A DNA stretch of 64,000 nucleotides from Marsupella aquatica (lineage: Eukaryota; Plantae; Marchantiophyta), in assembly GCA_973895155.1 (NCBI GenBank), contig OZ316897.1, positions 5,531,327 to 5,595,326 on the forward strand. Reading direction: 5' to 3'. The first letter of the stretch is position 1. Each line of letters begins with the position of its first letter. The notes under the pieces were generated by a model that saw only the letters and a program-made list of their open reading frames with translations, did no database searches and was not told the DNA's origin. The translations under genes and the position numbers were made by a program. Shown here piece after piece: positions 1 to 64,000 of this stretch.

Positions 1-7
1 CGGAGAC

Positions 8-565
8 ATGGAGAAGAGTATGTGCCCAGAGAAATTAGTGATACATGAGGCTGTAGGGGAGATTGAGGAGAAGCTCAAAACCTTTGCACAGGCTGCAAAA
101 CAATCACATATGGAATTTGTCCAAGCCAAGGAGGAGGAGAGAAGAGCACTAGAGGAAGAACACAAGAACCAGCATGCAAGAGTCAGCAACTGCAAAATAT
201 CAGGCCTTGTTGAGGAGGAGAAGGAAGACACCAAGAAGGTAGCAATTTCATTCTTCCAATCTCAGATGAAAGTGCATGACCCTATCATTTTGCAAGCATA
301 TAGGATTGGGCAAAAGAAGGGGGACCTTCCACGTCCAATCTTGGTGAAGTTTGCAGCTGAATCCGAGAAAGCTAGAGTGATGGCTAACAGGAGCATGCTT
401 AAAGGGCTAAGGATTTGGTTGGATGATGATCTGACTCCCACACAAGTCCAAGCAAGGAAAATTGAGCTTGAGAAGGTGAGGGTAGCCAAAGACCAAGGAT
501 TGGTAGCCTACTTGCGCAATGGACAAGCTGTTGTTACCAATAAGAAGAGAGTTGTTTCTAAATGA
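8..565 (+). CDS. LINE ORF1, C-terminal part (coiled coil + RRM/CTD-like RIG..RPILVKF..DDLT)
   Basis: Matches ORF1 of the full-length copies; true start lies upstream of the window. Confidence 0.85.
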   Translation: MEKSMCPEKLVIHEAVGEIEEKLKTFAQAAKQSHMEFVQAKEEERRALEEEHKNQHARVSNCKISGLVEEEKEDTKKVAISFFQSQMKVHDPIILQAYRIGQKKGDLPRPILVKFAAESEKARVMANRSMLKGLRIWLDDDLTPTQVQARKIELEKVRVAKDQGLVAYLRNGQAVVTNKKRVVSK

Positions 566-568
566 TGG

Positions 569-3500
569 ATGGGGACCTTGAGAGTCATGGCATGGAATGT
601 TTCAGGACTTTCCATAGAAACAGCAATTGGAGGGGAACCTTTGTTTGAGAATTTTGACATCTTGCTTTTCACGGAGACTTGGGAATATGAGGGAAATGCT
701 CTACCTAGCATTAAAGGCTTTACTTGCATACAATCCATCTTCAATGAGAAGAAGACCACACGGGGAAGAGGGTTTGGAGGCATTGCTGTCTACACCAAGA
801 ATCAACTTCAACACATCACCTCTATTGAGCATGAAGATCCCAGCAAGCAGTTCATGGTGGTGAGACTTCATACCAGAGGTACTCCATCATTTCTGATTGT
901 CACCTACTTTGCTCCCCTTAATATGAATGTCTATAAGATGGGAATTGCTGATGCACATTATCCCTTTCATAGGTTAATCCAAGTCATTCATGATATATCA
1001 CCACTAGGGGAGACATGGATAGTGGGGGACTTTAATGCCAGGGTATCTAATGAACAATTTACTGAAAGTGAGGACTTAGGAACTTTACCTTGGTCATCAT
1101 GTAGTGAAGAGATACCTTGGTGAGAGAGGCTCTTGACACCAGAACAAATGACATGACACGTCACTTTTTGCATTTGGGAGCTTCTTGTAATCTAAGAATA
1201 TTGAATGGGCTTGAGAGATTTCCCCAATCATCTGGTTACACTTTTAGATCTAAACAAGGATGTAGTACCATTGATTACCTTCTTGCCTCACCTACCTCTG
1301 CCACTAGAGTGGTTAACTTTCAAATACTTGATCAACAACCAGAGTCTTCACACTTGCCTTTGTTGTTCCATCTTGGCCTGACCACAATCCCAAACAAAGT
1401 GCATAGAAAGCCAGTACCCAAACCTCTGTTTCTAGACCCTGATAGAGAAGTCATCTTCAAAGCCAACTTTGAACATCTTCTCCATACCCTGGATGATCAG
1501 ATTGAGCTCTCAGAAATCATAGCACAAGCAGCAGCCTCTACTTTCTCCACCAAACCCCCTAGAAAGCACAACATGAAGGCTTGGTTTGACGAGGATTGTG
1601 CTAGAGCAAGGATGCAAGCAAGATCACATTCAGGGGAAAAGAGACTTTTGGCATTCACTATGTACAAGAACTTCATCAAACACAAGAAGAGGTGCTTCTT
1701 GAAGAGTCATCAACAATCACTATGTGAGGAGTTCATCAAACATCCAAAACGTTTTTGGGAGAGAATGCAATCAGGCAAGACTACTCCCCCCTTGGATCAC
1801 CAGGACCTGGTAACCTATGTCACATCCTTGTATTTCTTTCCAGATGCTAGTGGCATGCCTTTGCCCCTTGGGGACACCATTCAGTTTACAGAGAGGGAGG
1901 TGAAGGTGCATCTTTCCCACATGCAACATGGGAAAGCTAAAGATCTGTTGGGCTTGAACTTGGAGCTTCTTTTGTGGGGAGGACCCTCTTTACTAACAAA
2001 CTTGGTGCATGAGCTGAATCAAGCAATGGCTTTAGGTTTACCTAAAGCTTGGATGACCAGAAGAGTGGTGCCTATCTTCAAGGCAGGCAACAAGGACGAT
2101 GTGCACAACTACAGAACCATCATGGTAGGCAATACTTTTGCTAAAGTTTTGGGAGGACTACTTGAAGCCAGATTAAGCTCTTGGTTGGAGAGTGAGATGA
2201 AAAGGGCACCTTCACAAGCAGGTTTTAGGAGAGAATTCAGCACTATGGATCACATTCTCTGCTTGAGGGTGTTGTGTGAAAAGGCCAAATCTCCACATAA
2301 ACCATTATTTTGCTTGTTTGTGGACTTCTCCAAGGCCTTTGACAAAGTTTCCCGATCCAAGCTTTGGGATAGGATGGTGGAGTTGGAAGTGCCTGAAGAG
2401 CTCAGGTTGGCTGTTTCTAAATTGTACCAAGAAGTGCGCATCAAACTTTCAAAGGAAACCTCTGAAGAAATCTGGAGCACTCTTGGGGTGATCCAAGGTT
2501 GTCCTCTCTCACCAACTCTCTCTGGCATCTTCATTGATCAGCTACACAACATTTTGGAGGAGCATGGTGGAGTTGGCACTCAATTGGGTAGGTTTGTCCT
2601 CCAACTTCTTATATTTGCAGATGATGTGGTCCTACTTGCTCATGCTCAAGAAGCTTTGCAAAGACATCTCAATGCCTTGGAGGAGTTTTGTCAAGCAACA
2701 GGGATGGTAGTCAACCTCAAGAAGACCAAGTGTTTGGGCATTGGCACACGACAAAATCCAGAGCTCTACTTCCAAGGGAATCTGGTGGAATTTGTGAGGA
2801 CCTACAAATACCTTGGGGTGGAGTTCTCTCAAAACTTGAGTTGGGCCTCATGTGTAAAATCTAGGGCTGCCAATGGGTACAGAGCTTTTTATGCATTCAT
2901 GAACAAATGCAAAAGAGCTGGTCTACACACTTGGAGGTTAAGGAAACATTTCTTTGGAGCTTTGGTGAAACCAGTCATTCTTTATGGAGCACCAATTTGG
3001 GGAGCAGGTGTGTCTAAATCTGGGTGGCAACAGATTGAGGGGCTGCAAAAGCTATTTCTTGAGATGGAGCTTGGGATCAAGTCACAAACCCCATATACAC
3101 TTACACTTGCAGAGGCAGGCTTGTTTCCTTTGGAGGTGGAGGCACTCTTTCACACACTCAAATACATCATGCGTGTAAGAGAGTTGGAGGAAAACAGATT
3201 TCCTTTTCATGCCTTGCGCTCATCTTCAGCTACAGGGTGGTATGCAGATGTGTGCAGGTGGGCCCATGCTTGGGATTTTCCTGAACATGAATGGCCAACA
3301 CACCCAACCAAGCTAAGAGCAAAACTTGAGCAAAAGGCTTTGCACAAACTTTGGCATGAACCTAGCCCACGGCAACAATACTACATGAGAGATGTGAACC
3401 CCATGAAGAAATATCGAGAACAAGAATACTTATCTAGCACTATCTCAGTACAACTTAGACAACTTATTGCTCAGTATAGACTAAGCTCACACCACCTTGA

Positions 3501-3798
3501 AGTAGAACAAGGGAGATGGAAGGATATTGACAGGAAAAAGAGGGTTTGTCAACTATGTGATAGCTCTAGTATAGAGAATGAATATCATGTATTCATTGCT
3601 TGCAAGTTTTATGAGGGGGTTAGGATGGCATCTCAAATCTTGGTGAAAGATTTGTATGCATTGTTTGGTCTGCCCCCTCAGCAACTTGGAAGATATATCT
3701 TTGCGGTGGATAGGGAAAGGAGAATAGGTTTGGAAAATCTTTCAGGGCTCTCTAGGTCCACAGGGCTCTCTAGGTCCATAGTTTCTTTGAGGACATAG
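569..3798 (+). pseudogene. LINE ORF2 (AP endonuclease, reverse transcriptase, C-terminal CCHC-like motif) with a 1-nt frameshift near 1120
   Basis: Motifs AWNV, LFTETW, GDFNA, IDY, SSH, QAGFR, DFSKAFD, QGCPLSP, FADD, YKYLG, CxxC..H..C; reads CCTTGGTGAG where intact copies read CCTTGGGTGAG. Confidence 0.93.
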
Positions 3799-3927
3799 TT
3801 GTCCTCTTCTGAGCAATCTCTTTTGCTCTTTTCTTTGATTGCATTGTACTTTACTTTTTGTGGCAGCTCCTTTGACTTTCATGGTCCCGGAGCTTATAAT
3901 ACATTACCATTACCATTACCATTACCA

Positions 3928-4749
3928 CTTGCAGAGGCAGGCTTGTTTCCTTTGGAGGTGGAGGCACTCTTTCACACACTCAAATACATCATGCGTGTAA
4001 GAGAGTTGGAGGAAAACAGATTTCCTTTTCATGCCTTGCGCTCATCTTCAGCTAAAGGGTGGTATGCAGATGTGTGCAGGTGGGCCCATGCTTGGGATTT
4101 TCCTGAACATGAATGGCCAACACACCCAACCAAGCTAAGAGCAAAACTTGAGCAAAAGGCTTTGCACAAACTTTGGCATGAACCTAGCCCACGGCAACAA
4201 TACTACATGAGAGATGTGAACCCCATGAAGAAATATCGAGAACAAGAATACTTATCTAGCACTATCTCAGTACAACTTAGACAACTTATTGCTCAGTATA
4301 GACTAAGCTCACACCACCTTGAAGTAGAACAAGGGAGATGGAAGGATATTGACAGGAAAAAGAGGGTTTGTCAACTATGTGATAGCTCTAGTATAGAGAA
4401 TGAATATCATGTATTCATTGCTTGCAAGTTTTATGAGGGGGTTAGGATGGCATCTCAAATCTTGGTGAAAGATTTGTATGCATTGTTTGGTCTGCCCCCT
4501 CAGCAACTTGGAAGATATATCTTTGCGGTGGATAGGGAAAGGAGAATAGGTTTGGAAAATCTTTCAGGGCTCTCTAGGTCCACAGGGCTCTCTAGGTCCA
4601 TAGTTTCTTTGAGGACATAGTTGTCCTCTTCTGAGCAATCTCTTTTGCTCTTTTCTTTGATTGCATTGTACTTTACTTTTTGTGGCAGCTCCTTTGACTT
4701 TCATGGTCCCGGAGCTTATAATACATTACCATTACCATTACCATTACCA
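3928..4749 (+). mobile_element. LINE 3' fragment L2 (822-bp head-to-tail unit)
   Basis: Starts at CTTGCAGAGGC in ORF2 directly after the L1 tail; ends in (TTACCA)4. Confidence 0.93.
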
Positions 4750-5555
4750 CTTGCAGAGGCAGGCTTGTTTCCTTTGGAGGTGGAGGCACTCTTTCACACA
4801 CTCAAATACATCATGCGTGTAAGAGAGTTGGAGGAAAACAGATTTCCTTTTCATGCCTTGCGCTCATCTTCAGCTAAAGGGTGGTATGCAGATGTGTGCA
4901 GGTGGGCCCATGCTTGGGATTTTCCTGAACATGAATGGCCAACACACCCAACCAAGCTAAGAGCAAAACTTGAGCAAAAGGCTTTGCACAAACTTTGGCA
5001 TGAACCTAGCCCACGGCAACAATACTACATGAGAGATGTGAACCCCATGAAGAAATATCGAGAACAAGAATACTTATCTAGCACTATCTCAGTACAACTT
5101 AGACAACTTATTGCTCAGTATAGACTAAGCTCACACCACCTTGAAGTAGAACAAGGGAGATGGAAGGATATTGACAGGAAAAAGAGGGTTTGTCAACTAT
5201 GTGATAGCTCTAGTATAGAGAATGAATATCATGTATTCATTGCTTGCAAGTTTTATGAGGGGGTTAGGATGGCATCTCAAATCTTGGTGAAAGATTTGTA
5301 TGCATTGTTTGGTCTGCCCCCTCAGCAACTTGGAAGATATATCTTTGCGGTGGATAGGGAAAGGAGAATAGGTTTGGAAAATCTTTCAGGGCTCTCTAGG
5401 TCCATAGTTTCTTTGAGGACATAGTTGTCCTCTTCTGAGCAATCTCTTTTGGTTGCTCTTTTCTTTGATTGGATTGTACTTTACTTTTTGTGGCAGCTCC
5501 TTTGACTTTCATGGTCCCGGAGCTTATAATACATTACCATTACCATTACCATTAC
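4750..5555 (+). mobile_element. LINE 3' fragment L3
   Basis: Same 5' junction as L2; lacks the 18-bp duplication and the 4-bp UTR deletion; tail ends ~5555. Confidence 0.93.
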
Positions 5556-5969
5556 AACATCATTTCAGAACAGTCTAGTTCAGAAAGCACAGTTCGGCCT
5601 ACGAGAAGGAAAAATAAAATCCATGCAAGGATGGAGTAATTTATGGTGGGACCCACCATAAATCCAGTTATAGGCTAAAACAACCGATCGGTGAAGAAGG
5701 GTTCTGGCATTTGCAATATTGGAGCTGGACAGAGTGTGAAAACTAGCACCAGGCGCTAACAAAGCTTTAACAGGGACAAACGTTTAAGTTAAGGGACAAC
5801 AACATGACAATAACCAGATAAAATTCAAAATTTAACACTATTAATGTTCTAGAACCAGCGCCAGGCGCTAACCAAAAGCAAGAAAAAACCAGTGTTATAT
5901 CCGTTGACTATAGACAAAAACCATAGTATCCGTTATGAAAAATGACCGTCTCTAGAATGGCGTGTTACT

Positions 5970-8900
5970 CTACAAACCATTCGCGTTCTGCCTATCCAGC
6001 ACGAGTCTGACTTCCACAACTGTGAAAATGGGCTGCCTACACAGGGTAGACTCCTCTACTTGAAACTTGAAGTCATTTATAAACACCCAATACAAATGTT
6101 TACAAGGCATATATGGCTTGCCGCGAGAATGACAACGGAAGAAATCCTCACAGGAACAGGTTGGGAAGACGCAAATTTGGACAAAGTAAGTGTTTGGGGA
6201 TCAAAGGTTCTCGTGGGTCCGGATTTTGAATTGCTTCCCAAATGCAATTCCAATACCCACATCCCACTCACCATCCAGAGTCATAGCTTCTTTCCGAGCC
6301 GACTCCATTTGTGTACTGTGAGCCAAAGTTAGATTTGATCAAGGTTTGGAGTTTCTCCCATTCTTGGTCCGAAGGCATACGTTGGGGTTGGCAAAATTGA
6401 TTCTTTCAGGAAATGCGTTTACATTAATTCTCAAGTCGAATGGAACAGGTGCATCTTGAGACGTCGCAACTGTTTGGACCATCGAGACTTGTGCTTCAAG
6501 GAACTCTACCTTGGTAGGTGACAGGTTGGTCCCTTTCACAATTGGCAAGATATCTGGCACAGGAGGAAGGCGTTCAACACCACGACGCGGATGGCTCTTG
6601 TAGCATGTTTTGTTTGGGCAGAAACCATATCATTTTTGCAATGGGTGTGCCTCTGAAAATGCAATGTCTATTGACAACAATGCCGACAACACCTGCTGCC
6701 AAATGGAACCCGACTTTTGACACGATTTTGACACTCATCCCTCTCAGAATTTCCGTGCAAAGTCCCATTGCACTGAGGCCCTGCCCCATATTTGGCCGTC
6801 CGCCGCAAATGCCAGGTCCCTCTAGGAACGTCCATTTCCAAAGGAGTTGACTCTGTCGGCAAACATTGAAGAACAATCGGAGCACTGAGTGGGGGTTGTG
6901 ATGATGTTGTTGTTCCTCTGGCTTCAGGGGTGTTCGCAAGGAAATCACTTCCATTCGTTGAAGTGTCGCTCCCGCCGAGGCCCACTATGGGATTTGTTAC
7001 ATTTTTGGGAAAGGAAGTGAAGGCAGTGTTGTTGAGATTCTTCCGTTTGAACCCTTGAGTATTTGGTGTAGTGATGAGAATGGTGTCATGCCGATGGGAG
7101 TCTTGTGGCGAGACAATCCTAGTTGCAAGTCCCTTCCTCTTAACCGACTTTGTGACAATATCTCCATTTAGAGGAGAGCTCCTATCCAGATCCAAATCAG
7201 CAGCGTTGGAAAGAATCATGTTGGTTGCTTCTTCAAATAACTTGGGTGAACCAGATTGGTCTGTGGATCGGAATGCTAATTCCCAGATAGTTGGCCCCTT
7301 CCCTCTATTGAGTCCCTTCAGATATGCGCTGTAACCTGGAACTTGTGATAGAGCTCGATTTTGATCAACTTTGCATGCTTCAAAGAGACCCACCAATTTT
7401 TTTGTAGCCCATGCTTTCATGGAGGCGTGCCTTGACTCTGACCCGGTACAGTTTGGAATGAGCGCACCTTCTTCTGCGCTTTTGCTCTGCAATGAAGCCC
7501 GTCCAGACAAAATTTAGTTCTTTTGTATAAGCAGCGCCAAGCGCTAGCAATGAGTAGGAGATAATAAAACAAGGTTTATCGGTACAAGTTTCATTTTCTG
7601 TAATGTTTGAAGGTTTTCAGAGTGAAAATTAAAGTAGCGCCTAGCGCTAGTATAAACACACTGAGGTTTGACTAATAAATGCATCAGGAAAACTTACCAC
7701 ACAAATAAAATTCCCTCACTGACGCCATCGAACAACCCACCAAGATATCCAACTCTGCAACATCATGAGCTTTCCTGGGACAGAGTTTCCCGCTTGCCAC
7801 CACAACACGATCTCCCTCGAAACTCGATACGCCGCAACGAACGTTGGAGCATTCCGCAGTTTCTCCCATAGTTGTCGATGTTTTGGTTGCTTACCCTCCA
7901 AAACTCCTTCTGTAGAATGTCAATGGAAAGACTGGTAAAAGTGAAATGCATCAGAGCGTTCACGTTCAGGGTCTGGGTGCCCTCCAAAAAAGACATTGCA
8001 AATGACGATCCATCCAGCCTGAGCGTTGTCAGCCATAAAACCTTGAATGACAACGTCCTATAACCCATTTTCCTTACAAACCTCAATCATAATTCTCCAC
8101 GCTTTCTCAAAGGACTCCGTGTCTTCAGCTTTTAGTTTGCATGTGAAGATTGTATAGAGAGCTCGGAAGTTGTGATCGTAAACATGTGCATTGAAAGTAA
8201 ACCAGTCGGTTGTCACTCGCTTCATCACATCAAAACTCACCCAAGCTCCTTCCAATCTTTTGTCGGGTTGCATTTGCCGGAGAAGATCTACACCAGATCC
8301 ATGACCCTTGACTGTCATTTTGAATATATGGGGCCTATCTGCTACACAACCCTGACCCGGCAGTAGATACCTTTGGAGGAAATAAATGTTATTTGACCTT
8401 TGCATCCGAGCTAGGAAATCTAACTCACCACGACCAGCCTGGTCCATTTGAACGCTTTGACAAAGCAATGCAAATTTCTGGGGGGTAGACAGTACCATGA
8501 GAGACTTCCAAATCTCCGTTTCTTCAATATCTACTATGTCGTCGACGTTTTTGCAAAGAGCTTTCACGAGCAAACCGGTTGCGGAATTTAAAATACCAAC
8601 CGGCTTTGCTAGAGGATTGGCTTCATGATTTTTTCTTATCAAATCCTGAGCTATCTTCTCAGCACTCCTCGAGAAAACTTTCCTACTCGGATGGTTATGC
8701 TCACCTATATGAACTGCAAGCCGAGACATGTGACTACAGGTCTCTGTATCAAGAAGGACCTGAGGGTACAAATAAAACAAGCGAGCAGGGCAAGACTTCA
8801 CACAGAAAGGAATCTGCTCAATAGTGACAGACTACACCACCCTCTTCAATCAACGAACCCACCACGTGTTGGCCATTGAGTTTAGGAGCACCATGCAGGC

Positions 8901-9260
8901 CTTTGCATTGCATCTCTTCTTTTGCTGAAAGTACTCACAGGACTTGTTCTTGCACTTGCGCGATGAACCCGATACACGTAACCTTACCAAATTCCCAATG
9001 TTTCTTTGGATGCACGTTCGTAGTTGTTGGAAAACTTCAGGTCCAAATGTAACAATCTTTGGGACGGTCCATGTCACGAAGTCTAGATCCCTTGGAGAGC
9101 ATTCCCTCAATGGGAGGCAGTTCAAATACAACATTTCCATTGTACTTGTCTGGCAAACAAGGAACTTGCTCATGCCGGAAGTCCCCTGATGAGATAAATC
9201 TTGACAGTTCACTATGTCCCATGGCCTTGAGTAAGGCGTCCATTGCACTCCTTTGGTAGA
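5970..9260 (-). pseudogene. Degenerate Mutator-like (MULE) transposase: GCM/WRKY-like N-terminus, DDE core, C-terminal SWIM finger
   Basis: Hand translation across stops: CKNKSCEYF, SCPARL..HIGEHNHP, WVSFDVMK, GFMADNAQAGW..VF..DAFHF, G.GP, PIVKGTNLS, and YFVQICVFPTCSCEDF..PCKHLYWV (SWIM, ~6080-6195); many stops and frameshifts; AT-rich probable intron ~7511-7695. Confidence 0.72.
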
Positions 9261-9264
9261 ATTT

Positions 9265-10318
9265 AACGTCCGTCCTCATCAAGCTGACTGAGCACGGACC
9301 CGATACAAAATCCTGTCACATCAACATACACATGGAACTCCTTATTCCAGTCCGGAGTGACCATGATAGGTGCGGTGGTGAGTCATTTACGGAGTTCTTT
9401 GAAAGCAATCCGTCTCTTGGGTGTCTCCTCGATCACCGCGTCCTTCTTTATCATCTCAGTTAAGGGCAATGCAATCCTAGCAAAACCTTTAATGAATCGA
9501 CGATAGTACCCTACACAGCCCAAGAAGGATCGTACCGCTTTTTGATCTATGGGAAACACCACCGCCATCCAAGCCGCGACCTTCTCTTGGTCCACCTCGA
9601 TACCCCGTTTGGACACACACACTCCCTCCTCTATCCTGAAAAAACATTTGGCGGGATGTAGCTTGAGGTTAACCTCTCGGCATCGTTGTAGTGTACGTCG
9701 TAGATGTTCGGGGTGCATAGCGATGGTTCCAAAGATGGCGAAGTCGTTGATAAATATTTCCAGAAATTCCCGTAGGAAATCATGGAAGATATTCATCATG
9801 AGTCGCTAAAACATGGCCAGGGTGTTACACAACCCGAACGGCATTCTCCGAAATGCAAATGGCCCCCATTCCGTAGTGAACGTTGTTTTGAGCTGATCCA
9901 AGAGGCGGATCCAGATTTGATTATAACCCAAATACCCGTCAAGGAATGTATAAATTTTGTTTCGGGCTACCATATCTAGAACCATATCCGTGAATGGTAA
10001 CGAGTAATGGTCTTTTCGAGTTGCGTCGTTCAGCTTACGATAGTCCTGACAGATCCAAATCTTAGGTTTTCCGTCCGTACCTCCCTTATTTGGTACAATG
10101 ACAATGGGAGAAACCCAGTCGCTGGCCATTACCGGGTAGATGATATCTGCGGCGAGGAGACGATCGATTTCCTCCTTCACTAAGATGGAGTACCTCGGGT
10201 TCATGCGACATTGTTGCTGCCGTACTGCATGGGCCCCCAGGTTCAAATCGATCGTGTTTTCTCCCAACTCGGGGGAGACTCCCGTCAAATTGTGATGGCT
10301 CCATGCGAACACATCTTC
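9265..10318 (-). pseudogene. pol: Gypsy G1 pol: reverse transcriptase and start of RNase H (Athila/Tat-like), 3'-truncated
   Basis: WVSPIVIVP, CQDYRKLN, DGYLGYNQI, MPFGLCN, FINDF (degenerate YxDD), VRSFLG..GYYRRFIKGF, APIMVTPDWNKEFHVYVD. Confidence 0.9.
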
Positions 10319-10323
10319 ATATT

Positions 10324-11789
10324 AGTGGTGGACCTAGCCACCCACACCCTCACCAATCCCAACACTTGCGCCTAAGTGCCCTTGGTGCCCAAACGCCTCC
10401 ACGGAATACCTCGAGCAAGCATCCAAGTGCCTCTAGCACCGCCAGTGGCCACTCCCATACGAAGCCGCACTTGCTCACCTACACGACCGCTACTCAACGG
10501 TCCTCACTGTCTGCACAAACAACCAAGCACCTCGGTAAGTAACCCCTCAGGATCTAGAACTCGCCCAGTCTAGCATCCTAACTCAAGCTCAACAGACGTT
10601 GGTAAATAGGTCAGCGATAGGTCCTCCCGATGCCATAAGCCGGAACCAGAACCCACGCTCACTGTCCGTCCAGGACAACTCCTTCCTTGGGCGCGGCCCG
10701 GGTTCCCCCTCGTACCTATCCATCACCAACTGACCGCCCTGACCTCAGGACATGCTCATGGCCCAAATAGTGTAGCTTGTCCTAAAGCTTGTCTCAACAC
10801 GTCGGGACCATAACGGCCCCGACCCTAACACCCACTCCCGGTTCGCCGCACTGATGGTCCAGGGACCAAGCGCCCTTGGGACTCAGCCTCCATACCTACT
10901 TGGCCTTGCCTCCCCAACGCAAGCTCCCTTGGGAGGCTGACCGCGGCTTGGCTGCTATTCAGCAGGTTTGGTAAACGGACGAGCTAACACCCGCAAACCA
11001 CAAGAACCCATGGCACCCCCAGACCCATCTGATCTCAGGAGGGCGTAGCCCTCCTCAAGAGATTTCCAACACACCTAAGAAGTCCTCCAACGGACTTCCT
11101 GTTGGAAAGATATCGTCATTTCTGTTTGGCGGTTTTCCTTAGTGTCGCGACCGCCGCGGCTCACGACTTCAGCTCGCCCTTAGCCCCCAGGGAGGCACCA
11201 CTCCCCTCATATATGCTTCTGGAGACCTGCCACCCCCGGACCAACTTTGGTCCCGAAACATTTGGCCCCCAACCCGGATCCCATCACGCATAATGGGCGT
11301 GCCACCAACTGGCAACGCCCATAACTTTCTTAATAGGCATCCGCAAGCGGAGTGCCTTAGCCCGTTGTGTCCAGGCCAACCCCGTGCTCATGCCTAGGCC
11401 CTCAGGTCTGATCGCCGCTCAGGACCCCGGATCAGGCCACAACTTGTGCCCCAAGCATCCGTTGCCAATGGCGTCAACTCCATTGGCCTTGGGCCCAAGA
11501 GCAGCTCACTCCCAAGCCCTTAGAACTCAAAGCCCATCCGAGGGTCTGGACGGCCATCCTTGAGCCCGGCCCATTTCTCCTTGACCCTACCAGCTATAGG
11601 CTAGTCCAAGTCCTTAGTGTGTGTACCCAGCTTGGCCCCTTGCCTCGCTAGTGCCACGTCTTATTGCCCACAAGTCTCCGCATGCTAAGTCCTCCCTGGA
11701 TGGCCTATCCGGGCCTGGACCATAAGGGAGCTCGGCGTCGGAGTCAGCGACGCCGGAGCTAAGTGTTAAGGTAGTCGAGTTCCGCGACT
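10324..11789. mobile_element. 1.47-kb non-coding insertion with AGT...ACT ends and 5-bp TSD (ATATT); probable non-canonical solo LTR
   Basis: ATATT at 10319-10323 and 11790-11794; removal restores G1 pol (LLKEY|EDVFAW); inverted homolog at 59070-60545. Confidence 0.85.
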
Positions 11790-11794
11790 ATATT

Positions 11795-14285
11795 CCTTGA
11801 GGAGTGCTTGGATAGATTTTTCTGCCTCCCCCGTCAGAGCATGGCCGAGGTTAAAAGACTTATCCATCCCAATGGTGTACTTCCGGTAGTGCTCCTTTCT
11901 TATGACTTCCACCTAGTTCCGCAAGTTTGGGTCCAGGCTCGCATCCAGCTCAGCTAACCGAACTCCTCCGTACATGGGTGGAACCAGGATCGGTTTTGGA
12001 TTTGGGGTTAACTCCACCAATTGCGGGATGGATGGGTCCCAGGAGACTTGTTTCTTATGTCTCGGTCTCGGGTTTTCGGCCTCGGGCAGTTGTTTGGCCG
12101 GTTCGTGGTCACTAGGCTCTGCACTGGTAGAAGCAGCATTGGCTCCCTGCTTAGTTGGAGCCGTGTCCTCCGTATTGATGGGCCATTTTTGCGTTTCATC
12201 GGTCTGGGCGGTAGAGGTGCTCGGGGTGGACTTAATAGCAACCTTTGGGTAATTCAGGAGATGTGTTTCCCGGGTTGCCTCTACTCCGAAGACATCTTCC
12301 TCGGACAGGGACGAAATGAGTTCAATCATATTGAGCTCATCTTCCTCTGAGGTCTCCAAATCATATTCCTTGGGTCCCTGTGGGGTTTCACCCTGATAAT
12401 CATCCATTGCCCATGATACTCGTATTGTGGGTGTCCCAAACCATAGCTCCTTCTTTCCCCAATCCGTGACTACTCGGCCACTATACAACCACGGCCTGCC
12501 CAGAAGGACCGGATAAGAGGAGGGCCGAACCGGCCTCATGACTAGGAAGTTGAGATAGAACTCCACCCCTCCTACAATAGTGAGCACCCGAGTGAGCGTG
12601 CCCAATGGAAGGACCCTTGCCCCGTTTGCTAATCTGATAGCTCGGGCTGTGGGTTGATACCTGAGGTATCCTAACTTGACTGATGTTTCCTCAGTCATGA
12701 TGTTGACTCCCGCTCCTCCGTCTACAAGAACCATCTTGATGGTACAATTATTGATCTCAATCGAGATGTCTGGCGCTCCTAGGTCCTCGCATATCATGTT
12801 GCAGTCCGTGATCCCAACTCGGGGTAGTCGCCTCCGTCGCCAACCCATAAGCAACTTCCTCAGTTGCCTTCGGTACTGTGGATTGTTCTGCAGTAGTTAC
12901 CCTACCATTGCCGTAACCGGGCAACTCTTCACATCTTCCTTAATATCATAGTCCTCCTTCTTTTCTTCCTTTGGCTGCTGCTTGGTTCCTCCTCCTACTT
13001 TTCTTGCTCCTGTCGCTGGGCGGCCTCGGCTGCTTTGATGTCCTTATCGATTGCTTTCTGGTATTCCCGAGCTTCGTAGGCCTCCACCTGTTTCTTTACC
13101 AATTCTTTGATGCGGGGATAAAATAGCTTTGGGTCATCCCGACGGTAGTCATCATCCTTTTCCGGGGGTATATCTATCACTGGCTGCACTGGAGTAGTAT
13201 CTTGCTTTTTCCTGCATTTTTCTTCCTGTTTCTCTTCCTTCCGCTCGGCTCTTGTTGACACTCGGTAGCACTCAGCCTCATCCGATGGATTAGGGTGCTC
13301 CGCCACGTCCACCAGATTTACCCACTCGGCGTTGTCATCTTGCCATTCCACAACAATCATTTGGACGACTGCATCGCTTGTGGCCGGTCTGCCCTGGGCC
13401 GGTCTTGCTGCGTTTGTTCGAGCGGCTATTACCAATGGACAGTTGGCCATGGAATGAGCTTCCGTTTTGCAGACTTGACATAGTGGTGTGCCTCGGCCAT
13501 CCCCCTGGCGTCTTGGTTTGGTGCATTCCCTCGCAAAGTGGCCTGGCTTCTCACAGTTGTAACAAACCGGGGATCGCCAAATCCCTGGCTTAGGAGGAAT
13601 GCTTGGGTTACTGATAACTTGGAAACTTCTGCCATTGTTTGGGTAGGGGTATGTAGTTCTACCTGCTAAGTTACGTGGACCCACCGTTGAAATCTGATAC
13701 ACCAAATCAGGGGGATCTTCAAAGAAATACTCCGTGGACTCCGATTCAGGTCCCGGGTTGTCAACATCATCTAATTCCACCTGGTGGACTCAGTTCTTCC
13801 ATCTTGGGCATACCTGCACTACATGCCTGGATTGGAAACACTTTGAACACCACGCATGTGCTCGGGTCTCGGGTGGCTTCTTCTTCTCCATAGGCTTTTT
13901 TGCGAGATGTACTGATAGTGCTTTGAGACAATCCATGATTTCGTTAAGCTTGTCTGCTTCGGCGGCCTTTGGATTGGGTATCGTTCTTCAAACACGGGGC
14001 TTGATTTTTCCCTCCTTCTTAACCCGCCTCTTCTTCTTTTTGCCCCAACTCTCGCTCTTCGAATCACTTTCTGATGAGCTAGAAGTGGAGGATCCGCTGG
14101 TCAAAGTCAAATCCAAACTAGATTCTATCTCCGAACTGGATGAGGTCAAACGATATTTCTTCTTCTTCTTGCGTTTCTTCTTCTTCTTGTCGTCCGATTC
14201 GGAGTCACTGTCACTGAAGGTCTCGTACTTGCCCTTCCTGCGGCGTGCCCGCTGGCTTCGCCAGGAGTTATAGGTGGACTCCCGG
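11795..14285 (-). pseudogene. gag: Gypsy G1 gag C-terminus (zinc knuckles) and aspartic protease
   Basis: CYNCEKPGHFAREC and CQVCKTEAHSMANC in 12995-13780; VLVDGGAGVNIM and LLGRPWL in 11913-12854. Confidence 0.88.
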
Positions 14286-16478
14286 TGTCCGGGGACCAGT
14301 TTAAAGCGGTATAAAAGTAGACCTTTTAATATTTTTAGGGACTTGGATTTATCATAGTATTTTCTTAAGTTAGTTTAATCTTTCTTAATTCTAATCAGTT
14401 TCCATTTTTAATATGAAATTACACTAAGCTATTTTAACTTAAAACACTAAGTTTCTACTTTCATCTAAATTCAATGAACCACTCACATTTCCATAACAAT
14501 TAAACACTTTTATCACAAGGGCATTTTACAATCACATAAAATAATTTTAAGTCATCCTTTTATTTCAATCATTTTCAAAATATGAAGTTTGGTTCAGGTT
14601 TACAAGGTGTTCTTTGGTGGCTCATCTCCTAACTCGGTTTCCTCACTAAACTCAGCTCATCAGGTCAGTTCGCGGCTTCAGGTTCATCAATGGTCTCTCC
14701 CAAACATGTTGGACACAATTTCAACCTTCGTCGGGCTTCTTTCACGTCATCGCTTCTTTTATATTCCTCTTCTTGGCTCTTCTTCTTTCTATCCTCAAGC
14801 TTCCAATCCCAAAGCAAAAATTGCGTCCGTTGTCTTCATACCCCATGCCTTCAAAATCCTTTCTACCAAGTCTATCTTCCTAGTTCCTCCAAGGAAAATC
14901 CACAACGTACTGTTCCTAGTTTGAATATTGAACCTATTACTGGATTCCACTCAGTAAAAGAATGAAGCAATATCAACTGGTAGCTTCTTTCAAACCTCCA
15001 AAATCTCAAATGTAGAAATTCAGGTGTAATCCATACTTCTAACCTGAACCTCTTAATCAATATCATAAAGTCACTTCTCTTTAGGTCCGAGACAAAATTT
15101 TTAAATCTTAATTCCTGCCCTCAATCATTTCACTTCCTTCTTTGTTTTGCTTAGAGACTCCTCTTCACCTTCTCGAACCAAGTAACTTCCTTGTCAATCC
15201 ATTCGTACTTTCATTCCTTTTTTTCTTTTTTTTGTAAGCCTTCCGGTCTTCTCATTTTAAGTATGACTTAAACCTTCTTTGTGTCTTCTCGATGGTCTTT
15301 GTTCACTTGCTCTTTGGTCTTTCCTTTCTCTGTGTTCCTATCACTCATCTTCTAGTTCCAGTCCAAGTGCCATGCGTTTTCCGTAGAACTCCTACTTGTT
15401 TTCTTTCTCAAGGAAAAATCATCCAGTCAGTCAATCAAGCTTTAAATTGAAGACTTCTTTTGTTTTTCGGAGTTCCAATAAACCAGACAGTGATTCCAAG
15501 TCGGGTTTCAACGAACTGTGGCAACGCAGTGTCATCCACGAAGGTTTCCCCATCACAATCAATCTCGACTGAAGGCTGTCTGATGAGAGTTCAGCAAAAC
15601 AATACAATTAACACCAGAATTCAACCCTCCCGTTTGTCTTAAGCTGTCAGTAGCTTTTTCATTCTTCAGTCCTGCACTCTTGAATGCTTATTGTTCACTT
15701 CAAAACTTTGGCTTTCTTCTTGCTTGTTGCTCGTCTGACTTTTCACCAAGCACTACTAGAATCCAATCAGGCATCCTCAACTTTAAGCAACTGTTCTCGT
15801 GCATTTCTCGTTCATTGCTCTCCAAGTTCTCTGGTTCTCTTGATATTGCTTTTCTTTTCTCGATCGTCCTCTCGTTCAAATTTGAATTCCCTCACGGTCA
15901 TGCCAGTCGTTTCGTCTTGCTTGATACTTCCCTTCAGCGGTATGCCCTCCTATCACTCAAATCCCCTTCCCGTATTGCCTTCTTTCTAATCTTCTCACGT
16001 CTCCGCTGTTTTACACCATTCGAGCTCGTGTCAACTCCTTCTTCAGTCTTAATCGTCCCTTCCTTCAGAAAGAAAAGTTTTCGTATACTGTTTCACTTCT
16101 TTGCCTTCAGAACGCAAGTTTTTCCCGTTCAGCAATTTCCCTGCCCTCTGATCCTCTCAGAAGAAATTTATTTACCGTCTCCCGGTTCTCATCCTGCTTC
16201 CGTTTAATCACCCTTGCGTTCCTTTCCTTCGCTTAAACTTGCTCCCTCTAACTTCCTTTCAGCTCCTCGCCTTCCCATCGCCCATTTCCTCTTCCTTCTG
16301 CTTCAACAATTGATCATTCGCCCTTCCTCTCACGATATTTCACCCTAAAACTCCAGATTCTCATTCATTTTTGGAATTTTCCTTCTCCCGAATGCTTCAT
16401 CATAATCTGTCAGCCCGAACCTTCTCGCCCATCGCTATTTTTCAGTGCATGCTATTTACTCCTCTAAAATTTCCTTAG
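14286..16478 (-). repeat. Gypsy G2 3' LTR (part alignable to the 5' LTR; boundary towards integrase unresolved)
   Basis: Begins TGTCCGGGGACCAG as at 50232 and is collinear with 50232-51586. Confidence 0.85.
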
Positions 16479-18438
16479 CCCGATCGTATTCTGAAAAACA
16501 ATCGAGCATTCCACCCTCTCTCCGCTTGCACAAGCAGAATTTCTCCTCTACGTTTCACCTCATAGCAGTCGCAACCAGATGAATAACGACCACCATGCTG
16601 AACTGAGTCGAGTAACCATAAGCCGAGTAATGAACAACCTGAAATATTCTCTCCTTTCCAAAAAATGGCACTCTAAATGAATCTCTAAAACAAAAATAAT
16701 TCCTACTATGTTAACATTGTTATAACTCCTTAGACTAGGTCTACCCAAAAGGGTTAGGACTAAGGCAGTTACACTATTAACCGCCTTAGTAACCACCCAT
16801 GTATAAGAGGATAGGAAGGAGTAAAGAGTGTGATGATTGTTACGAAGTTGAACACATTATCAACACAAGTTTTAAGCACACAATTATTTTTTCCAAGATC
16901 GTGAGCCGGATATGGTAGCAATTACATTTCAAGGAGGATTGGGGTCATCAATCCCATGGAATAGGGACTCCTTGAAGGATCCTGCTCGAAGGATGATGAG
17001 GGATACTTGCAATTAATCCTTTGAGGGACATTCAACATCAAAATAGCAGCAATAGAATCAGAAATCGAATCAGTCCAAATCACAGCAGGACTCAGAGAAT
17101 TCCCATCCTCAATTCCCAATTACACATCGATTCCGGCTCACTGTTCAACAATACCAGGCTGAGCAAATCTCACTACCACAGATACAATGGCCGCAAATAC
17201 AATTGAGAAATTATACTTCCAGGCGCTATCTATAGATGGCGCCAATTTCCTATCCTGGACTCTAGACGTTGAGGCACATTTGGCATCTAAGAATTTAGAG
17301 GACACTGTCATAACTGACAATGGCCCCACCCTCCAGGAGAAGGCCAAGGCGTTGATCTTGATTCGGCACCATCTGGTCGATTCCCTAAAACGCCAGTACA
17401 TGAATGCGTACAATCCCCGAATTCTTTGGGACGAATTACATTCTTGATTTGATCACACCCGGACCATTTTCCTGCCAGCAGCAAGGCACGATTGGATTAA
17501 TCTTCGTGTGCAGGACCATAAAACTATCGCTGAATACAACAGCGAACTTTTTCGCATTGTCTCCCAATTGGTGATTTGCGGCCACCCGGTCAATGACGAA
17601 GAACAAATCGAAAAGACTTTATCGACCTTCCACTCAACAAATCTGGTATTATCTACTCAATACCGAAACATGCGATTTACAACCTACTCGGAATTGATCT
17701 CACACATGTTGTTGGCAGAGAAACATAAAATCTTACTGTTGCAGAACACTAAGCAGCGACCCCCAGGCACTCTACCACCTCAACCTCAAGCCGAAACTCA
17801 CTTCAATACATGGCGACGCGGCAGTACATCATTCCGGGGAAGAGGGAGCAGCAGAGGAAGGAATACCTTTTGTGGCCGAGGATACTACTCCCAACGAGGG
17901 GGAAGGAGCATGTCCCGTGGAGGCAGGGGACGCGGCCGATCAAATCCGGGAAGAACTCGCAACAACTGGACAAGGACCACCACAAATTCAGATAAGTCCG
18001 ATAACCCACTCACTTGTCATCGATGTGGAACGAGAGGGCATATTAGGAAGGAATGTCGAGCACCGGCTCACCTCGTGGCCCTATACCAAAAGAACATCAA
18101 TACTCCTGAGTATGAAACTTACGGCACATTCTTAGAGACCCCATAAGTTTTACCTGAAATACATACTGTCCTTCCGTTGGACACATCTAAAGCACTAGAA
18201 GATCCCAACTGTTGTATACTCGACAGTGGGACTTCCCATTCAATCCTGAGACTCAAAACCTACTTCAAATACATTAACCCATCCCAACGGAGAGTCACCA
18301 CGATTATGGGAAACCATCAGCTGGAAGAAGGCAACGGGCCAGCCACACTAATACTGCCTAAGGGAACCGTGATCCATATCCAATCGGCCATCTACGCACC
18401 AAAAGCCACACGTAACTTATTGAGTTTCAGAGACACAC

Positions 18439-19102
18439 GCAGATGTGTGCAGGTGGGCCCATGCTTGGGATTTTCCTGAACATGAATGGCCAACACACCC
18501 AACCAAGCTAAGAGCAAAACTTGAGAAAAAGGCTTTGCACAAACTTTGGCATGAACCTAGCCCACGGCAGCAATACTACATGAGAGATGTGAACCCCATG
18601 AAGAAATATCGAGAACAAGAATACTTATCTAGCACTATCTCAGTACAACTTAGACAACTTATTGCTCAGTATAGACTAAGCTCACACCACCTTGAAGTAG
18701 AACAAGGGAGATGGAAGGATATTGACAGGAAAAAGAGGGTTTGTCAACTATGTGATAGCTCTAGTATAGAGAATGAATATCATGTATTCATTGCTTGCAA
18801 GTTTTATGAGGGGGTTAGGATGGCATCTCAAATCTTGGTGAAAGATTTGTATGCATTGTTTGGTCTGCCCCCTCAGCAACTTGGAAGATATATCTTTGCG
18901 GTGGATAGGGAAAGGAGAATAGGTTTGGAAAATCTTTCAGGGCTCTCTAGGTCCATAGTTTCTTTGAGGACATAGTTGTCCTCTTCTGAGCAATCTCTTT
19001 TGGTTGCTCTTTTCTTTGATTGCATTGTACTTTACTTTTTGTGGCAGCTCCTTTGACTTTCATGGTCCCGGAGCTTATAATACATTACCATTACCATTAC
19101 CA
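18439..19102 (+). mobile_element. 5'-truncated LINE L4 inserted in Copia pol
   Basis: ORF2 3' end, UTR and tail; removal restores FRDTR|QNGLHI; no clear TSD. Confidence 0.93.
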
Positions 19103-21889
19103 AAATGGCCTCCACATCCATACTAGTACCCACAATTCCAGAGAAGTACTACAGCTCATAGCTAAGACACAAAACGGCATAGAAATTAAGGAAACGCTCA
19201 CAGCTTTTCCAATGGGTTTTTATGCCATAAAAATACACACCTTCCACACGCATATTCCTGCACTGCCATCCGTGGACATCTGGCACCGACGCCTGGGACA
19301 CCCAGGCACACAGATGTTTCACAAGATCATCAAAGATACACACGGTATACCAAACACAGTACACCCAACCTCAATGAAAACTCAATGTCTAGCCTGCTCA
19401 CAAGGAAAACTCACCATGAGACCATCCCCCTCAACCACAGACAAAAATATACCACGATTTTTAGAGCGAATCCATGCCGATGTGTGTGGCCCAGTTGACC
19501 CCCCCAGTGGTCCATTCCGCTTCTTCTTAGTCACTATCGATGCCTCCTCCAAATGGTCCCAAGTTTCACTTCTCTCAACACGTAACCTAGTTTTCTCCAA
19601 ACTACTGGCCCACATCCTGCGATTAAAAGCTCAGTTCCCGGACTACCCAATCAAGACATTAAGAGTCGATAATGCCGAGGAGTTTACATCCCAGACATTT
19701 GATGACTTCTGCACTGCATCCGGGATAGAAGTAGAATATCCCGTGGCCTATGTGCACTTCCAAAACGGGATAGCCGAATCCCTGATTAAAAGGCTCCAAA
19801 CAATAGCGAGACCACTAATCATGCAGAGAAATCTACCACAATCTGCCTGGGGCCACGCTATCATACACGCTGCCGCCTTACTAAGATAGAGACCATCAGC
19901 TTTCAATGCCAGCTCACCTCACCATCTGGCATTCGGCGTTGCACCTAACTTGGCTCACCTCCGCACCTTTGGGTGCCAAGTCCTGGTGCCCATCATGGGA
20001 CCCAAACGCACCAAGCTTGGACCCCAGAGGCAGAAGGGTATATACATAGGATTTGATTCCACATCAATAATACGATATCTAGAGCCAACTACAGCTGACG
20101 TATACAAGGCGAGATTCACGGACTGTCACTTCTATGAAGAGATATTCCCGAAATTAACCTCGGACCAGGAGAATAAAGCTGTACTAAAAAAGGACCTCAC
20201 ATGGCAAATCAATTCACAATTCTGGAATGACCCGAGATCTGCCCAAACAGATACCGAGGTCCAACGCACCCTACACCTCACTAGAATCATGGATGAACTC
20301 CCAGATTCATTTGCAGACGTGGCAAAAGTAACCAGGTCACATGTACCAGCCGCAAACGCACCATCCCGAATCGATATAACGACACAACCAGCAACAACAA
20401 CCGAACCAAAGAAGAAAAGGGGCCGACCACCTGGAGCCGGGGACAAACAGCCTCGGCAAAGAAGACCACAGAACCCACCTGCATCCGCACACCCACAACC
20501 CACACCACCTATCACAACAGAAAATGAGGAGATTGCCATTAACTATAACTACACAGGCCAAATCAGAGACAGAGTCTCAACCCCTATCGATAATATATTT
20601 GCCTATCAAATTTTGCAAGAAATAATGGGAGAGTTACCTGACCCGGCAACGATAACTGAGGCCCAAGCCCAAGCAGACTGGCATGAATGGCAGAACGCCA
20701 TAAACTCGGAACTGGATTCTTTAATCTCGCGTCAAGTATTCGGACCCATCAAGCCTGCCCCACCTGAAACACATCTGACCGGCTACAAGTGGACCTTTAT
20801 AAAGAAGAGAAATGCCCAAGGAGAGATCGTGAGATACAAAGCTAGACTGGTGGCCAAGGGATTTACCCAGATCCCTGGCAGAGATTATGACTTAACCTAC
20901 TCCCCAGTCATGGATGTGATTACATATAGAATTCTAATCGCATTCGCCATTCACCACAACCTAACAATGCATCAACTGGACATTGTCACCGCTTACCTCT
21001 ACGGCCATTTGGACACTATAATATATATGGAGGCCCCACCCGAATTACTAACCCGAGTGGATCACCACCTTCAGGGGGAGCCGAAAGTACAAGAGCATAC
21101 AGCCCACAGTGATGGCCCTTTTGGCCATACAAATAAGTCAGTACTACATACCACAGCTAAAGCGATTGGATGGAAAGCAACAGACCATAAAGCACTTACC
21201 GCAAGAACTAAATTTGCTGTTCAAGTTTTGAGATCAATGTATGGCTTGAAGCAAAGCGGACGTACCTGGTACCAACACTTTAAAAACGAAATGCTAGCAA
21301 TGGGATTTAAAACATCTGAGCTCACACCCTGTCTGTTCATCAAACATGAAGGCACAGAGATAATCATTGTGACGATTTATGTAGACGACCTCAATCTTTT
21401 CGGAACACCAAAGATTCTGGAAGATACAATCCGAAAACTCAATAGGGTTTTTGAGATAAGAGATCTCGGTAGAACTGCTTTCTGCCTCGGCCTTCAGTTC
21501 GAGTACCTCAAGCAGGGCATACTCCTCCACCAATCAACTTACACTTGCCGCATGTTGAAGCAATTTCATATGCACACGGCAAAAGCTGTCAGGTCTCCAA
21601 TGGACCTTCGGTTACTGGACAAAGACAAGGACATATTCCGAAAGAGAACAGAGGCAGAGCCACTACTTGGCTCCGAAAAGCCATACTTGTCGGCGATAGG
21701 GGCACTGCTCTTCTTGGCTTCCCAAACCCGCCCCGACATCGCTTTCGCAGTTAACTTGTTAGCACGCCACAGTTCATTACCTACTATTCGACACTAGAAT
21801 GGGGTAAAGAGGATAATGCGTTACCTGAGCGGCACTATCGACCATGGACTTCTTTTTCAGAGCAACACAAACTTCATACTATCCGGATT

Positions 21890-22007
21890 TGGTAATGGTA
21901 ATGTATTATAAGCTCCGGGACCATGAAAGTCAAAGGAGCTGCCACAAAAAGTAAAGTACAATGCAATCAAAGAAAAGAGCAACCAAAAGAGATTGCTCAG
22001 AAGAGGA
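21890..22007 (-). mobile_element. LINE 3'UTR-only insertion L5 in Copia RNase H
   Basis: Reverse tail GGTAATGGTAATG plus UTR; TSD GGATTTG (21885-21891, 22005-22011); removal restores SGFADAGY. Confidence 0.92.
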
Positions 22008-22329
22008 TTTGCAGATGCAGGATACTTATCAGACCCAGCGGATGCAAAGTCTCAGACTGGGTATATCTTCAAGATCGGACCTACAGCGATATCGTGGAGG
22101 AGCATGAAACAAACTCTAACCATGACCTCCTCCAATCACTCAGAAATAATCGCCCTTTACGAGGCGAGTCGGGAATGCATATGGCTACGTAACGTTATCA
22201 ATTACATCCAAGAAACCTCAGGTATGCCTAAACTGAGTTCACCAACTGTGATCTATGAAGATAACCAGCCCTGCATCGAACAGATTTCTGCTGGTTTCAT
22301 AAAAGGTGATCGAACCAAACACATAGCCC

Positions 22330-22614
22330 CGCTATTTTTCAGTGCATGCTATTTACTCCTCTAAAATTTCCTTAGGCCGATCGTATTCTGAAAAACAATC
22401 GAGCATTCCACCCTCTCTCCGCTTGCGCAAGCAGAATTTCTCCTCTACGTTTCACCTCATAGCAGTCGCAACCAGATGAATAACGACCACCATGCTGAAC
22501 TGAGTCGAGTAACCTTAAGCCGAGTAATGAACAACCTGAAATATTCTCTCCTTTCCAAAAAATGGCACTCTAAATGAATCTCTAAAACAAAAATAATTCC
22601 TAATATGTTAACAT
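22330..22614 (+). repeat. 285-bp direct duplicate of 16433-16717 (G2 non-coding sequence) replacing the Copia 3' end
   Basis: Collinear with 16433-16717 with a few substitutions; continues into uninterrupted G2 sequence. Confidence 0.9.
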
Positions 22615-22876
22615 AAGCCTAAGTCTACATTCTTTCATCAATTCTAAAGGTGAAAACATTCTTTCACCAAAACTTAATTTTCTAGGAAACTCTAAAACCA
22701 GAACTTTTGAATCCAAATAAGTTCTTTAACTCTCAACTAGTCTATTATATGAATAAATTTCTAATCTCATTTCTCTCATCTACTTCCCTCAATCTCAAAT
22801 CCAGATTCTTTCAAACAAGAAAAACAAGTCAAGTAAGACTAAAATTTCATTTCTCTTTGCCATGAATGCCACTCTC

Positions 22877-24378
22877 TCAAACTTCATCTTCACCATTTTC
22901 GCCATCAGAATCCTCCAAGGTGACCTCCAATTCGTGTTGCCTCCACTTGAAAATCTTCACTCTCTTGCCGGCGTATCTCCCTTGATGTTCCGTTCCGTCG
23001 AGTTCTTGAATGGAGTAAGTAGCATTTGGATGAATTCTTGTCACTACAAACGGTCCTCGCCACCTCTGTGCAAACTTATTTTCCGTAGAATGCTGATTTT
23101 CAAGGTTGCTCTCATAAATAAGCACCCAATCGCCCTCTTCAATCACTCGAGGTTGAATCTGATGTTTTTGGTCAAAGTAGTCCTTGTTCTTCATGCGTGC
23201 CACCCTCATTTTCTCTAATGCCTCTCGAATCTTCTCAGGTGTCTGATTCAAATGGTCGATCCTGGTAGCGAGCAACTCTTCACGGCTAACATGGTCCCTC
23301 CATCCAATCGTTCTCCAGCTCCTCACGTCTTCCTCTATCGGCATCAAGGGCAGATGTCCCATCATCAACTCAGCTGGCGCATATCCTGTGACTGAACTAC
23401 ACGTCAGTCTGTCCGCCATCAAAGCGAGTGGTAAATAGTCTGGCCACTCTCTGAATCTCCCTCGACATGACTTGACTAGTGCATTAACAATTGGTGGGTG
23501 CCCTCTCTCACTCTTCCCGTTTCCCTCCGGGTTGTACGCACAAGTAAGACTCAATCTAATATGGAACTTCCTAAAAAAAAGATCGGCTTCCTCCGTATTG
23601 AGTTCTCTTCTGTCAGCTCTCAACTGATCAAAACACCTGTGTCTCGCTATCATATCCTCCAAAATAAACCTACAAATAAACTCAGTCTTATTCGATGGTA
23701 ATGCTCGACCCTCGACATAAGATGACAACTCTTCTCTCGACAAAACCAAAAACTTTAAACCTCTAACCCCTCTCGGCATATAGACAACATCTAAGACCCA
23801 TTGTAACCTCATTGCTAAAGGATAAGCTGGACAAAGACCATCTCGATGCTTGACTTTCGAATAATATTGGCAAACTGGACAACTCTCAACATACTCTCGA
23901 ACCTCTGTATAACAACTTGGCCACCAATATAAGCCCTTGACCCTCTTGTATGTTGCCTGGACTCCTCTATGTCCTGCAGACTCATTGTCATGACTCTCTC
24001 TCAAGACTCTCAACTTGGACTCATTGTCACCAGTGACCCTTAATGGAATTCCTCCTCGTGTCTTGGGTTGCCTCCATAGAAGTCCGTCTCGCAGTAGGTA
24101 TCCAAAAGCCTTCCTTCGGATTCTCTCAAATTCGTCTCGTGTCCATTCAGTTCTCCTCTCAAGTGTGCTCAAATATCTTCCAAGAGTAAGCAGCTCGCCT
24201 GAGTAAAGCTCCTCTTTAAATTCTACCTTCTCAACCTCCAATGTCTCGGTACTATGTACACCTGCGCTCTCCTCCTCTCCAAAACCATCCTCAAATCTCG
24301 CTCTCGAAAGCATATCCGCAACAGGATTATCTTTCCCTGCAATGTGTCTCAACTCCGGGTTAATCATCCGAATAAATG
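22877..24378 (-). CDS. pol: Gypsy G2 pol C-terminus: end of RNase H plus integrase, open frame
   Basis: HIAGKDNPVADMLSR, H..GHRG..CPVC, WVLDVVYM, AYNPEGNGKSER, RWRGPF; first ~51 aa of the listed ORF are antisense LINE. Confidence 0.9.
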
Positions 24379-27300
24379 CAATCTTGGTGAAGTTTGCAGC
24401 TGAATCCGAGAAAGCTAGAGTGATGGCTAACAGGAGCATGCTTAAAGGGCTAAGGATTTGGTTGGATGATGATCTGACTCCCACACAAGTCCAAGCAAGG
24501 AAAATTGAGCTTGAGAAGGTGAGGGTAGCCAAAGACCAAGGATTGGTAGCCTACTTGCGCAATGGACAAGCTGTTGTTACCAATAAGAAGAGAGTTGTTT
24601 CTAAATGATGGATCGGGACCTTGAGAGTCATGGCATGGAATGTTTCAGGACTTTCCATAGAAACAGCAATTGGAGGGGAACCTTTGTTTGAGAATTTTGA
24701 CATCTTGCTTTTCACGGAGACTTGGGAATATGAGGGAAATGCTCTACCTAGCATTAAAGGCTTTACTTGCATACAATCCATCTTCAATGAGAAGAAGACC
24801 ACACGGGGAAGAGGGTTTGGAGGCATTGCTGTCTACACCAAGAATCAACTTCAACACATCACCTCTATTGAGCATGAAGATCCCAGCAAGCAGTTCATGG
24901 TGGTGAGACTTCATACCAGAGGTACTCCATCATTTCTGATTGTCACCTACTTTGCTCCCCTTAATATGAATGTCTATAAGATGGGAATTGCTGATGCACA
25001 TTATCCATTTCATAGGTTAATCCAAGTCATTCATGATATATCACCACTAGGGGAGACATGGATAGTGGGGGACTTTAATGCCAGGGTATCTAATGAACAA
25101 TTTACTGAAAGTGAGGACTTAGGAACTTTACCTTGGTCATCATGTAGTGAAGAGCTACCTTGGGTGAGAGAGGCTCTTGACACCAGAACAAATGACATGA
25201 CACATCACTTTTTGCATTTGGGAGCTTCTTGTAATCTAAGAATATTGAATGGGCTTGAGAGATTTCCCCAATCATCTGGTTACACTTTTAGATCTAAACA
25301 AGGATGTAGTACCATTGATTACCTTCTTGCCACACCTACCTCTGCCACTAGAGTGGTTGACTTTCAAATACTTGATCAACAACCAGAGTCTTCACACTTG
25401 CCTTTGTTGTTCCATCTTGACCTGATCACAATCCCAAACAAAGTGCATAGAAAGCCAGTACCCAAACCTCTGTTTCTAGACCCTGATAGAGAAGTCATCT
25501 TCAAAGCCAACTTTGAACATCTTCTCCATACCCTGGATGATCAGATTGAGCTCTCAGAAGTCATAGTACAAGCAGCAGCCTCTACTTTCTCCACCAAACC
25601 CCCTAGAAAGCAAAACATGAAGGCTTGGTTTGACGAGGATTGTGCTAGAGCAAGGATGTAAGCAAGATCACATTCAGGGGAAAAGAGACTTTTGGCATTC
25701 ACTATGTACAAGAACTTCATCAAACACAAGAAGAGGTGCTTCTTGAAGAGTCATCAACAATCACTATGTGAGGAGTTCATCAAACATCCAAAACGTTTTT
25801 GGGAGAGAATGCAATCAGGCAAGACTACTCCCCCCTTGGATCACCAGGACCTGGTAACCTATGTCACATCCTTGTATTTCTTTCCAGATGCTAGTGGCAT
25901 GCCTTTGCCCCTTGGGGACACCATTCAGTTTACAGAGAGGGAGGTGAAGGTGCATCTTTCCCACATGCAACATGGGAAAGCTAAAGATCTGTTGGGCCTG
26001 AACTTGGAGCTTCTTTTGTGGGGAGGACCCTCTTTATTAACAAACTTGGTGCATGAGCTGAATCAAGCAATGGCTTTAGGTTTACCTAAAGCTTGGATGA
26101 CCAGAAGAGTGGTGCCTATCTTCAAGGCAGGCAACAAGGACGATGTGCACTACTACAGAACCATCATGGTAGGCAATACTTTTGCTAAAGTTTTGGGAGG
26201 ACTACTTGAAGCCAGATTAAGCTCTTGGTTGGAGAGTGAGATGAAAAGGGCACCTTCACAAGCAGGTTTTAGGAGAGAATTCAGCACTATGGATCACATT
26301 CTCTGCTTGAGGGTGTTGTGTGAAAAGGCCAAATCTCCACATAAACCATTATTTTGCTTGTTTGTGGACTTCTCCAAGGCCTTTGACAAAGTTTCCCGAT
26401 CCAAACTTTGGGATAGGATGGTGGAGTTGGAAGTGCCTGAAGAGCTCAGGTTGGCTGTTTCTAAATTGTACCAAGAAGTGCGCATCAAACTTTCAAAGGA
26501 AACCTCTGAAGAAATCTGGAGCACTCTTGGGATGATCCAAGGTTGTCCTCTCTCACCAACTCTATTTGGCATCTTCATTGATCAGCTACACAACATTTTG
26601 GAGGAGCATGGTGGAGTTGGCACTCAATTGGGTAGGTTTGTCCTCCAACTTCTTATATTTGCAGATGATGTGGTCCTACTTGCTCATGCTCAAGAAGCTT
26701 TGCAAAGACATCTCAATGCCTTGGAGGAGTTTTGTCAAGCAACAGGGATGGTAGTCAACCTCAAGAAGACCAAGTGTTTGGGCATTGGCACACGACAAAA
26801 TCCAGAGCTCTACTTCCAAGGGAATCTGGTGGAATTTGTGAGGACCTACAAATACCTTGGGGTGGAGTTCTCTCAAAACTTGAGTTGGGCCTCATGTGTA
26901 AAATCTAGGGCTGCCAATGGGTACAGAGCTTTTTATGCATTCATGAACAAATGCAAAAGAGCTGGTCTACACACTTGGAGGTTAAGGAAACATCTCTTTG
27001 GAGCTTTGGTGAAACCAGTCATTCTTTATGGAGCACCAATTTGGGGAGCAGGTGTGTCTAAATCTGGGTGGCAACAGATTGAGGGGCTGCAAAAGCTATT
27101 TCTTGAGATGGAGCTTGGGATCAAGTCACAAACCCCATATGCACTTACACTTGCAGAGGCAGGCTTGTTTCCTTTGGAGGTGGAGGCACTCTTCCACACA
27201 CTCAAATACATCATGCGTGTAAGAGAGTTGGAGGAAAACAGATTTCCTTTTCATGCCTTGCGCTCATCTTCAGCTAAAGGGTGGTATGCAGATGTGTGCA

Positions 27301-27557
27301 GGTGGGCCCATGCTTGGGATTTTCCTGAACATGAATGGCCAACACACCCAACCAAGCTAAGAGCAAAACTTGAGCAAAAGGCTTTGCACAAACTTTGGCA
27401 TGAACCTAGCCCACGGCAACAATACTACATGAGAGATGTGAACCCCATGAAGAAATATCGAGAACAAGAATACTTATCTAGCACTATCTCAATACAACTT
27501 AGACAACTTATTGCTCAGTATAGACTAAGCTCACACCACCTTGAAGTAGAACAAGGG

Positions 27558-29935
27558 TGTCACGCGATTGACATGGGTCTTAACACCAAAAACGTCACTA
27601 TGGGTGCCAAAACCATCTCCTTGTACCTGAGGATCACGAAGGGATGTTGTGAATGCCGGTAAACACCAGTTTATGCCCTTAACACCAGACTATCATAGCA
27701 AGACTCTATCACACATCACCCAAGCTCAATCCCAAGGAACCGAGGTTGGGGATCAGATCTGCGCTCATGATAGTTCTGGTGAGAAGGGGTCTTCATATCG
27801 GGCCCGTACACACAGGGCCTAGCGCTACGGTGCGCATAGGTCTATACATATGCTTACTGTCATAGGTATGTTTCTATTCCGCCACCGGAATGTACCCATA
27901 AACCAGTGACTCCTGACTGATTCCCGACTTAGGGACTTCTAAGCCATTGCCCCACCACTCTGCCATTCCACTCTCAACAATCAGAGCTATGACAGTCCTC
28001 ACCCAGCCCGCTTCAATGCACCCGGTACACCTCTCAGTGGCGCTGCTAGTTCCATCATACACTCAGATTGCCTCACACACACACATCCATGAGAGAAATG
28101 AGGCCTGAGAGGAAAACTCAATTAGATTCAAAGATGTGCACAATAGTTCACTGAGAACACTTGATCCGAACACTAGGGCCGAAGGCTGTCTCCTCCAGAT
28201 TGTGACGTGCTTGCCCTGCAAGCCCCGTGCTTGCCATGCAAGCTCAATCCTGAACTCAACCTCCTTCACTGCACTTCATTCTTGGGGGCACATACAGATC
28301 TCACACCTCCAATTCAGAATGTCAAGTTACGCATGCATAGTTGACTCGACTTCAAAGCTGGTACCAGGCCTAACGGCGATCTACCCCAGACTGCAATGAG
28401 GCCCGGCCTCACGCTTGCCCTGCAAGCTCAGCTCTGGCCATAGATCCCTTAGTGCTCTCCACCAGACAAAGGCCGGGACTCCCCATGGGTCACGTAGCCT
28501 TGCCAGACTGAACTGTAAATGCTCCTCCTGCTGCCCCTTAATCAGTACCTCAGCCTCCCTAATGTGCCCACCGCAAATCGAATTGAAATCCTCCCCACAG
28601 TTTACAATCACCAATACATCACCTATCACCAAGGCTCTGTATCGGGGGAAAAGAACCCAGTTGTGCTGCCCACTAGAAAGAGTCACAATCCAGCTCGCAA
28701 ACCTAGCAACCCGTTGCTGTGAAGCTTGGCTGATTACTCCCTGAGTATAGCACAACCAAGCTCTCCCCAACACGCAGCGTCCAAGTCCAGCCTTGCTTGC
28801 ACAGAGCTCCTCCCTGCTACTCAATCTAAGTGAGATCACACAACTGAAGTCCCCCCCCTGCCTCTACCGGAGGGATGCTCTATATACTCTCTCATTGAGC
28901 CCAAATGGGTGGATGCTACGCTGCTGGAGCCCCATCCCAGCCCTAATAGAGCCGCCACTATCTCTAACTACTGAACCCTAACTCGCAACTTTATTTCTAT
29001 CTCGAATTGGCTATGTACTTCGGATTCGGCCCTCCTCCATAGTTTTCGCGAGTTTGCGCCTCCTCTCCCGATTTCTCTATTTAACCATTTTCTGCGTGGA
29101 TAGCAGTGTTGGAAGCGGCTTGAGCTCCTCTTTCCAACGAGGTCAATTATAGCCGATTTGGTCAAATACACAGAGAGTTATGCCCCCGTAACCGAGAGGG
29201 GGTACTCACTGTTGCGCTAACCCGAGTTACATAGCTAACCCGAGTTCGGCTAACCTAGCTATCCTATCTAACCCGAGTAGAGCTAACCCGTGGTCTCGGG
29301 TTAGGCCGTCACCCGCTATCCGCTATCCGCTATCCTAGCCTAAGCTGAGCCCGAACCCGAGCTTACCTATGCTAACCTGACCCCGAGTTAAGTCTAACCC
29401 GGGATCAATCTAATCCGAACCCGGGTTAAGCCTAAGCTGAAGCCGTGCTTACCTAAGCTAAGCTAAAGCCGTGCTTACCTGAGCTAAGCTGAAGCCGTGC
29501 TGACCTAAGCTAAGCTGAAGCCGTGCTGACCTGAGCTAAGCTGAAGCCGTGCTCACATAAGCTAAGCCGTGGTCGAGCTTGGGTTAACCCGAAACTGAAG
29601 CCGAATCCGCTAATTCCGACCACAAGTTAACCCGTCACACTAATCAGGCCGTATCTTTTTTAATACACCTCCGTTTCCCGAGTGTTTTATATGGATTTTA
29701 CTCGCCTTGACCAGATCTTTCCAATGCTCTTTACAGATCCGGATTTGGTGACATATTGAAAGAGATATGGTCGCCGACCACCTGCGACATAGCTTTTATT
29801 TCCCTACTCTTAACGCCATGATTGCCCTTATTCTTGCCATCTTGCTAATTGTTATGCAATATCAATAGCTACTCCTTGCATACAGCAACCTACTTAATCA
29901 GATTACAAAATAAGGACCATGTCATTGGCGTCACA
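27558..29935 (-). mobile_element. 2.38-kb solo LTR (Gypsy-type) inserted in LINE A
   Basis: TGTCACGC...GCGTCACA termini; TSD AAGGG; orientation inferred from a motif shared with the G1 LTR. Confidence 0.88.
29431..29565 (+). repeat. ~5 copies of a 26-bp tandem repeat (GCTAAGCTGAAGCCGTGCTKACCTRA) inside the solo LTR
   Basis: Directly visible; flanked by looser CTAACCCGAG/GCTATCC repeats from ~29215. Confidence 0.85.
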
Positions 29936-30356
29936 AAGGGAGATGGAAGGATATTGACAGGAAAAAAAGGGTTTGTCAACTATGTGATAGCTCTAGTATA
30001 GAGAATGAATATCATGTATTCATTGCTTGCAAGTTTTATGAGGGGGTTAGGATGGCATCTCAAATCTTGGTGAAAGATTTGTATGCATTGTTTGGTCTGC
30101 CCCCTCAGCAACTTGGAAGATATATCTTTGCGGTGGATAGGGAAAGGAGAATAGGTTTGGAAAATCTTTCAGGGCTCTCTAGGTCCATAGGGCTCTCTAG
30201 GTCCATAGTTTCTTTGAGGACATAGTTGTACTCTTCTGAGCAATCTCTTTTGGTTGCTCTTTTCTTTGATTGCATTGTACTTTACTTTTTGTGGCAGCTC
30301 CTTTGACTTTCATGGTCCCGGAGCTTATAATACATTACCATTACCATTACCATTAC

Positions 30357-30440
30357 CAATCCATCTCAACATTGCAATGTCTGGTGTATCATAGTTCGCA
30401 ATCATTCCCAAAAGTGGCTGACAATCCGTCTCAAGTATCT
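30357..30440 (-). pseudogene. Stranded piece of G2 RNase H between LINE insertions
   Basis: Translates ILETDCQPLLGMIANYDTPDIAMLRWI, joining AFIRMINPEL near 24378. Confidence 0.88.
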
Positions 30441-30555
30441 CAAGCATTAGTGAATACTTGAGTCGATGGTTCGACTATCCAACCTGCACACATACATTTT
30501 CTAGTATTATACATGTGCAGAATCCCCCAACGTCAATGCAGCATATTGTAGCTTA

Positions 30556-31355
30556 GAAGGGCAATCGGCTGCGGTTTGAGCTCAGACTTTGCCAGAGCAT
30601 TGGAAACAGTGATAATGTATCATTGGCAAAGTTAGAGCTGCAACCGACATCGTTTGATATGCACTTTAGCATGCGCGATCTGCTACGTCTCCAGTTTCGC
30701 GATTCTGAGCTCGGGGCGAAATTTCACTTCGAGTTGGAAGGGCAATCGGCTGCGGTTTGAGCTCAGATTTTGCCAGAGCATTGGAAACAACAAGAATGTA
30801 TCACTGGCAAAGTTAGAGCTACAACCGACATCGTTTGATATGCACTTTAGCATGCACGATCTGTTACGTCTCCAGTTTCGCGATTCTGAGCTCGGGGCGA
30901 AATTTCACTTCGAGTTGGAAGGGCAATCGGCTGCGGTTTGAGCTCAGATTTTGCCAGAGCATTGGAAACAGCAAGAATGTATCACTGGCAAAGTTAGAGC
31001 TGCAACCGACATCGTTTGATATGCACTTTAGCATGCACGATCTGTTACGTCTCCAGTTTCGCAATTTTGAGCTCGGGGTGAAATTTCACTTCGAGTTGGA
31101 AGGGAAATTGGCTGCGGTTTAAGCTCAGACTTTGCCAGAGCATTGGACACAGCGAGAATGTATCACTGGCAAAGTTAGAGCTGCAACCGACATCGTTTGG
31201 TATGCACTTTAGCATGCACGATCTGCTACGTGTCCAATTTCGGGATTCTGAGCTTGGGTCGAAATTTCACTTCGAGTTGGAAGGGCAATCGGCTGCGGTT
31301 TGAGCTCAGATTTTGGCAGAGTGTTGCAAACAGCGAGAGTGTATCACTGGCAAAG
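30556..31355 (+). repeat. 181-bp tandem monomers of LINE 5'UTR (piece B)
   Basis: Unit starts at ~30699, 30880, 31061, 31242 plus a partial first unit. Confidence 0.92.
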
Positions 31356-32076
31356 CTTTGTGATGGCAACGGAGGAGATTGCCCATCTCAAGGCTTTGCT
31401 TGAGAAAATCTTAGTTGTGGCTGAAAACTCCGCAATTGAGATTACCACACTCAGCAAGGAGGTGACGGAGCTAAAGAATGAGAATGTCAAGCAAAAGAGG
31501 TTGATTAGTGATCTTCGATCTCAAACTCAGGAGAATGGTAAGCAACTCTCATTGCTTGCATCATGTTTCGGAGACATGGAGAAGAGTATGTGCCCAGAGA
31601 AATCAGTGATACATGAGGCTGTAGGGGAGATTGAGGAGAAGCTCAAAACCTTTGCACAGGCTGCAAAACAATCACATATGGAATTTGTCCAAGCCAAGGA
31701 GGAGGAGAGAAGAGCACTAGAGGAAGAACCCAAGAACCAGCATGCAAGAGTCAGCAACTGTAAAATATCAGGCCTTGTTGAGGAGGAGAAGGAAGACACC
31801 AAGAAGGTAGCAATTTCATTCTTCCAATCTCAGATGAAAGTGCATGACCCTATCATTTTGCAAGCATATAGGATTGGGCAAAAGAAGGGGGACCTTCCAC
31901 ATCCAATCTTGGTGAAATTTGCAGCTGAATCCGAGAAAGCTAGAGTGATGGCTAACAGGAGCATGCTTAAAGGGCTAAGGATTTGGTTGGATGATGATCT
32001 GACTCCCACACAAGTCCAAGCAAGGAAAATTGAGCTTGAGAAGGTGAGGGTAGCCAAAGACCAAGGATTGGTAGCC
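30556..32076 (+). mobile_element. LINE piece B: monomer 5'UTR (spliced form) plus ORF1 (ATG 31363), broken near the ORF1 end
   Basis: 181-bp monomers, ORF1 up to GGATTGGTAGCC, then filler DNA. Confidence 0.92.
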
Positions 32077-32122
32077 AAAGACCAAAGTTTGTGCAAAGCC
32101 TGCTGAACTCCTTTGTCCAAAC

Positions 32123-32960
32123 GCGATTCTGAGCTTGGGGCGAAATTTCACTTCGAGTTGGAAGGGCAATCGGCTGCGGTTTAAGCTCAGACTTTGCCAG
32201 AGCATTGGAAACAGCGAGAATGTATCACTGGCAAAGTTAGAGCTGCAACCGACATCGTTTGGTATGCACTTTAGCATGCGCGATCTGCTATGTCTCCAGT
32301 TTCGCGATTCTGAGCTTGGGGCGAAATTTCACTTCGAGTTGGAAGGGCAATCGGCTGCGGTTTAAGCTCAGACTTTGCCAGAGCATTGGAAACAGCGAGA
32401 ATGTATCACTGGCAAAGTTAGAGCTGCAACCGACATCGTTTGATATGCACTTTAGCATGCGCAATCTGCTACGTCTCTAGTTTCGCGATTCTGAGCTCGG
32501 GGTGAAATTTCACTTCGAGTTGGAAGGGCAATCGGCTGCGATTTGAGCTCAGATTTTGCCAGAGCATTGGAAACAGCAAGAATGTATCACTGGCAAAGTT
32601 AGAGCTGCAACCGACATTGTTTGATATGCACTTTAGCATGCACGATCTGTTACGTCTCCAGTTTCGCAATTCTGAGCTTGGGGCAAAATTTCACTTCGAG
32701 TTGGAAGGGAAATTGGCTACGGTTTAAGCTCAGACTTTGCCAGAGCATTGGAAACAGCGAGAATGTATCACTGGCAAAGTTAGAGCTGCAACCGACATCG
32801 TTTGGTATGCACTTTAGCATGCACGATCTGCTACGTGTCCAATTTCGGGATTCTGAGCTTGGGGCGAAATTTCACTTCGAGTTGGAAGGGCAATCGGCTG
32901 CGGTTTGAGCTCAGATTTTGGCAGAGTGTTGCAAACAGCGAGAGTGTATCACTGGCAAAG
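32123..32960 (+). repeat. 181-bp tandem monomers (4 full + 1 partial), probable internal promoter
   Basis: Unit starts 32123, 32304, 32485, 32666, 32847. Confidence 0.93.
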
Positions 32961-32967
32961 CTTTGTG

Positions 32968-33738
32968 ATGGCAACGGAGGAGATTGCCCATCTCAAGGCT
33001 TTGCTTGAGAAAATCTTAGTTGTGGCTGAAAACTCCGCAATTGAGATTACCACGCTCAGCAAGGAGGTGACGGAGCTAAAGAATGAGAATGTCAAGCAAA
33101 AGAGGTTGATTAGTGATCTTCGATCTCAAACTCAGGAGAATGGTAAGCAACTCTCATTGCTTGCATCGTGTTTTGGAGACATGGAGAAGAGTATGTGCCC
33201 AGAGAAATCAGTGATACATGAGGCTGTAGGGGAGATTGAGGAGAAGCTCAAAACCTTTGCACAGGCTGCAAAACAATCACATATGGAATTTGTCCAAGCC
33301 AAGGAGGAGGAGAGGAGAGCACTAGAAGAAGAACACAAGAACCAGCATGCAAGAGTCAGCAACTGCAAAATATCAGGCCTTGTTGAGGAGGAGAAGGAAG
33401 ACACCAAGAAGGTAGCAATTTCATTCTTCCAATCTCAGATGAAAGTGCATGACCCTATCATTTTGCAAGCATATAGGATTGGGCAAAAGAAGGGGGACCT
33501 TCCACGTCCAATCTTGGTGAAGTTTGCAGCTGAATCCGAGAAAGCTAGAGTGGTGGCTAACAGGAGCATGCTTAAAGGGCTAAGGATTTGGTTGGATGAT
33601 GATCTGACTCCCACACAAGTCCAAGCAAGGAAAATTGAGCTTGAGAAGGTGAGGGTAGCCAAAGACCAAGGATTGGTAGCCTACTTGCGCAATGGACAAG
33701 CTGTTGTTACCAATAAGAAGAGAGTTGTTTCTAAATGA
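32968..33738 (+). CDS. LINE ORF1, 256 aa (coiled coil + RRM-like nucleic-acid chaperone)
   Basis: ATG MATEEIAHL; heptad-rich N-terminus; conserved in B and E. Confidence 0.9.
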   Translation: MATEEIAHLKALLEKILVVAENSAIEITTLSKEVTELKNENVKQKRLISDLRSQTQENGKQLSLLASCFGDMEKSMCPEKSVIHEAVGEIEEKLKTFAQAAKQSHMEFVQAKEEERRALEEEHKNQHARVSNCKISGLVEEEKEDTKKVAISFFQSQMKVHDPIILQAYRIGQKKGDLPRPILVKFAAESEKARVVANRSMLKGLRIWLDDDLTPTQVQARKIELEKVRVAKDQGLVAYLRNGQAVVTNKKRVVSK

Positions 33739-33750
33739 TGGATTGGGACC

Positions 33751-36700
33751 TTGAGAGTCATGGCATGGAATGTTTCAGGACTTTCCATAGAAACAGCAAT
33801 TGGAGGGGAACCTTTGTTTGAGAATTTTGACATCTTGCTTTTCACGGAGACTTGGGAATATGAGGGAAATGCTCTACCTAGCATTAAAGGCTTTACTTGC
33901 ATACAATCCATCTTCAATGAGAAGAAGACCACACGGGGAAGAGGGTTTGGAGGCATTGCTGTCTACACCAAGAATCAACTTCAACACATCACCTCTATTG
34001 AACATGAAGATCCCAGCAAGCAGTTCATGGTGGTGAGACTTCATACCAGAGGTACTCCATCATTTCTGATTGTCACCTACTTTGCTCCCCTTAATATGAA
34101 TGTCTATAAGATGGGAATTGCTGATGCACATTATCCATTTCATAGGTTAATCCAAGTCATTCATGATATATCACCACTAGGGGAGACATGGATAGTGGGG
34201 GACTTTAATGCCAGGGTATCTAATGAACAATTTACTGAAAGTGAGGACTTAGGAACTTTACCTTGGTCATCATGTAGTGAAGAGATACCTTGGGTGAGAG
34301 AGGCTCTTGACACCAGAACAAATGACATGACACGTCACTTTTTGCATTTGGGGGCTTCTTGTAATCTAAGAATATTGAATGGGCTTGAGAGATTTCCCCA
34401 ATCATCTGGTTACACTTTTAGATCTAAACAAGGATGTAGTACCATTGATTACCTTCTTGCCTCACCTACCTCTGCCACTAGAGTGGTTGACTTTCAAATA
34501 CTTGATCAACAACCAGAGTCTTCACACTTGCCTTTGTTGTTCCATCTTGACCTGACCACAATCCCAAACAAAGTGCATAGAAAGCCAGTACCCAAACCTC
34601 TGTTTCTAGACCCTGATAGAGAAGTCATCTTCAAAGCCAACTTTGAACATCTTCTCCATACCCTGGATGATCAGATTGAGCTCTCAGAAGTCATAGCACA
34701 AGCAGCAGCCTCTACTTTCTCCACCAAACCCCCTAGAAAGCAAAACATGAAGGCTTGGTTTGACGAGGATTGTGCTAGAGCAAGGATGCAAGCAAGATCA
34801 CATTCAGGGGAAAAGAGACTTTTGGCATTCACTATGTACAAGAACTTCATCAAACACAAGAAGAGGTGCTTCTTGAAGAGTCATCAACAATCACTATGTG
34901 AGGAGTTCATCAAACATCCAAAACGTTTTTGGGAGAGAATGCAATCAGGCAAGACTACTCCCCCCTTGGATCACCAGGACCTGGTAACCTATGTCACATC
35001 CTTGTATTTCTTTCCAGATGCTAGTGGCATGCCTATGCCCCTTGGGGACACCATTCAGTTTACAGAGAGGGAGGTGAAGGTGCATCTTTCCCACATGCAA
35101 CATGGGAAAGCTAAAGATCTGTTGGGCCTGAACTTGGAGCTTCTTTTGTGGGGAGGACCCTCTTTACTAACAAACTTGGTGCATGAGCTGAATCAAGCAA
35201 TGGTTTTAGGTTTACCTAAAGCTTGGATGACCAGAAGAGTGGTGCCTATCTTCAAGGCAGGCAACAAGGACGATGTGCACAACTACAGAACCATCATGGT
35301 AGGCAATACTTTTGCTAAAGTTTTGGGAGGACTACTTGAAGCCAGATTAAGCTCTTGGTTGGAGAGTGAGATGAAAAGGGCACCTTCACAAGCAGGTTTT
35401 AGGAGAGAATTCAGCACTATGGATCACATTCTCTGCTTGAGGGTGTTGTGTGAAAAGGCCAAATCTCCACATAAACCATTATTTTGCTTGTTTGTGGACT
35501 TCTCCAAGGCCTTTGACAAAGTTTCCCGATCCAAGCTTTGGGATAGGATGGTGGAGTTGGAAGTGCCTGAAGAGCTCAGGTTGGCTGTTTCTAAATTGTA
35601 CCAAGAAGTGCGCATCAAACTTTCAAAGGAAACCTCTGAAGAAATCTGGAGCACTCTTGGGGTGATCCAAGGTTGTCCTCTCTCACCAACTCTCTTTGGC
35701 ATCTTCATTGATCAGCTACACAACATTTTGGAGGAGCATGGTGGAGTTGGCACTCAATTGGGTAGGTTTGTCCTCCAACTTCTTATATTTGCAGATGATG
35801 TGGTCCTACTTGCTCATGCTCAAGAAGCTTTGCAAAGACATCTCAATGCCTTGGAGGAGTTTTGTCAAGCAACAGGGATGGTAGTCAACCTCAAGAAGAC
35901 CAAGTGTTTGGGCATTGGCACACGACAAAATCCAGAGCTCTACTTCCAAGGGAATCTGGTGGAATTTGTGAGGACCTACAAATACCTTGGGGTGGAGTTC
36001 TCTCAAAACTTGAGTTGGGCCTCATGTGTAAAATCTAGGGCTGCCAATGGGTACAGAGCTTTTTATGCATTCATGAACAAATGCAAAAGAGCTGGTCTAC
36101 ACACTTGGAGGTTAAGGAAACATCTCTTTGGAGCTTTGGTGAAACCAGTCATTCTTTATGGAGCACCAATTTGGGGAGCAGGTGTGTCTAAATCTGGGTG
36201 GCAACAGATTGAGGGGCTGCAAAAGCTATTTCTTGAGATGGAGCTTGGGATCAAGTCACAAACCCCATATACACTTACACTTGCAGAGGCAGGCTTGTTT
36301 CCTTTGGAGGTGGAGGCACTCTTCCACACACTCAAATACATCATGCGTGTAAGAGAGTTGGAGGAAAACAGATTTCCTTTTCATGCCTTGCGCTCATCTT
36401 CAGCTAAAGGGTGGTATGCAGATGTGTGCAGGTGGGCCCATGCTTGGGATTTTCCTGAACATGAATGGCCAACACACCCAACCAAGCTAAGAGCAAAACT
36501 TGAGCAAAAGGCTTTGCACAAACTTTGGCATGAACCTAGCCCACGACAACAATACTACATGAGAGATGTGAACCCCATGAAGAAATATCGAGAACAAGAA
36601 TACTTATCTAGCACTATCTCAGTACAACTTAGACAACTTATTGCTCAGTATAGACTAAGCTCACACCACCTTGAAGTAGAACAAGGGAGATGGAAGGATA

Positions 36701-36954
36701 TTGACAGGAAAAAGAGGGTTTGTCAACTATGTGATAGCTCTAGTATAGAGAATGAATATCATGTATTCATTGCTTGCAAGTTTTATGAGGGGGTTAGGAT
36801 GGCATCTCAAATCTTGGTGAAAGATTTGTATGCATTGTTTGGTCTGCCCCCTCAGCAACTTGGAAGATATATCTTTGCGGTGGATAGGGAAAGGAGAATA
36901 GGTTTGGAAAATCTTTCAGGGCTCTCTAGGTCCATAGTTTCTTTGAGGACATAG
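33751..36954 (+). CDS. LINE ORF2, ~1067 aa, APE endonuclease-RT-CCHC, intact; start codon uncertain
   Basis: All APE and RT motifs present; C-terminal RLSSHHLEVEQGRW..CQLC..ENEYH..C. Confidence 0.95.
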   Translation: MRVMAWNVSGLSIETAIGGEPLFENFDILLFTETWEYEGNALPSIKGFTCIQSIFNEKKTTRGRGFGGIAVYTKNQLQHITSIEHEDPSKQFMVVRLHTRGTPSFLIVTYFAPLNMNVYKMGIADAHYPFHRLIQVIHDISPLGETWIVGDFNARVSNEQFTESEDLGTLPWSSCSEEIPWVREALDTRTNDMTRHFLHLGASCNLRILNGLERFPQSSGYTFRSKQGCSTIDYLLASPTSATRVVDFQILDQQPESSHLPLLFHLDLTTIPNKVHRKPVPKPLFLDPDREVIFKANFEHLLHTLDDQIELSEVIAQAAASTFSTKPPRKQNMKAWFDEDCARARMQARSHSGEKRLLAFTMYKNFIKHKKRCFLKSHQQSLCEEFIKHPKRFWERMQSGKTTPPLDHQDLVTYVTSLYFFPDASGMPMPLGDTIQFTEREVKVHLSHMQHGKAKDLLGLNLELLLWGGPSLLTNLVHELNQAMVLGLPKAWMTRRVVPIFKAGNKDDVHNYRTIMVGNTFAKVLGGLLEARLSSWLESEMKRAPSQAGFRREFSTMDHILCLRVLCEKAKSPHKPLFCLFVDFSKAFDKVSRSKLWDRMVELEVPEELRLAVSKLYQEVRIKLSKETSEEIWSTLGVIQGCPLSPTLFGIFIDQLHNILEEHGGVGTQLGRFVLQLLIFADDVVLLAHAQEALQRHLNALEEFCQATGMVVNLKKTKCLGIGTRQNPELYFQGNLVEFVRTYKYLGVEFSQNLSWASCVKSRAANGYRAFYAFMNKCKRAGLHTWRLRKHLFGALVKPVILYGAPIWGAGVSKSGWQQIEGLQKLFLEMELGIKSQTPYTLTLAEAGLFPLEVEALFHTLKYIMRVRELEENRFPFHALRSSSAKGWYADVCRWAHAWDFPEHEWPTHPTKLRAKLEQKALHKLWHEPSPRQQYYMRDVNPMKKYREQEYLSSTISVQLRQLIAQYRLSSHHLEVEQGRWKDIDRKKRVCQLCDSSSIENEYHVFIACKFYEGVRMASQILVKDLYALFGLPPQQLGRYIFAVDRERRIGLENLSGLSRSIVSLRT

Positions 36955-37085
36955 TTGTCCTCTTCTGAGCAATCTCTTTTGGTTGCTCTTTTCTTTGATT
37001 GCATTGTACTTTACTTTTTGTGGCAGCTCCTTTGACTTTCATGGTCCCGGAGCTTATAATACATTAAAATAAAAAAATTAAAAAA

Positions 37086-40000
37086 ATTGCTGTCTACACC
37101 AAGAATCAACTTCAACACATCACCTCTATTGAGCATGAAGATCCCAGCAAGCAGTTCATGGTGGTGAGACTTCATACCAGAGGTACTCCATCATTTCTGA
37201 TTGTCACCTACTTTGCTCCCCTTAATATGAATGTCTATAAGATGGGAATTGCTGATGCACATTATCCATTTCATAGGTTAATCCAAGTCATTCATGATAT
37301 ATCACCACTAGGGGAGACATGGATAGTGGGGGACTTTAATGCCAGGGTATCTAATGAACAATTTACTGAAAGTGAGGACTTAGGAACTTTACCTTGGTCA
37401 TCATGTAGTGAAGAGCTACCTTGGGTGAGAGAGGCTCTTGACACCAGAACAAATGACATGACACGTCACTTTTTGCATTTGGGAGCTTCTTGTAATCTAA
37501 GAATATTGAATGGGCTTGAGAGATTTCCCCAATCATCTGGTTACACTTTTAGATCTAAACAAGGATGTAGTACCATTGATTACCTTCTTGCCTCACCTAC
37601 CTCTGCCACTAGAGTGGTTGACTTTCAAATACTTGATCAACAACCAGAGTCTTCACACTTGCCTTTGTTGTTCCATCTTGACCTGACCACAATCCCAAAC
37701 AAAGTGCATAGAAAGCCAGTACCCAAACCTCTGTTTCTAGACCCTGATAGAGAAGTCATCTTCAAAGCCAACTTTGAACATCTTCTCCATACCCTGGATG
37801 ATCAGATTGAGCTCTCAGAAGTCATAGCACAAGCAGCAGCCTCTACTTTCTCCACCAAACCCCCTAGAAAGCAAAACATGAAGGCTTGGTTTGACGAGGA
37901 TTGTGCTAGAGCAAGGATGCAAGCAAGATCACATTCAGGGGAAAAGAGACTTTTGGCATTCACTATGTACAAGAACTTCATCAAACACAAGAAGAGGTGC
38001 TTCTTGAAGAGTCATCAACAATCACTATGTGAGGAGTTCATCAAACATCCAAAACGTTTTTGGGAGAGAATGCAATCAGGCAAGACTACTCCCCCCTTGG
38101 ATCACCAGGACCTGGTAACCTATGTCACATCCTTGTATTTCTTTCCAGATGCTAGTGGCATGCCTTTGCCCCTTGGGGACACCATTCAGTTTACAGAGAG
38201 GGAGGTGAAGGTGCATCTTTCCCACATGCAACATGGGAAAGCTAAAGATCTGTTGGGCCTGAACTTGGAGCTTCTTTTGTGGGGAGGACCCTCTTTACTA
38301 ACAAACTTGGTGCATGAGCTGAATCAAGCAATGGCTTTAGGTTTACCTAAAGCTTGGATGACCAGAAGAGTGGTGCCTATCTTCAAGGCAGGCAACAAGG
38401 ACGATGTGCACAACTACAGAACCATCATGGTAGGCAATACTTTTGCTAAAGTTTTGGGAGGACTACTTGAAGCCAGATTAAGCTCTTGGTTGGAGAGTGA
38501 GATGAAAAGGGCACCTTCACAAGCAGGTTTTAGGAGAGAATTCAGCACTATGGATCACATTCTCTGCTTGAGGGTGTTGTGTGAAAAGGCCAAATCTCCA
38601 CATAAACCATTATTTTGCTTGTTTGTGGACTTCTCCAAGGCCTTTGACAAAGTTTCCCGATCCAAGCTTTGGGATAGGATGGTGGAGTTGGAAGTGCCTG
38701 AAGAGCTCAGGTTGGCTGTTTCTAAATTGTACCAAGAAGTGCGCATCAAACTTTCAAAGGAAACCTCTGAAGAAATCTGGAGCACTCTTGGGGTGATCCA
38801 AGGTTGTCCTCTCTCACCAACTCTCTTTGGCATCTTCATTGATCAGCTACACAACATTTTGGAGGAGCATGGTGGAGTTGGCACTCAATTGGGTAGGTTT
38901 GTCCTCCAACTTCTTATATTTGCAGATGATGTGGTCCTACTTGCTCATGCTCAAGAAGCTTTGCAAAGACATCTCAATGCCTTGGAGGAGTTTTGTCAAG
39001 CAACAGGGATGGTAGTCAACCTCAAGAAGACCAAGTGTTTGGGCATTGGCACACGACAAAATCCAGAGCTCTACTTCCAAGGGAATCTGGTGGAATTTGT
39101 GAGGACCTACAAATACCTTGGGGTGGAGTTCTCTCAAAACTTGAGTTGGGCCTCATGTGTAAAATCTAGGGCTGCCAATGGGTACAGAGCTTTTTATGCA
39201 TTCATGAACAAATGCAAAAGAGCTGGTCTACACACTTGGAGGTTAAGGAAACATCTCTTTGGAGCTTTGGTGAAACCAGTCATTCTTTATGGAGCACCAA
39301 TTTGGGGAGCAGGTGTGTCTAAATCTGGGTGGCAACAGATTGAGGGGCTGCAAAAGCTATTTCTTGAGATGGAGCTTGGGATCAAGTCACAAACCCCATA
39401 TACACTTACACTTGCAGAGGCAGGCTTGTTTCCTTTGGAGGTGGAGGCACTCTTCCACACACTCAAATACATCATGCGTGTAAGAGAGTTGGAGGAAAAC
39501 AGATTTCCTTTTCATGCCTTGCGCTCATCTTCAGCTAAAGGGTGGTATGCAGATGTGTGCAGGTGGGCCCATGCTTGCACACCCAACCAAGCTAAGAGCA
39601 AAACTTGAGCAAAAGGCTTTGCACAAACTTTGGCATGAACCTAGCCCACGACAACAATACTACATGAGAGATGTGAACCCCATGAAGAAATATCGAGAAC
39701 AAGAATACTTATCTAGCACTATCTCAGTACAACTTAGACAACTTATTGCTCAGTATAGACTAAGCTCACACCACCTTGAAGTAGAACAAGGGAGATGGAA
39801 GGATATTGACAGGAAAAAGAGGGTTTGTCAACTATGTGATAGCTCTAGTATAGAGAATAAATATCATGTATTCATTGCTTGCAAGTTTTATGAGGGGGTT
39901 AGGATGGCATCTCAAATCTTGGTGAAAGATTTGTATGCATTGTTTGGTCTGCCCCCTCAGCAACTTGGAAGATATATCTTTGCGGTGGATAGGGAAAGGA

Positions 40001-40189
40001 GAATAGGTTTGGAAAATATTTCAGGGCTCTCTAGGTCCATAGTTTCTTTGAGGACATAGTTGTCCTCTTCTGAGCAATCTCTTTTGGTTGCTCTTTTCTT
40101 TGATTGCATTGTACTTTACTTTTTGTGGCAGCTCCTTTGACTTTCATGGTCCCGGAGCTTATAATACATTACCATTACCATTACCATTA
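37086..40189 (+). mobile_element. LINE piece D, starting inside the APE domain, with a 26-bp frameshifting deletion near 39577
   Basis: Begins ATTGCTGTCTAC (equivalent to 33955 of C); (TTACCA)n tail joined to G2 RNase H. Confidence 0.93.
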
Positions 40190-40959
40190 TCAGGTAATCT
40201 TTCTCTTGGCGAAGTGATGACTTAGCTCCCCACAACTCTCTCTTAATCTATGGGTACCACCTCTGTCGCTCTGTAAAAATCTTCGCCCCAAAATGTGTAG
40301 CAAACCGTCGGCCTTCTTCATCATCCTGTCCAACAGCCCATCCAGCAGCTGTGGGACTCGAATCAACTGTGACAATGATTGGCCTCCCGCAAGTATAGTC
40401 CAACGGTCGTAGTACAGGCGGGCTCGGTGGAAAGCAAGATTGAGGGGTACCAAAAAAGGATCTCCAATGCTCCACCAAAAAGGACCTGAGACTCCTTTGA
40501 ATGCAATAAATAGGGGGGTGTTACACTCAAGGGTTGTGATCTTATTTTGGCACATCAAAGGCTATCATTTAACCTAGATCTTTGGAAGTGTGCCCCATCT
40601 TTGAGGAAGTGTACCAAACTTTGAGGAAATGTGTCCAACTTTGAGGAAGTGTGTCCAACCTTGGAGGAAGTGTGTCAATCTTTAATTTACTCCTTGCTAA
40701 TCTCCTTTTTTAATGAGGACTATGAGAGCTAATCCATAGTCCTTTTTGCACTTTTTGGTACCCCTCAATCTTGCTTTCCACCGCTCAGCAAAGCTTTCTT
40801 CAATCTTGTCATCGCCTCCGTGTGTCTCTTTGTCCAGACAAACCTGCGCCCTTTTCTCAACAACTCATACAAAGGCTCAGCGGTATGGGCAAAATGAGGA
40901 ATCCAAATACGATAAATACAAGCTCTTAAAAATCTCCTAACCTCTGTAGGCGAAGTACA
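40190..40959 (-). pseudogene. pol: G2 RT connection and RNase H N-terminus, split by a MITE
   Basis: TEVRRFL..WIPHFA..ALLS|PPVLRPLDY..VTVDSSPTAAGW..FGAK. Confidence 0.85.
40425..40783. mobile_element. MITE, 359 bp, 32-bp perfect TIRs
   Basis: CGGTGGAAAGCAAGATTGAGGGGTACCAAAAA and its reverse complement; TSD CT (or GCTC if the ends are GGTGG/CCACC); internal ~20-bp repeats ~40580-40680. Confidence 0.9.
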
Positions 40960-41272
40960 ATGGTAATGGTAATGGTAATGGTAATGTATTATAAGCTTCG
41001 GGACCATGAAAGTCAAAGGAGCTGCCACAAAAAGTAAAGTACAATGCAATCAAAGAAAAGAGCAACCAAAAGAGATTGCTCAGAAGAGGACAACTATGTC
41101 CTCAAAGAAACTATGGACCTAGAGAGCCCTATGGACCTAGAGAGCCCTGAAAGATTTTCCAAACCTATTCTCCTTTCCCTATCCACCGCAAAGATATATC
41201 TTCCAAGTTGTTGAGGGGGCAGACCAAACAATGCATACAAATCTTTCACCAAGATTTGAGATGCCATCCTAA
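40960..41272 (-). mobile_element. Short 5'-truncated LINE G in G2 pol
   Basis: Reverse tail, UTR and ORF2 end; 8-bp 5' microhomology CATCCTAA; removal restores AISKLG|CTSPTEVR. Confidence 0.92.
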
Positions 41273-44012
41273 TTTACTAATAGCATTAACTTTTTCTACA
41301 CTAGGACTTCGCCCACAAGAACCACAATGTTGTCCCACTACCATTACTTCTTTTAACCCAAATGCAGATTTCTCTCCTGAAAGCATTACTCTAGCCTCTA
41401 TCATGCGCTGCAAAATTGCCTCAACATCCTGCATATGATCCCCAAAAAAATTCCTTATCCCATCCTCTCGTACCGTCTCATCTCTCTTTAGTTCCAAACA
41501 TCCTTTAATAGGTATGTCATCAAGGAAGGGTCGGGTCTTGTCAGGAATAAAACGCTGCAGGATCAAATTCATGGCGTTTTGCATATGTGCTACCGAGTTT
41601 GTAGCATCTTGAGGCAAGGTACACATTTTAACTAATCCCAACGGTGTTTGCATCGTTGTTATGTCTCGGCTACACTTAGACAACTGGAATTGATCGTACC
41701 CCGAATAAAGGTCTCCTATCGAGTAAATCGCCCTACCAGCAAACTCTTCTGCAAATTCATCTACAACCGGCCCAGTACCAACATTCCTAATTGTAACCCT
41801 ATTAGGTGGTTGCATATCTTGGATGAACGCAATTTCCCATTTTTCTTCTTAACATGCAGTAAACCACTGATTTGAGTATGGGGCTTCAGATCACTCAAGA
41901 ATCTTCGCCTTCAACTTCTCCTTAAGTAATTCCATAAGCTTTGGCATTAGTGCCCGTGGAACCGGAAGTGGTCTCAAATCCCATGGAATATGTGGTACTG
42001 TAAAAATAATCATTGGGGTTACCTCTCTCGGGTTAACACATCCAATCTCATCTAAATTAAAGGAAAAAGCTTTCCCATGTCTACTTATCATCTCTTCAAA
42101 CCTCTCTTTCTCTACATCCCAAAGTAATCCATCATCTCCTACTCTAATCTGATCAAGAGTCTCTTCAGTGAACACATGCCCAATCCCTTTTGGGTCTCTC
42201 AAGCTAGGTTCTTCTCTAGCTTTTTCAATCAACCCTCGAGCATCTAAGGGCAAAGGTACAGCTGCAGGTCTCACCTTCTTGTCAACTGTCTTATACTTTG
42301 TGTTCACATTAATTTGACTCCCTATAAAATTGCTAATCCCTCTATACAATTCCTTTCCAATTTCGATCTCACTCATTCCTCTTTCCATCAGTTCTAAGGT
42401 TCGCTCTACTGTTTCCCCTATCCCAAACTCATCTATATAGCCCTCTAAACACTCATCTGGTTCTATTCCTAATCTCTTATGTAATCTAGCTTCCTCTCTA
42501 CATAACCCACGTACAATCCTTGTACAACACTCTCTTTTTCTAACATGGACTATAACTCTTCCAAACCCAAACCCAACAAAGGATGAAACAAAAATTTCTC
42601 TAACTCCCCTAATGTGGACGATTTTCCCGCCATGGCGCCTTGTTCAGTCGTCTCCCTATTCAAGGCGCCTAGTCAAAATCCTCAAACTTCCCTTCATTTT
42701 TCTTCCCTTCTCGTAGCTCTATACGATTTCTAGGATGGGCTGCTTGTACTATCGGGAATTGAATCATTTTAGACCCATCCCTACTCCTGATCAAAGCCAC
42801 ATGCGTCCCATCATCTAGTACCTGTGTTGCCATCCTCATCTCAGTGATAAATGGCTGCCCTAAAATCATTTGCATGGGAAGACTCTCATGAACAAAAACA
42901 TTCATCAGTTCCACAATGTCCCCAATTCGGAGCTTAACTCCAGGACAAGCTCCCCAAAAACTATTCTTGTCTGCACTAACAGATCTAACTCCCCACCCAC
43001 TATATCGATCTACTGCCCATTGTCCCTCCTCATAAATACGCATGGAAATAATATTTACTTCTGAACCTGAATCTAATAAAGCTCTCACAGGACTCTTAAT
43101 TCTATCTAACTCCACCTCACATTCACTACACCCTCGTGCCCAATGCATTTTCCTAACATCCATGGCTATCGAGCACCAAGCTAAAGCTCTCTCTCTCTCA
43201 TCTGCTCTCATAGCCTCCACCCCCACCTGCTCTTGACTCGTGGATTCTCCTCTCTCATAGCCCTCTCGTCCCCCACTCACTTTACCCACAAAAGGCATCA
43301 CTCTTTCTTCCCCTTCGTCCTCCGAGTCATAACTCCCTTCTTCTGCCAAGGTACATGCCACCCCTTGTGGCCCTTCCTTTAGGATGCGTTTTCTCTTGAC
43401 CTGCGTCAAGATAACATCTTGCACATCTCTCCTCATACACCCTATTACCTCCTTGTTTGTTAGACCTCTCACTTCTTGGTTCCAAAATTTGGCACCAACC
43501 GCATTAAAGTCAACCTCCCACTCAATTTCCCTCCCTAATGGGTACCCTGGTTTCTTTCCTCCTACCTTCCCTCTCCCTTTTTGCTCTACCTTAGAACTCG
43601 TCCCTGGTTCTTCCCTCTTAATCTCCCCTGACTCTCGTTCTCTCTTTTCCCCCTCTTTACTACTAAATGATTCCCTCGAATCCCTTTGTTTCACCTCTAC
43701 TATTACCTCGGAACTGTCCTTCCCTTGCTGAATAGAGTTCACAAAAACTGGTGCTTTCCAACCAGTTTCCCTCCGCAAATACTCAGCATATCTCTTCTCA
43801 CTCACCTCATCAAAGTTAGACCTGGTACCACCACTCGCCTCTACTCTATCCCGTTCTGCTACATAAACCCTAGGCTCATACATCATTGCCCCAACCTTTG
43901 CCTTTCCCCTATGCTTTTCAACAAGCACCTTCATCCCTCCTTTACCAAAGTTTAATGGAACCCCTTCCCCATCGTCAAAGTATGCTAGCCTTTTCTTCCC
44001 TGGTTCCCCTAC
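41273..44012 (-). pseudogene. pol: G2 gag end, protease and reverse transcriptase (stops and frameshifts)
   Basis: ALLDSGSEVNII, ILGQPF, YKTVDKKVRP, DLYSGYDQ, LPQDATNSVAHMQ, PFLDDIPIKG. Confidence 0.88.
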
Positions 44013-47000
44013 TGTGGTGTGTCCCATGGCTCCCTAAACCCAAGAAACCCCCCAGCTCAAGCCGATTCCCGCAGGTTTCGTGCTTGGCGAGGCCGTTTCC
44101 GCGGCTTAGCGGCATGGGACGCTGCTAACCTTCTACTACTACTATTAACATTTTACACACATATACTGGACAGATCCTTCATCGGGTCATGAGATACGTA
44201 GCCGGCCTAATATAGGCCTTCCCCTGTCTTCCCCTGTCTTCTTGTTAGGTATGTTTGGATTCCGCCGCCGGAATGATCCCCAATAGGCTTGGTTAAGCCG
44301 CTAAGACCTCTCTCAGCTCGACACATCCAACTCTCACTCCCCTGCTTACTTTCCTTCCTTCTGTTGATGTGGGCACTCTTCACACAAGTTAATGCGACAC
44401 ACAAATAGCAAAATGACTCATTCTGACTGAGTCATACCATGCACTTGCCATACAAACAGTACATCTCATACACAAGTTCTGCGAACTAAGCCGTGAGGCC
44501 AACTCTATTCAGCTCTTAGGCATGAGGAAACATGAATATACACAAGGGTCACTGTATGACTAACCGAGAGCTTCTCGTACTACTTGATCCCAGCCCGGCT
44601 GGTGCAAACTAAAAACTTGCTAAAGAAGAGGCCCTGAGCTCCCCGCTGCCCAGGTACTTATCCTGGTAGTGGATCCGCCATTCTTTGCATCGTAAGCCTA
44701 ATCTACTTAACAGTAATCTACTTGCCCGAATCTACCTATGTACAGCAAGGCAGGAGCACAAGTGTTGCTCCTACCAGTGGGACCGCAATCCCACTAAGCT
44801 AAGTGTCAGGGCCGCTCCTGGTTCTGATCCTAATCCTAAACGTGGAGATCCGCGCCCGCCCTGCCCACTCACGCCTCCTCCCTCCACGTCCGCCCTCCCT
44901 AAAAGGAACGGCGCCCTTGCACCGTCACGACACCGGTGGTGGATCCTTAATGGACGCCCCCAACGCTTCCTCCTCAGCCACTGCCGTAGGTTCATTCTCT
45001 GACAGATTACCTGCCCTTGACTGAGTCAACTCTCCATCGGCCTGACTGGGTCCACCTTCGGCTTCAGCCTCGACACCGGCCTCGGCAATACCCACGGCTT
45101 CGGCCTCAGTCACTCCCTCGGCTTCGGCTTCAGCCACTCCCTCGGCTTCGGCCTCCCCTTCCCCTAGGGTAGTTGGATCCTTAGCCGTGACCCTGTCTGG
45201 GGTCGGTGCTGGGTCTACCTCCTTGATCACCACGGCCTGTGAAGTCGTATTACTCCTTGACCCTGAAGGTTTTCGCTTCTTCTTCGTTGGTGGCTCGGCA
45301 ACTGGTCCCTTCCCCTTCCCACTTACTTCCGGCACTGGTGCAGTTGGCGCGGCTTGTCCTTCGGCAATTACCACCCCTGGTAACTGGTTTGTCCCAACGG
45401 GAGATGGACCTGCTGCAGCTAAGCATTTAAATACTGCGGCTTGTTTCTTCAGCCGCTCTGTTTGGTTGTCGGCCCGCCGCTGTAGGTTCTCCATCTTCCT
45501 CGTGATTTCCTCCAACTCCTCTTGGGTTTCATCCAGGTCCTTACGTGCCCCCTCCAGCTCGTTTTTGGCCTCCTCCTGCTCCCTGTGGGCTTCCTCCAAT
45601 TCCTTCTTCAAGGTAGCCCTCTCCTCCCGGGTTGCTCTTAGCTCCTTGTCGAGCTCTGCAATGATGACAGACTCCATCTGGTTCATCTTGGCGTAAGTCT
45701 GTTCGAGCATCTCGTCCTTCTCCCTTAGGTCGGCCTTGAAGCTGGCCGTCAGGGACGCAAGCTCCTGCTGCAGCGCCATAATCCCTTGATAGGATTTCCC
45801 TAACTCGACCTCCTTCTGCTCAAGGGCTCCGCGGATTTTCTCGAGCTCCCCTTTCAACGCCCATTCCTTTCTTTGGGTCTCCGCCATGGCCCGGCTGTTG
45901 GCTGTTATGTGGGCCTCCTCTGTATTCTTCAGCTCTTGCTTCCACTTCTCCCTCTCTTTGATCGTGTCGGCCAACTCTCCCTGCGTCTGAGTTAGTTTAT
46001 CCTTGATATTCTGATTATCAGCCTGCGCGGTGTCCAACTGCCCCTGCATGATGTTCAGCTCATGACGTTTAATTCGCAGTTCATCTTGGGCTTTCTTGGC
46101 CGCCCTTAGATCTTCAATCTCGGCTTCCATCCTCCTAAGCCGCCGAATGACCTCATCCTTCTTGCTTCTCTCTAAAGCCACCGCTTCTTCTAATTGGTGC
46201 TTCTCCAACTGCTCCCTATGGAAAAAGGGTCCTATCTCCAACTCCTCTCCAAAGATGCCGAGCGCAAGTTCCCCACACATCTCACCATACTCCATGGCTC
46301 TATTCTTAGCGTAGGTGGAGTAAGTAGAAGTGATCGGCATCGCCCATCGTGGCCTCTGCTCCCAAGCCGTCCTGCGGATCTCTTCAATCGTGGCTAGAGG
46401 TTTGCTTCCTTTTTCGGCTAGCCGCCTGATGTCCTCCGGCCAATCTCCTCCTGGTAAATCCTTTTCCTTAGCCAGGGCGGCCTCTTCCTCCTGCTTGATT
46501 CGCTCCTGAAATTCCTGCACCGTCTGTTTTATGCCGTCGAAGCTCGGGGGAGCAACATCTGGTGGGGGAGACTCAGGGCTACTCTGCTGGTTGGGGTCCC
46601 CTCGCACTACCCTTGGAAGTGTGGGGACAAACCGGCCACAGGTCCTTACTCCTGGAACGTGATGGTCCGACCCATAGCCGGAATTATCATGGCTGCAGTC
46701 CTCCACTGCCTCCTCTACCTCTTGGACGTCCGGCTTCTCCCTCTCCTCTTCGTCGGTAGGAGCTTCAGGCAATTCTGCCTCAGACTCGGAGCTTGAGGTT
46801 CCCACGTACATTCGAACACCTGGCTTGGATTCCGGCCTGATTCTCTCCTTGTCTCCAGCAAAGGGGTTTTCTCTTGTGAGCCGGTGTAGGCCTACCTCTG
46901 TAGTAGTGTCCTGCATTGTTGCCGTTGCCGTTGTTGTTGCCGATGCCGATTTCTTTTCTTTCTCCAGTAGTTTCAGCAGACTCTGCATGCCTGGTTGCTG

Positions 47001-48663
47001 CATCGGCAAGTCTTCCTTCCTGGGCCTAAACACCTGCTCGATCGTAGGACTAACAGGTGGTTGAGGCTTCTCAGCCAACGGCCTCGGCGTTGGAGCTTCC
47101 TCGGGTGCCCTTACCTGCAGGGGAAGTACCAGGGCAAAAGTCTGACCTCTGGCATACCGGCACAACAGCGGCATGTGATAGCCAAGCCGCGACACGCTCC
47201 CCATGCCGATTACCTGCTGCTCCTCCTTTAAGATCTTCTTCAATTGGTTGAGGAGGTACCCGTTGTAGTCCCGGCTTGGGTCTGGCCTTTCTGCCAGATA
47301 GACCTGTGCCTTGCCGATCTCTGCCCTCGGCAAGTTACAATGCATGGTCACCCGCAAGAAGTCGATCATCTCTCCTATGTGCGGGTTGGTGCAGGTGTTC
47401 CGGAAGAAGCCATTCTTCGTTGATGGCCCGGGGAACGACCGGAACTCCTTGTCAGGCAAGGTCTTCCTGGTATCAACTTTGGTCTTATTGCCTATCGGCA
47501 AGCCAAACACTTCGGCAATTACCTTGGGAGTAAGATAGAAATCCTTCCCATATATCCTCGTGCAATTGGTCTCGGGTTCCCATGACCCCACGAATTCTAA
47601 TAGGTCTGACTCCGGTACCTCCGGCTTCAGCCATGGTAATCTTACAAAGGCCTCCAAGCCGGATCCGGCCATGAAGCCTTGGTACTTCTTGGTCTGCATG
47701 GCCGTAAAGCATGCATCCTCCTCCCGTGCAAAATGTAGTTGCACCTCCACCGGTAGGGTTGCCGCCCAGCCCTTCCAGGTGTCATCCCTGGTTGGAATGG
47801 CCTTGATGGGATCGACCTCCTCCTCTTCGGCTTCTCCCTGCCTCCTGCTCTGCTGCTCGGCTGGCTTCTTTGGTGCCGCCGACCTCGTTCTTTTTGCCGG
47901 GGTGGCTTCATCGTTGACGGCTCCCTTCCTCTTCATCTCTGCTGCCGTGGAGGTTTCTCCTAGCACCGTTGCCTGGGTCCACCTTTCCGTGCTACCCTTT
48001 AATTCCCAGTGTATGTCGTTGCAGTTCTTGATGGCCTCTCGGATGCCGATGACGCTGTCTTTGCAAAACAAAAGATCGTCGAGTTGATTGGAAGTAGGCG
48101 TCCACAGGAACTCGTCCTTGATGAGTTCGCCTCCTAAGAAAGCCGTCTTCTGCAGCTCCCACAATCGAGCGAGCTCCTGCCGTTCTCGAGCTGCCCTTTC
48201 TGACTCCTCGTCCTCGTAAGTCTTGATGTACTCAGTTGCCCGTTCGAACAGGCATCCCCAGAAATGTGCCGCTTGATTGACGTTGCTCATACCCTCCTTA
48301 GGTCGATCGTCGGTATCTACTCTCTCCCCGAGTGCTTGCCTAAGCAGCTGACAGTAGTTGGCCTCCCGTAGTCGTCTGCCTAGTTCGTGCTTGCAAATGA
48401 GCCACCATCTCCTGCAAGCGCTCCTTACCCCTCTCCTCTGCCGGTCCCTCTTCCCGTTGATCCTTCCTAGCCGCCGACGCTTAACGCGCCCTAACCCTAA
48501 TCAGGTTTTCACCCTCAGCCTTACCTCCGGCCTCTGCCCGGGTTCCATGGTTGCCCCTAATTGTTTATATTTTCCTTGTTTTGTCCCTATACTAAGGTGT
48601 TCCTAGGGTGCCTTCCTGCTTTACCCACTTAACCGGCCGAGTGATTCCTGTCTAGGCATCACA
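44013..48663 (-). mobile_element. 4.65-kb solo-LTR-like insertion carrying a long ORF
   Basis: TGTGGTG...CATCACA termini; TSD CCTAC (44008-44012, 48664-48668); removal restores G2 gag VKFVG|EPGKK; no terminal direct repeats or gag/pol inside. Confidence 0.87.
44925..48290 (-). CDS. 1121-aa LTR-borne accessory protein: plant-mobile-domain/transposon-accessory-like region, acidic disordered linker, long coiled coil, NLS-like KKKRK
   Basis: Uninterrupted ORF; GLEAFVRLPW..EF..IYGKDFYLTPKVIAEVFGLP; heptad-rich C-terminal third; homolog at 58121-64000. Confidence 0.85.
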   Translation of the reverse strand: MSNVNQAAHFWGCLFERATEYIKTYEDEESERAARERQELARLWELQKTAFLGGELIKDEFLWTPTSNQLDDLLFCKDSVIGIREAIKNCNDIHWELKGSTERWTQATVLGETSTAAEMKRKGAVNDEATPAKRTRSAAPKKPAEQQSRRQGEAEEEEVDPIKAIPTRDDTWKGWAATLPVEVQLHFAREEDACFTAMQTKKYQGFMAGSGLEAFVRLPWLKPEVPESDLLEFVGSWEPETNCTRIYGKDFYLTPKVIAEVFGLPIGNKTKVDTRKTLPDKEFRSFPGPSTKNGFFRNTCTNPHIGEMIDFLRVTMHCNLPRAEIGKAQVYLAERPDPSRDYNGYLLNQLKKILKEEQQVIGMGSVSRLGYHMPLLCRYARGQTFALVLPLQVRAPEEAPTPRPLAEKPQPPVSPTIEQVFRPRKEDLPMQQPGMQSLLKLLEKEKKSASATTTATATMQDTTTEVGLHRLTRENPFAGDKERIRPESKPGVRMYVGTSSSESEAELPEAPTDEEEREKPDVQEVEEAVEDCSHDNSGYGSDHHVPGVRTCGRFVPTLPRVVRGDPNQQSSPESPPPDVAPPSFDGIKQTVQEFQERIKQEEEAALAKEKDLPGGDWPEDIRRLAEKGSKPLATIEEIRRTAWEQRPRWAMPITSTYSTYAKNRAMEYGEMCGELALGIFGEELEIGPFFHREQLEKHQLEEAVALERSKKDEVIRRLRRMEAEIEDLRAAKKAQDELRIKRHELNIMQGQLDTAQADNQNIKDKLTQTQGELADTIKEREKWKQELKNTEEAHITANSRAMAETQRKEWALKGELEKIRGALEQKEVELGKSYQGIMALQQELASLTASFKADLREKDEMLEQTYAKMNQMESVIIAELDKELRATREERATLKKELEEAHREQEEAKNELEGARKDLDETQEELEEITRKMENLQRRADNQTERLKKQAAVFKCLAAAGPSPVGTNQLPGVVIAEGQAAPTAPVPEVSGKGKGPVAEPPTKKKRKPSGSRSNTTSQAVVIKEVDPAPTPDRVTAKDPTTLGEGEAEAEGVAEAEAEGVTEAEAVGIAEAGVEAEAEGGPSQADGELTQSRAGNLSENEPTAVAEEEALGASIKDPPPVS

Positions 48664-49760
48664 CCTACAAACTTGACCCATTGCTCTTTTAGGGCCTCCG
48701 TCAACTCCCTACATTCATTTCTGGTGTGATCTTTTGAATCACACCACATACACAAAGCATTCGGCCTCCTCTCAGCTGGTTCCCTTCTTGGAATCTCAGT
48801 CCTCTGAGACCTCTGCTCTATCACATGGGAGGTTAAAAGCCTTATTCCTTCAGCAATTTTCTCTAGGTCAGTCGTGCTGGACCCTTCCACCTACACCCTC
48901 CTCTCGACATCTTCTCTCCTCCCAACTACATCCCTGGTGATCTCTCTCTCACTCTCCCTCCTCCTTACCACCTCCCTCGTGGCCTCTCTGTCGTTCTCTC
49001 TTCTCCTTCTACGCTCATTTACTCTCATTACTGCCCTCTCGACCAGACTCCAATCCGCTGGTCCTTCCGCCCAAGTGGGTTCAAGCAGATCCATGGAGTT
49101 TTCTAACTCATCCCTAAGCTGCTCCCCTCCTGCTCTCAAAAACAGTTCTGATTTCTGAAGCTCAATAATCCTTACATCACGCCAAGGGAGCTGGCTCATT
49201 CTTCGAGTGAACTCTCGAAGTAATTGTTGTGGCTCAAGTCTCTTCTCTCTCTCGTTAACCCAATCCAGGAAGGAAGTGTGAGTCTCCCTACTCGAATCCT
49301 CTAACTGAAATTCCTCTTTCATTCTACGCTCAAAGTCTCTCCAAGTCCTATCCTCTACTGACTTATCTACCAAAACCTGAACTGACCCCTTCAAACTCAT
49401 CTCAACAACCGTGACGAACTTTTGGATCGCCACAACCTCATCCACCATTTGTATCTCGACTTGTGTCTTATACTCCTCTAAATATCGGGTGACATCTCGC
49501 CCATCGAACCTACCTCTATTTGTGAGTACTGCTTGAAGGCATCTCGATGCCCTCATCTCCTGGTCTCTTTCCCTTCTCTCTACCATTTCTCTCTCTCTCC
49601 TCTCACGTTCACTAACCGCATCCTCTCTCTTCATCAGCTGCATGGCAGCCGCCATCATTCTGATCATATCCTCCATAGTCTCTTCTTTTCTGAAAGCTTC
49701 AGAAAAACTTTCTATATTAGGACTCACGTTTGAATCCATACACAAGTTGACAACCCTCAA
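48664..49760 (-). pseudogene. gag: G2 gag (one internal stop at 48891) with zinc knuckle
   Basis: GRFDGRDVTRYL capsid-like motif; CMWCDSKDHTRNEC; lies downstream of the PBS. Confidence 0.82.
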
Positions 49761-50209
49761 ACTATGGTCTCACTCTCTCTTCCCTCGAAAGTTTGAATCA
49801 ACAAATCAGTCGTCTCCAATCTTTCGCAGTTGATCAGCCTCTCAGCTCTTCGAGCTGCTACTGCCGAACTGTCTCTCAAGAGATCATGAAACCAAGTTCA
49901 CCCTCTATCAATCAATCAATCTCTTATCTAATCAATCATTCATATTAAACAACCCTAATTATCTATTCTCTTTTCTAATTCTCTCTACTCATGGCTTGCC
50001 TTCTGCTCGTCTCCCTTAAGTTCTCAACCCTAAATGATCGTATGGTTCTCGACGGCCGTTCTTCTTGCTCTTCCCTAATCTCTACCTTATTCTCTTTTTC
50101 CCTCTCTAACTTAATCTCACTTGGAACCCCAATTTTCTCATGGTCGATTGTTTCTAATGGCTTACCCATTCACTAATCACATGTCCCTAAAACTAATGAT
50201 TCCGCGAGT

Positions 50210-50227
50210 TCCCCAGTATGGTCACCA
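50210..50227 (-). promoter_or_regulatory. G2 primer-binding site TGGTGACCATACTGGGGA (tRNA-Arg-like)
   Basis: 4 nt from the LTR CA end; resembles TGGCGACnnnnCTGGGGA PBSs. Confidence 0.75.
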
Positions 50228-50231
50228 CTTA

Positions 50232-51586
50232 TGTCCGGGGACCAGTTTAAAGCGATATAAAAGTAGACCTTTTAATATTTTTAGGGACTTGTCAATCCAT
50301 TCGTACTTTCATTCCTTTTTTTCTTTTTTTGTAAGCCTTCCAGTCTTCTCATTTTAAGTACGACTTAAACCTTCTTTGTGTCTTCTCGATGGTCTCTGTT
50401 CACTTGCTCTTTGGTCTTTCCTTTCTTTGTGTTCCTATCACTCATCTTCTAGTACCAGTCCAAGTGCCATGCGTTTTCCGTAGAACTCCTACTTGTTTTC
50501 TTTCTCAAGGAAAAATCATTCAGTCGGTCAATCAATCATCCAAGTCGGTCAAATCGAAGACTTCTTTTGTTTTTCGGAGTTCCAATAAACCAGACAGTGA
50601 TTCCAAGTCGGGTTTCAACGAACTGTGGCAACGTAGTGTCGTTCACGAAGGTTTCCCCATCACGATCAATCTCGACTAAAGGCTGTCTGATGAGAGTTCA
50701 GCAAAACAATACAATTAACACCGGAATTCAACCCTCCCGTTTGTCCTAAGCTGTCAGTAGCTTTTTTGTTCTTCAGTCCTGCACTCTTGAAAGCTTATTG
50801 TTCACTTCAAAAACTTTGGCTTTCTTCTTGCTTGTTGCTCGTCTGACTTTTCACCAAGCACTACTAGAATCCAATCAGGCATCCTCAACTTTAAGCAACT
50901 GTTCTCGCGCATTTCTCGTTCATTGCTCTCCAAGTTCTCTGGTTCTCTTGATATTGCTTTTCTTTTCTCGATTGTCCTCTCGTTCAAATTTGAATTCCCT
51001 CACGGTCATGCCAGTCATTTCGTCTTGCTTGATACTTCCCTTCGGCGGTACGCCCTCCTATCACTCAAATCCCCTTCCCGTATTGTCTTCTTTCTAATCT
51101 TCTCACATCTCCGCTGTTTTACACCATTCGAGCTCGTGTCAACTCCTTCTTCAGTCTTAATCGTCCCTTCCTTCAGAAAGAAAAGTTTTCGTATACTGTT
51201 TCACTTCTTTGCCTTCAGAACGCGAGTTTTTCCCGTTCAGCAATTTCCCTGCCCTCTGATCCTCTCAGAAGAAATTTATTTACCGTCTCCCGATTCTCAT
51301 CCTGCTTCCATTTAATCACCCTTGCGTTCCTTTCCTTCGCTTAAACTTGCTCCCTCTAACTTCCTTTCAGCTCCTCGCCTTCCCATCGCCCATTTCCTCT
51401 TCCTTCTGCTTCAACAATTGATCATTCGCCCTTCCTCTCACGATTTTTCACCCTAAAACTCCAGATTCTCATTCATTTTTGGAATTTTCCTTCTCCCGAA
51501 CGCTTCATCATAATCTGTCAGCCCGAACCTTCTCGCCCATCGCTATTTTTCAGTGCATGCTATTTACTCCTCTAAAATTTCCTTAG
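50232..51586 (-). repeat. G2 5' LTR, with ~0.85-kb internal deletion, outer end lost
   Basis: Matches 14286-16478; deletion joined through CTTG microhomology near 50290. Confidence 0.88.
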
Positions 51587-52036
51587 TCCTGGGTGGCAGC
51601 GAGTTGTACCATGGACGAGCTTCTCCCTGCATCACTCCTGGGAGGACGGTTAGCTTAATGGTGTCTTCCCCATTGGCCTTAGCAGTAGCTTCAAACTCGT
51701 CCAACCATTCGTCCGGATCATCCCCATGACGCCCTTTGAAAGGTCGATAATGAAACTGCGACCGTTGTGATATTTGTGGGGAGCTGGGGCAGCGCGAGCC
51801 ACAGCAGGTGGCACGGTTGCCATAGGTACCGGAGGCGGTGGTGGCGCTAGCGGTGGTGTAGCAGGGACTGGAGCAGGACTGGCTGGACCGGACCCCGAAG
51901 GTCCCGGTGGTATGTTCATTCGCCGAGGCGATTTCGAATCTTCCGAGCCTGAAGAGTCAAAGCTTGTTGTGGTTGCACTCTCTCGTTCACTGGTCAATCT
52001 CCTCAAGTAAGCTGCTTGAGAACGAGTGACGGGCAT
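51587..52036 (-). pseudogene. gag: Gypsy gag N-terminus (probably G1), truncated
   Basis: MPVTRSQ start; frameshifted FKGRHGDDPDEWLDEFE..GEARPWYNSLP. Confidence 0.8.
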
Positions 52037-52134
52037 TTACTTGTACAAATGTGATGGTTAGTAACTCACTAGGGTCTAGTGTACTCTGTCTAGGTGCACC
52101 CGCACATGTCTCCCTTCTACTATACGTAGAGTGC

Positions 52135-52152
52135 CCCCTCCATCTAGCGCCA
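52135..52152 (-). promoter_or_regulatory. Primer-binding site TGGCGCTAGATGGAGGGG (Tat-like)
   Basis: 13 nt from the LTR end CGTGACA and upstream of the gag ATG. Confidence 0.72.
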
Positions 52153-52568
52153 ATAACAAAGGCTATGTCACGTCGTCAACCTAGGCCTTAACCCGGGCTT
52201 CGGCTTAGACAGGCACATCCTTTGTCAATATGAGGGTTCGGGCAGGGAGGGAGGCACGGAATGCACCTAACTCACATAAACTAGCGCTAAGTGCGCCTAT
52301 TGTCATATACGGACACCTCTTAGGTATGGTTTGTGTTCCGCCATCGGAACGTACCTCAGTCGATAGCAGGATCGACCCCGGCTTACGGGCTTCTAAGCCT
52401 TTGTGTTGTCCGCCTTTGATCCGGATTTGATGGTATGGTAATGGTAATGGTAATGGTAATGTATTATAAGCTCCGGGATCATGAAAGTCAAAGGAGCTGC
52501 CACAAAAAGTAAAGTACAATGCAATCAAAGAAAAGAGCAACCAAAAGAGATTGCTCAGAAGAGGACAA

Positions 52569-55500
52569 CTATGTCCTCAAAGAAACTATGGACCTAGAGA
52601 GCCCTATGGACCTAGAGAGCCCTGAAAGATTTTCCAAACCTATTCTCCTTTCCCTATCCACCGCAAAGATATATCTTCCAAGTTGTTGAGGGGGCAGACC
52701 AAACAATGCATACAAATCTTTCACCAAGATTTGAGATGCCATCCTAACCCCCTCATAAAACTTGCAAGCAATGAATACATGATATTCATTCTCTATACTA
52801 GAGCTATCACATAGTTGACAAACCCTCTTTTTCCTGTCAATATCCTTCCATCTCCCTTGTTCTACTTCAAGGTGGTGTGAGCTTAGTCTATACTGAGCAA
52901 TAAGTTGTCTAAGTTGTACTGAGATAGTGCTAGATAAGTATTCTTGTTCTCGATATTTCTTCATGGGGTTCACATCTCTCATGTAGTATTGCTGCCGTGG
53001 GCTAGGTTCATGCCAAAGTTTGTGCAAAGCCTTTTGCTCAAGTTTTGCTCTTAGCTTGGTTGGGTGTGTTGGCCATTCATGTTCAGGAAAATCCCAAGCA
53101 TGGGCCCACCTGCACACATCTGCATACCACCCTTTAGCTGAAGATGAGCGCAAGGCATGAAAAGGAAATCTGTTTTCCTCCAACTCTCTTACACGCATGA
53201 TGTATTTGAGTGTGTGGAAGAGTGCCTCCACCTCCAAAGGAAACAAGCCTGCCTCTGCAAGTGTAAGTGCATATGGGGTTTGTGACTTGATCCCAAGCTC
53301 CATCTCAAGAAATAGCTTTTGCAGCCCCTCAATCTGTTGCCACCCAGATTTAGACACACCTGCTCCCCAAATTGGTGCTCCATAAAGAATGACTGGTTTC
53401 ACCAAAGCTCCAAAGAGATGTTTCCTTAACCTCCAAGTGTGTAGACCAGCTCTTTTGCATTTGTTCATGAATGCATAAAAAGCTCTGTACCCATTGGCAG
53501 CCCTAGATTTTACACATGAGGCCCAACTCAAGTTTTGAGAGAACTCCACCCCAAGGTATTTGTAGGTCCTCACAAATTCCACCAGATTCCCTTGGAAGTA
53601 GAGCTCTGGATTTTGTCGTGTGCCAATGCCCAAACACTTGGTCTTCTTGAGGTTGACTACCATCCCTGTTGCTTGACAAAACTCCTCCAAGGCATTGAGA
53701 TGTCTTTGCAAAGCTTCTTGAGCATGAGCAAGTAGGACCACATCATCTGCAAATATAAGAAGTTGGAGGACAAACCTACCCAATTGAGTGCCCACTCCAC
53801 CATGCTCCTCCAAAATGTTGTGTAGCTGATCAATGAAGATGCCAAAGAGAGTTGGTGAGAGAGGACAACCTTGGATCACCCCAAGAGTGCTCCAGATTTC
53901 TTCAGAGGTTTCCTTTGAAAGTTTGATGCGCACTTCTTGGTACAATTTAGAAACAGCCAACCTGAGCTCTTCAGGCACTTCCAACTCCACCATCCTATCC
54001 CAAAGCTTGGATCGGGAAACTTTGTCAAAGGCCTTGGAGAAGTCCACAAACAAGCAAAATAATGGTTTATGTGGAGATTTGGCCTTTTCACACAACACCC
54101 TCAAGCAGAGAATGTGATCCATAGTGCTGAATTCTCTCCTAAAACCTGCTTGTGAAGGTGCCCTTTTCATCTCACTCTCCAACCAAGAGCTTAATCTGGC
54201 TTCAAGTAGTCCTCCCAAAACTTTAGCAAAAGTATTGCCTACCATGATGGTTCTGTAGTTGTGCACATCGTCCTTGTTGCCTGCCTTGAAGATAGGCACC
54301 ACTCTTCTGGTCATCCAAGCTTTAGGTAAACCTAAAGCCATTGCTTGATTCAGCTCATGCACCAAGTTTGTTAGTAAAGAGGGTCCTCCCCACAAAAGAA
54401 GCTCCAAGTTCAGGCCCAACAGATCTTTAGCTTTCCCATGTTGCATGTGGGAAAGATGCACCTTCACCTCCCTCTCTGTAAACTGAATGGTGTCCCCAAG
54501 GGGCAAAGGCATGCCACTAGCATCTGGAAAGAAATACAAGGATGTGACATAGGTTACCAGGTCCTGGTGATCCAAGGGGGGAGTAGTCTTGCCTGATTGC
54601 ATTCTCTCCCAAAAACGTTTTGGATGTTTGATGAACTCCTCACATAGTGATTGTTGATGACTCTTCAAGAAGCACCTCTTCTTGTGTTTGATGAAGTTCT
54701 TGTACATAGTGAATGCCAAAAGTCTCTTTTCCCCTGAATGTGATCTTGCTTGCATCCTTGCTCTAGCACAATCCTCGTCAAACCAAGCCTTCATGTTTTG
54801 CTTTCTAGGGGGTTTGGTGGAGAAAGTAGAGGCTGCTGCTTGTGCTATGACTTCTGAGAGCTCAATCTGATCATCCAGAGTATGGAGAAGATGTTCAAAG
54901 TTGGCTTTGAAGATGACTTCTCTATCAGGGTCTAGAAACAGAGGTTTGGGTACTGGCTTTCTATGCACTTTGTTTGGGATTGTGGTCAGGTCAAGATGGA
55001 ACAACAAAGGCAAGTGTGAAGACTCTGGTTGTTGATCAAGTATTTGAAAGTCAACCACTCTAGTGGCAGAGGTAGGTGAGGCAAGAAGGTAATCAATGGT
55101 ACTACATCCTTGTTTAGATCTAAAAGTGTAACCAGATGATTGGGGAAATCTCTCAAGCCCATTCAATATTCTTAGATTACAAGAAGCTCCCAAATGCAAA
55201 AAGTGACGTGTCATGTCATTTGTTCTGGTGTCAAGAGCCTCTCTCACCCAAGGTATCTCTTCACTACATGATGACCAAGGTAAAGTTCCTAAGTCCTCAC
55301 TTTCAGTAAATTGTTCATTAGATACCCTGGCATTAAAGTCCCCCACTATCCATGTCTCCCCTAGTGGTGATATATCATGAATGACTTGGATTAACCTATG
55401 AAATGGATAATGTGCATCAGCAATTCCCATCTTATAGACATTCATATTAAGGGGAGCAAAGTAGGTGACAATCAGAAATGATGGAGTACCTCTGGTATGA

Positions 55501-55790
55501 AGTCTCACCACCATGAACTGCTTGCTGGGATCTTCATGTTCAATAGAGGTGATGTGTTGAAGTTGATTCTTGGTGTAGACAGCAATGCCTCCAAACCCTC
55601 TTCCCCTTGTGGTCTTCTTCTCATTGAAGATGGATTGTATGCAAGTAAAGCCTTTAATGCTAGGTAGAGCATTTCCCTCATATTCCCAAGTCTCCGTGAA
55701 AAGCAAGATGTCAAAATTCTTAAACAAAGGTTCCCCTCCAATTGTTGTTTCTATGGAAAGTCCTGAAACATTCCATGCCATGACTCTCAA
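52569..55790 (-). CDS. LINE ORF2, ~1073 aa, intact
   Basis: APE, RT and CCHC motifs; carries the 6-aa C-terminal duplication. Confidence 0.95.
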   Translation of the reverse strand: MRVMAWNVSGLSIETTIGGEPLFKNFDILLFTETWEYEGNALPSIKGFTCIQSIFNEKKTTRGRGFGGIAVYTKNQLQHITSIEHEDPSKQFMVVRLHTRGTPSFLIVTYFAPLNMNVYKMGIADAHYPFHRLIQVIHDISPLGETWIVGDFNARVSNEQFTESEDLGTLPWSSCSEEIPWVREALDTRTNDMTRHFLHLGASCNLRILNGLERFPQSSGYTFRSKQGCSTIDYLLASPTSATRVVDFQILDQQPESSHLPLLFHLDLTTIPNKVHRKPVPKPLFLDPDREVIFKANFEHLLHTLDDQIELSEVIAQAAASTFSTKPPRKQNMKAWFDEDCARARMQARSHSGEKRLLAFTMYKNFIKHKKRCFLKSHQQSLCEEFIKHPKRFWERMQSGKTTPPLDHQDLVTYVTSLYFFPDASGMPLPLGDTIQFTEREVKVHLSHMQHGKAKDLLGLNLELLLWGGPSLLTNLVHELNQAMALGLPKAWMTRRVVPIFKAGNKDDVHNYRTIMVGNTFAKVLGGLLEARLSSWLESEMKRAPSQAGFRREFSTMDHILCLRVLCEKAKSPHKPLFCLFVDFSKAFDKVSRSKLWDRMVELEVPEELRLAVSKLYQEVRIKLSKETSEEIWSTLGVIQGCPLSPTLFGIFIDQLHNILEEHGGVGTQLGRFVLQLLIFADDVVLLAHAQEALQRHLNALEEFCQATGMVVNLKKTKCLGIGTRQNPELYFQGNLVEFVRTYKYLGVEFSQNLSWASCVKSRAANGYRAFYAFMNKCKRAGLHTWRLRKHLFGALVKPVILYGAPIWGAGVSKSGWQQIEGLQKLFLEMELGIKSQTPYALTLAEAGLFPLEVEALFHTLKYIMRVRELEENRFPFHALRSSSAKGWYADVCRWAHAWDFPEHEWPTHPTKLRAKLEQKALHKLWHEPSPRQQYYMRDVNPMKKYREQEYLSSTISVQLRQLIAQYRLSSHHLEVEQGRWKDIDRKKRVCQLCDSSSIENEYHVFIACKFYEGVRMASQILVKDLYALFGLPPQQLGRYIFAVDRERRIGLENLSGLSRSIGLSRSIVSLRT

Positions 55791-55802
55791 GGTCCCAATC
55801 CA

Positions 55803-56573
55803 TCATTTAGAAACAACTCTCTTCTTATTGGTAACAACAGCTTGTCCATTGCGCAAGTAGGCCACCAATCCTTGGTCTTTGGCTACCCTCACCTTCTCAA
55901 GCTCAATTTTCCTTGCTTGGACTTGTGTGGGAGTCAGATCATCATCCAACCAAATCCTTAGCCCTTTAAGCATGCTCCTGTTAGCCATCACTCTAGCTTT
56001 CTCGGATTCAGCTGCAAACTTCACCAAGATTGGACGTGGAAGGTCCCCCTTCTTTTGCCCAATCCTATATGCTTGCAAAATGATAGGGTCATGCACTTTC
56101 ATCTGAGATTGGAAGAATGAAATTGCTACCTTCTTGGTGTCTTCCTTCTCCTCCTCAACAAGGCCTGATATTTTGCAGTTGCTGACTCTTGCATGCTGGT
56201 TCTTGTGTTCTTCCTCTAGTGCTCTCCTCTCCTCCTCCTTGGCTTGGACAAATTCCATATGTGATTGTTTTGCAGCCTGTGCAAAGGTTTTGAGCTTCTC
56301 CTCAATCTCCCCTACAGCCTCATGTATCACTGATTTCTCTGGGCACATACTCTTCTCCATGTCTCCAAAACACGATGCAAGCAATGAGAGTTGCTTACCA
56401 TTCTCCTGAGTTTGAGATCGAAGATCACTAATCAACCTCTTTTGCTTGACATTCTCATTCTTTAGGTCCGTCACCTCCTTGCTGAGCGTGGTAATCTCAA
56501 TTGCGGAGTTTTCAGCCACAACTAAGATTTTCTCAAGCAAAGCCTTGAGATGGGCAATCTCCTCCGTTGCCAT
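55803..56573 (-). CDS. LINE ORF1, 256 aa
   Basis: Near-identical to 32968-33738. Confidence 0.9.
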   Translation of the reverse strand: MATEEIAHLKALLEKILVVAENSAIEITTLSKEVTDLKNENVKQKRLISDLRSQTQENGKQLSLLASCFGDMEKSMCPEKSVIHEAVGEIEEKLKTFAQAAKQSHMEFVQAKEEERRALEEEHKNQHARVSNCKISGLVEEEKEDTKKVAISFFQSQMKVHDPIILQAYRIGQKKGDLPRPILVKFAAESEKARVMANRSMLKGLRIWLDDDLTPTQVQARKIELEKVRVAKDQGLVAYLRNGQAVVTNKKRVVSK

Positions 56574-56580
56574 CACAAAG

Positions 56581-56658
56581 CTGAAACTGTTGTTAGAATG
56601 TACTCTTAGACGACAAATAGAAATTGGGAGCAGTAGAGGATGTCAGTTGCAGCTCTAC
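56581..56658 (-). other. 78-nt GT-AG intron in LINE 5'UTR
   Basis: AAG|GTAGAG donor, TTCTAAC branch-like motif, TTTCAG| acceptor; exactly absent from B and C. Confidence 0.85.
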
Positions 56659-57496
56659 CTTTGCCAGTGATACACTCTCGCTGTTTGCAACACTCTGCCA
56701 AAATCTGGGCTCAAACCGCAGCCGATTGCCCTTCCAACTCGAAGTGAAATTTCGCCCCAAGCTCAGAATCCCGAAACTGGACACGGAGCAGATCGTGCAT
56801 GCTAAAGTGCATACCAAACGATGTCGGTTGCAGCTCTAACTTTGCCAGTGATATATTCTCGCTGTTTCCAATGCTCTGGCAAAGTCTGAGCTTAAACCGT
56901 AGCCAATTTCACTTCCAACTCGAAGTGAAATTTTGCCCCAAGCTCAGAATTGCGAAACTGGAGACGTAACAGATCGTGCATGCTAAAGTGCATATCAAAC
57001 AATGTCGGTTGCAGCTCTAACTTTGCCAGTGATACATTCTTGCTGTTTCCAATGCTCTGGCAAAATCTGAGCTCAAATCGCAGCCGATTGCCCTTCCAAC
57101 TCGAAGTGAAATTTCACCCCGAGCTCAGAATCGCGAAACTAGAGACGTAGCAGATTGCGCATGCTAAAGTGCATACCAAACGATGTCGGTTGCAGCTCTA
57201 ACTTTGCCAGTGATACATTCTCGCTGTTTCCAATGCTCTGGCAAAGTCTGAGCTTAAACCGTAGTCGATTGCCCTTCCAACTCGAAGTGAAATTTCGCCC
57301 CAAGCTTAGAATCGCGAAACTGGAGACGTAGCAGATCGCGCATGCTAAAGTGCATACCAAACGATGTCGGTTGCAACTCTAACTTTGCCAGTGATACATT
57401 CTCGCTGTTTCCAATGCTCTGGCAAAGTCTGAGCTTAAACCGCAGCCGATTGCCCTTCCAACTCGAAGTGAAATTTCGCCCCAAGCTCAGAATCGT
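56659..57496 (-). repeat. 181-bp tandem monomers of copy E
   Basis: Same 4 full + 1 partial layout as copy C. Confidence 0.93.
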
Positions 57497-59069
57497 GTTT
57501 GGACAAAGGGGAGTGCGAGCCATGGGTACTCAACCCGGGCTCGCAACCACTTACCCGCAAGTTGAACCCGGTGCACGACTTGGGTAGTGCGTTCGGCCAA
57601 GCGTTGGCACCTATACACAAGATTCACACATATACATACGCACAAGCATACAATCTCAATTTACATGAAGGAAATAATGGGAAAGGATTTTACTACATAG
57701 GAGACATATGCGTACACTTAGTTGACCCGAAAGCTCTAGAATGAACAGGTCCGAGGCTGCGGGTGTACACAACAGAGCCCGGCTCTGCACTCACCCAGCG
57801 AGCTTAGTCCTACACCCTCCCCTTGGTACTCTTTCACTCCCAGAGGTTGGGACTCCCCGCACATACCGCGGATGTCCAACACTGAGACTAAAAATCCCCT
57901 TATCTCTACCGAGGGGTGCACTAAATACTAAGGGCCGAGGAATGGAGTGCCCTTGCGCCCGAAGATTCGCTAACTAAGGTCCTAACTGAGCTGGCTGTCA
58001 GGCCGTAAAACGGCTTGTCTTATTAGAAGATCCTAATCTATGCAGGTTGTACAGCATGGCAGTGCTACTTTAACTAGGGCAGGTGCTTGTCCCTATAGCC
58101 TAATTTAGGTACTCCTAACTCTATTTTAATTGTACTCCGCCGCTAATGCCTGGCACGTTGCCAGAGCCGCCTGAGTGGGAGCGGCTATCCCGCTGCCTTT
58201 TGAGCCTATCGGCGTCCTGCTTGAGTAGCTGGACCTGGTCTAGCAGAGATTTGTTCTCCCGCTTCACCGCGTCTGCCTCTTCCGTGGCCTCCTGGCATGC
58301 CTCCTCCAGTTGCTGGGTGTCACTTGTCAGCTTATCCACCAACTGGGCCTATTTTGTGACTTCTCCTTGAAGCCGCGCCATCTCTGCCTTCAGGGTGTCA
58401 ATCTTGACTGTGTCCCATTGAGACCTGGAGTCAGCTTCCTCCAGATCCTTTTGCCAACTGACGGCTTGCCCCTTCAAACCATCAATCTTGGTTCGGAGCC
58501 GCACAATCTCGGCGTCCTTTCCGAGCCCGGCTTGTACTACTAACGCTGCTTGGGCCCTAGCCTTGGCAACCTGGTCCTCCGTGGCCGTTACCAGAGGCCA
58601 TAGTTGCTAGAGTTCAGCCTCCAGGGTTGCCACTTTGTCCTTCAGGTAGGCAGACTCAACCCGATATTGCTCTATTCTTTGCGCTGTCTCTGCCTGCGCA
58701 TGTCCTGCCCTTACAGCCGCAACCAACTCCTGGTTGAAGAAGTAGGCCACCCTCCGGGCCATGTATTCCCTGGTGTCCCGAGAGATCTGTTGCGAGAAAT
58801 CTCCCAACAACCCGTTCAGAAATGTGCCCGACGCAAAGAGTTCCGGATGGTCTAGATTGTGTCCATCTGGATTCGGGCACGGGCAGACTCCAACCCGTGC
58901 GGGAGTGGGAGTGGACATATCCAGCCCTTGAGGTAAGTCGGTCGAAGGGGCTGGTTCCACTGGAGGCGAGCGGTTCTCCTGCACGACCGCAGGGGGTGGC
59001 GGAATCCCTTCGGCTATCGTGGCATCTGCTTTGGGTATGGCTTCATCCAGCCCGGTTTTGATTGCATTG

Positions 59070-60545
59070 AGTCGCAGAACTCGACTACCTTAACACTTAG
59101 CTCCGGCGTCACTGACTTCGACGCCGAGCTCCCTTATGGTCCAGGCCCGGATAGGCCATCCAAGGAGGACTTAGCATGGGGAGACTTGTGGGCAATGAGA
59201 CGTGGCACTAGCGAGGCATGGGGCCAAGCTGGAGACACAGACTAAGGACTTGGACTAGCCTATGGCTGGTTGGGTCAAGGGGAAATGGGCCGGGCTCAAG
59301 GGTGGTCGTACGGACCATCGGATGGGCTTTGAGTTCTGAGGGCATGGGAGTGAGCTCCTCTTGGGCCCAAGGCCAATGGAGTTGATCCCATTGGCAACGG
59401 ACGCTTGGGGCGCAAGTTGTGGCCCGAGCTGGGTTGGGCCGGTCAGGGGCCCCGAGCGGCGATCAGACCTGAGGGCCTAGGCATGAGCACTGGGTCGACC
59501 CGGTCACAACGGGCTAAGGCACTCCGCTTGCGGATGCCTATCAAGAAAGTTATGGGCGTTGCCAATTGGTGGCGCGCCCATTATGCGCGATGGGATCCGG
59601 GTTGGGGGCCAAATGTTTAGGGACCAAAGCTGGTCCGGGGGCGACAAGTCTCCAGAAGCATATATGAGGGGAGTGGTGTCTCCCTGGGGGCTAAGGGCGA
59701 GCCGAAGTCGTGAGCCGCGGCGGTCGCGACACTAAGGGAAACCGCCAAACAGAAATGACGATATCTTCCCAACGGGAAGTCCATTGGAGGACTTCTTAGG
59801 TGCGTTGGAAAGCCCTTGAGGAGCTCAGATGGGTCTGGGGGTGCCATTGATGCTCGTGGTTTGCGGGTGTTAGCTCACCCGTTTGCCAAATCCTGCCGAA
59901 CAGCAGCCAAGCCGCGTTCAGCCTCCCAAGGGAGCTTGCGTTGGGGAGGCAAGGCCAAGTAGGTATGGAGGCTGAGTCCCAAGGGTGCTCGGTCCCTAGA
60001 CCATCAATGGGGCAAACCGGGAGTTGGTGTTAGAGTCGGGGCCGTTCTGGTCCGACGGGTTGAGACAAGCTTGGGACAAGCTTTAGGACAAGCTACGCTA
60101 ATTGGGCCATGAGCATGTCCTGAGGTCAGGGCGGTCAGTTGGTGATGGATAGGTATGAGGGGGATCCTTGGCCGCGCCCAAGGAAGGAGCTGTCCTGGAT
60201 GGACAGTGGGCGTGGGTTCTGGTTCCGGCTTATGGCATCGGGAGGACCTATCACTGACCTATTTACCAACGTCTGTTGAGCTTGAGTTAGGATGCTAGAC
60301 TTGACGAGTTCTAGATCCAAAGGGGTTACTTACCAAGGTGCTTGGTTGTTTGTGCAGACAATGAGGACCGTTGAGTAGCGGTCGTGTAGGTGAGCAAGTG
60401 CGGCTTCGTATGGGAGTGGCCGCTGGTGGTGCTAGGGGCACTTGGACGCTTGCTCGAGGTATTCCGTGGAGGCGTTCGGGCACCAAGGGCACTTAGGCAC
60501 AAGTGTTGGGATTGGTGAGGGCGTTGGGTGGCAAGGTCCACCACT
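59070..60545. mobile_element. Second copy of the AGT...ACT element (1476 bp), inverted relative to 10324-11789
   Basis: TSD CATTG (59065-59069, 60546-60550); end-to-end homology. Confidence 0.87.
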
Positions 60546-61303
60546 CATTGTCCCGATTGATTGCATCTAAGGTCGCAATAATGTCAATGGGTATGCTTGG
60601 CGGGGCGGCAGCAGCGGGTTGTGGGGCCGGGGTAGCAGGGCTTGCAGCTGCCAGACTTCGCGGTCGCCTCACCTGGGCTAGGAAAACCCATTTTGGCGGG
60701 GTCAGCTCGGGCTCGTTGAGACGCAGAAGGCTTCGGCGGTCAAAATGAACGTACCACTCGATGATGATTTTGATGTGGCTAGCAAAGTATGCCCTTCCGC
60801 CAAGGTACAAAGTCTTCCTTCTCCGCTCCATCTCCTCGTGGAACTTCTTGACGAAGAAGGACGCCTTCCTGGGCTGATAGTTCTCCACCTGGATGACCTG
60901 AGCGGCCGATATTTCTCCTCTGGGTTCCATCATGTGGAGGGCATACCGATGGAACTCCAGCATTCTGCAACCTCCTGGATGAGGCACATCCTCATTAAGA
61001 ACCCATTGTCCACTACCCCCTTGGCTGGGAAGCTAGATGACTGGTATTTAGCTCCCTTGCCCCCAGGAGCCCATGATTCTACCCGGTTTATCCCCTTGGG
61101 TAAGCCAGAAATCATCTTCAGACGTGCCTCCTTGAGACACATCACTCTCCCATGCGCTCGGGTTTGTTGACGGGCCTCGTCGAAGTTCTGAATGAACTTC
61201 GTCATATCCTGCCCGTAGTACCTGCTTCCGTTCCAAGGGAGAGAGGCGAGGTGCTCAAACCCTTGGGTCTTCAGATAGCATGCATGCTTGGGGTGGAGGA
61301 TGT

Positions 61304-63663
61304 TGGTAATGGTAATGGTAATGTATTATAAGCTCCGGGACCATGAAAGTCAAAGGAGCTGCCACAAAAAGTACAATGCAATCAAAGAAAAGAGCAACCA
61401 AAAGAGATTGCTTAGAAGAGGACAACTATGTCCTCAAAGAAACTATGGACCTAGAGAGCCCTATGGACCTAGAGAGCCCTGAAAGATTTTCCAAACCTAT
61501 TCTCCTTTCCCTATCCACCGCAAAGATATATCTTCCAAGTTGCTGAGGGGGCAGACCAAACAATGCATACAAATCTTTCACCAAGATTTGAGATGCCATC
61601 CTAACCCCCTCATAAAACTTGCAAGCAATGAATACATGATATTCATTCTCTATACTAGAGCTATCACATAGTTGACAAACCCTCTTTTTCCTGTCAATAT
61701 CCTTCCATCTCCCTTGTTCTACTTCAAGGTGGTGTGAGCTTAGTCTATACTGAGCAATAAGTTGTCTAAGTTGTACTGAGATAGTGCTAGATAAGTATTC
61801 TTGTTCTCGATATTTCTTCATGGGGTTCACATCTCTCATGTAGTATTGCTGCCGTGGGCTAGGTTCATGCCAAAGTTTGTGCAAAGCCTTTTGCTCAAGT
61901 TTTGCTCTTAGCTTGGTTGGGTGTGTTGGCCATTCATGTTCAGGAAAATCCCAAGCATGGGCCCACCTGCACACATCTGCATACCACCCTTTAGCTGAAG
62001 ATGAGCGCAAGGCATGAAAAGGAAATCTGTTTTCCTCCAACTCTCTTACACGCATGATGTATTTGAGTGTGTGGAAGAGTGCCTCCACCTCCAAAGGAAA
62101 CAAGCCTGCCTCTGCAAGTGTAAGTGCATATGGGGTTTGTGACTTGATCCCAAGCTCCATCTCAAGAAATAGCTTTTGCAGCCCCTCAATCTGTTGTCAC
62201 CCAGATTTAGACACACCTGCTCCCCAAATTGGTGCTCCATAAAGAATGACTGGTTTCACCAAAGCTCCAAAGAGATGTTTCCTTAACCTCCAAGTGTGTA
62301 GACCAGCTCTTTTGCATTTGTTCATGAATGCATAAAAAGCTCTGTACCCATTGGCAACCCTAGATTTTACACATGAGGCCCAACTCAAGTTTTGAGAGAA
62401 CTCCACCCCAAGGTATTTGTAGGTCCTCACAAATTCCACCAGATTCCCTTGGAAGTAGAGCTCTGGATTTTGTCGTGTGCCAATGCCCAAACACTTGGTC
62501 TTCTTGAGGTTGACTACCATCCCTGTTGCTTGACAAAACTCCTCCAAGGCATTGAGATGTCTTTGCAAAGCTTCTTGAGCATGAGCAAGTAGGACCACAT
62601 CATCTGCAAATATAAGAAGTTGGAGGACAAACCTACCCAATTGAGTGCCAACTCCACCATGCTCCTCCAAAATGTTGTGTAGCTGATCAATGAAGATGCC
62701 AAAGAGAGTTGGTGAGAGAGGACAACCTTGGATCACCCCAAGAGTGCTCCAGATTTCTTCAGAGGTTTCCTTTGAAAGTTTGATGCGCACTTCTTGGTAC
62801 AATTTAGAAACAGCCAACCTGAGCTCTTCAGGCACTTCCAACTCCACCATCCTATCCCAAAGCTTGGATCGGGAAACTTTGTCAAAGGCCTTGGAGAAGT
62901 CCACAAACAAGCAAAATAATGGTTTATGTGAAGATTTGGCCTTTTCACACAACACCCTCAAGCAGAGAATGTGATCCATAGTGCTGAATTCTCTCCTAAA
63001 ACCTGCTTGTGAAGGTGCCCTTTTCATCTCACTCTCCAACCAAGAGCTTAATCTGGTTTCAAGTAGTCCTCCCAAAACTGTAGCAAAAGTATTGCCTACC
63101 ATGATGGTTCTGTAGTTGTGCACATCGTCCTTGTTGCCTGCCTTGAAGATAGGCACCACTCTTCTGGTCATCCAAGCTTTAGGTAAACCTAAAGCCATTG
63201 CTTGATTCAGCTCATGCACCAAGTTTGTTAGTAAAGAGGGTCCTCCCCACAAAAGAAGCTCCAAGTTCAGGCCCAACAGATCTTTAGCTTTCCCATGTTG
63301 CATGTGGGAAAGATGCACCTTCACCTCCCTCTCTGTAAACTGAATGGTGTCCCCAAGGGGCAAAGGCATGCCACTAGCATCTGGAAAGAAATACAAGGAT
63401 GTGACATAGGTTACCAGGTCCTGGTGATCCAAGGGGGGAGTAGTCTTGCCTGATTGCATTCTCACCCAAAAACGTTTTGGATGTTTGATGAACTCCTCAC
63501 ATAGTGATTGTTGATGACTCTTCAAGAAGCACCTCTTCTTGTGTTTGATGAAGTTCTTGTACATAGTGAATGCCAAAAGTCTCTTTTCCCCTGGATGTGA
63601 TCTTGCTTGCATCCTTGCTCTAGCACAATCCTCGTCAAACCAAGCCTTCATGTTTTGCTTTCT
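61304..63663 (-). mobile_element. LINE copy F, 5'-truncated, nonsense codon at 62197
   Basis: Tail at ~61305; TSD ATGTTG (61300-61305, 63669-63674) with 5-nt filler. Confidence 0.93.
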
Positions 63664-64000
63664 TGTGAATGTTGTCCCCCATGCGATGCATGCTCAGCTT
63701 GGCTACCGCAAACGTGGCCAAAGGCAACCCGGATACGGTTGCGGGCTCCTTCCTTTTCCTACCCCGAGACTGATTCCTGGGGTGACTAGAAGAGGGGGAT
63801 ATCTCTCCATCCTCTCGGTCTGGTGGTGGTAGCGCAACTGCCGTGAATATTGGTGCCAAGGCCGCTAGAGTTACCGTGTTATCCCCTCGGGCTTGCTGGA
63901 GTGGTGCTGAGTTGTTCGGCGCTTGTTGAGTCGTACCCCGCGGCCGTCAATTCAGAGGAGGGTGAGCCTCCTCATCTTTGGAGCTAATATTCACCGCATT

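Follow-up and report, generated by a model that had tools for sequence, protein, structure and literature searches.

A candidate spliceosomal intron in the leader of a young LINE from the liverwort Marsupella aquatica: genomic copies with and without the same 78 nucleotides

In human L1, the integrated copies called SpIREs derive from RNA whose splicing either stayed inside the 5'UTR or joined it to a site in ORF1 (Larson et al. 2018, PMC5860796). They represent about 2% of full-length L1PA1-6 elements; their promoter activity is lower, and they are considered to be dead ends (PMC5860796). New changes in the L1 5'UTR can create new splice events, and the splicing was demonstrated by RT-PCR (PMC5860796). 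Penelope-like elements also possess a 5'UTR intron, which is 75 bp long in Penelope and 398 bp long in Chlamys-3_cRei (Craig et al. 2021, PMC8557442, citing Arkhipova 2003), and the retention of this intron was ascribed to an unusual transposition mechanism (PMC8557442). For a plant LINE, no report of spliced integrated copies was found in the literature searched, which is not a proof of absence.

The window analysed here is a transposon-rich stretch of 64,000 nucleotides of the genome of Marsupella aquatica (contig OZ316897.1). It contains about ten copies and fragments of one very young LINE, which are 98-99% identical to each other as estimated by self-BLAST. Three of these copies, designated B, C and E, cover the junction between the leader and ORF1, and they differ there by a stretch of 78 nt (Table 1).

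Table 1. Features of the LINE copies that cover the leader-ORF1 junction; positions are those of the window and a slash marks a boundary or joint
Feature	Position	Strand	Description
Copy E	52436..57509	minus	Full-length LINE with the 78 nt: 4.7-monomer leader, ORF1, ORF2, (CATTAC)n tail; from self-BLAST, tail and 5' end read
Monomer array of E	56639..57495	minus	181-bp tandem repeat; Tandem Repeats Finder, monomers in register
Putative spliceosomal intron	56581..56658	minus	78 nt: 20 nt of monomer start and 58 nt of unique T-rich sequence, no ATG
Donor	56657..56661	minus	AAG/GT (AAG/GTAGAG); position 56658 has G, against T at all other monomer boundaries
Branch-point-like motif	56592..56596	minus	CTAAC; branch A 13 nt before the acceptor
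Acceptor	56581..56583	minus	CAG/
ORF1 of E	55803..56573	minus	256 aa, intact
ORF2 frame of E	52569..55790	minus	Exo_endo_phos and RVT_1, intact; first ATG is codon 4
Copy C	32110..37066	plus	Full-length LINE without the 78 nt; junction 32960/32961
ORF1 of C	32968..33738	plus	Intact
ORF2 of C	33751..36954	plus	Intact
Copy B	30553..32076	plus	4.4-monomer leader and 714 nt of ORF1, without the 78 nt; junction 31355/31356

The LINE family and its surroundings

The element is an APE-type LINE, as judged by its predicted endonuclease and reverse transcriptase domains, the 3' ends shared among its copies and the simple-repeat tail. A Pfam search placed an apurinic-type endonuclease (PF03372, E 2e-10) and a reverse transcriptase (PF00078, E 7e-31) in ORF2, while no Pfam match was obtained for ORF1. 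Copies D and F and the fragments at 18439, 29936 and 41272 have a common 3' end, several copies are 5'-truncated, and the tails consist of (CATTAC)3-4 where the 3' ends were read directly. The family is young and probably active. Copies C and E have an identical 5' end and an identical order of monomer variants, and the leader of C comprises 4.6 monomers. The leader of E (56574-57509) is about 936 nt long, with two to four ATGs per monomer; in B, C and E, the last monomer is devoid of the ATG nearest to ORF1 (GAGAATG changed to GAGAGTG). No RNA family of the Rfam type was detected in the E leader at E values up to 1.

The nearest named relatives of ORF1 were found in the leafy liverwort Calypogeia fissa (53-62% identity), and the relatives overall, C. 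fissa among them, show 53-83% identity. No homologous leader was found in the ORF1 relatives for which upstream DNA was available (L001 and L002), their leaders being unrelated to the one described here. In the C. fissa locus (L001, 2780-2990), the annotated "intron" of ORF1 is the 3' terminal part of a different LINE, which carries a (GACTT)n tail and sits inside ORF1, so that this gene-model intron was rejected as a homologue of the 78 nt. Exact-protein look-ups with ORF1 of E and of C, made for further copies of the family, gave no match, and neither did two metagenome scans, one with the start of ORF1 and one with the core of the monomer.

Copies B, C and D follow one another head to tail over 30553-40192. 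Copy B breaks off within ORF1 after a slipped repeat of 21 nt, and C begins at the true 5' end of the family, 33 odd nt past this break. The tail of C consists of one CATTA followed by an A-rich stretch of 20 nt, directly next to the 5'-truncated copy D; B is cut on its 3' side, and no clear target duplication was seen. This arrangement looks like the outcome of template switching during reverse transcription, or of nested insertions with loss of the target. The possibility that C had split one old element into B and D was considered and rejected, as no private substitutions were found in 1.9 kb of D, compared with six in 714 nt of B.

Several other rearranged elements are present in the window. 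At the end of copy A (3091-5555), the last 822 nt or so are repeated three times head to tail (3091-3925, 3913-4747 and 4735-5555). These pieces may derive from different source RNAs, since one 18-nt unit is present near the end of ORF2 in the third piece and two units in each of the first two. The segments 24379-27557 and 29936-30365, which correspond to E 56032-52854 and 52858-52429, represent successive portions of a single 5'-truncated LINE copy, with about 2.4 kb of other DNA between them. Two long minus-strand ORFs of 452 and 1121 aa at 42669-48290 had no Pfam match and may belong to another transposon.

Long and short forms of the leader

The minus strand of copy E reads ...CTGGCAAAG/GTAGAGCTGC...CATTCTAACAACAGTTTCAG/CTTTGTG ATG, where the 78 nt between the two slashes are located between the last full monomer and ORF1, the ATG of which (56573..56571) stands 7 nt past the acceptor. 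Re-reading of the sequence thus bears out the preliminary description, according to which E holds a 78-nt GT-AG stretch with CTAAC close to the acceptor, 7 nt before the start of ORF1. The first 20 nt of this stretch continue the 181-bp monomer in register, with 18 of 20 positions identical, and the array delimited by Tandem Repeats Finder likewise ends 20 nt inside it, at 56639. The remaining 58 nt are unique and differ in composition from the monomer: they contain 36% T and 12% G versus 27% T and 30% G, and their A+T content is 62% versus 49% in the upstream monomer.

All of the remaining monomer boundaries in B, C and E (12 of 12) read CAAAG/TTAGAG, so a lone T>G is sufficient to make the GT of the donor. 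The preliminary description had placed this change in the last monomer. The single T>G stands, but the base is the first one of a truncated extra monomer, which the array includes, and does not lie within the last full monomer.

The 78 nt display the features of a U2-type intron, namely GT..AG ends, the AG/GTR and YAG/ context, a branch-point motif, and suitable length and U-richness. The length of 78 nt and the U-richness were judged compatible with what is usual for plant introns. Several of the signals depart from the optimum. Positions +4 to +6 of the donor are off consensus, which makes it a weak site, and pairing with U1 is limited to positions -2 to +3. The distance from branch point to acceptor is short, and a second AG is present at -7.

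Copies B and C read CTGGCAAAG/CTTTGTGATG, precisely the 78 nt being missing, although the AG microhomology at the junction lets the position of the cut shift by 2 nt in either direction. The junction sequences thereby agree with the earlier statement that both copies have the structure of an exact splice product, and copy C retains its monomers as well as intact ORF1 and ORF2, as had also been noted.

The long form is ancestral, and on the evidence of the monomer register the short form arose by removal: since the 78 nt start by continuing the monomer, it is very unlikely that they were inserted later. In one public run (X2), the long form is also in the majority, and it is present under another organism label as well.

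Four public runs with four organism labels, all in the form of short assembly contigs, were compared over 56300-56950. In X2, which is most likely a DNA run given that its longest contig is 185 kb, a contig from the ORF1 side (depth 1267) stops at 56582, the point where the two forms part. One arm continues as the long form over 56553-56688, with 0 differences from E in 136 nt and a word depth of 962; the other has the 78-nt skip (joint 56580>56659) and a word depth of 336. The ratio of long to short is about 74:26, and the two depths sum to that of the shared flank, indicating that there are essentially two forms. The coexistence of both forms as genomic copies, as originally described, is therefore seen in the window and also in X2, at about 3:1. 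The short form is thus not confined to B and C, and its share of 26% of the depth implies many copies.

Run X5, under another organism label, contains the long form over 56553-56728, with two differences in all, one of them listed at 56667. No alternative letter was listed at the donor position in any of the four runs. In X3, the largest and deepest run, no joint was seen, which is not evidence of absence, as 57% of it was read, some bins were empty and contigs drop variants. In X6, which has the fourth organism label, a low-depth contig covers 56423-56607 with 0 differences in its ORF1 part and in the terminal 27 nt of the 78-nt stretch, and diverges past 56607 into unrelated sequence. This contig could represent a copy that was 5'-truncated inside the 78 nt, and hence derived from unspliced RNA, or else a rearrangement.

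Possible origins of the short form

The 78 nt are probably a weak, recently created U2-type intron in the leader of the LINE, both RNA forms of which would be reverse-transcribed. The T>G at the start of the truncated monomer would have placed, by accident, a donor upstream of a usable acceptor, and the LINE transcripts would be spliced in part only. Partial splicing is to be expected from the limited pairing of the donor with U1 (-2 to +3) and from the proximity of branch point and acceptor. Unspliced and spliced RNA might then both be reverse-transcribed and integrated, giving rise to the E type, which is in the majority, and to the B/C type, which accounts for about one quarter. As splicing would excise no more than the short linker that separates ORF1 from the monomers, the spliced copies would keep the presumed promoter and both ORFs, and would probably remain competent; copies such as C may be source elements themselves.

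The alternative with most in its favour, although unlikely, is that a single deletion of 78 nt between the two AGs occurred in one source element, either at the DNA level or during reverse transcription, and that this subfamily was then amplified, the GT..AG ends being coincidental. The 2-nt AG microhomology at the junction is consistent with this, and copies without the 78 nt keep all the parts needed for their own amplification. Other small indels do occur in the family: four of at least 3 nt (4, 5, 18 and 26 nt) were found between the copies, all in the 3' third, and the 18-nt one is a tandem duplication. Subfamily structure exists too, since C has the single 18-nt unit, as in D, and E has two. 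B and C are moreover neighbours, and 119 nt upstream of the junction both carry a derived A (31237/32842) in place of the G found in E and in every other monomer; this base could mark a single intron-less lineage.

A random deletion would rarely have the ends of the missing piece. When 200,000 random deletions of 78 nt were made in the window, with equivalent placements allowed, only 0.54% could be placed with GT..AG ends. The AG/GTR..YAG context was also present in 0.03%, although a chance deletion is less improbable than this raw value since the feature was picked out of a very large scan, and a CTRAY motif near the acceptor was present as well in 0.004%. The composition of the 78 nt and the CTAAC motif also count against a single deletion, and the removal of 78 nt with intron ends by chance is considered unlikely. 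A hairpin over the 78 nt, skipped by the polymerase, was rejected as a mechanism: RNA folding around this stretch was no better than that of shuffled sequences (z = 0.18), and skipping is accordingly not suggested.

The number of losses bears on the same question. Among the sites that differ between B, C and E over about 1.6 kb, B is the odd one at 34, E at 12 and C at 3. B and C have 37 differences in about 1520 sites, including seven in each of two upstream monomers, whereas C and E compared monomer by monomer have 5, 1, 2 and 3. B also has the letter of copy A at two positions of ORF1 where C and E have another. Copy C, which has lost the 78 nt, is thus closer to the long-form copy E than to the other short-form copy, B, a result that counts against a single deletion; as such a loss is irreversible, this hints at two losses, as would result from recurrent splicing. 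The hint of more than one independent loss is a weak one, coming from three junctions only, with B and C adjacent to each other. It is further weakened by the derived A common to B and C, by the different number of 18-nt units in C and E, and by the ORF2 tree of the family, which is a near star.

Gene conversion between B and C at the junction, where they have only one difference in about 300 nt, was also considered and rejected, because B is equally close to E in this part once the changes private to E are set aside. The odd bases of E at 56708, 56786 and 56911 are such private changes, and all run contigs carry the letter of B and C at these sites. The 18-nt unit mentioned above is an in-frame tandem duplication of AGGGCTCTCTAGGTCCAT near the end of ORF2, at 52605-52640 in E and 36918-36937 in C. 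Two units are found in E, F, A and the copies at 29936 and 41272, and one in C, D and the copies at 5331 and 18882, which makes it a handy subfamily marker.

Within the splicing explanation, it is doubtful that the intron is maintained as a functional component of the element. According to this possibility, the spliced RNA would serve as the well-expressed message, through intron-mediated enhancement or export, while the unspliced RNA would be favoured as the template. Such a division of labour between RNA forms would be retrovirus-like, in a non-LTR element, and if true it would explain why copies with the 78 nt are in an excess of about 3:1 though the spliced copies look fully competent. The preliminary description had suggested that persistence of the intron would imply a selective role. 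This claim found no support: the donor is one point change away from the monomer sequence, the copies are 98-99% alike and the leaders of the relatives are unrelated. Since this leader is not shared by the related liverwort LINEs, whose ORF1 is 53-83% identical, the putative intron is no older than the head of this family. With a donor made by a point change in a very young family whose relatives have other leaders, persistence needs only weak splice sites and little elapsed time.

An ancestral short form into which the E-type copies gained the 78 nt by insertion is highly improbable, as nothing but the bare difference in presence speaks for it, and both the in-register match of the first 20 nt to the monomer and the predominance of the long form in X2, together with its occurrence under another organism label, speak against it. 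An assembly artefact, with one of the forms absent from the organism, can be dismissed almost entirely: young repeats are indeed hard to assemble, but X2 has both forms as separate contigs with depths that add up (962 + 336 versus 1267).

Comparison with known retroelements

If the copies without the 78 nt prove to be one deletion subfamily, the 78-nt difference is an ordinary subfamily marker. If the splicing is confirmed, it will be a clear SpIRE-like case outside mammals, and of an unusual kind, since the promoter-like monomers and both genes are spared and the spliced copies therefore need not be dead ends. The 3:1 mixture in a young family would in that case provide a direct test of whether a leader intron helps or hinders the element and which isoform is the preferred template.

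In the layout of its head, the liverwort element is similar to mouse L1, the 5'UTR of which consists of tandem monomers and a non-monomeric tether followed by ORF1. Here too, a monomer array is followed by a truncated monomer, a short unique linker and ORF1. The sequences and hosts are unrelated, and in the liverwort LINE it is the truncated monomer with the linker that constitutes the removed piece.

Penelope-like elements are alike in having a short 5'UTR intron in a retroelement, kept by most genomic copies. They differ in possessing a GIY-YIG endonuclease and pLTRs, whereas the liverwort LINE has an APE endonuclease, RVT_1 and ordinary LINE anatomy. Membership of the liverwort element in that group was rejected, as Pfam gives only Exo_endo_phos and RVT_1 and the head is a direct array of monomers; the relation to Penelope-like elements is one of analogy.

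Among known systems, the human SpIREs come closest and are similar in several respects. In both cases the LINE leader has its own donor and acceptor, the integrated copies have the sequence expected from exact splicing at these sites, the splicing event results, or in the liverwort would result, from a change in the 5'UTR sequence, and unspliced copies are in the majority. The short form is much more frequent in the liverwort, with about 26% of the X2 junction depth as compared with about 2% for SpIREs. The human host is a mammal in which splicing was shown by RT-PCR; the liverwort host is a plant, and splicing is deduced there from DNA. Finally, SpIREs lose several hundred nt of the promoter or a part of ORF1, whereas the liverwort LINE loses only a 78-nt linker, with its monomers and ORFs left intact.
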